This document shows, one piece after another, positions 1 to 57,020 of a stretch of DNA of 57,020 nt; within the stretch, counting starts at the first letter, position 1, and each line of letters begins with the position of its first letter. The translations under genes and the position numbers were made by a program. The DNA is taken from the sequence record SRR20825019_2329; one strand, 5' to 3'. Under the pieces are notes generated by a model. The model was not told the DNA's origin, made no database searches, and was given only the letters and a program-made list of their open reading frames with translations.

Positions 1-939
<939 letters not shown>

Positions 940-974
940 TGCCTCCGAAAGCTTTAGAGCTTCGCGCGCTGTTT

Positions 975-1661
975 TTATACCGTCAGGTCTTGGGTATAGA
1001 ACTGCTCGTTTGAGAATATGGTGTTGAGGATGCGTTCTTCGGTCTGGGTCAAGATGTCATGGATGACCGTGCGGATACGGTTGGGTTCATCGCTTTTCAT
1101 TACCTCAATGGTCATGCCCTGTTGGTCAGCTGAATAAGGAAAGCGCTTTTGCGTTTTGAGATACAGCCAATAGATGCGCATGGCGGTGTCTTCAAGCTGC
1201 CTTGCCCAGTCAATCATCAGTGGGTAACCGGCGTTCTCACAGAAAATAAGGTTCAGTTCCTTGTTCTTCTTGAGGAGGTTGAGCGCTGCTTCGTCGTCTT
1301 TGATCGGCTGGAGTTCTTCTATTTCCTTGTTGATCCTTTTCATCTTCTCGAAATCCACATTGGCGGCTGTAAGCGCGAAGATGGCGGGTAACAGAACCTT
1401 GCGGAGTGTGAAGTTCTGCTTGATGTCAAGCAGTGTAAGCGGCGCGACCACCGTGACGCGGGGCGACACAGAGACCAAAAACTGTTTGGCGATCAAACGC
1501 TCAATCAGGTTGCGGGAGATGGTGCGGCTTATGCCAAACATGTCGCTGAAGATATTTTCAGACACCTTCTGACTCGGTGCCAGTTTCTGCGTCACAATTG
1601 CATCCATGATCAATTCGGACGCTTTGCGCGCATCACTATTCTGCAGATCTTCTCTTATCAT
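975..1661 (-). CDS. GntR (FadR/FCD-type) transcriptional regulator
   Basis: N-terminal wHTH (LAPSQKVSE...FGISRT); ATG at 1661 preferred over TTG at 1697; divergent from the TonB receptor operon. Confidence 0.85.
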   Translation of the reverse strand: MIREDLQNSDARKASELIMDAIVTQKLAPSQKVSENIFSDMFGISRTISRNLIERLIAKQFLVSVSPRVTVVAPLTLLDIKQNFTLRKVLLPAIFALTAANVDFEKMKRINKEIEELQPIKDDEAALNLLKKNKELNLIFCENAGYPLMIDWARQLEDTAMRIYWLYLKTQKRFPYSADQQGMTIEVMKSDEPNRIRTVIHDILTQTEERILNTIFSNEQFYTQDLTV

Positions 1662-1776
1662 CCCTTGCCCTTCTCGGTTCCACCTTGTCCACCCCAAATG
1701 GCCGCTGTCGGCGGCTTCTCATGGCATTATTAAACAGAATGCGTGACCTTTTCAACGCGACAATCTTAGAAAATAT

Positions 1777-1848
1777 CAATTAAAGCGGTTAAAATAATAA
1801 TTAAGGCTGCCAATTTATGCTTGATAAAGCAATTAAGGCGGTTATAGT
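1777..1848 (+). promoter_or_regulatory. Putative sigma70 promoter of the TonB receptor operon, with direct-repeat operator candidates
   Basis: TTGATA (1821-1826), 16 nt spacer, TATAGT (1843-1848); repeats CAATTAAAGCGGTTA (1777-1791) and CAATTAAGGCGGTTA (1830-1844). Confidence 0.55.
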
Positions 1849-1913
1849 CGAATCAAACAGAACAGGAATTGTCGGCGCGGGGAGCGCAACGTGGGAAATT
1901 CAGGGAGGTGAGG

Positions 1914-4166
1914 ATGCAAAAAAGCATTTTCCGAAATAATTCGTTATTGAATGCCGTATCCACCATCGGCATCGCTGCAGGTTTGAGTGGATTGAGCGCG
2001 GTAAGCGTGGCTGCTCAGGACACTGCAGAACAGTCTACCGAATTGGTGCTGGAAGAAATTATCGTGACCGCCGGCCGGCGGGAGCAAAGCCTGCAAGACG
2101 TGCCAGCGGCAGTATCTGCTATCAACCCAAGTGACTTTACCGTCAAGGGCCTCAAGCAGGTCGGTGAAATCCTCAATTATACGCCGGGTGTGGCTTATAC
2201 TGACATCGGCACCAAGGGCTTTGGCAATATCTCCGCCCGTGGTGTGCCGCAGTCTTCGTCTATTCCGGTGTTTGGTGTTTATCTTGATGACACGCCAATT
2301 TCTACCAACAGCACTTTCTCAGGTGGCAGCACAGTAATGTTTGATGCCATGCTGATGGATATCGAGCGTGTTGAAGTGATCAAAGGCCCGCAGGGCACGC
2401 TTTACGGTGCAACATCCGTGGGTGGTATGATGCGCTATATCTCTCGTGACCCAGCGATGGAAGAAATGCGGGTTACTGCCGGTGTCGACATCGCGACGAC
2501 AGACGGCGGCGAGATGAGCCAAGTGTATAACGGCCGCGTCAGTGTGCCACTTGTCAAAGACAAACTTGGTATCACTGTGTCGGGCTTCTGGCAGGATATT
2601 GGCGGTTATGTTGATCAGGTGAACCCGGCAACGGGGGCACTGGTCGAAAATGACGTCGACGGTTCCGAGAACCTTGGTTATGCAGCGGATCTCCTGTTCA
2701 CGCCGACAGAAGAGTTGAGTATCCGCCTCAAATACATGAAACAAGAAACGGACTACGGTATCGATAGCGGTGTCCAACTCGCTGGGCATACCACCTCGGA
2801 CACTTCGATGTTTGACGGCTATACGACCATTGCTGCACCGGGCGAAAACTACCTTGATTATGAAATCATGTCCGGCAGCATAAATTATGATTTTGATACA
2901 GTGACGCTGACTTCAACCACGAGCCGTGTGGAGTATACTTTCGGTGGATCGTCGGATTATACGTCGATCTACGGACCGGTAGTGGATTTCTATGCTGGCC
3001 GCGCCCCCGGGACTACGACCAGCGTTATTTTCGACCTGCTGGCGGGTTCGGAAAAGTTCGTGCAGGAAGTTCGACTGACCTCAGAACGTATGGGCAACTT
3101 CGAGTGGATCGCCGGTCTTTACTATTCGGAAGAAACGACGGCCAATGGCCAGGACCTTATCTCGACCCCAGCCTTTGACTTGCTGACTATTTCCTTCCCA
3201 TCTGAGTATAAGGAATACGCGGGCTTTGGTGACGTAACCTATTATTTCAACGAAAAGTTTGACGTTACTGCGGGCATGCGCCTTAGCAAGAACAAGACCA
3301 CGCTGTCGTATGTTTCGACCGGGCTTCTGTTGGGTGATGCCGTCTTTGAAAGCGATCCTATCAAAGATACAGTAGACACTTACCTCTTCTCGGCCCGCTA
3401 TCGTCCCACAGACAATCTTTCTCTCTATGCTCGGGTGGCAAGCGGATACCGTCCAGCGTCTGCCAACATTCCGATCCTCGACCCTGCAACGGGTGACAAC
3501 CTCGCGCCACCCATGATCGATCCGGATAACGTCTGGAGCTATGAAGTTGGCGCAAAGGGAGCAACTGATGGCAATGTTTTCTCTTATGACGTTGCCCTGT
3601 GGATGATTGACTGGGCCAATTTCCAGGCTTTCACTTCATTTAGCGGTGTGAACACAGGCGGTAACGCGGCTGGCGGGCTGAGTGCACATGGCTTCGAAGG
3701 CTCTTTCAACATTCGGCCGACGGATGCACTGAAGCTGACGACGAACGTGACCTATTCGCGCAGCAAGCTGAATGAGGATGAGCCAGGCATTGGCGGCGTG
3801 GAAGGGGAACAACTTCCCGATTTGCCGAAATGGAAAGGCTCGTTCCAGGCCGACTATATGTTCGACCTGACAGACAGCTGGAGCGGTAACGCAGGTTTTG
3901 GGGTGCGCTATACGGGCAAGTTTATATCGAGCTATAGTGCCTCTACCTCCACTTATCCGGTTCAAGTAGACGCTCGCACGCTGGTGGATGCAAGCCTGTC
4001 GTTTACGAATGATAATGTGACGATTGGGCTTTATGCCACGAACCTTTTCAATAAGCGTGCGCTTCAGGGTCGGTCGGATGTCATTGTTGGCGGCGGCTCG
4101 AGCGATAGCAGCGGCATCTTCGAGCGGCCGCGTACGATCGGTGCGAATATGAAGGTAGACTTCTAA
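1914..4166 (+). CDS. TonB-dependent receptor
   Basis: Signal peptide, TonB box LEEIIVTA, plug motif ERVEVIKGPQGTLYG, C-terminal Phe; GGGAGG RBS before ATG 1914. Confidence 0.95.
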   Translation: MQKSIFRNNSLLNAVSTIGIAAGLSGLSAVSVAAQDTAEQSTELVLEEIIVTAGRREQSLQDVPAAVSAINPSDFTVKGLKQVGEILNYTPGVAYTDIGTKGFGNISARGVPQSSSIPVFGVYLDDTPISTNSTFSGGSTVMFDAMLMDIERVEVIKGPQGTLYGATSVGGMMRYISRDPAMEEMRVTAGVDIATTDGGEMSQVYNGRVSVPLVKDKLGITVSGFWQDIGGYVDQVNPATGALVENDVDGSENLGYAADLLFTPTEELSIRLKYMKQETDYGIDSGVQLAGHTTSDTSMFDGYTTIAAPGENYLDYEIMSGSINYDFDTVTLTSTTSRVEYTFGGSSDYTSIYGPVVDFYAGRAPGTTTSVIFDLLAGSEKFVQEVRLTSERMGNFEWIAGLYYSEETTANGQDLISTPAFDLLTISFPSEYKEYAGFGDVTYYFNEKFDVTAGMRLSKNKTTLSYVSTGLLLGDAVFESDPIKDTVDTYLFSARYRPTDNLSLYARVASGYRPASANIPILDPATGDNLAPPMIDPDNVWSYEVGAKGATDGNVFSYDVALWMIDWANFQAFTSFSGVNTGGNAAGGLSAHGFEGSFNIRPTDALKLTTNVTYSRSKLNEDEPGIGGVEGEQLPDLPKWKGSFQADYMFDLTDSWSGNAGFGVRYTGKFISSYSASTSTYPVQVDARTLVDASLSFTNDNVTIGLYATNLFNKRALQGRSDVIVGGGSSDSSGIFERPRTIGANMKVDF

Positions 4167-4184
4167 CCTCTGCTCAGTGTGACT

Positions 4185-4225
4185 TCCGGGGTGTCTGGTT
4201 TGAGTAGTGGCACCCCGGATTTTTC
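4185..4225 (+). terminator. Stem-loop after TonB receptor (terminator or mRNA-stabilising hairpin)
   Basis: TCCGGGGTGTC...GGCACCCCGGA followed by TTTTT. Confidence 0.6.
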
Positions 4226-4336
4226 TGAACACAGAATGTTGAGGCAATGCGCAGGGGCTATGGCCCTTGCAGCAGGAAAGCTTAACCCGCATCCACTGAC
4301 GAAGGTGGCCGGGATTGGAATTTGGGGAGCATATTC

Positions 4337-5884
4337 ATGAAACTTGTTGGTCAACTTATCGCGGTTTGCGTCATTGGTTTTGGCGCCTTGTGCGGGGCGG
4401 CACAGGCCGAAAACTACGATCTTGTCATCAGTGGCGGCCGGGTAGTTGACCCGGAAACCGGTTTGGATGCCGTCCGTAACGTTGGCATCAAGGGCGGTAA
4501 GATAGCGGTGGTCAGCGAAGCGAGCCTAGACGGTGCGCGCACCATCGACGCCACAGGCCGTGTCGTAAGCCCAGGCTTCATTGATATGCATGCCCACGGA
4601 CAGGATATCCTGTCGGCACGCGTACAAGCGCTAGACGGCGTGACCACAGGTCTTGAACTTGAAGCAGGCATGCTGCCGATCAGCGACTATTATGACCGTG
4701 CAGGCAAAGAAGGCCGTCCCATCAATTATGGAGCTTCGGTAAACTGGGCCAACGCTCGTATCGCTACCTTTCTGGATATTGAGCCAAAGGACGATGTTGA
4801 GTGGTTTTTTGAAGCTTTCAAGAAAACCAACTGGCAGAAAGAAGTTGCTACACCAGACCAGCTTGAGAAAATAGCTGATTATGTGAAGCAAGGCCTTGAT
4901 CAGGGTGGCCTTGGTATTGGTATCCTTATTGGCTATGCGCCGGGCACCGGGCACAAAGAGTTCTTCGCCATGAACAAATTGGCGGCCGAACGTGGTGTGC
5001 CAACCTTTACTCACGCGCGGTATCTTTCGATGCTGGAGCCCAAAAGCTCCTTTGAAGGTATGGCTGAAGTCATTACAGCAGCAGCAGGGACGGGGGCGCA
5101 TACCCATATCGTACATCTCAATTCCATGAGCCTCAGGGACATTGAGCTGATTGCCCCTATGATCAAGACCGCACAGGCACAGGGCCTGAAGGTTACGGCC
5201 GAAGCTTACCCTTATGGCGCGGGCTCAACCGGTATTGGTGCAGCCATGTTCCGTGGTGACCGCTGGCGCGAACGCGTGGGCGGTGTGGATGCATCCAATT
5301 TTGACGTCGGCGGCAAGCGCCTGACGGAAGAAGAGCTGAAATATTACCAAACCGAAAAACCTGAAACACAGACAGTAATCCACTTCCTTGAACTGGATGA
5401 CCCCAAGGACCGGGCTTTCCTTGATATGTCTGTGTTGTTCCCGGGCGGTGTGATTGCATCGGACGGTGGCAATTGGTTGGTGGATGGCAAAATGATCGAG
5501 CAGCATACTTGGCCAGTGCCTGAGAACGCCTGGAGCCATCCGCGCTCTGCGGGCACCTTCTCCCGCTTCCTCGGCACCTATGTGCGGGAACGACAGGAAG
5601 TCAGTCTGCTGGACGCCATCTACAAGCTCAGCTACGGCCCGGCAAAAATCATGCAGGACGCAGTGCCGCAAATGAAGGGCAAGGGCCGGATTCAGAAAGG
5701 CGCGGACGCCGACATCGTCATCTTTGACCTTGTTACCGTAACCGACAAAGCAACCTACGCGAAGCCAGCGCAGGCGTCGGAAGGCTTTGATTATGTCATC
5801 GTCAACGGTGTTGTGCTGGTAGATGGTGGCGAACTTGATACCTCTGTCATGCCCGGCAAGGCCGTGCGCAACGAGGTACGTTAA
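4337..5884 (+). CDS. Exported amidohydrolase, N-acyl-D-amino-acid (D-glutamate) deacylase family
   Basis: Signal peptide; GGRVVDPETG, PGFIDMHAH, FTHAR, HIVH, ASD, HPRSAGTF, GADADIVIFD. Confidence 0.85.
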   Translation: MKLVGQLIAVCVIGFGALCGAAQAENYDLVISGGRVVDPETGLDAVRNVGIKGGKIAVVSEASLDGARTIDATGRVVSPGFIDMHAHGQDILSARVQALDGVTTGLELEAGMLPISDYYDRAGKEGRPINYGASVNWANARIATFLDIEPKDDVEWFFEAFKKTNWQKEVATPDQLEKIADYVKQGLDQGGLGIGILIGYAPGTGHKEFFAMNKLAAERGVPTFTHARYLSMLEPKSSFEGMAEVITAAAGTGAHTHIVHLNSMSLRDIELIAPMIKTAQAQGLKVTAEAYPYGAGSTGIGAAMFRGDRWRERVGGVDASNFDVGGKRLTEEELKYYQTEKPETQTVIHFLELDDPKDRAFLDMSVLFPGGVIASDGGNWLVDGKMIEQHTWPVPENAWSHPRSAGTFSRFLGTYVRERQEVSLLDAIYKLSYGPAKIMQDAVPQMKGKGRIQKGADADIVIFDLVTVTDKATYAKPAQASEGFDYVIVNGVVLVDGGELDTSVMPGKAVRNEVR

Positions 5885-5886
5885 GT

Positions 5887-6972
5887 ATGGAGTTTTTCCG
5901 TAAATATCTGCTGCCTGGTTTTGTGTTCCAAAGCGTCGTGATTGGCGGCGGGTATGCGACAGGACGTGAGCTCGTGGAGTTCTTCTTTTCAAGCGGACCC
6001 CTAGGTGGTGTGCTCGGGCTTCTCATATCCGGCCTTGTTTTTGGCCTTGTTCTGGCCGCTGGATTTGAGTTTGCCCGGGTCACCCAGGCGTATGACTACC
6101 GCCAGTTTTGCCAAGCACTTCTGGGGCGTGGGTGGGTGATATTTGAAGTGGCGTTTATTATACTTCTGCTTTTGATCCTTTCCGTCATCGGTTCTGCCGC
6201 TGGTGAACTAACGGCTGCCAGTTTTGGTTTACCGCCTGTTGTTGGAACCTTGGTGCTGATGGTACTGATTGCGTTGCTGACCTTCTCTGGCTCGGAAGCG
6301 ATCAAGAAGGTTTTGGCCGGGTGGTCGTTTCTTCTCTACTTTGTATATGCAGCGCTCATGTTGCTCGCATTCTCCAAGTTTGGGGACGTGATATCCGGTG
6401 TGTATAGCGCGACTGCCGTCGGCGATGGTTGGGTGAAAAGCGGCATTCTCTATTCAGGTTATAACCTCGCTGTTTTGCCAGCTGTGTTGTTCGCGGTAAG
6501 GGGACAAAGCAGCAGGCGGGAAGCCGTTGGTTCGGGGCTGATGGCCGGTGGGATTGCAGTCGTTCCTGCGGTTCTCTTCTTTGTGGCCATGATGGCTCTA
6601 TACCCTGAAATTGGTGCTGAGCCGGTGCCTGCAAGTGCGCTGATGATCGCACTGCAGATGCCGATCTTGAGCCTGCTGTTTCAGATTGTGGTGTTTGGTA
6701 CCTTTGTGGAAACCGGTACGGCACTGCTGCACGCCGTGAACGAACGGCTCGATGCTCGCTTAGGCGAGGCCGGACGCGAAATGCCGCAGTTTGCCCGCCC
6801 GCTTGTAGCGGTGGCGATCCTGACAGTGGCGATTATTGCAGGTACTTACTTTGGTATCATTGACCTGATCGCCAGTGGTTATGGCATCCTGACGCTCGTC
6901 TTCATTGCTGTACTTGTTGTGCCGCTCCTCACCATCGGTGTGTGGCGCTCGTTCAAAGTGGGAGAAGCGTGA
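5887..6972 (+). CDS. YkvI-family membrane protein (probable amino-acid/peptide transporter)
   Basis: VIGGGYATGRELVEFF motif; about 10 hydrophobic segments. Confidence 0.8.
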   Translation: MEFFRKYLLPGFVFQSVVIGGGYATGRELVEFFFSSGPLGGVLGLLISGLVFGLVLAAGFEFARVTQAYDYRQFCQALLGRGWVIFEVAFIILLLLILSVIGSAAGELTAASFGLPPVVGTLVLMVLIALLTFSGSEAIKKVLAGWSFLLYFVYAALMLLAFSKFGDVISGVYSATAVGDGWVKSGILYSGYNLAVLPAVLFAVRGQSSRREAVGSGLMAGGIAVVPAVLFFVAMMALYPEIGAEPVPASALMIALQMPILSLLFQIVVFGTFVETGTALLHAVNERLDARLGEAGREMPQFARPLVAVAILTVAIIAGTYFGIIDLIASGYGILTLVFIAVLVVPLLTIGVWRSFKVGEA

Positions 6973-8618
6973 TGTTGAAACGACTTATGAACCTTGTGGT
7001 GGTCTGTTGTTTCACCCTACCACTCTATGCGGCAGATGCAGAATATGACGTGGTTATTCGAAGTGGTCGTGTGCTGGACGGCGGAGGCAACCCATGGGTA
7101 CCCGCGGATGTGGCGATTAAGGACGGCGTGATCGTAAAGGTTGGTGATGTTGCGGGCCATGGTGTGCGCGAGATTGATGCGACCGGCAAATATGTAAGCC
7201 CGGGCTGGATCGATATGATGGACCAGTCTGGCGAAGCGCTTCGCAAGGTTGGACTGGCGCCCAACAAAATCAACATGGGCGTCACGACGCTTATTGGCGG
7301 GGAGGGTGGCACACCCGTTGAAGCAAAAGAAATTGACGCCTACTTCAGTGAGCTGGAAACAAAAGGTATCTCTGTCAACTTCGGCACCTATTATAGCGCT
7401 ACACAAGCGCGTGTGGCAGTGCTGGGTGACGGTAGCGATGATCCGACGCCAGCGCAGCTTGAGGAAATGAAAAAACTTGCGTCCATGGCGATGGACGCCG
7501 GCGCCATGGGCATCACAACAGCGCTCATTTATCCGCCATCAGCCTATCATAAAACAGAAAGCCTGATTGAACTCGCGCGTGTTGCTGGTGCAAGTGGCGG
7601 GCTGTATGCAAGCCATATTCGCGGTGAAAGTGCCGAATTTCTGGATGCAGTCAAGGAAGCGATCCGCATTGGAGAAGAAGGCGGTGCAGGTGTTGAGATT
7701 TTCCATCTGAAGGCAGCTTATTACCCCAATTGGGGTAAGGACATGAAAGCGGCGATTGAGCTGATTGACGCGGCACGTGCGCGTGGTGTGAATGTGGCGG
7801 CAGACCTATATCCTTATGTCGCTGGTGGCACAGGGCTTGAGGTCACAGCTCCCAACTGGGTGTATGCCGACGGTATTGAGAAGGCGCTTGAGCGTCTCCG
7901 GGACCCTGCTATTCGTTTGCAGCTCAAGGAAGAGATCAAGGCGGGACCGCGACCGGATTGGACCAACCTGGTTTATGTCTCCGGCGGTTGGAAAAATGTG
8001 GTGTTGGCCAACTCGCATCTTGAGGAGTATGCCCGTTTCCATAACAAGAATTTTCAGGAAATTGCTGCAGACCTGGGCCGCGACCCGGCTGATGTGGCGT
8101 GGGACATTATGCTGGCAGCATACCCGGAACGCCCGTTTGCGCTCTATTTTATGATGAGCGAAGACGATGTGCGCACCGCAATGAAAGCGCCTTGGACGAG
8201 TATTGGCAGCGATGCGGCCAGTGCACTCAAGGAAGGCGATTTCGACGCCCTCGGCCTGCCGCACCCTCGAAGCTATGGCACATTTCCACGCATCATTGCG
8301 CATTACGTGCGGGATGAGGGTGTGCTCAGCCTTGCAGACGCTATTCGCAAAATGACGTCTTGGCCTGCGGCTCGAATGGGGCTGAGCAATCGCGGCCTCA
8401 TCAAGGAAGGTTTGCAGGCAGATATTACGATCTTTGATTTGGACAAAATCGACGACACAGCGTCGTGGGATAACCCGACGGCTAAACCTCTAGGTATTGA
8501 TTATGTGCTCGTGAACGGTGGCATTGTTCTTGACGCCGGGCACCATACGGGTGCGACTCCAGGGAAGGTACTGCGTGGCCCCGGCTATAAGCAGGTAACC
8601 GCTGTAAATAAGGACTAG
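6972..8618 (+). CDS. Exported N-acyl-D-amino-acid deacylase (D-aminoacylase family)
   Basis: Signal peptide; GRVLDGGG, LIYPP, SHIRGE, IFHLK, YPY, GSD, HPRSYGTFPR; TGATG coupling to the upstream gene. Confidence 0.85.
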   Translation: MLKRLMNLVVVCCFTLPLYAADAEYDVVIRSGRVLDGGGNPWVPADVAIKDGVIVKVGDVAGHGVREIDATGKYVSPGWIDMMDQSGEALRKVGLAPNKINMGVTTLIGGEGGTPVEAKEIDAYFSELETKGISVNFGTYYSATQARVAVLGDGSDDPTPAQLEEMKKLASMAMDAGAMGITTALIYPPSAYHKTESLIELARVAGASGGLYASHIRGESAEFLDAVKEAIRIGEEGGAGVEIFHLKAAYYPNWGKDMKAAIELIDAARARGVNVAADLYPYVAGGTGLEVTAPNWVYADGIEKALERLRDPAIRLQLKEEIKAGPRPDWTNLVYVSGGWKNVVLANSHLEEYARFHNKNFQEIAADLGRDPADVAWDIMLAAYPERPFALYFMMSEDDVRTAMKAPWTSIGSDAASALKEGDFDALGLPHPRSYGTFPRIIAHYVRDEGVLSLADAIRKMTSWPAARMGLSNRGLIKEGLQADITIFDLDKIDDTASWDNPTAKPLGIDYVLVNGGIVLDAGHHTGATPGKVLRGPGYKQVTAVNKD

Positions 8619-8622
8619 GTGT

Positions 8623-9675
8623 ATGAAGACGATTGAGTTAAGGGCGCCCTATCTCATATTTTTGGGAAGCGAAACCAGGGTTACCTATGCCAAAACTGGC
8701 GCAGGTCTTGTTGAATGGCGGCGTGAGCTCTGCAAAGGGCAAATCTGCCTCCCTGGCGGTACTATTGATCTTGGGCTGCCCAAGCTGAGTATTCAGGAGG
8801 CCGTGGATGCTGGTATCCAGTCCTTGGTCATCGGCACAGCATCTGTAGGCGGAGGCATACCTGACGGTTGGCTGGAGTTGCTTGAAGAGGCGGTTCTCGC
8901 CGGGCTCGATATTGTCGCCGGTGTTCATTACCGTCTCAATGGCATTGAGCGCCTTCGTGTTGCGGCTTCGAAATCAGGCGCGCGCCTTGTGGACGTACGG
9001 GTGCCACCAGCAACCCTGCCTGTAGGCACAGGTCGCAAGCGCAGTGGAAAGCGTGTGCTGATGGTAGGTACCGACTGCGCCGTCGGAAAGAAATATACCG
9101 CCCTTCAGATGGAAAAGGACATGAAGCGATTGGGCATGAACGCGGATTTCCGTGCGTCTGGCCAGACCGGCATCATGATCGCCGGGCAGGGTATTCCGAT
9201 CGACTCCGTCGTATCTGACTTTGTTTCTGGTGCGGCTGAGTTGCTGTCTCCTGACAATTCTGACGACCACTGGGATGTGATCGAAGGGCAGGGCGGCATT
9301 TTCCACCCCGGTTTTTCTGCGGTGAGCATGGGGCTGCTGATTGGGTCGCAGCCGGATGTCTTTGTTGTATGCCACGAAGCGGGCCGCACCCACGTTGAAG
9401 GGTGGGGTGATTTTGAATTGCCAAGCATCGAAGAGGTTATTGAGCGGACAGTCGCGATTGGTTCGCTTACCAACCGGGAGATCGAGTGCGTTGGTGTCAG
9501 TGTGAACACGTCCTGCCTCAAGGCAGGCGAGCGCGAAGCCTATTTGGCCGAACTTACGACCCGACTAGGCCTCCCTTGTGTCGACCCCCTCCAGGAAGGC
9601 ACCGACAGCATCATTGCCCGTTTAAATGCTGTCATGGCTTCGCGCACCCCTAATTTGAAGAGTGTCTCAGCATGA
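8623..9675 (+). CDS. dgcN: DUF1611-family P-loop protein, D-glutamate N-acetyltransferase DgcN-like
   Basis: AKTGAGL, GTDCAVGKKYT, ASGQTG and IEGQG motifs; adjacent to the epimerase. Confidence 0.85.
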   Translation: MKTIELRAPYLIFLGSETRVTYAKTGAGLVEWRRELCKGQICLPGGTIDLGLPKLSIQEAVDAGIQSLVIGTASVGGGIPDGWLELLEEAVLAGLDIVAGVHYRLNGIERLRVAASKSGARLVDVRVPPATLPVGTGRKRSGKRVLMVGTDCAVGKKYTALQMEKDMKRLGMNADFRASGQTGIMIAGQGIPIDSVVSDFVSGAAELLSPDNSDDHWDVIEGQGGIFHPGFSAVSMGLLIGSQPDVFVVCHEAGRTHVEGWGDFELPSIEEVIERTVAIGSLTNREIECVGVSVNTSCLKAGEREAYLAELTTRLGLPCVDPLQEGTDSIIARLNAVMASRTPNLKSVSA

Positions 9676-10649
9676 AGATGAGTTTCGAGAAGGTATCCTT
9701 CCCCCTGAAGGCTCCTTTTGTGATTACCGGTTATACGTTCAATACGACTGATACGGTTCGCGTAACCCTTGAGGCTGATGGCGTTAAGGGGCACGGTGAG
9801 GGTGTCGGTGTTTATTATTTGAACGATACTGCCGACGTGATGTTGGAGCAACTGGCTGAGATAGCACCCAGGGTTGAGGCAGGGCTTGCTCACGACCAAG
9901 TGCAACAAATGCTACCTCCTGGCGGCGCCAGAAACGCACTTGATTGCGCGCTCTGGGATCTGGAATCCAAGCGATCCGGCATCAGCGTATGGGAAAGTCT
10001 CAAGATGACACCCAAAACGCTAAAAACCGTTTGCACGGTGGGGATCGGTTCAGCCGAACTAATGGCCGAAACCGCAGCTAGCTACGCCAAGTACCCTCAT
10101 CTCAAGATCAAGCTGGATGGTGATAATCCGATCGCTAAGCTTGAGGCCATTCGCGAAAAGCGCCCGGATGCAACCCTCATCATTGACGTTAACCAGGGTT
10201 GGACGTTTGAAGAGCTGAAAGAATATGCTCCAGCTTGCGAGAAGTTAGGCATTGCCATGATCGAACAGCCGCTGAAACGCGGCGGGGATGCAGCCCTTGA
10301 GGGCTACAAGTCACCTGTGCCGCTTGGCGGTGACGAAAGTTGCCTTGACGCCAGTGAATATGAGATTGCCGCAAGTCGTTATGACGTCATTAACATTAAG
10401 CTGGATAAATGCGGCGGGCTTACGGCGGGGCTTTTGCTCGCCAACCTCGCGCTGCGTGACGGCAAGGCACTGATGGTCGGGAACATGACGGGCTCGTCGC
10501 TTTCCATGGCACCTGCCTATGTTATCGGCCAGTTCTGTCATTTTGTTGATATCGACGGCCCGCTCCTGTTGGCGGACGACGTGGACAATGGCTTGTTTTA
10601 CGGCACCGGCGGGATCGTGGAGGTCCCGAACCGTGCGCTTTGGGGATAA
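9672..10649 (+). CDS. dgcA: Enolase-superfamily epimerase, N-acetyl-D-Glu racemase DgcA / L-Ala-D/L-Glu epimerase
   Basis: KIK, DVNQGW, EQP, DES, NIKLDKCGG and DIDG motifs; ATGA overlap with dgcN. Confidence 0.85.
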   Translation: MKMSFEKVSFPLKAPFVITGYTFNTTDTVRVTLEADGVKGHGEGVGVYYLNDTADVMLEQLAEIAPRVEAGLAHDQVQQMLPPGGARNALDCALWDLESKRSGISVWESLKMTPKTLKTVCTVGIGSAELMAETAASYAKYPHLKIKLDGDNPIAKLEAIREKRPDATLIIDVNQGWTFEELKEYAPACEKLGIAMIEQPLKRGGDAALEGYKSPVPLGGDESCLDASEYEIAASRYDVINIKLDKCGGLTAGLLLANLALRDGKALMVGNMTGSSLSMAPAYVIGQFCHFVDIDGPLLLADDVDNGLFYGTGGIVEVPNRALWG

Positions 10650-10704
10650 CGGTGAACAAACGGGGTGAGGCGAATATCTTACCAAAATCGTGGGAGTGAG
10701 GAAA

Positions 10705-12633
10705 ATGATACGGAAAACACTGGCGCTTTTTACAGCGCTTCTGATGAGTTTTAGCCTTCCTGTTTATGCACAGGATGAAACATCCAGCGTTGCGGCAGAT
10801 GCAGCAGATATAACTGCCGCGCCTGCAGAAGCATTTGAGGGTCTGGAAAGCTTTATTGACGGTATGGTGGAAAGCCATCGGAAGACACTCGAAATCTCCG
10901 GCGTAACGGTTTCTATCGTGAAGGACGGCCAGCTTATTTTAGCCAAGGGCTACGGTATGCAGGACATCGACAAGGGTATTCCAGTCGATCCTGAAACATC
11001 CCTTTTCCGTATTGGTTCAACATCAAAGCTCTTTACCTGGACATCGGTGATGCAACAGGTGGAGCGAGGCAACATTGATCTCGACGCAGATGTGAACACC
11101 TACCTTAAAACCTTCCAGATTCCGGCAACCTATGACAAGCCCATCACGATGCGGCATATCCTCACCCACACAGCGGGTTTTGAGGAAGGCGCTCTCGGGT
11201 ATCTGATTAACTATGACATCAACAATATAACCCAGTTGCGGGACGCGATGTCGACCTATATTCCTGCACGCATTAATCCTCCGGGCAAATATTCGTCCTA
11301 CTCCAACTACGCTACAGCCCTTGCGGGTCTTATCGTTGCGAACGTTTCTGGCCTTCCATTCAATGAGTATGTTGAACAGAACATCTACGAACCGCTGGGC
11401 ATGACACAGTCAACCTTCGCGGAGCCGCTGCCGGAGCGTCTGGCTGGTGGACAGACGATGGGTTACCTGCGCGAAGCAGGTATACAAACGGCGCAACCCT
11501 ATGAGCTAATCACAGGGTTTGGCCCCGCTGGCGCGATGGCATCTTCCGCCACGGATATGGCGAAATTTATGCTGGCCCACCTCAACGCGGGCGAATTGAA
11601 CGGCAATCGCATACTTAAGGCCGAAACGGCTGAGCAAATGCATTCGGTAATATTCCAGGGTGATAAGCGCCTCGGGGGCATGGCGCACGGGTTCTATGAG
11701 GAATACATCAATGGCCACCGGCTTATTGGCCATGGTGGCGACACTTTCCAGTTCCACACCAATATGCTCATTGATGAGGCGGAGGAGCTTGGTATTTTTA
11801 TCTCTTACGCCACACCGTCTGACACCAAGGGGCGTGATACGTTCATTGAGACCTTCTACGATCACTACTATCCGGAAGAGTTTGAGGCTATCACGCCGCC
11901 TGCGGACTTCGATGAACGTGCAGCTAAATATGCCGGCAGCTACAGGTTTTGGCGTCACAATGAAACCACAATAGAGAAAGCTATGGCCATCATGGGTGGT
12001 GGGCTTGAGGTTGCGCCATCCGGTAAGGGCACTCTCGTGTTTGCAGGTTTTGGTACGCCGCGACAGTATGTGGAAATTGGCGAGAACCTGTTTCGTCAGG
12101 TTGATGGCAAACACATGATCGCCTTTGGTGAAAATGAGAGCGGTGAGATTGCGGACCTCTATATCGAGGGCCTGCCCTTTATGAATGCGAGCCGCACGCC
12201 AGCTTTTGAAGGTAGTCTTTTCAAGATGTTGCTGCCGCTGGTTTGTTTTATCCTGTTTCTCACGGTTTTTGTGGGATGGCTGTATCGCCGCAAGGAATAC
12301 AAGGCCATGGAAGCGGCTGAGCGTACAGCAATCCGCTTCTCTATGGCGATGGCCGGAGCGAACCTGCTGTTCGTCATTTTCCTCGGCCTGATCATATCCA
12401 CCTACAAGATGGAATTGTTCCAGAATATTCCGTTTATCTTTGATCTCAACCTGATGCTTCCCATTGTTGCATCGCTCTTGACCATCGGTGTGCTGTATCA
12501 CGCGGTTCAGGCGTGGCGGCAGGGTTACTGGCGTACAGGGCGGCGTATTCATTACACGCTCATCGCGCTCACGGCCCTTTATATGACCATCTACTACAAT
12601 TATTGGAACATTCTGGGCTTCCAGCACTACTAG
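10705..12633 (+). CDS. Serine hydrolase (beta-lactamase/D-peptidase fold) with C-terminal transmembrane helices
   Basis: Signal peptide; FRIGSTSK (SxxK), LTHTAG, YSN, HGG; about 4 C-terminal TM segments. Confidence 0.88.
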   Translation: MIRKTLALFTALLMSFSLPVYAQDETSSVAADAADITAAPAEAFEGLESFIDGMVESHRKTLEISGVTVSIVKDGQLILAKGYGMQDIDKGIPVDPETSLFRIGSTSKLFTWTSVMQQVERGNIDLDADVNTYLKTFQIPATYDKPITMRHILTHTAGFEEGALGYLINYDINNITQLRDAMSTYIPARINPPGKYSSYSNYATALAGLIVANVSGLPFNEYVEQNIYEPLGMTQSTFAEPLPERLAGGQTMGYLREAGIQTAQPYELITGFGPAGAMASSATDMAKFMLAHLNAGELNGNRILKAETAEQMHSVIFQGDKRLGGMAHGFYEEYINGHRLIGHGGDTFQFHTNMLIDEAEELGIFISYATPSDTKGRDTFIETFYDHYYPEEFEAITPPADFDERAAKYAGSYRFWRHNETTIEKAMAIMGGGLEVAPSGKGTLVFAGFGTPRQYVEIGENLFRQVDGKHMIAFGENESGEIADLYIEGLPFMNASRTPAFEGSLFKMLLPLVCFILFLTVFVGWLYRRKEYKAMEAAERTAIRFSMAMAGANLLFVIFLGLIISTYKMELFQNIPFIFDLNLMLPIVASLLTIGVLYHAVQAWRQGYWRTGRRIHYTLIALTALYMTIYYNYWNILGFQHY

Positions 12634-12657
12634 GCGACAAGGAAAGGAACAGAGGCA

Positions 12658-13830
12658 ATGACACAGTCAAAATTTAATCGTCGATCCTTCCTGCGCGGGG
12701 TAGGCGTGGCTGGGGCCGCAGCGGTGGCCATGCCCATGATCAACATGGGCAGCTTCCAGGTGTTTGCAGGCGACGAGACCAAATACAGCGGGCGAGCCAT
12801 TGATGTGGTGAATTCGGTGCAGGTGTTCGACATGCTGTCGATCCTCTCCCCTTTCAAACATATGATGACGTCTGCGTTCAGTAAAAACCCGATGCTTTCA
12901 GATGCGTTTGAATTGCAGCGGGACGAGCTTGATGTTCTCTTGGCTTCTGGCGTGGATGTTTTTCATCCAGCCGTCGGGCTAGGCGGTGACGAGGCTGCGG
13001 GTTTCATTGCCCGCATGAATGCTTATGCTGCTGAGTATCCCGAACACCTTCAACGCATTGACAGCCTTGAAGATATCAAGACTCTGAAAAAGGGTGAGCG
13101 TATCGGGTATATTTTGGGTATCCAGAACTCTGACCATTTCCGCAGCGTTGATGACGTAAACCAGTTCTATTACATGGGGCAGCGTATCAGCCAGTTGACG
13201 TATAATAGCCAGAACCTCATTGGCTCAGGTTCAACCGATAGGGTCGACGGCGGCATCAGCGACTTCGGTGCGGCCGTTGTCGCGCGCATGAACGAACTTG
13301 GCATGGCAGTGGACGTTTCCCACTGCGGTGACCAAACCACGCTGGATGCGTTTGAGCTATCAAAAAAACCGGTACTTATCACCCATTCCAACGTGCGAGC
13401 ATTGGCGGAAGGCCATGTGCGTTGCAAGTCGGACGATGCTATCAAAGCAATGGGTAAAGCCGGCAGCGTGATGGGCATTACGGGGGTTAGAAACTTCCTC
13501 TCCGCCAAGGAACCAACCACTATCGAGACGCTTGTCGATCATGTCGATTATATCGCGAAACTGGTGGGTATTGAGCATGTGGGAGTAGGTTCGGACATGG
13601 ATATGAACGGCTATGACGACATCCCTGAGCCCGCCTATAGCGCACTCAAGGCCGGGTATAAATCCAGCTACGGTTTCCGCGACAAGATTGATGCAGACGG
13701 TTTTGATCATCCAAAACGTATCTTCGATTTGGCAGAAAGCATGATTGCGCGCGGTTACACGGACGATCATATCCGGCTTGTGCTTGGTGATAACTTCAAG
13801 CGGGTGCTGGGCGACATCTGGGTCGCTTAA
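12658..13830 (+). CDS. Tat-exported membrane dipeptidase (peptidase M19) family protein
   Basis: NRRSFLR Tat motif; QLTYN, DVSH, THSN, GSD. Confidence 0.85.
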   Translation: MTQSKFNRRSFLRGVGVAGAAAVAMPMINMGSFQVFAGDETKYSGRAIDVVNSVQVFDMLSILSPFKHMMTSAFSKNPMLSDAFELQRDELDVLLASGVDVFHPAVGLGGDEAAGFIARMNAYAAEYPEHLQRIDSLEDIKTLKKGERIGYILGIQNSDHFRSVDDVNQFYYMGQRISQLTYNSQNLIGSGSTDRVDGGISDFGAAVVARMNELGMAVDVSHCGDQTTLDAFELSKKPVLITHSNVRALAEGHVRCKSDDAIKAMGKAGSVMGITGVRNFLSAKEPTTIETLVDHVDYIAKLVGIEHVGVGSDMDMNGYDDIPEPAYSALKAGYKSSYGFRDKIDADGFDHPKRIFDLAESMIARGYTDDHIRLVLGDNFKRVLGDIWVA

Positions 13831-13832
13831 AC

Positions 13833-15410
13833 ATGAGGGCCGAGGGCGATATGACGGGACCATTTGAAATCTTGGTGTTTGGCATCCTGCTTGTCGCCCT
13901 TGTGCTTAGCTTTCTGCCAAAGAAACACTTCGCCCGCGCGGCCTTCATTGCTTCGGGTATTGCGTTTGCGGGTTTCGTTGCGGTTTCCACATTCGGTACA
14001 CCACGTGGGCCGCTTGTGCCTGGCGCGCTTCTGGCACTTATTCTGGCTTTCGTGACTTTCTGCCGGCTTGAATACCCTAAACCAAACAATTGGCGGCGAC
14101 GCAGTGTGTTTGGTGTCTATATAGCGCTCTCAAGCGCCTTGGCGGTTATTGCCATTATATTGCCGATCGGCTTTCCGGTTTTTGAGCCGCCTGCGCCGGC
14201 GGGGCCTTACGCAGTTGGCTATGCCCGGTCGGTTATCCCAGATGACAGCAGACTTGAAGCCGCGACGGAAGACGCAGGCGATCACCGCGAACTGCCGGTT
14301 CAAGTATGGTATCCGGCGAAGGTGCCTGAGGGTGAGGAAGCGCTGCCTTTCATTCCAGACAGCGAGCAAGCCGCACACCTGATGGGAGACAACCTTGGTC
14401 TGCCGCTTGGTTTTTTTGACTATCTTGAGGATATAAGAGGGTACAGCTATCAGAATGCGCTGGTTGCTGCGCATGGTAGCCGCTTCCCTGTATTGGTTTT
14501 CAGCCATGGTTTCGGTTCAATTGGCGCGCAAAACACCCTGCTGATGGAACATCTGGCAAGCTTTGGCTATGTGGTTTTCTCGCTTGAGCACCCCTTTCAG
14601 GCGGCTTGGGTGCGCTTGGGTGACGAGCGCACGGCGACCTTTGATCCGAAGGGCTTCCGCGATGTGGAGATGCCCGAGGGGGAGACCGAGGGTCTTATCG
14701 ATACAATCGTGCAGATGGCTGATGCGGAAGACTACAATAGTTACCTTGGCCATGTTTCTGATCTTATCAACAATCAGGCGAGTTTTATTACCGGGCTCAG
14801 ACTATGGACCGACGACACGGTGTTCTTTCTCGACCAGTTGCAGGCAGGGGAGATTCCGGAATTTTCTAGTCTTTATCGCTCCATGGATATGGACAGACTT
14901 GGCATTTTTGGCATGTCTTACGGAGGTGCTGCAGCAGGCATGGTGTGCCTGACCGATACACGATGTAAAGCGGGCATTAATATGGACGGCTTGCAGTTCG
15001 GCGAACACGATATGACATTTCCGATCAGCCGTCCCTTCATGATCATGAATTCAGATGCAAACCTATTCAAAGACCCGGATGACCGCCACGGGCCAGCTAA
15101 ATTCAAGACGAATGATTTTGTATATCGACAGGCAGTGGGGCCAATTTACAGCCTAACCGTTGGTGGTGCACACCACATGAACTACAGCGATTTTGCCCAT
15201 CTGATGCCATTAGCCAAACAGTTTGGAATGTTTGGACCGGTGTCTTCGGATGCCATGAATCGCATCATGAACGACTATGTGAAGGGTTTCTTTGATCGCC
15301 ACCTTAAAGGTGAGGCCGCGCCGATCCTTGACGGCGCGTCCTTAGAACACCCTGATGTACTGGAATTCGTCCACCGGAACGTGGATGAGGGGACACTTGT
15401 CAGCGAGTGA
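13833..15410 (+). CDS. Membrane-anchored alpha/beta hydrolase (PAF-acetylhydrolase-like)
   Basis: N-terminal TM segments; GPYAVG, VQVWYP, FSHG, GMSYGG nucleophile elbow, NMDG, AHHMNYSD. Confidence 0.8.
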   Translation: MRAEGDMTGPFEILVFGILLVALVLSFLPKKHFARAAFIASGIAFAGFVAVSTFGTPRGPLVPGALLALILAFVTFCRLEYPKPNNWRRRSVFGVYIALSSALAVIAIILPIGFPVFEPPAPAGPYAVGYARSVIPDDSRLEAATEDAGDHRELPVQVWYPAKVPEGEEALPFIPDSEQAAHLMGDNLGLPLGFFDYLEDIRGYSYQNALVAAHGSRFPVLVFSHGFGSIGAQNTLLMEHLASFGYVVFSLEHPFQAAWVRLGDERTATFDPKGFRDVEMPEGETEGLIDTIVQMADAEDYNSYLGHVSDLINNQASFITGLRLWTDDTVFFLDQLQAGEIPEFSSLYRSMDMDRLGIFGMSYGGAAAGMVCLTDTRCKAGINMDGLQFGEHDMTFPISRPFMIMNSDANLFKDPDDRHGPAKFKTNDFVYRQAVGPIYSLTVGGAHHMNYSDFAHLMPLAKQFGMFGPVSSDAMNRIMNDYVKGFFDRHLKGEAAPILDGASLEHPDVLEFVHRNVDEGTLVSE

Positions 15411-15432
15411 CAACTGAAGGAGGGAGAGAATA

Positions 15433-17340
15433 ATGTTTAGGAATAGGGGACAATGGGGCTTGGGCAGGCTGGCGGCAACGCTGGGGCTTTCTATGCTTCT
15501 GGGGCTTGGAGCCCAGGCGGGTACACCAGACCTTGATGACGAAGAAGAGGTTGAGGCTTTTGTCGACGGGGTTGTTAAGCCTTTGATGCAGAAGGAGCAT
15601 AGCCCGTCTGGCATTGTTGCCGTGATGAAGGATGACAAAATCATCTTCCAGAAGGGTTATGGCTATATCGACGTTGAAAAACGCATCCCGGTGGATGCCG
15701 AAACCAGCATGTTCCGCCCGGGCTCAATTTCGAAACTGTTTACATGGGTGTCTGTTATGCAGCTTGCCGAACAGGGCAAACTGGATATCGACACGGACGT
15801 GAACGAATATGTCACTCAGTTCAAGATCGAAGATACTTTCCCTGGCAAGCCGATTACACTCAGGCACATCCTGACCCATACACCGGGTTTTGAAGACGGC
15901 GCGCTCGGATATCTGATCATCAACGATGTTGACCGGATCATGCCCCTCGCAGAGGCGCTGGAGAAGTACCAGCCTGAGCGTGTGGTGGAGCCGGGCACAC
16001 GTGTTGCCTACTCTAACTGGGCAACGGCCCTGGCGGGCCTGATCGTGGCCAATGTATCAGGCGAAGATTTCAACACCTATGTTGATAACCATATCTTCAA
16101 GCCGTTGGGCATGACCCATTCCACTTTTAGGGAGCCGCTTCCCGCTGAGCTGGAGCCTTTTATGGCGAAGGCCTATACCTATGGAGCTGGCAAATACAAG
16201 GAAACACCGTACGAGATCATTACCAATTTTGGCCCGGCTGGTGCGGCTGCGGTATCGGCGCCTGACATGGCGAAGTTTGCTCGTGCTCTTCTGAACGGCG
16301 GCGAGTATGACGGTGTGCGCATCCTCAAAGAGGAGACGCTCAATCAGATGCTTAATGAGGGCTTTTCCCATGACCCACGCGCGCGTGGTACCGGGCTTGG
16401 TTTCCTGAAGCGTGATTTTGGCGGACCCGAGTTCGAGAATTTCGGTCATGACGGTGGCACTACCATCTTTATCTCACATTTCGGACTTTCAATCCCGAAT
16501 GATTTTATGCTGTTCTCTAGCTTCTCCGGCCCAGGTGCGGGGCCTGTGCATCAGGCGTTTGTGGAAAACTTCTATGACGAGTTTTTCCCGCAAGATCTTC
16601 CTTATATTGAACCGTCGGCTGATTTCCAGTCACGCGGCCAGAAATATGCCGGTACTTATGTATCTTCTCGCAACAGCCACACCAAAGTGGAAAGCATCCT
16701 GCGTGGTCTCGGTAGTGTGAATGTGGCGGTGATGCCAGACAACACGCTGATGATTGGCGAAACACGCTACGTTGAAGTGGGCGACAATGTCTTCCGTCAA
16801 GTGGATGATAACGATCAGGTGATCTTCCAGGAAAACGAAGCAGGTGAAATCACCGGTTATGTGCTCGACGGTATGGGTGTGATGCAGTTTTACCCAGCCA
16901 AATTTTATGAAACCAAGGGCTACATCAGCACGGTGCTTGGTCTTTCGCTTCTGGTCTTTGTCGGGGTGTTTGTGCGCCTTGCTTTGCAGTGGGCACGTTT
17001 CCGCGCTTGTGAGGGGCAGGCCAAGAATGCCTACCGCGCGACCCTTGTGGTGGCGGGTGCGAACATACTCTTCTTTGTCTTTATCGGCATTACGCTGATG
17101 GGCGGTATGCAGCAGTTGTTCTACTCAATACCCGGCACACTCAAGTTCGCTTTTGTGTTCCCCATCGTGGCACTTCTGGCGACGCTCTATCACCTCTACA
17201 CAACATTCCTTGTGTGGCGGGATGGTCTTTTTGAAGGGGTTTGGCCGCGTATACGCCACTCCCTTTTGGCGTTTTTTGCCGTGCTGATGATTACCTTCTA
17301 CCACACGTGGAATTTTATCGGCTTCAACTATTTCGCCTAG
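15433..17340 (+). CDS. Serine hydrolase (beta-lactamase/D-peptidase fold), paralogue of 10705-12633
   Basis: FRPGSISK, LTHTPG, YSN, HDG; C-terminal TM segments. Confidence 0.88.
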   Translation: MFRNRGQWGLGRLAATLGLSMLLGLGAQAGTPDLDDEEEVEAFVDGVVKPLMQKEHSPSGIVAVMKDDKIIFQKGYGYIDVEKRIPVDAETSMFRPGSISKLFTWVSVMQLAEQGKLDIDTDVNEYVTQFKIEDTFPGKPITLRHILTHTPGFEDGALGYLIINDVDRIMPLAEALEKYQPERVVEPGTRVAYSNWATALAGLIVANVSGEDFNTYVDNHIFKPLGMTHSTFREPLPAELEPFMAKAYTYGAGKYKETPYEIITNFGPAGAAAVSAPDMAKFARALLNGGEYDGVRILKEETLNQMLNEGFSHDPRARGTGLGFLKRDFGGPEFENFGHDGGTTIFISHFGLSIPNDFMLFSSFSGPGAGPVHQAFVENFYDEFFPQDLPYIEPSADFQSRGQKYAGTYVSSRNSHTKVESILRGLGSVNVAVMPDNTLMIGETRYVEVGDNVFRQVDDNDQVIFQENEAGEITGYVLDGMGVMQFYPAKFYETKGYISTVLGLSLLVFVGVFVRLALQWARFRACEGQAKNAYRATLVVAGANILFFVFIGITLMGGMQQLFYSIPGTLKFAFVFPIVALLATLYHLYTTFLVWRDGLFEGVWPRIRHSLLAFFAVLMITFYHTWNFIGFNYFA

Positions 17341-17363
17341 AATCTGCGGCGCATAAAATATGG

Positions 17364-17402
17364 GAAAGGGGTGCCGTGAAGTACGGCGCCCCTTTCTTCT
17401 TT
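17364..17402 (+). terminator. Rho-independent terminator closing the D-amino-acid operon
   Basis: GAAAGGGGTGCCGT-GAAGT-ACGGCGCCCCTTTC followed by a T-rich tail. Confidence 0.8.
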
Positions 17403-17407
17403 CTGGA

Positions 17408-18076
17408 CTATTTCTTGAAATATTCTTCGGCTTCCGGGTATTCGTCGGAGAGGAAAATGAACCACTCTACAAGCTGTTGCTGTTGTGCATATTGCCGCGT
17501 TTTTTTCTTGTTCCAGCGATATGCCATGCCGAGTTGGTCCTTAAGAAGAGCAATGTCGTCGTCGTTTAGGTGATCATATAAAATGATACCCATATGCACG
17601 CGCTGAATGAGAATGAAGGGCTCGAACCGTGCAGTGGCTATTGAGAGGCGCCAAGCCTCTACCGCGTTAGGATAGAAGCTCTCGCCAAGTATTATATTCG
17701 CAGATGTCACTCGGGCCCATGAAAAGGTGTTAAGGGGTGCCATGTCGAGTCCGGTTTTGGCAGTTTCGATCGACTTCTTGGCAAAATATTCACGCTTTTC
17801 AGTCGTGGTGGCACGTCGTGCACGCACAAGGTAGGAGGCAGCCAAATCACTGTAGGCGTCAGGAAGCTCCACAAATTCCAGGGCCTGCAGGCGCGATTCC
17901 TCGAGTATATCCAAATCCTCATCGCTTACCGTCTCACCTCGTGAGACACGTTCATGGATTGGCGTACCGGGCACAAGCATCAGTTCATGCAGAAAGCGTG
18001 GTACGCCAACGACAAGGAGCGTGATGCTTGAAACAAGCATGAATGCGGGCAAAAAATATTGCTTAATCTTTTCCAT
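17408..18076 (-). CDS. Hypothetical protein with N-terminal membrane anchor and TPR-like helices
   Basis: Long ORF with hydrophobic N-terminus and helical repeats; start could also be 18091. Confidence 0.65.
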   Translation of the reverse strand: MEKIKQYFLPAFMLVSSITLLVVGVPRFLHELMLVPGTPIHERVSRGETVSDEDLDILEESRLQALEFVELPDAYSDLAASYLVRARRATTTEKREYFAKKSIETAKTGLDMAPLNTFSWARVTSANIILGESFYPNAVEAWRLSIATARFEPFILIQRVHMGIILYDHLNDDDIALLKDQLGMAYRWNKKKTRQYAQQQQLVEWFIFLSDEYPEAEEYFKK

Positions 18077-18164
18077 AACCGTCCCGGGCATCCTTAGTCA
18101 TCACTTGGTTTCGCTGGAATTTAGTGGGGCGGTCAGCAGAAGGCAACAACGCTTTCAGTAAACC

Positions 18165-18662
18165 CTAGGGAGATACATTGGTCGGGTCTGCAATTTCTGT
18201 CTGAATATCGACGTCGGAGGGTGCTGAAATTACGACTTTGAAGCGGGCGTCGGTGTGCCAGAAATCACCTCGCCCATCGGTAGGTGGTAGGCATTCCTTG
18301 TGTAACCACAGCGGCAGTTTGACGGCGTAGTGATCTTTAATCTTTAGGTTGGGGCCGTCATGCTCCAGTGTCAGGTTTGCGGACCAGACTTGTTTGCTAC
18401 CCTCGACAGTAGCAGTAACCATGATCTTAGGTTCCGAGGTATCTAAAACCTCAACCCCGCCGCGTATGATATCGATATGAATTGTTTCAACAGTAGCAGC
18501 GTCAGCGGACCACGACCAGGACCGCGCAGGATTGTCGGCCTGAACAGTAGCTCCGAGCAATGCCGCTGCCAGTAGAGCTATGGCACTAAGCGCAATCCAG
18601 TTCTGCGGTTTAAAGCTGCCGTCAAATCGTGCGGGTTGATATGTTTTCACTGTGCTCTCCAT
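18165..18662 (-). CDS. Hypothetical exported protein (beta-strand rich)
   Basis: 165-aa ORF with signal-peptide-like segment ending in VQA. Confidence 0.55.
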   Translation of the reverse strand: MESTVKTYQPARFDGSFKPQNWIALSAIALLAAALLGATVQADNPARSWSWSADAATVETIHIDIIRGGVEVLDTSEPKIMVTATVEGSKQVWSANLTLEHDGPNLKIKDHYAVKLPLWLHKECLPPTDGRGDFWHTDARFKVVISAPSDVDIQTEIADPTNVSP

Positions 18663-18743
18663 CCTTGTGCTGGAGCAAAGTAGGGATGGAGAGAAGCGGT
18701 GGCACTCTGCTTCTTGCGCTTGAATTAATTTCAGCGGATTACT

Positions 18744-19625
18744 CTACTCTGCAGGCTTGAGAGCGGTAGGGTTTCGCCCGCTCATCTGGTTAATTGCCAG
18801 CCCCGTGATCACTAACGCTGCAGCGAGCAGCCTTAGAGGGCCAAATTCCTCCCCCAGCAAGAGTGCGGAAAAAGTCATGCCGAAAATGGGTACGAGAAGA
18901 GAGTAGGGCGCTACCTTGCCTGCGCCGTATAGGTTAATCAGCTTTCCCCAGACAGCAAAACCAAAAATGGTTGCTACAAAGGCGATATAGACCGTGGCCC
19001 CTACGCCCTCAAGCCGAAGGTTCAGAAAAGCTACGGTGATTGCCTCCTGTCCTTCAAACATGAACGAAAGGGCAAAGAGCGGGATAGGAGGTATCACACT
19101 CACCCAAACCATCAGGCTCAACATGTCGACAGGCCCGGCCTTCTTCATAATGAGGTTAGAGCAGGCCCAAGCGAGCGCCGCCGCTATCGCAAGTGCGAAG
19201 CCGAGGGCTGACAGGTCCCCTCCAACGGTTGACGCTACCAGTGCGATACCCGAGAAAGCCACAAACATGCCTGCCAGTTGCCCGCCCGTGGGACGTTCGC
19301 CCAACAGCAGCGCGGCGAGAATGATGGTGAAGAAGGCTTGTGTCTGTAATACCAGCGATGCGAGGCCTGCTGACAAGCCCATATCCATGCCAATGAACAG
19401 AAGCGAGAACTTCACAACACCCAGCATGCCGCCGATTCCTAAGATGATGCTCCACGGCACATCTGGTTTGCGGACAAAAAAGATAAGCGGCACAGCAGCG
19501 AGTGTAAAACGGAGTGCCGAGAACAGCAGTGGCGGAAAATCACCGATGCCGATGTGGATGACGACAAAGTTAAACCCCCATGCCGCTGCGACGAGGGTTG
19601 CCAGCAAGGTATGGCGAAGTGGCAT
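18744..19625 (-). CDS. EamA/DMT-family exporter
   Basis: AWGFNF, LRF and LLLGEE motifs; 10 TM. Confidence 0.92.
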   Translation of the reverse strand: MPLRHTLLATLVAAAWGFNFVVIHIGIGDFPPLLFSALRFTLAAVPLIFFVRKPDVPWSIILGIGGMLGVVKFSLLFIGMDMGLSAGLASLVLQTQAFFTIILAALLLGERPTGGQLAGMFVAFSGIALVASTVGGDLSALGFALAIAAALAWACSNLIMKKAGPVDMLSLMVWVSVIPPIPLFALSFMFEGQEAITVAFLNLRLEGVGATVYIAFVATIFGFAVWGKLINLYGAGKVAPYSLLVPIFGMTFSALLLGEEFGPLRLLAAALVITGLAINQMSGRNPTALKPAE

Positions 19626-19647
19626 GCTTCTGCTCCTGATTGACTTG

Positions 19648-19676
19648 TGACGTAACTACTATTAAAGGTTACATCA
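19648..19676. promoter_or_regulatory. Inverted repeat, likely operator between eamA and the CGNR regulator
   Basis: TGACGTAAC-N11-GTTACATCA (8/9 match) in the 50-bp divergent spacer. Confidence 0.55.
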
Positions 19677-20233
19677 TGACAAGAAGAAATTTTGAGACCT
19701 GCAGTGGTGCCTCGAGCCTTGACCTCGTTGATACGGTTGCTGACCGATTTGGTCAGGCAGCGGATCTGCTTGCCACTCCATCAGACCTCGATCGTTGGTT
19801 TGGGGTGGTGTTTGGGAGGCTCGGTATTCAGGTCACATCTACAGGGAGCGACCTCAGGAGCGCGCGTGAGCTCAGGGAAGCTATTTATAGAAGCGCGAAG
19901 GCCGTTATGTCTGACACAGCGCCTGCGCCAGCGGATGTGCGGCTGATTAACCAGCTCGCACAGTTGCCGAAACCCGTGCCGCAGCTCAAAGGCGGCGCAG
20001 TGGCCTATGAAGCTGATGCGCCAGCCAGAGCAATGTTTGCCTTGTTGGCGGCAGATGCGATCATCCTTCTCTCCCGCGATAACGCAGCCCGCTTGCGCAG
20101 TTGCCCAGAGTGTCAGATGATTTTTTTTGACAATTCCCGACCGGGGCGGCGGATATGGTGCTCGAGCGCAAAAGGCTGTGGCAACAGGGCGAAGGTACGG
20201 CGACACCGGGCGCGGAAGGCTGAGGCTAATTGA
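19676..20233 (+). CDS. ABATE/CGNR zinc-finger domain protein (putative regulator)
   Basis: LDLVDT, RLRSCPEC...FFDNSR...WCSSAKGCGNRAKVRRHR. Confidence 0.9.
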   Translation: MTRRNFETCSGASSLDLVDTVADRFGQAADLLATPSDLDRWFGVVFGRLGIQVTSTGSDLRSARELREAIYRSAKAVMSDTAPAPADVRLINQLAQLPKPVPQLKGGAVAYEADAPARAMFALLAADAIILLSRDNAARLRSCPECQMIFFDNSRPGRRIWCSSAKGCGNRAKVRRHRARKAEAN

Positions 20234-20239
20234 GTTCAC

Positions 20240-20430
20240 ATGCCTAACCTCTGAACTCTCGCAGACAGATGGGAATGGGGTGCAGCCATACGGAGTGACG
20301 CCAGCTAATGGTGACCTCGGGTTCGCGCGATCAGTGTCCCGATCTGTCTTGTTCTGTCGAGGTCTGCCAGCCCCTCGGATGATTGGTCAGCCGAAACAAC
20401 GGTAGTTTTCCTGACTCTATCACGAGCCAC
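20240..20430 (-). other. Structured non-coding element, possibly an orphan IS110-family non-coding end (bridge-RNA-like)
   Basis: Long stem 20263-20274/20337-20349, hairpin 20358-20377, extended -10-like TGATAGAGT at 20422-20414; the IS110 resemblance is from memory and unverified. Confidence 0.4.
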
Positions 20431-20448
20431 AGGGTTATAGCGTTTTGC

Positions 20449-20778
20449 CTATTTTTCTTTTGGGCTCAAAAGACTGTCGAGCTCGCTAAGGCGCGACGAC
20501 CACAGGGTTCGTTGCTCGTCAATCCACGCCGCCGCCTCATCTAGCGGTTCTGGCGCAAGGGAGAGTACATGTTCGCGCCCATTCTTCTGCCGCTGTACAA
20601 GCTTGGCTCGTTCAAGGATGCGGATGTGTTTCGATACTGAATTCAGCGATATATCAAAGGGCGCGGCAATCTCCGTCACGCGTGCTTCACTTTGCAGTAG
20701 CCGCCTGAGGATTGACCGTCGGGTAGGGTCCGCTAATGCGATTAGTGTTTGATCCAGTGTTGACTCTTTAACAATCAT
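20449..20778 (-). CDS. ArsR/SmtB-family transcriptional regulator
   Basis: ALADPTRRSIL...VSKHIRILERAKLV...GRE. Confidence 0.92.
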   Translation of the reverse strand: MIVKESTLDQTLIALADPTRRSILRRLLQSEARVTEIAAPFDISLNSVSKHIRILERAKLVQRQKNGREHVLSLAPEPLDEAAAWIDEQRTLWSSRLSELDSLLSPKEK

Positions 20779-20784
20779 CTATAA

Positions 20785-20804
20785 ATTCACCCATATGGAT
20801 TAAT
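20785..20804. promoter_or_regulatory. Imperfect palindrome, candidate ArsR autoregulatory operator
   Basis: ATTCACCCATATGGATTAAT (16/20 self-complementary) immediately upstream of the arsR start. Confidence 0.5.
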
Positions 20805-20890
20805 ATAACATAAAGCCCTCAGAGGCGCAACTAATAAACGTTGGATTAATGCGCCGCTTGCGGTGGGTCATCCATTTATACAGGGAGGAA

Positions 20891-21346
20891 ATGATAATGC
20901 GAATGTTAACGGCAATTGTTGTGGGGTGGCTGATAGCAGGAACACTGGACATCATTTATGCGATCACCGCACACGGGGTGCGGGGAGTGCCCCCGATCCG
21001 GATATGGCAGTCCGTCGCAAGTGGTGTGCAGGGGACGGATGCTTATTCGGGCGGGATGGCGTCTGCCATCCTTGGGGGTGGTTTGCACTATTTCATCATG
21101 CTGATTATGGCGGGTGTTTATGTGATTGCGGGCCAGGTTTTTCCTATCCTGACGTCAAAGCCCGTTGTTTCCGGCTTGGCTTACGGCGTGGTGCTGATGG
21201 CTGTGATGAACTATGTGGTGGTGCCTTTGTCGGCGGCAGTTCCGGGGAAGGTTCCTGAGGGGTGGTATTTTGTCGGCGCTTTGTTTGCGCACACTTGCCT
21301 TGTTGGCTTGCCTATTGCCTGGGCCGCAGCAAAGTTCTCCAAATAA
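20891..21346 (+). CDS. Hypothetical 4-TM membrane protein
   Basis: GGGAGG RBS before ATG 20891; four hydrophobic segments with His residues (LHY, AHT). Confidence 0.75.
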   Translation: MIMRMLTAIVVGWLIAGTLDIIYAITAHGVRGVPPIRIWQSVASGVQGTDAYSGGMASAILGGGLHYFIMLIMAGVYVIAGQVFPILTSKPVVSGLAYGVVLMAVMNYVVVPLSAAVPGKVPEGWYFVGALFAHTCLVGLPIAWAAAKFSK

Positions 21347-21369
21347 CGGTAGCGCGGGGCAGGTGGGAA

Positions 21370-21822
21370 CTAGTTGATCATCTTGGACAAGACACTGAAT
21401 TCTGCCTGCCAGCGTTCTTCGACAAAGCGGATAAAATCTTCCGCGCAGTCGCCCAGTTCATGGGTCAGGTTTAACTCGCAGCCTGTTTGGGTTTTCTCCA
21501 GTGTAACCGAGACCAGTGTTTTCTTATGGTCGCGAGCCGAAATCCAGCTGAAAACCAGCTGGTTGGGGCGGCTCACGTCATAATAGGTGCCATAATACTC
21601 GCAGGTTTGTTCGCCCTGCCGGACGACGAAGCGAAAAGAGCCGCCTTTTTGTGCGTCCAGCGTGAGGCTGATCACCTCTTCCTGCCGGATATCCGGATGA
21701 AACATCCAACGAGCAAGTACATCAGCATCAAGCCATGCATCAAACACGGTTTCCGGCGAAACAGAGAACTCGTGGCGCACGTGAGCGGTCGCAGACTTTT
21801 GTGCTTTGAAACTCGCTGTCAC
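21370..21822 (-). CDS. SRPBCC/AHSA1 domain protein
   Basis: PETVFDAWLD...WM, GGSFRF, LVFSW, LNLTHE. Confidence 0.88.
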   Translation of the reverse strand: MTASFKAQKSATAHVRHEFSVSPETVFDAWLDADVLARWMFHPDIRQEEVISLTLDAQKGGSFRFVVRQGEQTCEYYGTYYDVSRPNQLVFSWISARDHKKTLVSVTLEKTQTGCELNLTHELGDCAEDFIRFVEERWQAEFSVLSKMIN

Positions 21823-21941
21823 TAACGTGGTCTCCTAAATAACTTGAGCTCAGAGCTAAGCGAAGCCGCGACCCGTCGTCAAGATATTGATGGTTCCGCT
21901 GCTCAAATGTCGCTCCCGGACGGCAGTTTGGCTAACTTTCG

Positions 21942-22712
21942 TTAGTCGACCATCGTACTCATCAACAGTGTATGGGTGTGAGACAGGAGCTCGGTGCCAC
22001 CAATGTCCCCATGCCCGGGCACTACAATCTGAGCACCAGCGTATTTTTTTGTAAGCATGGCAATAACGACCTGCCATGAGGCAAGATCACCATCGGCAGT
22101 ATAGCCCGTGGTTGTCGCATCCATGGCTCTTATAGGGCAGCCGCCGACGAGTATCTTCTCGTTATCCAGCCATACCATGATGTTATCGGCCGCATGTGCA
22201 GGGCCGGGGTATATAACAGTGAGATTGCCGACCTTCATGGACGAGCCTGCGATGGCGATTTCGTCAAGGCTGTTCTCCGGCACAGGCTGGCCGTTCTTTT
22301 CTACTAACAGCCGGGTCATGGGGTGCGCGAATACCTGTATGCCAGCGTTCTGCATAAGAGCGACGCCCGCCACACGGTCATCATGATGATGAGTGACGAT
22401 CACTCGGGTGACAGGAAGAGCTATCTCGCTATCGATCTTTTGCAGCAGAGTTGCTGTGGATTCCTCGCCCCAGGCTGTATCGATCAGGGTGAGGGCATCG
22501 CCCTCTCTCACGATCAGCCCGTTAGATGGGTACCGGACGCCATTTGGGAAGGTGTGGTAGGAAGTATGGACCCAAACCTCCTTTGCAATCTCCTTGATCT
22601 CAACCTTATTGGTGTCGTCACTTAATGTATCCGCGGCTACGAGTCCGCTCATGACACATACAAAAAATAGTCCGCGCAGGACCGCCACACACACTGATTT
22701 CATGCTGCTCAC
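21942..22712 (-). CDS. Subclass B1 metallo-beta-lactamase, VIM-like
   Basis: Signal peptide; YPSNGLIV, IDTAWG, THHHDDR, GPAH..DN, GGC, PGHG, giving the complete B1 Zn1 (His/His/His) and Zn2 (Asp/Cys/His) ligand set. Confidence 0.92.
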   Translation of the reverse strand: MSSMKSVCVAVLRGLFFVCVMSGLVAADTLSDDTNKVEIKEIAKEVWVHTSYHTFPNGVRYPSNGLIVREGDALTLIDTAWGEESTATLLQKIDSEIALPVTRVIVTHHHDDRVAGVALMQNAGIQVFAHPMTRLLVEKNGQPVPENSLDEIAIAGSSMKVGNLTVIYPGPAHAADNIMVWLDNEKILVGGCPIRAMDATTTGYTADGDLASWQVVIAMLTKKYAGAQIVVPGHGDIGGTELLSHTHTLLMSTMVD

Positions 22713-23066
22713 CTAGAAGTCTTTGCCGTTGACCTGGTTAACGGGAAGGCTGTCCACGTCAATATTCTCAACGCATCGTATATTGATAGCGCGCACAGCA
22801 CTTCCGTCCGGCATTTTACCTTCGGCAAAGCTGTTTACACCACACGTTGAGCAGAAGAGGTGATGAATGGTTTTTGAGCCGAACTGGTAGTCTGTGAGAT
22901 TGTCCGCGCCACTTTTCAGTGAGAACTGGTCTGCTGGAACAAAGGTAAGCAGATGTCCTCGTTTGGCGCACAGTGAACAATTACAGGCCATGACATCGTT
23001 GATTTCACCGGTAAACTGATATTGCACGGCGCCGCAATGGCATCCGCCCTTGTATGTTTTCTGCAC
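22713..23066 (-). CDS. GFA/CENP-V family Zn-binding protein
   Basis: GGCHCGAV, CNCSLC, FCSTCG. Confidence 0.92.
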   Translation of the reverse strand: MQKTYKGGCHCGAVQYQFTGEINDVMACNCSLCAKRGHLLTFVPADQFSLKSGADNLTDYQFGSKTIHHLFCSTCGVNSFAEGKMPDGSAVRAINIRCVENIDVDSLPVNQVNGKDF

Positions 23067-23247
23067 GCAGTATCCCCTTGATTTTGTTGATTGGAGGCAT
23101 CATGCAGGCAAAATGAGGCTGAGCAAGGGCCAAAATAACGCCTCACAATGTGTTGATTGAACTTTGTACACAAACGGCCTCATAGGTCGTTTGTAGCTTT
23201 CCGATATACTGTTTGGCAGTTTTGAATCGCTATTGATATTTTCAGTT

Positions 23248-23275
23248 TTGACATTATTGCAATCGTTTGCATTAA
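23248..23275 (+). promoter_or_regulatory. Promoter with LacI-type operator candidate
   Basis: TTGACA at 23248-23253; TGCAATCGTTTGCA near-palindrome at 23258-23271. Confidence 0.5.
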
Positions 23276-23312
23276 TGAGCCATCGAGAAATTGTATTGGG
23301 CTGGAGCGGCGG

Positions 23313-24401
23313 ATGTCAGAGAAAAAATGGAAGAAAACTTGTCTGGGTGCTGTTCTGCTGATCGGGATTCATGCGGTTGTGGTTGGTGCGAATGACAGGG
23401 CGGCCGTGATAACAGAAGCCGGTACTGTCTCCATTCCTCGCTTTAGTCTTCCCATGTCGTCATATGCCAGTGACGCCGCAGGGCCCATGCTGCGCGGTAT
23501 CCTGACCGGCCCGCAAATGGGGATAACGGAAAAAATCGCAAACCTCAGGGCTCATTATGATGCCATCAATACGGCGCGGGCTGAGCGCATGAAAGATATG
23601 TACCCCGTCACAATTGAGCAAGACCAAATAGCTGGTGTTCGTATCCAAACTGTTGAGCCTGCGGGCGGGCCTGCGCGCGAGCATCAGGGTAAGGTGCTTA
23701 TAAACCTCCATGGTGGGGCCTTCATGTGGGGCGCTGGCAGTGGCGAGCTGGTTGAAGCGATCCCGATTGCAGCACAATCAGGGATGCGGGTTATCACTGT
23801 TGATTACAGAATGGCGCCCGAACATGTCTATCCTGCGGCATCGGAAGACGTGTTTGCTGTCTATAATGCGCTGTTGGCGGATTATGAACCGAAAAACATC
23901 GGCATTTACGGTTGTTCAGCGGGTGGTATTCTCACCGCTCAAGTGACGGCCTGGATTATTGAACACGGTGCCCGCACGCCGGGTGCGATTGGTACCTTCT
24001 GTGGCACAGGCGTTGACTATGCTGGCGATAGCAGCCAACTCGACCCTGTGTTTAATGGAGGAACGCCAGTTTCAGAGGGTGGCACAGCACTCACCATGAC
24101 CCGTATTCCCTATTTTTCGAAAGGCTCGGAGGGCAGCAAGGGAGTAGCGCCAGGGGAATTTCCTGATCTCCTGGAAAAATTCCCACCAACGCTTCTACTT
24201 GCCGGTAGCCGTGACTTTGCAGCAAGTTCCCTCACGGTGATGCACAGGCGGTTGGCAGCTGTTGGCGTGCCGTCACAGCTCTATTTATTTGACGGGCTGT
24301 GGCACGCGTTTTTCATGGATGCGGAACTCTCTGAATCGCAGGAAGCCTATCGGCTTATTGCAAGCTTCTTTACCGAAAACCTAGGTAAATCCGAACGCTA
24401 A
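23313..24401 (+). CDS. Exported alpha/beta hydrolase, hormone-sensitive lipase (family IV) esterase
   Basis: HGGAF oxyanion motif, DYRMAPEH, GCSAGG, GLWH. Confidence 0.88.
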   Translation: MSEKKWKKTCLGAVLLIGIHAVVVGANDRAAVITEAGTVSIPRFSLPMSSYASDAAGPMLRGILTGPQMGITEKIANLRAHYDAINTARAERMKDMYPVTIEQDQIAGVRIQTVEPAGGPAREHQGKVLINLHGGAFMWGAGSGELVEAIPIAAQSGMRVITVDYRMAPEHVYPAASEDVFAVYNALLADYEPKNIGIYGCSAGGILTAQVTAWIIEHGARTPGAIGTFCGTGVDYAGDSSQLDPVFNGGTPVSEGGTALTMTRIPYFSKGSEGSKGVAPGEFPDLLEKFPPTLLLAGSRDFAASSLTVMHRRLAAVGVPSQLYLFDGLWHAFFMDAELSESQEAYRLIASFFTENLGKSER

Positions 24402-24409
24402 AAGCGGTG

Positions 24410-24883
24410 TCAGGATTTCTCGATTTCACCGATATCCAAAATGGGCGAGGCGTCGAGATCCTCTGCGTCCATCATGGTGGAAATGCGTTGCAGCGCGCTC
24501 ACGAGCATCGTGCGCTCCCATTCTTCAAGCTGCCTGTATTGGCGCAAGAAACCCGCTTGCAGTAGCTCTGGTGCTTCTTCAAGCCGCTTTTGCCCCTCTG
24601 TCGTCAGGCATGCATAAACAATACGTTTATCGGTCTCACTGCGTTCGCGGCGAACAAGGTCTGCCTTTTCCAGCCTGTCGAGGATTGAGGTGATTGTGGC
24701 TTGGCTAAGCGCGACCGTGCGCGCCACCGAGCTTGGGGAGACTTTGCCATCTCGCCTGAGTGCCTGCATTACCACAAGCTGGGGCGCTGTTAGCCCGGAC
24801 ATTTTAACAAGGCGTTTTGACTGAAGGTCAATCGCGCGCATGATGCGGCGAATTGAGATCAGGATATCGTCATAATCGTTCAT
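24410..24883 (-). CDS. MarR-family regulator, EctR/CosR-like
   Basis: ILISIRRIMRAIDLQSKRL..GLTAPQL, SQATITSILDRLE, DKR, DASPIL; start could also be 24919. Confidence 0.88.
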   Translation of the reverse strand: MNDYDDILISIRRIMRAIDLQSKRLVKMSGLTAPQLVVMQALRRDGKVSPSSVARTVALSQATITSILDRLEKADLVRRERSETDKRIVYACLTTEGQKRLEEAPELLQAGFLRQYRQLEEWERTMLVSALQRISTMMDAEDLDASPILDIGEIEKS

Positions 24884-24947
24884 TGCTTGCTGACCTAGAG
24901 GTGGCTGGTCAGTTTGCATTAACGGTAAAACCATGGGGTGGCAATCC

Positions 24948-26186
24948 TTAAGACTTGTCTGTTGCCAGCTCAACAACACAGTCGAGCAGCAAATTGGTGC
25001 CTTGTTCAATGTCTCCCCAGTGCGTGAGCTCATCAGGAGCGTGGCTTACGCCGCCCACACTGGGCACAAAAATGAGGCCGGTTTTGGTGATGTTGCTGAA
25101 GAACTGAACATCATGACCGGCGCCGGAAGGCATGCGCATATAGCTATAGCCACGGTCGATCGTTTTCTGCTCTATCAGGTCTACAACTTCCTTGTCGCAA
25201 TACTGCGGTTCCAGCCAGCTCATTTGGTCATATTCAAACATCAGCCGGTGCCGCCGCGCGATGGTCGACAACACCCTGCGGCAGGCATTTGCCAGGCCCT
25301 TCATGATTTCAGGGTCGAGATCACGCCCAACAATGGTGAAGTCAACTTCGCCGGGCACTGTATGCGGAAAGCCCGGTTTGAGCGCCACATGCCCAATGGT
25401 AATGCGAGACTTATCCGTGCCTTCCTCGTCAATAATGCGTTGAATTTGGTGCGCGAAGTCGGCAAGCCCTAAAAAAGCGTCTGAGCGCATATTCATAGGC
25501 GCAGTGCCTGCGTGGTCAGCTTTACCAATCAGGCGCACGATCCATTTGAAGACGCCGGAGATGCCCTCAACAACGCCGATGGATTTTTTCTCTACCTCCA
25601 GTACGGGGCCCTGTTCGACGTGAATTTCAAGGAAGGCTTTCAGACTTTCAGGCGCTCGTCTGGCGTGCAGGACATCATGGTGGTTAAGGCCATGTTTTGC
25701 CATCGCGTCCTTCAGCATAATACCATTTTCGTCTTTGGCTTTTTCAAGCCAGTCAAGCGTGACACTGCCGGTTAGTGCCTGCGCCCCGAGCATGCCGCCG
25801 AAGCGGCCTTCCTCTTCGCTTGTGCCGACAATCTCAACCGGATAATCGAGCTTGATGCTATTCTCCTTGATAGTGCGAACACATTCAACACCAGCGATCA
25901 CGCCGAGCGTGCCGTCATAAATCCCACCAGCGGGGACAGAATCAAGGTGTGAGCCGATCATCACCGCAGGACGGTCCATTTCTCCGTATCGGCCGATGAC
26001 ATTACCGGCGCCATCCATGCGCGCGCTCATGCCCTCTTGCTCGAGTAGGTTGATTAGCCATTTCCGCGCCGCCATGTCAGCATCGGTGAAGCCTTGCCGA
26101 TACACACCCTTATCTTCTTCGTTAAATCCGAACTTCGAAAGTTCAAAAAGATCGTGTTCAATTCGTTTTATTGACACATTGACCAT
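24948..26186 (-). CDS. M20-family Zn amidohydrolase (N-carbamoyl-L-amino-acid/allantoate amidohydrolase type)
   Basis: GSHLDSV, EEEGRF, EIHVEQG, HAGT, GAGHD, SH; AAGGA RBS before ATG 26186. Confidence 0.92.
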   Translation of the reverse strand: MVNVSIKRIEHDLFELSKFGFNEEDKGVYRQGFTDADMAARKWLINLLEQEGMSARMDGAGNVIGRYGEMDRPAVMIGSHLDSVPAGGIYDGTLGVIAGVECVRTIKENSIKLDYPVEIVGTSEEEGRFGGMLGAQALTGSVTLDWLEKAKDENGIMLKDAMAKHGLNHHDVLHARRAPESLKAFLEIHVEQGPVLEVEKKSIGVVEGISGVFKWIVRLIGKADHAGTAPMNMRSDAFLGLADFAHQIQRIIDEEGTDKSRITIGHVALKPGFPHTVPGEVDFTIVGRDLDPEIMKGLANACRRVLSTIARRHRLMFEYDQMSWLEPQYCDKEVVDLIEQKTIDRGYSYMRMPSGAGHDVQFFSNITKTGLIFVPSVGGVSHAPDELTHWGDIEQGTNLLLDCVVELATDKS

Positions 26187-26428
26187 GTAGTGTTCCTTTG
26201 CTTTCGGCTCCTCGCGCATGGACCATAACGCGAAGGTGTGGTGAAGAACAAATGATTTGAATTCAAAATAATATTACAGTAAGTTGCCCATCGGCCGAGG
26301 CAGTGATTTGACAAAAATATAGGAAAAGGGTCGGGATAATCCGCGCTACAGCCCCATACCATTTAGTTTTAGCCGTAATAATATTATCATTTTTCGGAAC
26401 GCATCGCCCTGCATCCGCCGATGATCTT

Positions 26429-26797
26429 GTGCTTGCAGATAACGGGTTGTCTGCGGGTTATGCCACACTTGCGTGGCCAGGTGCCGCCGGCAGTTCATTT
26501 GTGCTGGAACAAAAGACAAGCGACGGCTGGCGTGAGGTCTATAAGGGCGCAGACCGTGCTTCTACCTTAAGCGGTTTAGCTGACGGCACATATCTATTTC
26601 GCCTAAAGGTTGAAAATGTGCCAGCTCCTCAGTTGCTTGAAATCACAGTGGAGCATCATCCGCTTGCCCGTGCGTGGACATTTTTTGCAATCGGTGCGGT
26701 CATGTTTGTTGTGCTCATAGGCCTGCTCATGAAGGGGCAAGGGCATGAGTACCGCCATTCTTTAGATAAGATATCCTCAGACAACGTGGAGCAATGA
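26429..26797 (+). CDS. Small exported protein, fibronectin-III-like beta-sandwich plus C-terminal TM anchor
   Basis: W...YKG...LSGLADGTYLFRL pattern; hydrophobic C-terminus; frame open upstream to 26312 with a signal-like segment. Confidence 0.65.
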   Translation: MLADNGLSAGYATLAWPGAAGSSFVLEQKTSDGWREVYKGADRASTLSGLADGTYLFRLKVENVPAPQLLEITVEHHPLARAWTFFAIGAVMFVVLIGLLMKGQGHEYRHSLDKISSDNVEQ

Positions 26798-26800
26798 TCC

Positions 26801-28246
26801 ATGATGAACGCTGATGCAGTTCTGCCAGCTGAAATAGCCTGGCTGATAATCGGTCTCTTTTCCCTATTGTGGGTTTGGCTAGGATGGCGGCTGGGCCGTA
26901 ACAACGATAGCCTGGAAGACTACATGCTCGCGGGCCGTAAGGTTGGTATGGGCTTTGCCGTCGCGACCGCGATGGCGACGTGGGTCACAAGCAATACCAC
27001 GATGACAGCACCACAATTGGCTTACCAACTGGGCATCTGGGGTATGGTTGGCTATTCCCTTGGTGCCGTTGGCCTCATGTTGTTTGCACCACTTGCGCGG
27101 CGTATCCGCGAAATGATGCCGGAAGGATACACAAGCGGTGATTTTATTCGTTTGCGATACGGCAAGACGGCTTGGCGCATATTCCTGCTGATTTCCTTCT
27201 TCTACAGCATCGGCTGGCTAATCAGCCTCGGCATGGCTGGTGGGCTTCTTATTAATGCACTCGCTGGTATCCCTTATGCTTACGGCATGACGGTGATTGT
27301 GGTGATCTGCACGCTCTATACGGTTTTTGGCGGCTTGAAGGCTGTGATCGGGACCGACTTCGTGCAAACTATCCTTATCCTCGTTGGTGTTGTTGCACTT
27401 GCGGTGTTGGTAATTGGCGAGGTTGGCTTTGAAGCAATCCATACGGAACTGAAAGCTGAGCGGCCCGAGCTTCTGAATCTATTGCTGCCTGCGTCTATTA
27501 TGTTCCTGTTCAACAACCTGTTTTTTGGTGTCGGCGAGATATTCCACTCCAACGTCTGGTGGTCTCGCGCTTTTGCTTTTGCGCCAGGGGTCGGTTTTCG
27601 GGCTTACGCGCTTGCGGGTGTTTTTTGGTTGCCAATACCCATTGTGGCTGGGCTGATTGCATTAGCGGCCCCCGCGCTTGGCATTAACGTGCCGTCACCG
27701 GACATGGTGGCGCCATTGGTGGCGGGCAAGCTCTTTGGTCTTGCTGGTGCCATTCTTGTGTTTGTGGTGGTTTTCGCGGCACTTGCGTCAAGCCTGGACA
27801 GCGTGCTTGCCGCAACCTCTGACCTGATTGTCAAAGACATTTACAAAGGTCATATCCGCCCGAATGCCAGCAATGCCGAACTTAGAAAGGCGGCGGTTGC
27901 CATCATTCTGGGCCTTGGTGCCCTGACGTGGGCCATGAGCCTGCCGAAGCTTGCGACACTGGGTTCGCTCTTGCATTTCACCGGCGCGTTTGTTGCCAGC
28001 ACAATCTGGCCGATTACGGTAGGGCTGCTGTTCAAGCGAGGCGGCGGTATGCTTGCCAGTCTGGCAATGGTGCTGGGTACGTTGAGTGGCCTTTATGCCT
28101 ATTTTTCTATTGGATTTTACGTCGCAGCTCTTGTGTCCGCGGCGGTGTCGATGCTCGTGATGCTCTTTGCATTCATGAGTAAGTCCGAATTTGAGTGGGC
28201 CCGCCTCGGCGAGGCTCGCTCTACTACAAATGGAGAACTTCCATGA
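26801..28246 (+). CDS. Sodium:solute symporter (SSS/SLC5; DUR3/PutP-like)
   Basis: DYMLAGR, RLRYG, GGLKAVIGTD, AALASSLDS; about 13 TM. Confidence 0.92.
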   Translation: MMNADAVLPAEIAWLIIGLFSLLWVWLGWRLGRNNDSLEDYMLAGRKVGMGFAVATAMATWVTSNTTMTAPQLAYQLGIWGMVGYSLGAVGLMLFAPLARRIREMMPEGYTSGDFIRLRYGKTAWRIFLLISFFYSIGWLISLGMAGGLLINALAGIPYAYGMTVIVVICTLYTVFGGLKAVIGTDFVQTILILVGVVALAVLVIGEVGFEAIHTELKAERPELLNLLLPASIMFLFNNLFFGVGEIFHSNVWWSRAFAFAPGVGFRAYALAGVFWLPIPIVAGLIALAAPALGINVPSPDMVAPLVAGKLFGLAGAILVFVVVFAALASSLDSVLAATSDLIVKDIYKGHIRPNASNAELRKAAVAIILGLGALTWAMSLPKLATLGSLLHFTGAFVASTIWPITVGLLFKRGGGMLASLAMVLGTLSGLYAYFSIGFYVAALVSAAVSMLVMLFAFMSKSEFEWARLGEARSTTNGELP

Positions 28247-28362
28247 TTTCCGTCGAAGGGCTTGAAGCCCTCGTGGTGCCGGCGCTCATCCTGACCTGCG
28301 TAGCACCTGTTGTTCTGATTTACCTTGTATGGCGTGATGTGAAGGAGAAAACGTTATGGTAG
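28243..28362 (+). CDS. 39-aa single-TM membrane peptide (not in ORF track)
   Basis: MISVEGLEALVVPALILTCVAPVVLIYLVWRDVKEKTLW; GGAG RBS; ATGA overlap with the SSS stop and overlap with the next start. Confidence 0.7.
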   Translation: MISVEGLEALVVPALILTCVAPVVLIYLVWRDVKEKTLW

Positions 28363-29447
28363 GCGCAGAAAAAGCAATCTTTGATGGCGCAGCGACGTTT
28401 GAGCCCGCACGCCCTGACGTGTATGGTGACGCACACCCGAAAGACCTCTTGCGGGCCGTAACGGAAGAGCATGAATTTTTGCAGGCGCTCTCCAATAGCC
28501 ATATCGCGAGCGCTGCACAGTTTGAGCGACCGCTGCTGATGCAGCTGTTTCGTCTCGCGGCCAAGTTCGAGGCAAACCCAGAACGGTTTTCAGTGCCGAT
28601 CAAACCGCTTGCGGGTAAACTGTTGATCAGTGCTTTCTATGAACCTTCCACTCGCACACGGTTGAGTTTTGAAAGCGCCTGGCACCGGTTGGGTGGGGAT
28701 ATCATGTCGATTACCGACCGCTCCACCACTGGTATCGCGAAGGGCGAGAGCCTTTCGGATGTGGCGGAGATGTTCAACAACTACGGCGACTGTGTGGTAC
28801 TTCGTGACAGCCGTGAAGAGTCGGTCATGGAAATGATGGATACACTTCGTATTCCTATCATTAACGCGGGGAATGGGACTGATGAACACCCGACCCAGGC
28901 ACTTGCTGACCTTTATACCATCATGAAGTGGAAACCGGCCCTGATGGTCGAGGAGCCGACTGAGAAAATCAGAATCGGCATTGTGGGTGTGCCAAGACGC
29001 ATGCGTACGGTGCGCAGTTTCCTGACCTTGCTGGCGCGCTTCGCGCCGATGGTTGAGGAAGTGGTGGTTATTCACGATGGCAGCGACGAGGAACTTTACG
29101 GGCCGGGTCAGCGTGATGGGCTTATGCGGGAAGGGCTCAATATTCGTGAAAGCATGACGCTTAACGATGAGCTGCCAGAGCTAGACGTTGTTTATATCAA
29201 TGCGATTGCCTGGGTCGAAGATAGCTTCGAGGTCATGGGTAAGACGCTCAAATTGGATGCGAACTCACCGCTCAAACCTTCAGCCATTGTGCTGCACCCT
29301 CTGGCGCGCGGTGAAGAGTTGTGTCGGTCGCTCGATAGCACACCTCACAACTGGTATTTCGCTCAGGCACGTGGGGCCGTGTTCATGCGTATGGCGCTTC
29401 TAACCTGCATGGTTCAGCGCACCGAGATGGTGATGGATATCGTCTAA
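28356..29447 (+). CDS. Aspartate/ornithine carbamoyltransferase-family enzyme, atypical acceptor site
   Basis: FYEPSTRTRLSF, KGESL, NAGNG..EHPTQ, HPL; the ATCase RxQxER loop is replaced by NAIAW. Confidence 0.88.
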   Translation: MVGAEKAIFDGAATFEPARPDVYGDAHPKDLLRAVTEEHEFLQALSNSHIASAAQFERPLLMQLFRLAAKFEANPERFSVPIKPLAGKLLISAFYEPSTRTRLSFESAWHRLGGDIMSITDRSTTGIAKGESLSDVAEMFNNYGDCVVLRDSREESVMEMMDTLRIPIINAGNGTDEHPTQALADLYTIMKWKPALMVEEPTEKIRIGIVGVPRRMRTVRSFLTLLARFAPMVEEVVVIHDGSDEELYGPGQRDGLMREGLNIRESMTLNDELPELDVVYINAIAWVEDSFEVMGKTLKLDANSPLKPSAIVLHPLARGEELCRSLDSTPHNWYFAQARGAVFMRMALLTCMVQRTEMVMDIV

Positions 29448-29528
29448 GAATTGCGGATAGGCGCCGATTTGAATACCCGAGACATTCAGCGCCACCCACC
29501 CCTAATCAAGTAGAAAGCAGAGAGTAAT

Positions 29529-31565
29529 ATGTGCGGCATAGCAGGAATTTTTTATCGCGAACGCAACCGTCCCGTTAACCCTCAATTGTTGGCCAATATG
29601 GCTGCGATCCAACATCACAGAGGCCCTGACGGATTTGGGGTAGAGGTGGTGGATGGCGAAGGTGTGGGTTTTTCACACGCCCGCCTCTCGATCATTGATC
29701 TGGATGAAGACCGTGCGCGTCAGCCTTTTCGCAGTGCCGATGGAAAACTACTGCTTGCCCATAACGGCGAGTTCTATGACTACCAACGTATTCGTACTGA
29801 TCTCACCAGTAGGGGAGATCGGTTTCGGACAAAAAGCGATAGCGAGATTATCCTGCACCTGATGCCACGCTTTGGCATGCAGGAAACGCTTCGTCGGCTA
29901 CGGGGTGAATTTGCGTTTGCTTTGTATGATGCGGAAGAAGACGCGCTTCATCTCGTGCGGGACAGGTTTGGTGTCAAGCCGCTCTATTATTATGCGCACG
30001 ATGAAGGTGTGGTGTTTGGTTCTGAAATCAAGGTGGTTATGGCACATCCTGATGTGCCGCGCCGTTTCAATAATGAAGGACTTCTGCACCAGTTGATGCA
30101 GGTGATGGTGCCTGGGACCACGGCTTATGAAGGCATTAATCAGGTTAAGCCCGGCCATGTGGTGACCTTCCGCAGACAGGGGCTTGGCTATCAGATAGAA
30201 GATCGTCCCTACTGGGATTTCGAGTTCCCAGAGGCGGACTTTCACAAGGGCGAAAAAGACGAAGCCGAAAGTATTGAGGCGGTCCGCGAAGGACTTACGG
30301 AGGCAGTGCGCCTGCGCTTGATGGCAGACGTGCCTGTCGGCTGTTACCTTTCTGGCGGTGTTGATAGTTGTTCGATCCTGGGGCTTTCAGCCGCCATGCG
30401 GCAGGGACCGGTAAAAGCCTTTACGATCGGTTTTGCCGACGCGGCATACGATGAAACGCCGATCGCGCAGGAAATGGCTGCTGCGACCGGGGCTGATCAG
30501 GACATTCTGCGCCTCGACGGCAACCAGCTTTACGGGCATTTCGAGAAAACCGTCTGGCACGCTGAGCGCACCATCTATAACACACTGGCTGTTGCGAAAT
30601 ACCTGATGAGCCAACATGTGCGAGATGCTGGCTATAAAGTTGTGGTGACGGGTGAGGGGTCCGATGAACTGTTCGCAGGGTACCCGTCTTTCCGGCGTGA
30701 TCTGTTCCTCCACGGCCTTGAAGATATGGATGCAGCAGAGCGGCAGCGCTGGGAAGCGATGCTGGGTGAAAGCAATAAGCTTGTAAAAGGGGCCATGTTG
30801 TCAGCTGAAGTGCATGACGATATGTACCTGACCGACCGTATTGGGTTTACCCCCAGTTGCCTGCAACCATGGCTCTCATGTGAGGATACAGCGCGTACGA
30901 TCATCAATCAGGACCGTAAGGCCCTGCTTGAAAACTACAAGCCAGGCCTTGCAATTGCTGAGAAGTTAGACCGGACCAAGCTCGACGGTAGGCATCCGCT
31001 GGACCGCGCACAATATGTTTGGTCTAAAACCATGCTTGAAGGACAGATTTTGACTTGGGGCGGTGACCGCGTAGACATGGCTAATTCCATGGAAGCGCGC
31101 CCAGCATTCCTTGATCACCACCTTGCGGAGACGGCCGTTAAAATACCGCCGCTGCACCGGATCAAGGACCGGAAAGAGAAATATGTGCTGAAAGAGGCCA
31201 TGAAGGGGCTGCTGCCGAAAACGCTGTACGAGCGTGAGAAGTTTGCGTTCATGGCACCACCGGCAACCACCAACAAAGATAAATGGTCATCAATGATGGA
31301 GCTCGCGCAGGAGTTTCTTGGTGATAAGGCTATCCTAGATAGTGGCCTTCTTGATCGGTTCGGCGTGCAGCAACTGATTGTTGAAGCCCAAAGCGATGAT
31401 ACATTGAGGGCGCGCAAGGTACAGCTGGATGCCATGATCAACCACATGCTTGGGGTTCAGGTACTGCATAAGAACTTCATTGCCACAGATATCCCGGCAC
31501 TGGCCGCGCAGCGTGCTGAGGACCTGGGGTGGACAGTAAAGGCTGGGGTTAGAACGGCGATTTGA
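29529..31565 (+). CDS. asnB: AsnB-family glutamine-dependent amidotransferase (asparagine synthetase-like)
   Basis: N-terminal MCGIAG (catalytic Cys), HRGPD, HNGE, RDRFGVKPLY, LSGGVDS, GEGSDELF. Confidence 0.92.
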   Translation: MCGIAGIFYRERNRPVNPQLLANMAAIQHHRGPDGFGVEVVDGEGVGFSHARLSIIDLDEDRARQPFRSADGKLLLAHNGEFYDYQRIRTDLTSRGDRFRTKSDSEIILHLMPRFGMQETLRRLRGEFAFALYDAEEDALHLVRDRFGVKPLYYYAHDEGVVFGSEIKVVMAHPDVPRRFNNEGLLHQLMQVMVPGTTAYEGINQVKPGHVVTFRRQGLGYQIEDRPYWDFEFPEADFHKGEKDEAESIEAVREGLTEAVRLRLMADVPVGCYLSGGVDSCSILGLSAAMRQGPVKAFTIGFADAAYDETPIAQEMAAATGADQDILRLDGNQLYGHFEKTVWHAERTIYNTLAVAKYLMSQHVRDAGYKVVVTGEGSDELFAGYPSFRRDLFLHGLEDMDAAERQRWEAMLGESNKLVKGAMLSAEVHDDMYLTDRIGFTPSCLQPWLSCEDTARTIINQDRKALLENYKPGLAIAEKLDRTKLDGRHPLDRAQYVWSKTMLEGQILTWGGDRVDMANSMEARPAFLDHHLAETAVKIPPLHRIKDRKEKYVLKEAMKGLLPKTLYEREKFAFMAPPATTNKDKWSSMMELAQEFLGDKAILDSGLLDRFGVQQLIVEAQSDDTLRARKVQLDAMINHMLGVQVLHKNFIATDIPALAAQRAEDLGWTVKAGVRTAI

Positions 31566-31580
31566 CCGGGGCTCTATACC

Positions 31581-31616
31581 AAAAAAAGCAGCGGGCGTTT
31601 CTGGGACACCCGCTGC
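31581..31616 (-). terminator. Rho-independent terminator
   Basis: GCAGCGGG...CCCGCTGC stem; A7 on + gives a U7 tail on -. Confidence 0.75.
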
Positions 31617-31697
31617 AGCATATGACTAAGTCAGTGCGCTCTTTATTTGAAGCTTAGGGAAAGGTGCATTTGACCTCACTGCCACATGCCAAGTTTC

Positions 31698-32594
31698 CTA
31701 GCTCACTGGATTTGAAGCATCATCCTTGTAGACCTCAAAGTCCATTTTCTTGACATCCTCTGTGCGTATAGTGAGCCCGATGCCAAAAATAATGCAGAGC
31801 TGCATGTAAAAGCTCGCGAGCACCGGGTCGAACGTCTCAAGAGCGTATTGGTCGGCGGCCTGAGTGGCCATCATGAAAATGCTGACCCCAATGCTGGAAA
31901 GCACCAGCCCCTTCACGGTCGCTTCGATTTGCTTATTGCGATCCGCCGAGCCCTTGTATGGATCGAGCCTTTTGCCTCTGATAAAGAAGGTTATAATCGC
32001 CATATAGGCAATGTTCATGCCGGTGATAAGGCACGAGGCCGCTATGACTTGGCCAGGATTGCCCGCGCCAAAATCATTCCCGATCAGGAAAAATGCCAGC
32101 CAGAGAAAATACAGAATGACTGCGCTTACCACGTAGCCAGGGGCTATATAGTCGAACAGACGCCGAGGGCTCAGATCAGCCTTGCGAGTGTTGGCGCTAT
32201 AGGTGGCACGCATGTGTTTATATTGCCGCATTTCTGATACGGACATGACGATGAGCGGTATGACCTGCATCATAAAGTAGATCATCACAAATATTTCGTC
32301 GCCACCCTTCGGCGAAGGCCGATAGCCATTAGCCAACATCGCTACGAGGACCCCTGCGCCGATAAGGGCAACGCAGGTGTTATAGACTTTGTATATGCCC
32401 AGTTTGAAACGCGTCACTTCAGGCGTGTTTTGGCCTGACGGGTAGAGCTTTGGATACTCGGCTGGTGGGAAGTTGGTCAGTACATAATTTATGCGTGCTG
32501 CCAGTTTACGGGGATAGTGGATCGAGATCAGATAAATCTGGCTCAGGAAGACGGTGTAAAAAACTATCAGTGTTGCTGTCATTGACTCGGGCAT
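31698..32594 (-). CDS. Hypothetical polytopic membrane protein
   Basis: About 7 hydrophobic segments; GAGG RBS before ATG 32594; downstream of the YtrA-like regulator. Confidence 0.75.
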   Translation of the reverse strand: MPESMTATLIVFYTVFLSQIYLISIHYPRKLAARINYVLTNFPPAEYPKLYPSGQNTPEVTRFKLGIYKVYNTCVALIGAGVLVAMLANGYRPSPKGGDEIFVMIYFMMQVIPLIVMSVSEMRQYKHMRATYSANTRKADLSPRRLFDYIAPGYVVSAVILYFLWLAFFLIGNDFGAGNPGQVIAASCLITGMNIAYMAIITFFIRGKRLDPYKGSADRNKQIEATVKGLVLSSIGVSIFMMATQAADQYALETFDPVLASFYMQLCIIFGIGLTIRTEDVKKMDFEVYKDDASNPVS

Positions 32595-32658
32595 TTTCAA
32601 TGTCCCTCTATTATCTGGTTTAATTGAATTAGATGTAGGGTCAGGCGGTAAGGCTGCA

Positions 32659-33042
32659 TTACCCCCCACCATGGGCTTGCATCGCATGCCCGAAGGCGAT
32701 GCGTATCTCACTGTCGGTGGCTCCTTCGGTCCTGCAGGCTGTAACTGTGGCAGTTATCTGCTCCAGGACCCATGCGCTCATGTCTGTCTTGCTGTTCTCA
32801 AGCGCTGCCGGGTGAATGAATGTGCCTCGATACCCCTTGGTTTGAATGACACTGTCGCGCTCTAGCAGCCTATAGGCTTTGGCGACGGTTTTATTGTTCA
32901 GTTCCAGATCGTTTGCCAGTTGGCGGATTGAGGGCAAGGCGTCGCCGGGTTTAAGATACCCGTCCTTAACCGCATCCTTGATTTGCTCAATCAACTGGGC
33001 AAACAAGGGTTCCGGGCTGTCTATGTCGACCTTGATTTCCAT
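32659..33042 (-). CDS. GntR family, YtrA subfamily regulator
   Basis: 127 aa; PLFAQL, LKPGDALPSIRQLA, TVAKAYRLLE, GTFI. Confidence 0.92.
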   Translation of the reverse strand: MEIKVDIDSPEPLFAQLIEQIKDAVKDGYLKPGDALPSIRQLANDLELNNKTVAKAYRLLERDSVIQTKGYRGTFIHPAALENSKTDMSAWVLEQITATVTACRTEGATDSEIRIAFGHAMQAHGGG

Positions 33043-33063
33043 TTCTCGCTGTCTTTGTTTTGT

Positions 33064-33105
33064 TGTTCCATATGTACCGTGTATGCTAAGGGTACATATG
33101 GAACA
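33064..33105. promoter_or_regulatory. Perfect 15-bp inverted repeat, YtrA-type operator
   Basis: TGTTCCATATGTACC-N12-GGTACATATGGAACA directly upstream of the ytrA-like gene. Confidence 0.75.
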
Positions 33106-33219
33106 TATGGGTTACAAGCAAAAAGTGGATCGTTTGTTGTTCAATATGAGTGGCTCTAGCGCGAGAGCCATGAAGCTGATATCAAGATCATATTGAATTC
33201 AAGGGGTTGAGGGACGCCG

Positions 33220-34734
33220 GTGTTTGGGAAATTTTTCAAGAAAAAGAACAAGCCTACCGCACTTGATTATGAGATTGCGGCGCTGGCAGCAGAGTTGGGT
33301 GTGGCATCCAAAGGAAAACCTGTGGCGCCAGGTGTGGCGCGGGACCTATTGAAGTCTCTTATGATGCGGCAGGCTGACCTGCTTGTGCGCACAGAGGAAG
33401 GCCGCGGCGCCGCCGTGCTGTATAAGTTTGCGGCAAGGCTCTCTGGCCAGACGGTGTCCGATGCCTTGGGGCAGGGAGATAAACACTCACTGCTGCAGCG
33501 CGGTTATGCGTTGATGGGCAGCGGACAGTTTGAAGATGCTAAAACGACGCTGGAGGCAGCTGCAGCACGCTACCCGGAGCACCACCGTGTCCACGCGTCA
33601 TTGGCTGCTGTTCTTGAAAGGTTGGAAGGGGAGGGCGCGGCATTAAAGGTGATGCAGGACTTCTACGCCCGCAAGCCGATGAAGTTGAAAGCCGCAGCGC
33701 AGAATCCGTCAAACGCGCCTACGTTGATGTGCCTGTATGGGTATGATGGTACTAGGTACAAACTTGCATCCAACGGGGATGGCAGCTTCCAGAAGTTCCG
33801 CCGGGGCGGGCATTTCATGCTGCGCTACCTTCTGGACAAAGCAAAATTCAATATCCATCATTTTACGGTTTCAAACGGCAACCTAGATACCTACACGGTC
33901 CCAACCCCGTGCGACCTGATTGTCAACACAGTGGCAGACCCGGATGTTGAAATGGCGTCGCTTCGCACCATTCAGGCGTTTATGGATCGTACGCCAAACG
34001 TACCGATCATCAACCGGCCAGACCGGGTGATCGAGACAACACGAGACCGCAATTATGAACGCCTGAATAAGATTGATGGTATTCGGTTCGCGAAAACACA
34101 GCGCTTTACCCGCGAAGGGCGTGATGAGCAATCATTGGCCATCCATGTTGAAGATATGGGCTATAGCTATCCTCTTATCGTGCGCGAAACCGGCACGCAT
34201 ACGGCTGTATCTACTGAGCTCGTGCATGACCGGGATGAGTTGGCCCGGTATTTCAATCAAAGTGAAGGTGATAGTTTCTACGCGATTGAATTTATCGAGA
34301 ACGCGTCAGAAGAAGGGCATTACACCAAAATGCGCTTCTTCTACATCGATGGGGTTATGTATCCGGTCGTGCATCATATTGACGAGGTCTGGAATGTTCA
34401 CGGCAGCAACCGTAAGACCTTTATGGCTTCGCATCCCTGGATGCTGGAGAAAGAACAACAATTCCTCGCTGAACCCAAATCTGTGATTGGTGAAGAGAAC
34501 TATAACCGTTTGCAGGCGCTTCATGAACTCATTGGGCTGGATTTCTTTGGTGTTGATTTCACCTTGCTGGCGGACGGTACGATCCTGATTTTTGAATTGA
34601 ACCCTGCCATGCGGCATAGCTTTACGCACGCCAAGACGTTTTCGTACATGACGATCCCCCTTCAGCGTATCTCAAACGCCTTTGAAGCCATGGTTAGGAA
34701 GCGTGCAGAGCCGACGTTCAAGGGAGGCGACTAA
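33220..34734 (+). CDS. TPR + ATP-grasp-fold protein of unknown function
   Basis: TPR-like helices, then PIINRP..V, YPLIVR..G, EFI, KMRFFYIDG, LDFFGVDF, FELNP. Confidence 0.7.
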   Translation: MFGKFFKKKNKPTALDYEIAALAAELGVASKGKPVAPGVARDLLKSLMMRQADLLVRTEEGRGAAVLYKFAARLSGQTVSDALGQGDKHSLLQRGYALMGSGQFEDAKTTLEAAAARYPEHHRVHASLAAVLERLEGEGAALKVMQDFYARKPMKLKAAAQNPSNAPTLMCLYGYDGTRYKLASNGDGSFQKFRRGGHFMLRYLLDKAKFNIHHFTVSNGNLDTYTVPTPCDLIVNTVADPDVEMASLRTIQAFMDRTPNVPIINRPDRVIETTRDRNYERLNKIDGIRFAKTQRFTREGRDEQSLAIHVEDMGYSYPLIVRETGTHTAVSTELVHDRDELARYFNQSEGDSFYAIEFIENASEEGHYTKMRFFYIDGVMYPVVHHIDEVWNVHGSNRKTFMASHPWMLEKEQQFLAEPKSVIGEENYNRLQALHELIGLDFFGVDFTLLADGTILIFELNPAMRHSFTHAKTFSYMTIPLQRISNAFEAMVRKRAEPTFKGGD

Positions 34735-35935
34735 AAACGCCAAGTGCCCGGTCAAAAGTGGACTGCTCACAGCATAAAATCATGCGCACATGATCCTTGC
34801 TTTCGGGCCCGTAAACACCGCCGGGGATGGTGGCGAGGCGGTGTTCATCCATCAGATAGTTTGAAACTTTGTGGCCAGAGCCTTTGCCTTCTTCCGCAAA
34901 ATGATCTGGTATCTTTTTTGCGAAATTTGCGACATTGGGGAAAGCGAACATTGCTCCCATAGGTTTCCGAGGCCAGCTAAATCCTTTTACTTCGGGCAGC
35001 GCTGCCATTAGCTGTTGCGCACGATTGCCCAACATATGGCTCATATCATCCATCCACGGGTCAGCGCTTGCATCTGATAACATGCGCATGCCTATACGCT
35101 CAGAAAGGATGTTGACACCAAGGTAGATGAAGTCATGCAGTTTAGCCGCCAAATCTATGGCTTCGGCTGGGCCACAAAGCCAACCTGTCCTGAGCCCGGG
35201 AACGCCATATTTTTTTGAAAAACTGTTGATCATCAAGGTGCGGTCTTCGAGCCCAGACCATTGCCGTGCAGGTTGGTGTTTTCGCCCAAACGCCATGCTG
35301 TCATACACCTCATCGTGAATGATCCAGCAGCCATGCTTATGTGAGGCTTCCGCAATGGCGCTCAGGTCCTCATCGCTTAGAACGTATCCTGAAGGGTTTT
35401 CCGGTGAATTGACAATAAGCGCTGATACGCCGTTAAGTACATCGCCTGCTGCAGGCAATGCGTTTACGTATTCATCTGTGGCCGCATAGCGGGGCAACAC
35501 TCTAAGTGTGCGGCCGAGCGCCTTAATTGCACGACTGTAAAGCATATAGCTGGGGTCTGTCACCGCGACGGCGCCGTTTTGGTTTGTTGTCGCAAGGATT
35601 GCGAGTGTGATCGCTTCCACACCACCATGTGTGATCAGGACCTCGCTTTCCGGGTCAATCTTCATGCCGTGGCGTCGCCAATAGTATGATGCGATGCTTT
35701 CTCTCAGTTCCAGCATACCGCGGTTTTTCTCATACCGCTTGCTGGAAGCAATAAAAGCGTCCCAATTGAGGTCGTTGGCCTCGATGGCTGCTTTGCTGGT
35801 TGCAGGTGGGCCAAAGGCCGGTTCGCCAAATGCGAGGTTGATGGTGCCGGGTGTTTGGCGTGCACGTTCAGCCATTGCTTTGGTCGCATATTCGTCCAGG
35901 GCGGAAAGTTCGTCACTTAGGCTTGGCTGGGGCAC
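34718..35935 (-). CDS. PLP-dependent aminotransferase class I/II
   Basis: NLAFGEP, NSPENPSG, DEVY, SFSKKYGVPGLRTG. Confidence 0.92.
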   Translation of the reverse strand: MPQPSLSDELSALDEYATKAMAERARQTPGTINLAFGEPAFGPPATSKAAIEANDLNWDAFIASSKRYEKNRGMLELRESIASYYWRRHGMKIDPESEVLITHGGVEAITLAILATTNQNGAVAVTDPSYMLYSRAIKALGRTLRVLPRYAATDEYVNALPAAGDVLNGVSALIVNSPENPSGYVLSDEDLSAIAEASHKHGCWIIHDEVYDSMAFGRKHQPARQWSGLEDRTLMINSFSKKYGVPGLRTGWLCGPAEAIDLAAKLHDFIYLGVNILSERIGMRMLSDASADPWMDDMSHMLGNRAQQLMAALPEVKGFSWPRKPMGAMFAFPNVANFAKKIPDHFAEEGKGSGHKVSNYLMDEHRLATIPGGVYGPESKDHVRMILCCEQSTFDRALGVFSRLP

Positions 35936-36026
35936 GGTTTCACCTTTTGGCTCAATTGGTTGGCTCTAACAGCTTATTAGTGGGTGTTTGGGATAGGGGC
36001 AACTTTATGCCTCTCGTAGCTTATTG

Positions 36027-37529
36027 CTAATCAAGCGATAGCAATAGATAGGCGGCAAGCGCTTCTCTATCGCTCGGGCTCAGATGGTCATATGTGGGCA
36101 TTGGGCCGGGCGGCGTGTTGATGAGCTGTACAATGCCTGCTGCATCGTAGCGAGCCTTCAGGTTTTTAAGCTCCTTGACCTGTACACCCTCCGGTGCGTC
36201 AGCCTGCATATGGCAAGCTGCACACCCATTCTCCCGGAAAAGGGACCGTCCGTCCTCAATCAATGCGGCGCGAGCGTCGGCGGACACGTCAGAAAACGGC
36301 GCGGATGAAGGCGTTTCCGCTGCCTGTGCGGATGTTCCGACAGCAATCTCGCCCCAACCCACGCGGTAGATGACACCAGTATAGTCGTCAGAGATATAGA
36401 TGGCACCATCCGGGCCCTGAGCGATATCGACGGGGCGTCCGATCACGTCCTCATTCTGCTCAAACCCGGTGAGGAAATCTTGTTCGGTGACAGACCCATC
36501 AGAACCAAAATGCAAGGTAACAACCTTGTACCCAACGAGCTTGCTGCTGTTCCAAGAGCCGTGCAATGCCACGAGAGCAGCGTTTTCAAACCCGCGTGGA
36601 GATTTTGTGCCAGACAGGAACCGCATACCAAGTGGTGCCCGGTGCGCTCCAAATCCGTGTACAGGGGCGCGGGAGGCTTCAACCCGGTCTTGATTGTCGT
36701 TGCCAAAGTCCGGGTCTGAAACCTTGTCATCATAGGCATATGGCCAGCCGTAGTCGGCACCGTCTTCAATAAGGTTCAGTTCGCAATTTGGTGTGTCGTC
36801 GCCCAGCAGGTCGCGTCCATTATCAGTGCCGTATAGCTTGCCAGTTATAGGGTGCCAGTCAAACCCAACGGTGTTCCTTAGGCCTGTGGCAAAGACGTTG
36901 GCGCCGCTTCCATCTGCTTCCATGCGTACCATGGTGGCCCGGTATGGATGGTCTTCAATACAGACATTGCAGCTTGAACCGGTGGATACATAGAGCTTGC
37001 CGTCCGGGCCAAAATCTATTGTCCGGGTGCGGTGATTGCCGCCGGGGGGTAGGCCGCGGAAGATAACCTCAAGCGGGCCGGCTTTGCGCTCGGTAGCGTT
37101 ATAAGGCGCACGGGAAATGCGGTCCGTTTCAGCGACATAGATATAGCCATTGGAAAGTGCCAGGCCGTGTGGGACGTTCATGTCGCTGAATAGTGTCGTC
37201 CGCCCATCCGATACGCCGTCACCGTCTTCGTCCTTGTGAAGGAGGATTACATTTCCTTCTCGCATGCTGGTGACCACAATATCGCCTGCGTCTGTTACGC
37301 GCATCATGCGGGCATGCGGGACGTCTCTCGCAAATATACCAATGGTAAAACCGTTGGGTAGTTTGAACCGGTTTTTCAGGTCATCGGGTTTTGGCGCTTC
37401 AACTTGCTTTCCGGTGAGGAAATCAAGAAACGGTCCCTTGGCAACGAGGTTTTCTGGCCACCAGATCCATAAGCCAAGGCCAGCAATAATGATGATGGCA
37501 GCAAAGCCCGACAGTAGTTTCTTGAGCAT
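36027..37529 (-). CDS. PQQ-dependent sugar/sorbosone dehydrogenase family protein with C-terminal cytochrome c
   Basis: GSSCNVC, GLRNTVG, NGRD, HGSWN, GRPVD; C-terminal CAACH heme motif and distal Met (GPMP). Confidence 0.88.
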   Translation of the reverse strand: MLKKLLSGFAAIIIIAGLGLWIWWPENLVAKGPFLDFLTGKQVEAPKPDDLKNRFKLPNGFTIGIFARDVPHARMMRVTDAGDIVVTSMREGNVILLHKDEDGDGVSDGRTTLFSDMNVPHGLALSNGYIYVAETDRISRAPYNATERKAGPLEVIFRGLPPGGNHRTRTIDFGPDGKLYVSTGSSCNVCIEDHPYRATMVRMEADGSGANVFATGLRNTVGFDWHPITGKLYGTDNGRDLLGDDTPNCELNLIEDGADYGWPYAYDDKVSDPDFGNDNQDRVEASRAPVHGFGAHRAPLGMRFLSGTKSPRGFENAALVALHGSWNSSKLVGYKVVTLHFGSDGSVTEQDFLTGFEQNEDVIGRPVDIAQGPDGAIYISDDYTGVIYRVGWGEIAVGTSAQAAETPSSAPFSDVSADARAALIEDGRSLFRENGCAACHMQADAPEGVQVKELKNLKARYDAAGIVQLINTPPGPMPTYDHLSPSDREALAAYLLLSLD

Positions 37530-37695
37530 TGAGGGTCTCCCTGACCTTTAATCCCGTTCTCCTAAAATTGCGCTGATTGAGACTGGTGTCCAGCACTCAT
37601 GCCAATCATGTGATCGCATCACTGGACAAAGGGCGCTTTAAAGCTGTAATCGGGGGGCTATATTCAAGTCTGCATTTGTAGCAAAGGAAATGTGA

Positions 37696-38163
37696 ATGAG
37701 TAAAAGCGATATTTATGCAGAAGTAGCGGCACAGATTGACGTTGTATTGGACGGTGAGCCGGACCAGACCGCACGGATGGCAACGGTCAGTTGCTTACTG
37801 TCGCTCGCGTTCCCGGATAGTTATTTCTGGACCGGATTTTATGTTGTTGATCCGCAACGCGAGAACGAGCTTGTTGTTGGGCCGTATCAAGGCACACTTG
37901 GCTGCCTGCGTATCCCATTCGGGCGTGGTGTTTGCGGTACAGCAGCAGCAGAGCGAGTGACGCAGGTGGTTGCAGATGTGCATGCTGTCCCCAACCATAT
38001 TGCGTGCGATAGTCGTAGCAAATCAGAGATTGTTGTGCCGGTTTTTGACCAAGCTGGTACCTTGATTGCAGTTTTCGACGTCGACTCTACCGAGAAGGGC
38101 ACCTTCGATGATGTGGACAAGGAATGGCTTGAACGCATTCTCAACAACGTATTTGCTGCGTAA
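37696..38163 (+). CDS. msrC: GAF-domain free methionine-(R)-sulfoxide reductase
   Basis: WTGFY, GPYQG..GC, GRGVCG, HIACD, SEIVVP, DVDS. Confidence 0.88.
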   Translation: MSKSDIYAEVAAQIDVVLDGEPDQTARMATVSCLLSLAFPDSYFWTGFYVVDPQRENELVVGPYQGTLGCLRIPFGRGVCGTAAAERVTQVVADVHAVPNHIACDSRSKSEIVVPVFDQAGTLIAVFDVDSTEKGTFDDVDKEWLERILNNVFAA

Positions 38164-38196
38164 ACCGTTACAAGACTGAACAGACACAGGACCAAG

Positions 38197-38616
38197 ATGA
38201 AATATTTACATACGATGGTTCGGGTTCGAGACCTGGATGAATCCCTCGATTTTTACTGCAATAAACTTGGGTTGAAAGAAGTAGGCCGCAAGGATGTGCC
38301 TGCTGGCCGGTTCACGCTTGTGTTCCTTGCGGCGCCCGGTGATGAAGATGCTCAGGTGGAGCTGACCTACAATTGGGATCCGGAAGAATATGCAGGCGGG
38401 CGAAATTTTGGTCACTTGGCTTATTTAGTGGATGATATTTATGATATATGCCAAAGGCTTATGGACGCTGGCGTGACCATCAACAGGCCGCCGAGAGACG
38501 GAAAGATGGCTTTTGTGCGTAGCCCGGATAATATTTCGATTGAACTATTGCAGCATGGAGAAGCCTTGCCTGCAAAAGAGCCTTGGGCCAGTATGAAAAA
38601 TACCGGAGAGTGGTGA
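38197..38616 (+). CDS. gloA: Lactoylglutathione lyase (glyoxalase I)
   Basis: [28 protein letters not shown]. Confidence 0.9.
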
Positions 38617-38728
38617 TCGGGTCCTGCAACTTTTGATGGGCCAAAGATATTTATTACGAGTGTTAATGAAGTTTTTAGTCTTCGGATGCTCAATATAGGT
38701 AAAGCTGGATTAGTTGAGGGGATAATCT

Positions 38729-40300
38729 TTGCAGCTTCATTGGTCTGACAGGATCTCGTTTAAGCTCGCGCGGACGGCGGTTATTATCGCTTTTGCGGTT
38801 GGCCTCGTCCTTTCTGCAGGTCAAGTTTACCTCGATTATCTGGAAGAAGGCGGCATTCTGGCCCAGAAGGTCAACAAAAGCCTTCAGGTGGCAGAAAAAG
38901 CCGCAACGCGGGCGGTGCTAATTCTCGATAGTGACCTAGCGCAAGAGGTTGTCTCCGGCCTAATGGAATATGAATATGTGGCAGAGGCTGCTATTCTTGA
39001 CGACCATGGTTCTGTGCTTGCTGGAAACCAGCGGGATACCAGTTCTTTCGGCACGGCTAGCGTGAATTACTCACGCTATTTCATCAACGATACAGCAACG
39101 TATAATTTCCCGCTTGCGCTGCCGGATACCATGGCTGAACGCCCCGGTAGCCTGCGCGTTGTGATTGACCGTGCAGTTGGGCTGCAGCCGTTCTTTTCGC
39201 GTGCTGTGACCACATTCCTGTCGGGTTTTGTCCGCAACCTTCTTTTGGTGATGCTGCTTTATTTCGCTTTCCACCAGGGTCTGACCAAACCGCTCGCACA
39301 GATCGTTGAAAAAATTTCCAGCATTAACCCCGAGCATCCCGGTGAGCAGCGTATCAGTGTTCATCGCCGCCACAAGAAAGATGAACTGGGGCTGCTCGTG
39401 GGCCAGATCAACCTGTCTTTTGATGCGGTTCAGGTTCTGCTCGATAACCTTCGTTCCACCAACAAGGCGCTCTCTTCGTCTGAGGAGGCTTTGCGGAAGC
39501 GTTCGTGGGAGTTGGAGCAGGAAGTTGAGCGCACGAAAAAGACATCTGTTGAGCTTATCGTCACCAAAGAGCAGGCTGAAGCTGCAAACCGTGCGAAAAG
39601 TGTGTTCCTTGCAAACGTAAGCCATGAGCTGAGAACACCTCTTAACGCGATTATCGGTTTCTCCAGCATTATGGCAGACCAGATGTTTGGTCCCATTGGG
39701 CATAAAAAATATCGTGAGTATCTGCAGGATATTCGTTCCTCTAGCGAACATCTTTCGGACGTGCTGGGCGAGGTGCTCGATCTCGCTAAAATTGAGGCAG
39801 GGCAGTTTAAGATGGAAGAGGAAGAGGTTGATATGGTCAAACTCTTCCATGAGAGCAACGCGCTCGTCTCCGGTCAGGCAACACAGAAAGGTCTGCGGAT
39901 CGAGGTGGAAGTGCCTGAGAGTTTGCCACGTGTGAACGGCGACCGCCTCCGCATCAAGCAGAGCGTATTGAACCTGCTTTCGAACGCCGTGAAATTTACC
40001 CCGGATGGGCGTGGGAATGTAAGCCTGAGCGCCAGTATCGAAGACGATGGACGGATGGCGATCAAGATTGCCGACAAAGGCATCGGTATCCCGCGTGAAG
40101 AGCAAGACCTCGTCTTCTCGCCTTTCATGCGCTCAGCCTCAGCGCTTAGCCGCAGCCACGAAGGAACGGGCCTTGGTCTGTCGCTCGTCAAGGCGTTTGT
40201 TGACATGCATGGCGGAGATATCATTCTGGAGAGTGAAGTGGATAAGGGGACAACCTTTACTATCTTCATGCCTGCGGAGCGCGTCTTGAACGCCACGTGA
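38729..40300 (+). CDS. Membrane sensor histidine kinase (HAMP-HisKA-HATPase)
   Basis: 2 TM, DELG HAMP motif, FLANVSHELRTPLN, NAVKFT, DKGIGI, GTGLGL. Confidence 0.93.
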   Translation: MQLHWSDRISFKLARTAVIIAFAVGLVLSAGQVYLDYLEEGGILAQKVNKSLQVAEKAATRAVLILDSDLAQEVVSGLMEYEYVAEAAILDDHGSVLAGNQRDTSSFGTASVNYSRYFINDTATYNFPLALPDTMAERPGSLRVVIDRAVGLQPFFSRAVTTFLSGFVRNLLLVMLLYFAFHQGLTKPLAQIVEKISSINPEHPGEQRISVHRRHKKDELGLLVGQINLSFDAVQVLLDNLRSTNKALSSSEEALRKRSWELEQEVERTKKTSVELIVTKEQAEAANRAKSVFLANVSHELRTPLNAIIGFSSIMADQMFGPIGHKKYREYLQDIRSSSEHLSDVLGEVLDLAKIEAGQFKMEEEEVDMVKLFHESNALVSGQATQKGLRIEVEVPESLPRVNGDRLRIKQSVLNLLSNAVKFTPDGRGNVSLSASIEDDGRMAIKIADKGIGIPREEQDLVFSPFMRSASALSRSHEGTGLGLSLVKAFVDMHGGDIILESEVDKGTTFTIFMPAERVLNAT

Positions 40301-40328
40301 TCGTGGTTTTGTCCGTAGGGGGGCTATC

Positions 40329-40793
40329 GTGAAAATACGAATGGCGCTGTGTGCAGCGCTCCTTACCTTTTCGCCAGTTCAGGCTTCAGATGACACACCA
40401 GAGGCTGTCGTGCATGCGCTTTTTGACGCTATGCGGGCTGGTGACGGTGCTGCGGCACGTGCACTCGTGAATTCTGGTGCTGCGCTTGAGCGGCTGCAGG
40501 CGGACGGTAGTATCAAGGCGGGCAGTTTTGAGAAATGGACAGCGTGGATCGATGCACAGTCGCCTGGCGATGCGGATGAGCAGATTTTCAATCTGGAAAC
40601 TTTCAGCTCAGTTGCGGGGCTTGCGACAGTTGCGGCACCTTTTGTCATCCACTATAAGGGCGAGCTTGTGGGGTGTGGCGTGAACCAGTTTTCGCTGGCA
40701 CTAACGAGTGAGGGCTGGCGCATTATCCACGGCATAGATGTGCCCCATATTGGGGACTGCACAACCTATCGCGATGAGGTGGAGGGCCAGTAA
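40329..40793 (+). CDS. Exported NTF2-like (SnoaL/lumazine-binding type) protein
   Basis: Signal peptide; LFDAMRAGD, CGVNQF, GWRI. Confidence 0.75.
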   Translation: MKIRMALCAALLTFSPVQASDDTPEAVVHALFDAMRAGDGAAARALVNSGAALERLQADGSIKAGSFEKWTAWIDAQSPGDADEQIFNLETFSSVAGLATVAAPFVIHYKGELVGCGVNQFSLALTSEGWRIIHGIDVPHIGDCTTYRDEVEGQ

Positions 40794-40823
40794 GCCCGAC
40801 TAAAGCTTGGTTCAGCCGGGCTT
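40792..40823. terminator. Hairpin between convergent genes
   Basis: AAGCCCG...CGGGCTT. Confidence 0.5.
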
Positions 40824-40829
40824 GATTTG

Positions 40830-42122
40830 TTAGACAGCGTCGAGCGCTTGGGTAAGGTCAGCGATCAGGTCATCTGCATTCTCGACACCAACGGAAATCC
40901 GAAGCATCGATTCTGAGATGCCAAGGCGGCGTTTTACGTCATCCGGTACGTCGGCATGTGTCATGGCGAAGGGGTGTTCCATCAGGCTTTCTGTTCCACC
41001 AAGGCTTACTGCAAGTTTGATAATCTGTAGCGCGTCTAGCACCCGGAAGGCCGCAGCTTCGTCACCGTCAATGTCGAACGCGAAAGTAGAGCCAGCGGCG
41101 CCTGCGCATTGTTCCTTGAAGATGCGGTAGGCTGGCTCGTCTTCGGTCAGGAAGCCAAGGTAGTGCACTTGTTTCACTTTGGGGTGCTCGCGCAAAAACT
41201 TCGCAATTTTCTTGGCGTTATCTGCCGCTGCAGTCATGCGGAGCTTGAGGGTTTCCAATGAGCGCATGATCAACCAGCCAGTGTGAGGGTCACACATGGT
41301 GCCGAGGATGGTCCGGAAACCCATGACAGGTGTCATTTTTTCCATATTGCCAACAGCCGCACCAGCAACAACGTCAGAATGGCCCGCCACATATTTGGTC
41401 AGTGAATAAATGACAATATCGGCGCCATGCTCAAGCGGCTTTTGCCACACTGGCCCGAGGAACGTGTTGTCTGTCATGATCACAGGGCGATGGCCGGTTT
41501 CGGCGCCAAGAGCATCGGCCTGATCACGGCATGCATGCAGGTCGATCAGGCCATTGGTAGGGTTGGCGGGGGTTTCGGTATAAATCACTGCAACACGGCC
41601 GAGTTTTTTCGCGGCCTCTAGCGCAGGTGCGAGCGTTGGTTTGTCACCGCCTGCGGTAAATTCGACAGATTTTATGCCAAACTCGGGCAGGATATTCCTG
41701 ATAAGAAACTCCGTGCCGCCATAGATGGGGGCTGAGTAGACGATCACATCACCGGGGCGCAGGTAAGCCCACAGGCAAGTTGAAATCGCAGCCATTCCGC
41801 TCGAGAATGTCAGCCCTTTTTCTGCATCTTCCCAAAGCGCCAAGCGGTCTTCAAGAACCTCAAGGTCTGGGTTATTGATGCGGGAATAGATGAGGCCGGG
41901 CTCTTCGCCTTCTGCTGCTTGTCGTTTGCCGTAAGCCAGCTCAAAAAACTCTTTACCGTGCTTGGCACTTTCAAACACAAATGTTGAGGTCATGAACACA
42001 GGGGGCTTGAGCGCACCTTCCGATAATGCCGGGTCATAACCATATCCCATCATTTGTGTTTCAGGGCTAAGGCGATGATTGCCAATCATTTTCTTGCGGT
42101 AGTCTTTCCGGCTTGCGGTCAT
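40830..42122 (-). CDS. Cys/Met metabolism PLP enzyme (cystathionine gamma-synthase / methionine gamma-lyase family)
   Basis: YSRINNP, SGMAAI, ETPANPT, DNTF, SLTKYVAGHSD, AVSLGG, LRISVG. Confidence 0.92.
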   Translation of the reverse strand: MTASRKDYRKKMIGNHRLSPETQMMGYGYDPALSEGALKPPVFMTSTFVFESAKHGKEFFELAYGKRQAAEGEEPGLIYSRINNPDLEVLEDRLALWEDAEKGLTFSSGMAAISTCLWAYLRPGDVIVYSAPIYGGTEFLIRNILPEFGIKSVEFTAGGDKPTLAPALEAAKKLGRVAVIYTETPANPTNGLIDLHACRDQADALGAETGHRPVIMTDNTFLGPVWQKPLEHGADIVIYSLTKYVAGHSDVVAGAAVGNMEKMTPVMGFRTILGTMCDPHTGWLIMRSLETLKLRMTAAADNAKKIAKFLREHPKVKQVHYLGFLTEDEPAYRIFKEQCAGAAGSTFAFDIDGDEAAAFRVLDALQIIKLAVSLGGTESLMEHPFAMTHADVPDDVKRRLGISESMLRISVGVENADDLIADLTQALDAV

Positions 42123-42367
42123 TGGGGCATCCTTATGAAGTTTTTCTTATCCATGGTGATGGATTATCTTTTGCGCTCTTGTGCCTTGAAAAAGACGCAT
42201 CCGCAACCGGATTTTGGAATGGTTTCCATTAATTGAAATGCAATTTTCTGAGGGCTGAAGCGGGAAGGCGGAAATTGCAAGCGAATAACCAAACTGTGCA
42301 AGCATGGCGCTTGATTAATCATTCCTGCAGTGCTTTTGTGGCGGCGGTTCTTTGGAAGGAAACATGT

Positions 42368-43606
42368 ATGTCAGGTGCCCCCGGCGATCAGCGGAAAGAC
42401 GCAAACAGCTTCTGGCAGACCCATCGCAATGTCATCGTGCTGATGATTGCTCAGGCATGTTACCTGGCCTGCAGCATGACTGTTGTGACATACGCGGGCC
42501 TTGCGGGGCAGGCCCTTGCTGTAGACAAGGCGTTATCAACCCTCCCTGTATCTCTCACGATTTTGGCGACTGCGTTGTCTACGGGGCCAATGTCTATTCT
42601 GATGCAGCGTACGTCCCGGCGTTTTGGTTTTCGCGTTGGGGCGGTGTCTGGCCTGGCAGGGGCAATGATCGCGGCCTATAGTGTCTATTCAGGCAACTTT
42701 CTCGCGCTCTGTCTTGGAACGGCCGCGTTTGGGCCTTTTCAGGCTAGTGCACAATATTTCCGGTTTGCAGCCGCTGAAAGTGTTCATCCGTCCAAAGCGC
42801 CGCGGGCAATCTCGCTTGTGCTTATTGGTGGGCTTTTGGGGGCGCTTATAACACCAAGCCTGACCCGCATGTTCAACGAAGCTTTCCTGCCTGTGAACAT
42901 GATGGGGGTGTTTATTTTTACAGGCGTTATGGCAGCTATCGTTCTCATTCCTACCGCTTTGCTTCGCCCGCTAGATAAACCTCTGGAAACGGAGGAAAAG
43001 ACGAGCGGTGAAGGCACGGGGCGCCCGCTCAAAGTAATATGTAGAGACCCTGCTTTTATCGTCGCGGTGCTTAATGGCGCGCTTGGCTACGCGATGATGA
43101 GCTTTGTGATGACCGCAACACCGCTTGCAATGAAGGTTTGTGGCCTTCTGGATCAGAGCCTCGATGTTATTCAGGGGCATGTTATCGCCATGTTTCTGCC
43201 CAGCCTGTTTAGCGGAGCACTCATTCAACGGTTTGGCGTTTTGCCAGTGCTTCTGGCTGGGCATGCATTTTTTGCGATCGCGTTTATCACGGCCCTTTCG
43301 GGTGTGGAGATTGCCCAGTTCTCCATCTCTTTGGTGGCGCTAGGTATAGGTTGGAACCTTTGTTTTGTTGGCGGCACAACGCTCTTGACCCGCGTTCATA
43401 CAGATGCAGAAAAGGGCCGTGTTCAGGGCTTGAATGAATTCTTGGTCTTTGGCACGACGGCGGTAGCCTCGCTGTCCGCCGGAGTTATTCTTGATCAGTT
43501 TGGATGGCGGATTGTCAATCAGTCAGCATTCGTTATGCTAACCATCGCTGCCGGGGTTACGATCATGTGGGGTATCCTGGCGCGCCAAAAAGCGGCGGCT
43601 AGCTAA
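42368..43606 (+). CDS. MFS transporter
   Basis: 12 TM; RFAAAE, HVIAMFLPS; AAGGA RBS before ATG 42368. Confidence 0.9.
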   Translation: MSGAPGDQRKDANSFWQTHRNVIVLMIAQACYLACSMTVVTYAGLAGQALAVDKALSTLPVSLTILATALSTGPMSILMQRTSRRFGFRVGAVSGLAGAMIAAYSVYSGNFLALCLGTAAFGPFQASAQYFRFAAAESVHPSKAPRAISLVLIGGLLGALITPSLTRMFNEAFLPVNMMGVFIFTGVMAAIVLIPTALLRPLDKPLETEEKTSGEGTGRPLKVICRDPAFIVAVLNGALGYAMMSFVMTATPLAMKVCGLLDQSLDVIQGHVIAMFLPSLFSGALIQRFGVLPVLLAGHAFFAIAFITALSGVEIAQFSISLVALGIGWNLCFVGGTTLLTRVHTDAEKGRVQGLNEFLVFGTTAVASLSAGVILDQFGWRIVNQSAFVMLTIAAGVTIMWGILARQKAAAS

Positions 43607-43639
43607 TGTTGGTGTCAGGAAAGTTTTGAGGGAGTGGAA

Positions 43640-44413
43640 ATGCTTGTAGTTATATCGCCTGCAAAAAAGCTGGACTATGAAAGCGAAAATTTCGCGATTT
43701 CAAACGATGTGCCACGTATGCTTGATCAGACAGAAATGCTGGCAAAAAAAGCAAAACGCCTTCGTGCCGCAGACCTCAAGGCGATGATGGGAATCTCTGA
43801 TGCTTTGGCGGAGTTGAATGTTGCTCGCTTCAAGGCATTCGAAACTCCCTTCACATCTGCGAATGCAAGACCTGCAATCGACGCTTTTAAAGGCGATGTT
43901 TATATCGGGATGGATGCGCCGACCATGTCGAACGAAGACCGCAACTATGCCAACGAGCGCATCCGCATTCTATCCGGCCTCTATGGGCTTTTGCGCCCGC
44001 TGGACCTTATGCAAGCCTACCGGCTTGAGATGGGGACCAAGTTTGTTACCCGGCGCGGAAAGGACCTTTACACTTTTTGGGGCAATCGCATCTCGAAAGC
44101 GCTGAACGAGGACTTTGCGGACGATGAAGACCCTGTTCTGGTGAACTTGGCGTCGGGCGAGTATTTCAAAGCGGTTCAGCAAAAAGCGCTGAAGGCGCGG
44201 GTGATAACACCGGTTTTCAAGGAAGTGAAAGATGGTCACGCCCGGGTCATTTCATTCCTTGCAAAAAAGGCGCGAGGCATGATGACGCGTTATATCGTTG
44301 ATGGCCGCATAAATGACGTGAATGCACTCAAGACGTTTGATCGTGAGGGCTACCAATATGATGAAGCTGCATCAACAGCCACAGAATGGGTGTTCTCTCG
44401 TCCCCAGCCGTAG
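43640..44413 (+). CDS. yaaA: Peroxide stress protein YaaA
   Basis: ISPAKKLD, LSGLYGLLRPLD, YRLEMG, NLAS.EY, AKKARG. Confidence 0.95.
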   Translation: MLVVISPAKKLDYESENFAISNDVPRMLDQTEMLAKKAKRLRAADLKAMMGISDALAELNVARFKAFETPFTSANARPAIDAFKGDVYIGMDAPTMSNEDRNYANERIRILSGLYGLLRPLDLMQAYRLEMGTKFVTRRGKDLYTFWGNRISKALNEDFADDEDPVLVNLASGEYFKAVQQKALKARVITPVFKEVKDGHARVISFLAKKARGMMTRYIVDGRINDVNALKTFDREGYQYDEAASTATEWVFSRPQP

Positions 44414-44520
44414 GATTAGGCAACACTATCGAAGTATCTGGTAAACAGAAGTTGTTTCGACACCTGCCTTATTGACAGTATAGTGTTCCCTCACTGTCAG
44501 GACAAGTGAGGGGAAGTTTC

Positions 44521-44991
44521 ATGGAATTCAAGATTAATGGCAAAGCTGTTTCCTATGAAGGTGACGGCGAGATGCCTCTACTGTGGTTTTTGCGCGACCT
44601 GCAAGGCATGACGGGCACCAAGTTTGGTTGTGGCGCGGGCCTTTGCGGAGCATGCACTGTGCATGTTGACGGTATGGCTGTTCGTTCTTGCCAGACCTGG
44701 ATGGATGACGTTGATGGCACCAACATCACGACCATCGAAGGGCTTGCGAACGGCGATACCTACCACGCGCTTCAGGTGGCGTGGGCGGAGAATAATGTAC
44801 CACAGTGTGGTTACTGCCAATCTGGTCAGATTATGCAGGCCGTTTCACTTCTTGCTGAAACACCAAACCCGACCGACGAGGACATTGATCTGGCGATGTC
44901 AGGCAATATTTGTCGGTGTGGTACCTACCAGCGCATCAAGAAGGCGATCCGCGATGTCGCTGACGGTAAGGTGAAGGGAGGTGCGCTATGA
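44521..44991 (+). CDS. iorA: [2Fe-2S] subunit of isoquinoline 1-oxidoreductase-type molybdoenzyme
   Basis: [30 protein letters not shown]. Confidence 0.88.
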
Positions 44992-47234
44992 CCTTCACAA
45001 TTGAGAATGTATCAAGACGTGGTGTGCTCAAGGGGGCGGGCATTGCAGGCGGACTGGTCCTTACAGCCCCTCTTGTTTCCAAGGGGTTGATGGCCGAAAT
45101 CAATAAAGCTGCGGGTAAGCTTGCGGCAACGAACTATCTCTCCATCTCAGAAGATGGAACAGTGAATATCTTTATTCACCGTGTGGAAATGGGGCAGGGA
45201 AGCCGTACAGGTTTGCCACAGATCATTGCTGACGAGTTGGACGCTGACTGGGACCGTATCAATTTTGTTGCTGCTTTTGGTGACCAGAAATTTGGCGATC
45301 AGAACACCGATGGTTCCACCTCTATTCGCAAATTCTATGATGCCTTCCGGCATGCGGGTGCGGCCGCTCGCATGATGCTCGAGCAGGCTGCTGCCGCACG
45401 TTGGGGCGTCGCAGCATCAGATGTGGCGGCAAAAGAACATCGCATTCATAACAAAATTTCTGGTCAATCAGCAGACTTTAGTGAGTTTGTGACTGACGCA
45501 GCGGCGCTGCCGGTGCCGGATGCGAATGCAGTGACCTATAAAGCCAAAGACGCGCGCCGCTTTGTCGGTAAGCCTGTCCGCAACATCTATATGAAAGATT
45601 TTGTAACCGGCTCAAGCCAGTTCGGGCAAGACGTCCGGCGTGAGGGCATGATTTATGCTGCCGCGATGCGCCCACCGGTGGTAGGTGGTAAGCTCACTGG
45701 ATATGACAAAGATGCTGCCATGGCTGTGGCGGGTGTTGTTGACGTAGTTGAATTCCCCGCCGTTGATAAACCCTATATGTTCAAGCCGCTTGGTGGTGTA
45801 GCCGTGTTGGCCACCAATACCTGGGCGGCGAAAAAAGGGCTTGAAGCTCTGAACGCCGAGTTTGAGGCGGGTGAAAACGGCGGCTATGACACCACAGAGT
45901 ATGAAAAAGCGCTCTGGCAGTCGATTGACGGTGAAGATGTAAACCACCTGAAGCGGGGCGATGTTGAAGCAGCGCTCGCTTCTGCAGATACAGTGATAGA
46001 GGCGGACTATTTTGTGCCGCACCTGCATCACGCTCCGATGGAGCCACCTGCCGCGACAGCAGAATGGCAGGGTGACAAGTTGATGATGTGGGTTTGTTGT
46101 CAGGACCCGCAGTCTGTTCAGCAGACGGTTGCGCCTTATGTGAACATGAAACCTGAAGATATTCATGTGGAAGCCACACTTCTTGGTGGTGCGTTTGGCC
46201 GTAAATCCAAGCCGGATTTTGCTGCTGAAGCAGCTATTCTTGCCAAGCACGCAGGCAAGCCTGTGAAGATGGTCTGGAGCCGTGAAGATGATATGCAGCA
46301 CAGCTACTATCACACGATCTCAGCTCAGCGTGTGAAGGGCGGTTTGGATGCGGACGGCCAGGTGATTGCCTGGAAGCACAAAACCGCTTTCCCTTCCATT
46401 TTCGAGATATTCAACCCGGCAACGGATAGCCCGGTTGCGCTCGAGATGGGCCTCGGGCTTCTCGACATGCCGTTTGAAACACCAAACCTTCAGATCGACG
46501 CAGGTAAGGTGAAGGGCCATGTTCGTATCGGCTGGATGCGGTCTGTGACCAATATTCAACATGCCTTTGCGATAGGATCCTTTGTTGACGAGCTTGCACA
46601 TGCCAGCGGCAAGAATACCGCTGATATGTGGCGTGAGTTGATTGGTAGTGACCGCAGTATCAACCCCAAAGACGATGGGGCGGACTATTTCAACTACGGT
46701 GAAACGCTTGAGCGTCATCCACTTGACACTGCACGGCTTAAAGCGGTGCTGGATAAGGTTGTTGAAATGTCTGGTTTCGGCAAAGACATGCCTGAAGGCA
46801 GTGGTCTTGGTATCTCCGTTCACCGTAGCTTCGTGAGCTATATCGCCACAGTGGTTGAAGTGAACGTAAGCGACGATGGTACCATGACTGTGCCACGCAC
46901 ATGGATGGCGGTAGATTGTGGTCTGGCGGTGAATCCGGATCGAGTTAATGCGCAAATGGAAGGTGCGGCGGTCTTCGGGTTATCATTGGCGCTTCATGGT
47001 GAGATCACAGCTGAAAACGGCCAGATTGTGCAAAGTAACTTTGACGGATACCCTGTTTGTCGCATCGAAGAAGCACCACATGTTGAGGTCGCGATCATGG
47101 ATAATGATCACGTTCCTGGCGGCGTGGGTGAGCCCGGTGTGCCGCCGTTTGCGCCCGCGCTGACAAACGCCATTTTCGCGGCAACAGGCAAGCGTATTCG
47201 CCGTTTGCCGATCAGGGACCAACTCACAGCCTAG
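44988..47234 (+). CDS. iorB: Tat-exported molybdopterin-binding subunit (IorB / xanthine dehydrogenase family)
   Basis: SRRGVLK Tat motif, EMGQG, GGAFGRK, GWMRSV, GGVGEPG. Confidence 0.88.
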
Positions 47235-47255
47235 ATGATAAAATCGATAGTCGTC

Positions 47256-47289
47256 GAGGGGCGGTCTTTTGGCCGCCCTTTGTATTTTT
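47256..47289 (+). terminator. Rho-independent terminator
   Basis: GGGGCGGTC-TTTT-GGCCGCCCT followed by T-rich sequence. Confidence 0.7.
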
Positions 47290-48834
47290 CTATATCCAGG
47301 GGGTAGTGTCGCTCTCGATTTTAAAAAGGATATGGTCGCGCCATGCGGCGGCTTCATGCGCTGTGATATAGGGTATCTTTACCGTATGGCCCGCAAGCTT
47401 GATAACCACAGATGAGAGGTTCTGCCGCCGTTGGCCGGGCGTGCGCTTTATCTCGACGCTCTGAACCTTGTGAAAGGGGAAAATCATATATTTGTGGCCA
47501 ACCACACCGGTTCGAACAACACCGAAGCGCCCGTCGCTCCAGAAACCTTGCTTTTGGTAGTGTAATAGCATCAGAGGCAGGATTAGGATTGGCGCAAGAG
47601 AAAACAAAAGCCACCAGGCGTTGATGAGCTGACTAAGCAGGATCGCTATCGCAGCCGCAGGCAGGCCATAATCCACCAAAAGAAGCTTGCGAAGGTATAG
47701 TTTGTTTATTGGTTGGAAAATAACGCTATTCCAGGGCAGGTCTGGGTATAGTTTTGCAACTAGCCCACTCACCTGGTCATCCGTGAGGCTGGGAATTATA
47801 AATTTGCTACTCTTCTTGCCCATCTCAGGCTGCTCAGCACTACTGAAACTGATTTGTTTCAATGTCAGGTGGCTGCGGTTCAGCAATTTGGCGGGCCAGG
47901 TTTGGCTGACCTGTAACATCTGTATCTTGCTTTCAGACAAGCTGGTTTCAGACCGTTCAAATAGCCCCTTGATACGCAGGAAACGTCCCTGCGTATGGCT
48001 GAGTTGATAGTCGTGGTAGATAACAATCGCGCCGATGACTGACACGAGTAGAAGAAGTGATACTACAGCGAGAATGCCAGCCAACGAAAATGCCGCCAGC
48101 ATAAAAGGATTATCCGTGCTGATGTATTGCCCGGGGATGCTTATCCAGTCAAATACGCGCAGATAGTTGCTGTCATCAATCTGGCTGATCGCACCAGCGG
48201 CAAGCCCTGCAAACACCCAGATATTATTGTTGGATAGCCCGTAACGTGCCAGTTCTCCATTATTTTGGTGAATGAAGGGCATGGCAGATTCTTGGCTTTC
48301 TTCTTCAGATGCAGGATTAGCTGCCGCAGGTGTTGGGGCGTCCAGAACCGTTTTGCGCAGGTCTAGCGCCAGTGATTTTGGGACACCCGCGAGGCTCACT
48401 TCTTCCTGTGCTGAGCCTGCGCTCTCCAGCGCCATGATCACAAGGCCAAAGGGCTTGAAGTAAACTGGCTCTTTGATGGCAATATTCTGTATGCGGTCAA
48501 ACGATAGGGTTAGACGCTTTTTCTGGATCACTCCCTTCTGGATGAGGAAGGCGTTTTTGTTGATCCGGAAACGGAAGTTTAAGTAGCTCAATATTGAAGC
48601 TGCGATGAGAAGCGCTACCGCACCTGCAACGACATAAAAGATAACCGTGGAACGATTGTCTCCTGCCGCGACAAAAATACCGCCGAATACCGCAACATTT
48701 TGAACACCTTGTTTCATGAAGGTGACGATGAATTTGAGAATGAAATAGATAATCGCGGTTGGTGCCAGGCGTTGCCAAGTCTGAACGTTCGAGATCTCAG
48801 CTTCTTCAGTCAAGCCAGCCTCATGCATCGTCAT
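47290..48834 (-). CDS. YdbT-like membrane protein with bacterial PH domains
   Basis: WQRLAP, repeated G...RIQ/KIQ/KVQ bPH motifs; start at MTMHE overlaps the upstream gene. Confidence 0.85.
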   Translation of the reverse strand: MTMHEAGLTEEAEISNVQTWQRLAPTAIIYFILKFIVTFMKQGVQNVAVFGGIFVAAGDNRSTVIFYVVAGAVALLIAASILSYLNFRFRINKNAFLIQKGVIQKKRLTLSFDRIQNIAIKEPVYFKPFGLVIMALESAGSAQEEVSLAGVPKSLALDLRKTVLDAPTPAAANPASEEESQESAMPFIHQNNGELARYGLSNNNIWVFAGLAAGAISQIDDSNYLRVFDWISIPGQYISTDNPFMLAAFSLAGILAVVSLLLLVSVIGAIVIYHDYQLSHTQGRFLRIKGLFERSETSLSESKIQMLQVSQTWPAKLLNRSHLTLKQISFSSAEQPEMGKKSSKFIIPSLTDDQVSGLVAKLYPDLPWNSVIFQPINKLYLRKLLLVDYGLPAAAIAILLSQLINAWWLLFSLAPILILPLMLLHYQKQGFWSDGRFGVVRTGVVGHKYMIFPFHKVQSVEIKRTPGQRRQNLSSVVIKLAGHTVKIPYITAHEAAAWRDHILFKIESDTTPWI

Positions 48835-49357
48835 GGTCCGCGCCGGCTTTTTCAAGTACAAAGGCTCTCAGTTTCGCGGCCTCCGCCTCGGGTAGTGAGG
48901 GAATGCGGAGGTCTGCGCTTCCGCCACCAGCTGCGAAAAACTTGAGCGTTGAAAGGCCAAAGAGCCGTTCAAGTGGGCCGCGCTCCACCTCAACATGCTG
49001 TATGCGATTAAAGGGCAAGGAAGCTTCGTTACGCCATATAATGCCGTGCTTATAGTGCACGTCGTGTTCCCGCAGAGCATAACCACACCCATTTGTATAG
49101 ATGTGGCACAGAACAACAATGAACGGCACGGGAATGATTGGCAGAATAAGGTAGCTATATCCAGTAAACAGCGAACTCTCGATCGTGCCAATGAGGTTTA
49201 GCGTAATCCATGCTGTTGTCAGGGCAAGCCATGACAGGCCGAAACCGATCATCAGGATGTTGGTGTGGTTCGGATCAATGGGGCGGAACTTGATCTCGCC
49301 AGCTTCCGGCAAATCTCGCCCTTCCAGCGCACCATTTTGAAACGTTGTGTCGGCCAT
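48821..49357 (-). CDS. YdbS-like bacterial PH domain membrane protein
   Basis: GYALRE..V.YKHG, PFNRIQHVEVERGPLERLFGL; GGGG RBS before ATG 49357. Confidence 0.87.
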   Translation of the reverse strand: MADTTFQNGALEGRDLPEAGEIKFRPIDPNHTNILMIGFGLSWLALTTAWITLNLIGTIESSLFTGYSYLILPIIPVPFIVVLCHIYTNGCGYALREHDVHYKHGIIWRNEASLPFNRIQHVEVERGPLERLFGLSTLKFFAAGGGSADLRIPSLPEAEAAKLRAFVLEKAGADHDDA

Positions 49358-49498
49358 ACATCCCCCATCATTTGGCACTGGAAAATCCCAATCTTTTGCA
49401 AGAGAGGGGCTTGTGTGCCTTTCCCATACTTGGGTATAAGGCGGGCGTACCGCAAGGGCTGTGTTCATGCAAGCCCGTTGATCGTTTGAAAGGCAATC

Positions 49499-51313
49499 AT
49501 GGCTCCGCCGATTCTGAGTTTGAAGGACATCAACCTTCACTGGGGTGCCAACCCCGTTCTTGACACGCTTGAAATGCATATTGGTGTGACAGACCGCCTG
49601 TGTCTTGTTGGGCGAAACGGTACGGGCAAATCAACACTGCTTAAGGTCGTCGCGGGTATTATTGAAGCGGATGGCGGTGAGCGCTGGGTTCAGCCTGGTA
49701 GCCGTATTGCCTATTTGCCACAAGAACCGGATGCGAGCGGATACCAAAGCCTCAAGGAATACATTCTTGCTGGGCTGCCTAAGGATGAGCGTGACCAGGA
49801 TTACCGCGCGGATGTATTGATCGAAGACCTGGATGTTGATGGTGATACAGACCCAGCAGTAGCGTCCGGGGGTGAGTTGCGCCGCGCAGCGCTCGCGCGC
49901 ACGCTGATCAGCGAGCCTGAACTGCTGCTTTTGGACGAACCAACTAACCATCTTGATATCAACACCATCCAGTGGCTGGAGACCTATTTGAAGAGCTGGC
50001 GAGGTGCCATGGTGCTCATCAGCCACGACAGGGCCTTTTTGAAGAATCTGGCAACAGCGTGCCTGTGGCTTGATCGGGGCAAAATTCGTCGGCTTGAGGA
50101 TGGGTTTGAAAAATTCGAGGAATGGCAGGAGAAAGTTTACGGTGAAGAGGCGGAGGCGCTCAAAAAGCTTGATAAGGTAATCAAGGAAGAGACCCGCTGG
50201 TCGGTTGAGGGCATTAGTGCCCGTCGTACCCGCAACCAAGGTCGCCTGCGCCGCTTGTATGATATGCGGAAGGAACGCCGCGAGACGGTGCACGCCGCCG
50301 GACAGGTGAACATTTCGCTCGCGGGTGCCGACCGTTCCGGTACACGCGTCATAGAAGCCAAGGGTATCTCCAAGAGTTTCGAAGGCCGCAGGCTTTTTGA
50401 CAATTTTACCCTGCGCATCAATCGAGGTGACCGTATCGGCATCATCGGTCCTAACGGGGTTGGTAAGTCGACCCTCTTGAAAGTGCTGACGGGCGAACTT
50501 GCGCCAGATGCCGGTGAGATCAAGTTGGGTACCAATCTGGAAACCATTGTGATTGATCAAAAGCGCGCGGGCTTGAAGGACGACATGTCTGTGATGGACG
50601 TGTTGACCGGCGGTCGTGGGGATTGGGTTTTTGTAGGTGGTGAAAGCCGACATGTGATGACCTACCTGAAGGACTTTTTGTTTGACCCGAGCGTGGCGCA
50701 TACGCCGGTGTCTGCCTTGTCTGGTGGTGAACGGAACCGGCTCCTTATCGCGGCCAACTTCGCGAAACCTTCAAACCTGATGATCCTTGATGAACCGACA
50801 AACGATCTTGATATGGATACCCTTGATTTGTTGCAGGAGGTGCTCGCGGATTATAAGGGTACGATCCTGCTCGTAAGCCACGATAGAGATTTTCTCGACC
50901 GGGTTGTTACAAGCTCTGTGGTTATGGAAGGTGATGGTACGGCGACTGAATATGCGGGTGGCTACTCAGACTATAAAGCGCTTAAGGCCAAGTCAGTTGC
51001 CGTGCCTGGTTTGGAAAAACCAGCGAAGACCAAAGGAACGGTCACGAACATCGAAAGCGCCGCCAAGAAGAAGGTGAATAAGCTTTCCTATAAAGATCAG
51101 CGGGAGCTGGACCAACTGCCCGCCGATGTGGAAACACTTTCGATGAAAATATCCGATATGGAAGCCGAACTGTCGGACCCGGCGCTTTATAGCAAGAACC
51201 CCAGCCGCTTTGAGGCTCTTTCAAAAGAGCTGGAAGCCAAGCGTGACGAACTGGATGAAAAAGAAATGCGCTGGCTGGAACTCGAGGAACTTCGGGAAAA
51301 CCTTCAGGGTTAG
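49499..51313 (+). CDS. uup: ABC-F ATPase, Uup type
   Basis: Two ABC cassettes (GRNGTGKS, GPNGVGKS; DEPTN), ARRTRNQGR linker, C-terminal KLSYKDQREL...RWLELE. Confidence 0.92.
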   Translation: MAPPILSLKDINLHWGANPVLDTLEMHIGVTDRLCLVGRNGTGKSTLLKVVAGIIEADGGERWVQPGSRIAYLPQEPDASGYQSLKEYILAGLPKDERDQDYRADVLIEDLDVDGDTDPAVASGGELRRAALARTLISEPELLLLDEPTNHLDINTIQWLETYLKSWRGAMVLISHDRAFLKNLATACLWLDRGKIRRLEDGFEKFEEWQEKVYGEEAEALKKLDKVIKEETRWSVEGISARRTRNQGRLRRLYDMRKERRETVHAAGQVNISLAGADRSGTRVIEAKGISKSFEGRRLFDNFTLRINRGDRIGIIGPNGVGKSTLLKVLTGELAPDAGEIKLGTNLETIVIDQKRAGLKDDMSVMDVLTGGRGDWVFVGGESRHVMTYLKDFLFDPSVAHTPVSALSGGERNRLLIAANFAKPSNLMILDEPTNDLDMDTLDLLQEVLADYKGTILLVSHDRDFLDRVVTSSVVMEGDGTATEYAGGYSDYKALKAKSVAVPGLEKPAKTKGTVTNIESAAKKKVNKLSYKDQRELDQLPADVETLSMKISDMEAELSDPALYSKNPSRFEALSKELEAKRDELDEKEMRWLELEELRENLQG

Positions 51314-51372
51314 GCAATCGACAGGAAACGGCGGCAGATGTACCACCGTTTTGGATTTCGCCGGCGCGCGCT

Positions 51373-52806
51373 CTAGTTCCCGAACCCGATATACTCACCA
51401 AACTGAACTGTGAATATCAGCGTCAGGATTGCCAACGTAAACAGCTTGATGAGAAGCGGGGTCACAAATTTAACCCACTGCACATAGGGTATTTTGCCCA
51501 AAGCAAGCGTGCCCACCACAAGGGCGCTTGTTGGCACGATCATATTGGTGAAACCGTCCCCGAACTGATAAGCCAGCACTGCGGTCTGCTGCGATACGCC
51601 CGTAAGTTCTGCCAATGGTGACATGATTGGCATGGTGACAAACGCTTGTCCGCTGCCGCTTGGGATGAAAAAATTTGTGATGGTTTGAATAGCCAGCATA
51701 CCGATGGCTGAGAGGCTAGGGCCTGCGCCGTCTAACAATGACGCAATGGCATTGATGATGGTGTCAATGATCAGGCCATCGGTCAGCACGACCTCAATAG
51801 TCCGGGCGAAACCAATCAACAGAGCGGCTGCGGTCATTTCCGCGGCACCAGAGATGAATGTTTTGGCAGCGTCGTTTGGGTCCATACGGGAGATGATTGC
51901 TGTGAGTACACCGACGCCGAGGAAAATCGTGTTCAGCTCGCCAATATACCAACCCCTGTTTTGCGCGCCGTAGACAAAAAAGATAATTCCTGCGCCGAAG
52001 ATCAAGAGAATAGCGCGCCGTGGCCAAGTATAGCTGACGTCCTCTGGCATATCGAAACCCGCACTATAGTCTACGTGAGACACGAGGCTTTTGCTGGGAT
52101 CGGCGGCAATTTTGCGCGCATATGCGTAGATATGCTGGAATGAAACCAGGATACACAGCGCAAAAACAACGATCCGAAAGCCAAGTCCTGATGTGGGTGG
52201 CAGGCCAGCAATGTTTTGGGCGATAATAACACCAAAGGGGTTGGTGCCAGCCGTTGCCCAGCCGACGCCGTAACCTGCCCAGAGAATGCCCATGGCAACA
52301 ATGCTGTCCAGCTTCATGGCCAGACACATGGTCACCAGAAGGGGAATTAGCGGCATATATTCCTCGCCCATGCCGATGGTGAAGGCACCAACGCCGAAGA
52401 GTGTCAGCGTTCCTGCGATCAATAATGCCGGGCTGTTGCCAAAGCGCCTGACCGCGCGGAACAACAAGGCGTCGATCGCGCCTGAAGATCGCATCAGGGC
52501 GATCACACCGCCAACCAGAAACACAAGGAAGATGATCTCCTGCGCTGATGCTAACCCACGGGGAATAGCGGAAAGAAAATGCCAGGCGTCAAGAGTGGGC
52601 GCTTCTTCCGCTGCAGAAAAACTACCTGCGACAACCATTTCATAATGAGGATTAAACGGTGCAGGTGCCCGTTCGAAAGCACCAGACGGTATGACATAGG
52701 TCAGGAGTTGCGCGACAACAATCAGTGAAAAAATAAGAACCAAAGAATCTGGAAACCAGCCCTTTTTCTTGGGTTTCTGGTCCAAATCGGCGGTGCCTGA
52801 CACCAT
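51373..52806 (-). CDS. YfcC/DcuC-like ion-transporter superfamily membrane protein
   Basis: IPSGAF, MGEE, NPF, FFIPSGSGQA, YQFGDG. Confidence 0.88.
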   Translation of the reverse strand: MVSGTADLDQKPKKKGWFPDSLVLIFSLIVVAQLLTYVIPSGAFERAPAPFNPHYEMVVAGSFSAAEEAPTLDAWHFLSAIPRGLASAQEIIFLVFLVGGVIALMRSSGAIDALLFRAVRRFGNSPALLIAGTLTLFGVGAFTIGMGEEYMPLIPLLVTMCLAMKLDSIVAMGILWAGYGVGWATAGTNPFGVIIAQNIAGLPPTSGLGFRIVVFALCILVSFQHIYAYARKIAADPSKSLVSHVDYSAGFDMPEDVSYTWPRRAILLIFGAGIIFFVYGAQNRGWYIGELNTIFLGVGVLTAIISRMDPNDAAKTFISGAAEMTAAALLIGFARTIEVVLTDGLIIDTIINAIASLLDGAGPSLSAIGMLAIQTITNFFIPSGSGQAFVTMPIMSPLAELTGVSQQTAVLAYQFGDGFTNMIVPTSALVVGTLALGKIPYVQWVKFVTPLLIKLFTLAILTLIFTVQFGEYIGFGN

Positions 52807-52947
52807 GAAGTCTCTCCCCAGAGTATTTCTATTATTATTTTACAGATTGTGTCAGCAATAGCGGCGCTTGTCACGCATGACCTAATGAGTGCTGCTGGAC
52901 ATAAGCTTGAATATGCGTGATTTTACATCTGTGGTCAGGGGAGCATT

Positions 52948-54027
52948 GTGATGCGACATACGTCTCTAGTTAATTGCATGGGGTTGTTTTTTGTTGTCGC
53001 GGGCTTTTCAGCCCTGCAAGCGAGTGAATGTATACCACCGCTTCCTGAGCCACACGGCAACAACGCTGTCACTACAGCAGTCGTGGAGGGGCGTCAGACG
53101 CTTTTCAGCTTCGCCGGGCTCAAGGTAGGTAAAACATGGCAGGACACATCGAAAGAAGCCTACATGTTTGGTGAAGGTGATGACGCGTGGACCCGCCTGC
53201 CAGATATTCCTGTGAGCGAAGGGCGTTTGGCTGCGACAGTCGAAGCAGTGGCAGGCAAGGTTTATTATTTTGGTGGTTACACGGTGGCGGAAGATGGCGC
53301 TGAGGTCTCAACGCCAGAGAATTTCCTGTTTGACCCGATCACAAAGAAATACAGCCGGATAGCAGACATGCCGACGCCGACAGATGATGCGGTCAGTTTT
53401 GTCTATCAGGATCGGTATATCTATCTGGTTTCAGGTTGGCACAACACAGGCAATATCCGTAACGTGCAGGTATATGACACGCAGGGAGAATCATGGTTCT
53501 TGGCGACAGAATATCCCGGCAGCCCTGTTTTTGGTCACGCTGGCGGCATTGTGGGAAACCGCTTTGTGATAGCTGACGGTGTCACGGTTGTTGGCGTGGA
53601 TGAAAACGGGCGTCGCCAATTTGATACGGTAAATGAAGGCTGGATGGGCACCATTCACCCTGAAGACCCAGCTCAAATTACCTATCGCAGGCTACCGCAA
53701 CTTCCCGGTCGCGGTCATTACCGCATGGGAGGTGAGGGCGATGAGGTTGGAGACCGCGTACTCTTTGTAGGCGGTACACCAAACGCATACAATTATAACG
53801 GCATTGGTTACGACAGCGAACCATCCAAGCCCCAGAAACACGTGTTCGCGTGGGACTTCAGCAAGGATAACTGGGTCGCATATGAAGACAAACCTACCGC
53901 CAGCATGGACCATCGCGGCCTGATGAAATGGCGCAACGACTGGATTACCGTCGGTGGTATGGTTGATGGACAAGTGGTGACAGGTGATGTGCTGGCTTGG
54001 AAATCAGGCGATATAACGTGTGGCTAA
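52948..54027 (+). CDS. Exported Kelch-repeat beta-propeller protein
   Basis: Signal peptide; repeated GG..Y..W Kelch motifs (YYFGG, YLVSG, LFVGG, TVGG). Confidence 0.82.
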   Translation: MMRHTSLVNCMGLFFVVAGFSALQASECIPPLPEPHGNNAVTTAVVEGRQTLFSFAGLKVGKTWQDTSKEAYMFGEGDDAWTRLPDIPVSEGRLAATVEAVAGKVYYFGGYTVAEDGAEVSTPENFLFDPITKKYSRIADMPTPTDDAVSFVYQDRYIYLVSGWHNTGNIRNVQVYDTQGESWFLATEYPGSPVFGHAGGIVGNRFVIADGVTVVGVDENGRRQFDTVNEGWMGTIHPEDPAQITYRRLPQLPGRGHYRMGGEGDEVGDRVLFVGGTPNAYNYNGIGYDSEPSKPQKHVFAWDFSKDNWVAYEDKPTASMDHRGLMKWRNDWITVGGMVDGQVVTGDVLAWKSGDITCG

Positions 54028-54464
54028 AGCCCCACGTCCCAACAGTCTTTCACGGTCACGCCCCTGATCCAGACATCTTGCCAGCGCGCTGTTTTTTCAT
54101 CCTTTGAAAGCTCTTTTGGCGAAACAGACATAGGCGGCGGGAAATCTGCGCGGGCATTGAGTACGTTAACATTCACGGCAGCGCGGCGTTTTCCGTCCAC
54201 ATCGGCGGTCACACAAGCCAATACGCCGCAGCGCTGACAAAGCCAGAAGCGGGCTGTCATTGAGCCTTGCTCAAACAGGTTTATGGCGGCCTCGTTCTGG
54301 ATCTCGATTTCCAGTTTTGCATCCGGGTGGGAAAGCCACTTTGCGCCGTTCATCGTGCAAAAATCGCAGTCGCAGGCGCGCGGTATAAGCTCAGCCAGTG
54401 GTTTTTCGGTCTCCAGCCGGATACCAATATTGCCGCAATAACAGCCACCCTCAAGCTTCTGCAC
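54024..54464 (-). CDS. GFA/CENP-V family protein
   Basis: GGCYCG, CDCDFC, CQRCG; AAGGAGG RBS before GTG 54464. Confidence 0.88.
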   Translation of the reverse strand: MQKLEGGCYCGNIGIRLETEKPLAELIPRACDCDFCTMNGAKWLSHPDAKLEIEIQNEAAINLFEQGSMTARFWLCQRCGVLACVTADVDGKRRAAVNVNVLNARADFPPPMSVSPKELSKDEKTARWQDVWIRGVTVKDCWDVGL

Positions 54465-54667
54465 CTGTGCCTCCTTGATCGTATTTCCTAACGCGTTTGC
54501 ACCTTCGCATATCACGACGCACTGATATAGCCGGAAAATGCCAACTTCCCCCTGTTCAAGCTGCTTAAATCTGCTAATAAGAGGGCCAACCGGCGCCCGG
54601 CAATGTATGGCTGTGACGCTGCGACCATATAAACATCAACAATAAGGATAAGCTGCAGAGGGTAACC

Positions 54668-55423
54668 ATGGCAGGCCATTCCAAATTTAAAAATATTATG
54701 CACCGCAAGGGCGCTCAAGATAAAAAGCGCTCTAAAATCTTCTCGAAACTCAGCCGTGAGATCACGGTCGCGGCGAAAATGGGCGGCGAAGATATCGATA
54801 GCAACCCAAGGCTGCGCCTCGCGGTTGCGACGGCTCGCTCCCAGTCGATGCCGAAAGATAACATCGAACGTGCGATTGCCAAGGCATCTGGCGGTGACGC
54901 TGAGAACTATGATGAGCTGCGCTACGAGGGGTATGCCTCAGGCGGGGTTGGCATCATCGTTGAAGCGCTGACCGATAACCGGAACCGTACGGCATCTGAT
55001 GTCCGGACCATTTTCGGTAAAGCTGGCGGCAACATGGGGGAAAGCGGCTCTGTTGGCTTCATGTTTGATCGTGTGGGTGAAATTACCTATCCGGCTGATG
55101 TGGCAGACGCGGACGCCATGTTTGAGGCAGCACTTGAAGCTGGCGCCGATGAAGTTGAATCGGATGAGGATGGCCACGCCATTTATACTGACGCGGCCGA
55201 CCTTCACGCCGTTGTTGCAGCGCTGACAGAGGCCTTTGGTGGCACTGAACCTGAAAGTGCGAAGCTGATCTTCAAGCCGAAGGAGCCTATGGTTCTGGAC
55301 AAAGATGGCGCAGAAAAAGTGATGCGGCTCATTGAAGCGCTTGAAGATAACGACGACGTACAAACCGTGTTCGGCAATTACGATATACCTGACGATGTCC
55401 TCGCTGAACTGGATAGCGAATAA
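54668..55423 (+). CDS. yebC: YebC/PmpR family protein
   Basis: [30 protein letters not shown]. Confidence 0.97.
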
Positions 55424-55492
55424 ACAAGACTATTGGCCCATTTGTAATTGCGCAGATGGGCCTTGCCTTTCAGGGAGAGGATAGGCGGCCAG

Positions 55493-55990
55493 ATGCGGCT
55501 ATTGGGGCTTGATCCGGGACTTCAGAAAACCGGTTGGGGGATCGTCGAAAGTGTCGGTACCCGACTAAGCCACGTTGCGAACGGGACCGTTACCTCGGAC
55601 CCTAAAAAATCCCTCGCGGAACGACTGGTTGAACTGCACGACGGCCTTGAGGCTGTGCTCAAAGAGTGGCGCCCTCAGTCCTGTGCCGTTGAAGAAACTT
55701 TCGTCAATAAAAACCCTACCTCAACACTGAAGCTTGGTCAGGCTCGTGGCATCGCGCTTCTCGTGCCCTCTCAGGCTGGTTTGAGCGTGGCGGAATACAC
55801 GCCAAACCATGTCAAAAAATCGGTGGTGGGCGTTGGTCATGCGGCAAAGGAACAGGTGGATGCCATGGTGCGTATCCTGTTGCCCGGCGTGAAAATAAAC
55901 GGCCCAGATGCCGCAGATGCGCTTGCAGTTGCGATCTGTCATGCGCATCATGTGGCAACGATGAAAAATATTGGGGGAGCGCTCCGTTGA
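55493..55990 (+). CDS. ruvC: Holliday junction resolvase RuvC
   Basis: [29 protein letters not shown]. Confidence 0.96.
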
Positions 55991-56607
55991 TTGCGAAGCT
56001 GACAGGCATTTTGGATAGCGTTGGTGACGATTGGGTGATCGTTGACGTGAGCGGTGTTGGTTACATTTGCCATGCGTCTTCCCGCACGCTTTCTGCCATG
56101 CCGGGCCGGGGTGAGGCAGTGCAGCTCCATGTTGAGACTGTGGTACGCGAAGATGCGATCACGCTATACGGGTTCGCTGAAGTTGCTGAACGCAATATGT
56201 TCCGTTTGCTGACAAGTGTGCAGGGTGTGGGGGCCAAGGTTGGCCTGGCCATTCTCTCCACGCTCGCGCCAAATGAGCTTCAAAACGCTATTGCGGCCCA
56301 AGACAAAACGGCAGTTGCGCGTGCAAAAGGCGTTGGACCGAAGGTTGCACAACGCATCGTGCATGAGTTGAAGGATAAGGTAACGGGCCTTGTGTTTCAG
56401 CCGAAGGGGGTGCAGTTGGCATCAGGCGGTGCGGCGCCTGTGGCGGCAAGTGGCGCGATTGAAGATGCAATTTCGGCCCTTGTGAACCTCGGGTACAAGC
56501 CGGTGGAGGCGCACGGCGCTGTCGCGAAGGCTGCCGGCGAATTGGGTGAGGGGGCAGATGTGGGCGCTCTTGTGCCTGCAGCTCTTAAGGAACTGAGTAG
56601 CTTATGA
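55987..56607 (+). CDS. ruvA: Holliday junction branch migration protein RuvA
   Basis: MIAKLTG, VRED...LYGF, GVGAK/GVGPK HhH motifs, ALVNLGY. Confidence 0.96.
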
Positions 56608-57020
56608 GTGAAGCGGAAGACAGATTGCTGAGCGGAACCGAAGGTTCAAGCGACCCGGTAGATGTTGGTCTGCGACCACAAACGCTTAAAGAATTCATTG
56701 GCCAGGAACAAGCGCGCGAGAACCTCGAGGTTTTTATCGGCGCAGCACGGGCTCGGGGCGAAGCGATGGACCATGTGTTGTTTTTTGGCCCGCCTGGCCT
56801 TGGTAAAACTACCTTGGCGCAAATTGTTGCGCGCGAACTTGGTGTAAACTTCCGTGCGACCTCTGGCCCCGTGATCTCAAAAGCAGGTGACCTTGCTGCG
56901 TTGCTGACCAACCTGCAGGAACGCGACGTTCTGTTTATCGATGAAATTCACCGCCTTAACCCGGCGGTTGAAGAAGTACTCTACCCCGCAATGGAAGATT
57001 TCCAGCTTGATCTGATCATT
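56604..57020 (+). CDS. ruvB: Holliday junction DNA helicase RuvB (3' truncated by window)
   Basis: Manual translation from ATG 56604: [37 protein letters not shown]. Confidence 0.96.

Follow-up and report, generated by a model that had tools for sequence, protein, structure and literature searches.

Organization of the gene cluster

The window is the whole stretch of DNA that was analysed, 57,020 nucleotides of sequence record SRR20825019_2329. Its carrier, a marine Kordiimonas, has a conserved cassette of seven genes in two divergent arms, the features of which are as follows.

24410-24934, minus strand: MarR-family regulator (PF01047, 51.4 bits), in an open reading frame that extends to 25033
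24948-26219, minus strand: member of the M20 N-carbamoyl-amino-acid amidohydrolase family (NF006771, score 514.7, cut-off 399)
26256-26267, no strand assigned: 12-bp perfect palindrome, TTTGAATTCAAA, in the divergent promoter region
26336-26797, plus strand: FN3-like bitopic membrane protein with a signal peptide, a periplasmic FN3-like domain and a C-terminal membrane helix
26801-28246, plus strand: sodium:solute symporter of the SSS family (PF00474, 95.4 bits, cut-off 22.8)
28243-28362, plus strand: 39-aa single-helix membrane micro-protein, the gene of which overlaps both neighbours
28356-29447, plus strand: 'pseudo-ATCase' carbamoyltransferase (OTCace_N, 137.8 bits; motif pattern)
29529-31565, plus strand: long AsnB-type glutamine-hydrolysing amidotransferase of 678 aa, with an MCGIAG start and an SGGVDS PP-loop
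31588-31616, no strand assigned: GC-rich hairpin with an 11-pair stem, between the convergent AsnB-like gene and orf337

The seven genes and their divergent layout are those described in an earlier sequence-only reading of this DNA, with the start sites of the MarR and FN3-like genes slightly shifted. The MarR protein likely begins at Met34 (position 24934), leaving a gap of 13 nt after the M20 stop; this start agrees with the 174-aa open reading frame of a relative (locus L001). The M20 gene precedes the MarR gene on the minus strand, and the two are probably transcribed together. The open reading frame of the FN3-like protein was listed from a GTG at 26429. The frame is already open at 26312, however, and its additional upstream part codes for a signal-peptide-like stretch, ahead of which there is no ATG, GTG or TTG. 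Translation probably starts at the ATA at 26336 or the ATC at 26339, after AGGAAAAGG. The hairpin at 31588-31616, which has its T-run on the minus strand, is the likely end of the operon.

Conservation and distribution

The gene arrangement is far beyond what chance would give, because the carbamoyltransferase and the AsnB-type amidotransferase are adjacent in all 80 related loci, and the SSS symporter and the 39-aa micro-protein each accompany the pair in 78. The symporter gene is directly upstream of the enzyme genes in 78/80 loci, and the micro-protein is present in exactly those loci that have the symporter. The two exceptions (L022 and L023) carry the enzyme pair without any transporter, so that the pair does not depend on an imported substrate. 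The FN3-like family is found in 72/80 loci by ORF clustering and in 61/80 by tblastn. An M20 carbamoylase lies within 8 kb of the pair in 40 of the 80 loci and is encoded elsewhere in the genome in 4/4 Idiomarinaceae tested, while a MarR homologue occurs within 8 kb in 42/80, in several different arrangements. No further tailoring genes are conserved beside the cassette in the related loci, and carbamate kinase is absent from its seven genes and the flanking open reading frames scanned.

The spread of the cassette is restricted (406 matches among 185,579 species genomes searched) and patchy. It occurs in 2/5 genomes of the same genus, 3/10 of the same family, 6/61 of the same order and 2/301 of the class, and is therefore dispensable for marine life among these close relatives. 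Alphaproteobacterial and gammaproteobacterial copies are 63-68% identical. Idiomarina, Pseudidiomarina, Kangiella and Kordiimonas are among the genera represented. The record titles of the 80 loci name genera whose habitats we take to be marine or saline, in line with the marine and halophilic spread anticipated earlier; none of the 120 matches listed bears the name Ectothiorhodospira.

The carbamoyltransferase

The transferase scores 190.2 bits against the PyrB model TIGR00670, which is under the curated cut-off of 236.95. The motifs STRTR, HPTQ and RTVRS are retained, HPLP has become HPLA, and the aspartate motif RxQ is replaced by AIA, or by AIS or AIV in some relatives. The carbamoyl-phosphate motifs among these, STRTR and HPTQ, do not vary across the 12 sequences aligned. 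With its score below the ATCase cut-off and RxQ lost, the enzyme is as atypical as the sequence-only reading had it. It shares with PyrB the fold and the carbamoyl-phosphate site (nearest PDB entry 6yw9, the Arabidopsis ATCase; E about 1e-43 to solved ATCases), and differs in the loss of RxQ and HPLP, in an N-terminal extension of 45 residues and in having neither pyrC nor pyrI as a neighbour. Membership of PyrB was rejected on the missed TIGR00670 cut-off and the absence of the RxQ and HP[LG]P motifs.

The nearest genome has a canonical pyrB (398.8 bits, cut-off 263) and a canonical argF (430.3 bits, cut-off 306) elsewhere. Because of this, it is unlikely that the cassette makes only carbamoyl-aspartate and asparagine, the outcome that had been named as fatal to an osmolyte pathway. 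In public records, homologues of the transferase are labelled aspartate carbamoyltransferase and those of the amidotransferase asparagine synthase.

The amidotransferase and the NAGGN system

Both the N-terminal cysteine nucleophile (MCGIAG) and the PP-loop (SGGVDS) of the amidotransferase are intact. The protein scores 433.6 bits against TIGR01536, over the cut-off of 267.1, a model so broad that a pass is not proof of asparagine as the product. The glutaminase cysteine, the PP-loop and this score bear out the AsnB-like identity proposed from the sequence. The nearest PDB entry, 7ylz, is a hydroxyamidotransferase.

The enzymes of N-acetylglutaminylglutamine amide (NAGGN) synthesis are Ngg and the AsnB-type AsnO, with a MarR gene neighbouring; the NCBIfam 'trio' models include TIGR03103 and TIGR03104. 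The logic proposed for the cassette is similar, in that the alpha-amine is capped and a carboxylate is amidated by an AsnB-type enzyme, giving a solute that derives from glutamine and bears no charge. Both systems have a MarR gene next to the enzymes. The NAGGN cap, however, is an acetyl group from a GNAT enzyme, whereas that of the cassette would be a carbamoyl group from a transcarbamoylase, and the cassette, unlike the NAGGN system, has a dedicated symporter. The cassette was rejected as a NAGGN system, as both models remain under their cut-offs: the amidotransferase is not AsnO (TIGR03104, 299.8 bits against 570.1), and the best Ngg match (TIGR03103) in the nearest genome reaches 31.7 bits against 569.

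The transporter genes

The presence of an SSS symporter and a 39-aa membrane peptide had been noted from the sequence, and both are indeed there. The symporter scores 145 against TIGR00813 (cut-off 184), 80 bits against PanF and 74 bits against PutP; PanF, PutP and ActP are all far under their cut-offs, which leaves the protein a member of the family with no specificity assigned. The start codon of the micro-protein gene and the symporter stop share the sequence ATGA, and at its other end the micro-protein gene runs over the ATG of the carbamoyltransferase gene by 7 nt, an arrangement which indicates translational coupling on both sides. The C-terminal tryptophan (78/78), an aspartate at -8 (78/78) and a proline at -18 (77/78) are nearly or fully invariant. 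A complex model of the micro-protein with the symporter scored 0.83, compared with 0.00 for the best of three controls. Of 78 solved complexes, 51 attained this mark, as did 2 of 108 mismatched pairs. At least 98% of the contacts agree between runs, and the partner pLDDT is at least 87. The model supports binding, and the micro-protein is predicted to be a symporter subunit.

The FN3-like protein has no Pfam match. Its AlphaFold model (pLDDT 85.1) has seven strands and a long C-terminal helix, and in a Foldseek search it is matched best by FN3 domains (E 1.9e-4, probability 1.00). The protein had been described as an exported FN3-like protein; the FN3 fold stands, but the protein is not simply exported, having a C-terminal membrane helix as well. 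It probably serves the symporter as an accessory subunit, and the symporter, the micro-protein and this bitopic protein together look like an undescribed three-part SSS transporter.

The hydrolase, the regulator and the divergent promoter

The carbamoylase proposed earlier is confirmed at the level of family, as the M20 enzyme passes its family models (332.3 against TIGR01879, cut-off 204) and co-occurs with the enzyme pair. It is closest to the solved L-carbamoylases, with 3n5f, an N-carbamoyl-L-amino acid hydrolase, as the nearest PDB entry. In these respects it resembles the amidases of hydantoinase-carbamoylase systems, but unlike in those systems no hydantoinase gene is adjacent. The best function-specific model is ErtE (NF058540, N-carbamyl-L-glutamate amidohydrolase), membership of which was rejected (351.3, cut-off 520).

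The regulator had been called EctR-like, a label for which the profile matches give no support: the protein matches the generic MarR family only, it reaches 46 bits with its best NCBIfam equivalog where 200 are required, and none of the models matched is for EctR or CosR. The palindrome TTTGAATTCAAA is a candidate operator. Among nine aligned Kordiimonadales intergenic regions, all have its TTTGAA half unchanged and eight have the complete palindrome.

A synteny block described previously

The cluster had been thought undescribed, but its synteny has been in print since 2013, without a function, as a marine 'pseudo-ATCase' block (Barba, Dutoit, Legrain & Labedan 2013, BMC Syst Biol 7:99; PMC4016543). 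The present transferase belongs to that subgroup both by synteny and by its motifs, HPLA together with one of AIA, AIS and SIA. The block has the same motifs in its Table 1 row (STRT, HPTQ, HPLA, and AIA for RxQ) and shares the neighbours: the transferase gene is flanked by a Na+ symporter gene and an AsnB-type gene (the 'asparaginase' of the paper), and a HyuC-like carbamoylase is encoded nearby. Kangiella, an example in that paper, is also among our 80 loci. The paper proposes no function for the subgroup, is silent on the micro-protein, the FN3 membrane protein and the MarR regulator, and numbers the group inconsistently (row 1 in Table 1, subgroup 3 in the text).

A possible pathway

By starting from the gene identities, the motifs, the operon coupling and the co-occurrence of the genes, a pathway can be proposed in which every chemical step, like the substrate, the role and the inward transport, is our reading of the cassette. 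Its genes probably serve the synthesis, the re-import and the breakdown of a small amino acid derivative that carries a carbamoyl cap and an amide. The pseudo-ATCase would transfer the carbamoyl group of carbamoyl phosphate to the alpha-amine of an amino acid other than aspartate, most plausibly glutamine or glutamate. The AsnB-type enzyme would then adenylate a carboxylate and amidate it with ammonia from glutamine. To judge from the enzymes, the product is most likely an N-carbamoyl amino-acid amide, which would be uncharged and nitrogen-rich, and N-carbamoyl-glutamine amide is the best single candidate. The compound would be recaptured by the three-part Na+ symporter described above and broken down by the M20 enzyme, which would take off the carbamoyl group. 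The MarR protein might control the divergent promoters through TTTGAATTCAAA. The product would most likely act as a compatible solute in amino-acid-degrading bacteria of marine or saline habitats.

The 1991 description of N-carbamoyl-glutamine amide reportedly concerned a single purple sulfur bacterium. The reviews consulted name this compound as a compatible solute without assigning genes, and, as the sequence-only reading supposed, we found no paper that assigns any. Five carrier genomes were searched for four osmolyte families; among these five EctC is present in one and OtsA in none, and neither BetA nor Ngg is over its cut-off in any. Excerpts of a 2024 study of Pseudidiomarina strains that grow in as much as 17% salt state that genes for ectoine and betaine synthesis were undetectable and that the osmoadaptation strategy could not be deduced from the genome (PMC10893183). 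The evidence against an osmolyte role comes from carriage in 2/5 genomes of the same genus and from Rhodopirellula baltica, a carrier according to Barba et al. (PMC4016543). Excerpts of an NMR study of this species at up to 260% artificial sea water list sucrose, glutamate, trehalose and mannosylglucosylglycerate as solutes, and no carbamoyl solute is reported there (PMC3694870). The best explanation overall is nevertheless the biosynthesis, recapture and catabolism of a carbamoyl-amide compatible solute, to which, judging from the genes, we give a little less than an even chance. Counted against it as well are the absence from the window of an amidase able to free the carboxylate for the M20 enzyme and the catabolic direction of Rxyl_2847, a characterised pseudo-ATCase.

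Alternative explanations

The same genes might instead allow a nitrogen-rich ureido compound to be taken up from outside and assimilated. It would be imported by the symporter, cleaved with phosphate by the pseudo-ATCase to yield carbamoyl phosphate, and attacked at a second ureido group by the M20 enzyme. The symporter and two accessory genes head the operon, an M20 ureido-hydrolase is linked to the cassette, the patchy accessory spread fits a nutrient trait, and Rxyl_2847, the only pseudo-ATCase characterised, is catabolic on allantoate (PMC4016543). However, an amidotransferase that consumes ATP and glutamine, coupled to the transferase in 80/80 loci, has no place in a catabolic route, the seven genes and the flanking open reading frames scanned include no carbamate kinase, and 2/80 loci have the enzyme pair without a transporter. 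Such uptake is unlikely. The same carbamoyl-plus-amide chemistry could also yield a specialised metabolite without an osmotic role, such as a signal, an antimetabolite or a nitrogen store. This is quite unlikely, as the transporter of the cassette is an importer and no exporter is present, no further tailoring genes are conserved alongside, and the named carriers belong to genera that are presumably marine or saline; it would agree with the patchy spread that looks like horizontal transfer (63-68% alpha/gamma identity, 2/301 of the class), with the MarR control typical of accessory pathways, and with the excerpted NMR data, in which no such solute is seen in R. baltica.

It is also conceivable that the PP-loop domain of the AsnB-type enzyme adenylates the ureido oxygen, which ammonia then replaces, to form a guanidino group. 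Argininosuccinate synthetase uses the same adenylate-and-replace logic, with aspartate in place of ammonia; it and the AsnB synthetase domain are both PP-loop ATP pyrophosphatases, and the PP-loop is intact here. Guanidino synthesis is highly improbable all the same: we know of no precedent in the AsnB family, and the co-occurring M20 ureido-hydrolase argues that the ureido group persists in the compounds of the pathway. That the two enzymes are ordinary pyrB and asnB paralogues making carbamoyl-aspartate and asparagine is hardly credible. The TIGR01536 pass (433.6 against 267) and the public annotation of the transferase as aspartate carbamoyltransferase would fit, but the transferase is under the ATCase cut-off and has lost RxQ, a canonical pyrB lies elsewhere, the spread is restricted to 406 matches in 185,579 species genomes, and the transferase and the amidotransferase are always coupled to each other.

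Implications for marine bacteria

The compatible-solute explanation can be narrowed, tentatively and with well under an even chance, to the proposal that the cassette product is N-carbamoyl-glutamine amide or a close relative and is a widespread nitrogen-rich osmolyte. If this is true, the osmolyte would be found in about 400 mostly marine species, including Idiomarina, Pseudidiomarina, Kangiella and Kordiimonas, and would be made by a two-enzyme route parallel to that of NAGGN. The public names 'aspartate carbamoyltransferase' and 'asparagine synthase' would then need correction for these proteins. The osmoadaptation of these four genera, at present unexplained from their genomes, would be accounted for, as would the salt tolerance of halotolerant protein-degrading marine bacteria that have no genes for ectoine, betaine or trehalose.

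Organization of the cassette

The cassette is composed of two divergent arms. All of the genes that the sequence-only reading had assigned to it are borne out, and the ORF list and the family scans agree on them.

Genes of the cassette (window positions, strand, product)
ORF to 25033, likely start Met34 at 24934, minus strand: MarR-family regulator, 13 nt downstream of the M20 gene
24948-26219, minus strand: M20 amidohydrolase (NF006771, 514.7 versus a cut-off of 399; TIGR01879, 332 versus 204)
Frame open from 26312, plus strand: bitopic FN3-like membrane protein, first of five tightly packed genes
26801-28246, plus strand: SSS symporter (ORF list and family scans)
28243-28362, plus strand: single-helix micro-protein of 39 aa, ATGA overlap with the symporter stop
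28356-29447, plus strand: ATCase-like carbamoyltransferase (ORF list and family scans)
29529-31565, plus strand: AsnB-type amidotransferase of 678 aa (ORF list and family scans)

The last seven bases of the micro-protein gene overlap the ATG of the carbamoyltransferase, and a GC-rich hairpin is found 3' of the amidotransferase gene, the last on the plus strand. The closest solved structure to the M20 amidohydrolase is the L-carbamoylase 3n5f.

The FN3-like ORF was first listed from a GTG at 26429. Its frame is actually open from 26312 and codes for a signal-peptide-like stretch that ends in ASA/DD, and no in-frame ATG, GTG or TTG precedes this signal peptide in the interval 26312-26440. An ATA-ATC pair (26336-26341) is positioned six bases 3' of AGGAAAAGG, an arrangement common to three close Kordiimonas relatives; more distant relatives have an ATG at the start position. 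Judging from the sequence, the pair is the probable start of the FN3-like protein, which would then use a non-canonical initiation codon. The word AGGAAAAGG itself is a strong ribosome-binding word.

The FN3-like protein has no Pfam match. Its AlphaFold model (pLDDT 85.1) consists of seven strands and a long helix, and the best matches of the model are solved FN3 domains (E 1.9e-4, probability 1.00). The earlier description of an exported FN3-like protein holds for the fold. It fails for simple export, because an additional C-terminal membrane helix anchors the protein.

The carbamoyltransferase and the amidotransferase

Genome-wide searches were performed in G001, the nearest genome, in which 100% of the words sampled from the window recur. 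It contains three genes of the OTCace family: a canonical argF (430.3 bits, cut-off 306), a canonical pyrB (398.8, cut-off 263) and the cassette gene, whose score of 190.2 is below the ATCase cut-off (236.95). The cassette carbamoyltransferase keeps STRTR, HPTQ and the arginine of RTV(R)S; HPLP is replaced by HPLA, and the aspartate motif RxQ by AIA.

The amidotransferase has an N-terminal MCGIAG and the PP-loop SGGVDS, and should therefore hydrolyse glutamine and adenylate its substrate. Its score is over the cut-off of the broad TIGR01536 model and below those of AsnO (299.8 versus 570) and AsnB (255 versus 499), and its closest solved relative is the hydroxyamidotransferase 7ylz. There are four long AsnB-type paralogues in G001 (L084-L087, 627-678 aa), i.e. 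three besides the cassette copy. The cassette enzymes are not housekeeping copies, and ordinary pyrimidine or asparagine synthesis is a very unlikely role for them.

One of the AsnB-type paralogues of G001 scores above the cut-off of the XrtA/PEP-CTERM amidotransferase model (867 bits versus 817), and none of the four reaches the cut-off of the classical AsnB model.

Conservation and spread of the cassette

A scan with the transferase of 185,579 species genomes, one genome per species, gave 406 relatives, the best 80 loci of which were examined. In these best 80 of 406, the amidotransferase adjoins the transferase in every case, and 78 of the loci have the symporter. Searches by tblastn detect the FN3 protein in 61 of the 80, and ORF clustering detects it in 72; the M20 enzyme and a MarR homologue are located within 8 kb in 40 and 42 of them, respectively. 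The misses are upper bounds, since several loci are short contigs. Four Idiomarinaceae genomes without M20 near the cassette have a copy, 60-62% identical, elsewhere in the genome. No such copy was found elsewhere in the genome of a Chromatiales MAG (L023), which has the enzyme pair without the transporter, beside a two-component system; the symporter was not found by tblastn, the only search used, in locus L022 either. In the L023 locus (4510-7325, minus strand), the genes preceding the enzyme pair are those of a divergent histidine kinase and of a response regulator of the LuxR type, and there is no MarR, which would amount to another way of regulating the pair.

Members of the transferase family in alpha- and gammaproteobacteria show 63-82% identity with long invariant blocks. 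Within the genus, 2 of 5 genomes carry the cassette, within the family 3 of 10 and within the order 6 of 61; of 301 genomes drawn evenly from the class, 2 carry it. A protein search with the L023 copy gave no Ectothiorhodospira among the matches listed (at least 120).

Neither an amidase nor a further gene of the pathway turned up in the window flanks. An esterase of the hormone-sensitive-lipase family, GCSAG subfamily (23313-24401, plus strand; NF058650, 436 bits versus 410), is directly beside the MarR gene, a position kept only in two Kordiimonas relatives (L002 and L003); it might conceivably supply the amidase that the pathway lacks. On the other side, a 337-aa ORF without Pfam or NCBIfam matches (31698-32711, minus strand) and a 504-aa TPR protein with faint ATP-grasp-like matches (33220-34734, plus strand) are both conserved in L001, the closest relative, alone. 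The aconitase, SDR, HPPK, alkaline phosphatase and ECF sigma genes that are conserved beside the cassette in Idiomarinaceae were rejected as parts of the system, being lineage synteny.

Farther away, a ten-gene block on the plus strand (1869-17340) encodes a TonB-dependent receptor, two Amidohydro_3 enzymes, a DUF1611 protein, an MR/MLE-type epimerase, two beta-lactamase-family proteins, an M19 dipeptidase, a PAF-acetylhydrolase-like protein and one ORF without a Pfam match. This block looks like a system for the uptake and breakdown of (cell-wall-derived) peptides that contain D-amino acids.

The micro-protein and the symporter

The micro-protein occurs in 78 of the best 80 of 406 loci, and these are exactly the symporter-bearing ones. 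Its C-terminal Trp and an Asp at -8 are invariant (78 of 78 each), and a Pro at -18 is present in 77 of 78. A model of its complex with the symporter scores 0.83, compared to 0.00 for the best of three controls; among solved complexes, 51 of 78 attain this mark, as do 2 of 108 mismatched pairs. The contact agreement between runs is at least 98%, and the partner pLDDT is at least 87. The modelling supports a predicted binding of the micro-protein to the symporter.

Regulation

A perfect palindrome, TTTGAATTCAAA, is located in the divergent region at 26256-26267. Of nine Kordiimonadales, eight have it intact, and all nine have the TTTGAA half unchanged. The regulator may control both arms, with this palindrome as the candidate site. 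The label 'EctR-like', previously given to the regulator, is unsupported; the family match is to generic MarR. The AT-rich palindrome ATAATATTA (26268 and 26379) was rejected as an operator: one copy is situated among the codons of the signal peptide, and past the closest relatives both copies lack conservation. A scan for sigma-70-like promoters gave 3 sites versus 6.3 in shuffled sequence, no excess, and none of the sites is in the divergent region.

Relation to published work

The primary paper on N-carbamoyl-glutamine amide is said to be that of Galinski and Oren in 1991. The accessible parts of two articles (PMC7824335 and PMC1224877) contain no gene assignment for this compound. Literature searches for RB13301 gave only Barba et al. 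2013, and those for ErtE, or for the cassette enzymes together with Idiomarina, Kangiella or osmolyte, gave nothing relevant. RB133xx, carbamoyl and asparagine-synthase are all absent from the main text of the R. baltica stress transcriptome (Wecker 2009), as are carbamoyl, symporter and asparagine-synthase from that of Dore 2023 on picocyanobacteria; the supplements of both may list the cassette genes.

These carbamoyltransferases were named 'pseudo-ATCases' by Barba et al. 2013, whose Table 1 has exactly the HPLA and AIA/AIS/SIA motifs (PMC4016543). The marine subgroup of that paper includes Kangiella, Nitrosococcus, Synechococcus WH8102 and Rhodopirellula, and its conserved gene block resembles the cassette: a Na+ symporter and a putative 'asparaginase' stand on opposite sides, and a HyuC-like N-carbamoyl-amino-acid amidohydrolase usually adjoins them. 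The sections of the article dealing with the marine block propose no function for it. The cluster had been regarded as undescribed; its synteny was in fact published in 2013 (PMC4016543), and as to function the earlier claim stands within the searchable literature. The numbering in that article is in conflict, as the HPLA/AIA row of Table 1 is 'pseudo-ATCase 1' and the symporter-linked marine group is 'Subgroup 3' in the text and Figure 5, which could mislead citing authors.

Proposed pathway and its role

By combining these observations, we infer the following pathway. Carbamoyl phosphate and an amino acid that has its alpha-carboxylate free and lacks a beta-carboxylate would give an N-carbamoyl amino acid. 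The AsnB-type enzyme would then amidate a carboxylate, resulting in an uncharged, nitrogen-rich amide. This compound would be recaptured by the putative three-part symporter, and in its breakdown the M20 enzyme would take off the carbamoyl cap.

Several observations count for an osmolyte role of the product. In their titles, the records of the 80 loci name genera that we take to be marine or saline. Among known osmolyte genes in five carrier genomes, EctC is present in one and OtsA in none, and neither BetA nor Ngg is over its cut-off in any of the five. Pseudidiomarina terrestris, described in 2024, grows at 0.5-17% salts and is reported to have no genes of ectoine or betaine synthesis; in the part of the description that concerns osmoadaptation, its strategy is said not to be deducible from the genome (PMC10893183). 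The patchy distribution counts against this role, as close marine relatives live without the cassette. L-carbamoylases require a free carboxylate, and the absence from the window of an amidase to expose one for the M20 enzyme likewise counts against it. So does the solute profile of R. baltica, which is among the carriers listed by Barba et al. (PMC4016543): in the results available from an NMR study, in which sea-salt strength was raised to as much as 260%, it is reported to accumulate only sucrose, glutamate, trehalose and mannosylglucosylglycerate (PMC3694870).

The product might instead be a specialised metabolite with no osmotic function, though this seems improbable. A guanidino-forming reaction of the PP-loop enzyme is chemically conceivable, but it fits poorly with the linked ureido-hydrolase, and we know of no precedent in the AsnB-type family. 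A catabolic function of the cassette, which would agree with the one characterised pseudo-ATCase in the accessible account (PMC4016543), is unlikely, as it leaves unexplained both the transporter-less enzyme pairs and an amidotransferase that consumes ATP and glutamine and is fixed in 80 of 80 loci.

The earlier interpretation of the cassette is supported in part. For the pathway of carbamoylation and amidation, the class of chemistry is well motivated; N-carbamoyl-glutamine amide is a candidate product, with a putative role in salt protection. Glutamine or glutamate is favoured as the substrate of the transferase because the best function-specific model of the M20 enzyme, with a score below its cut-off, is N-carbamyl-L-glutamate amidohydrolase, and because the sole natural compound known to us with an N-carbamoyl amide architecture is a glutamine derivative.
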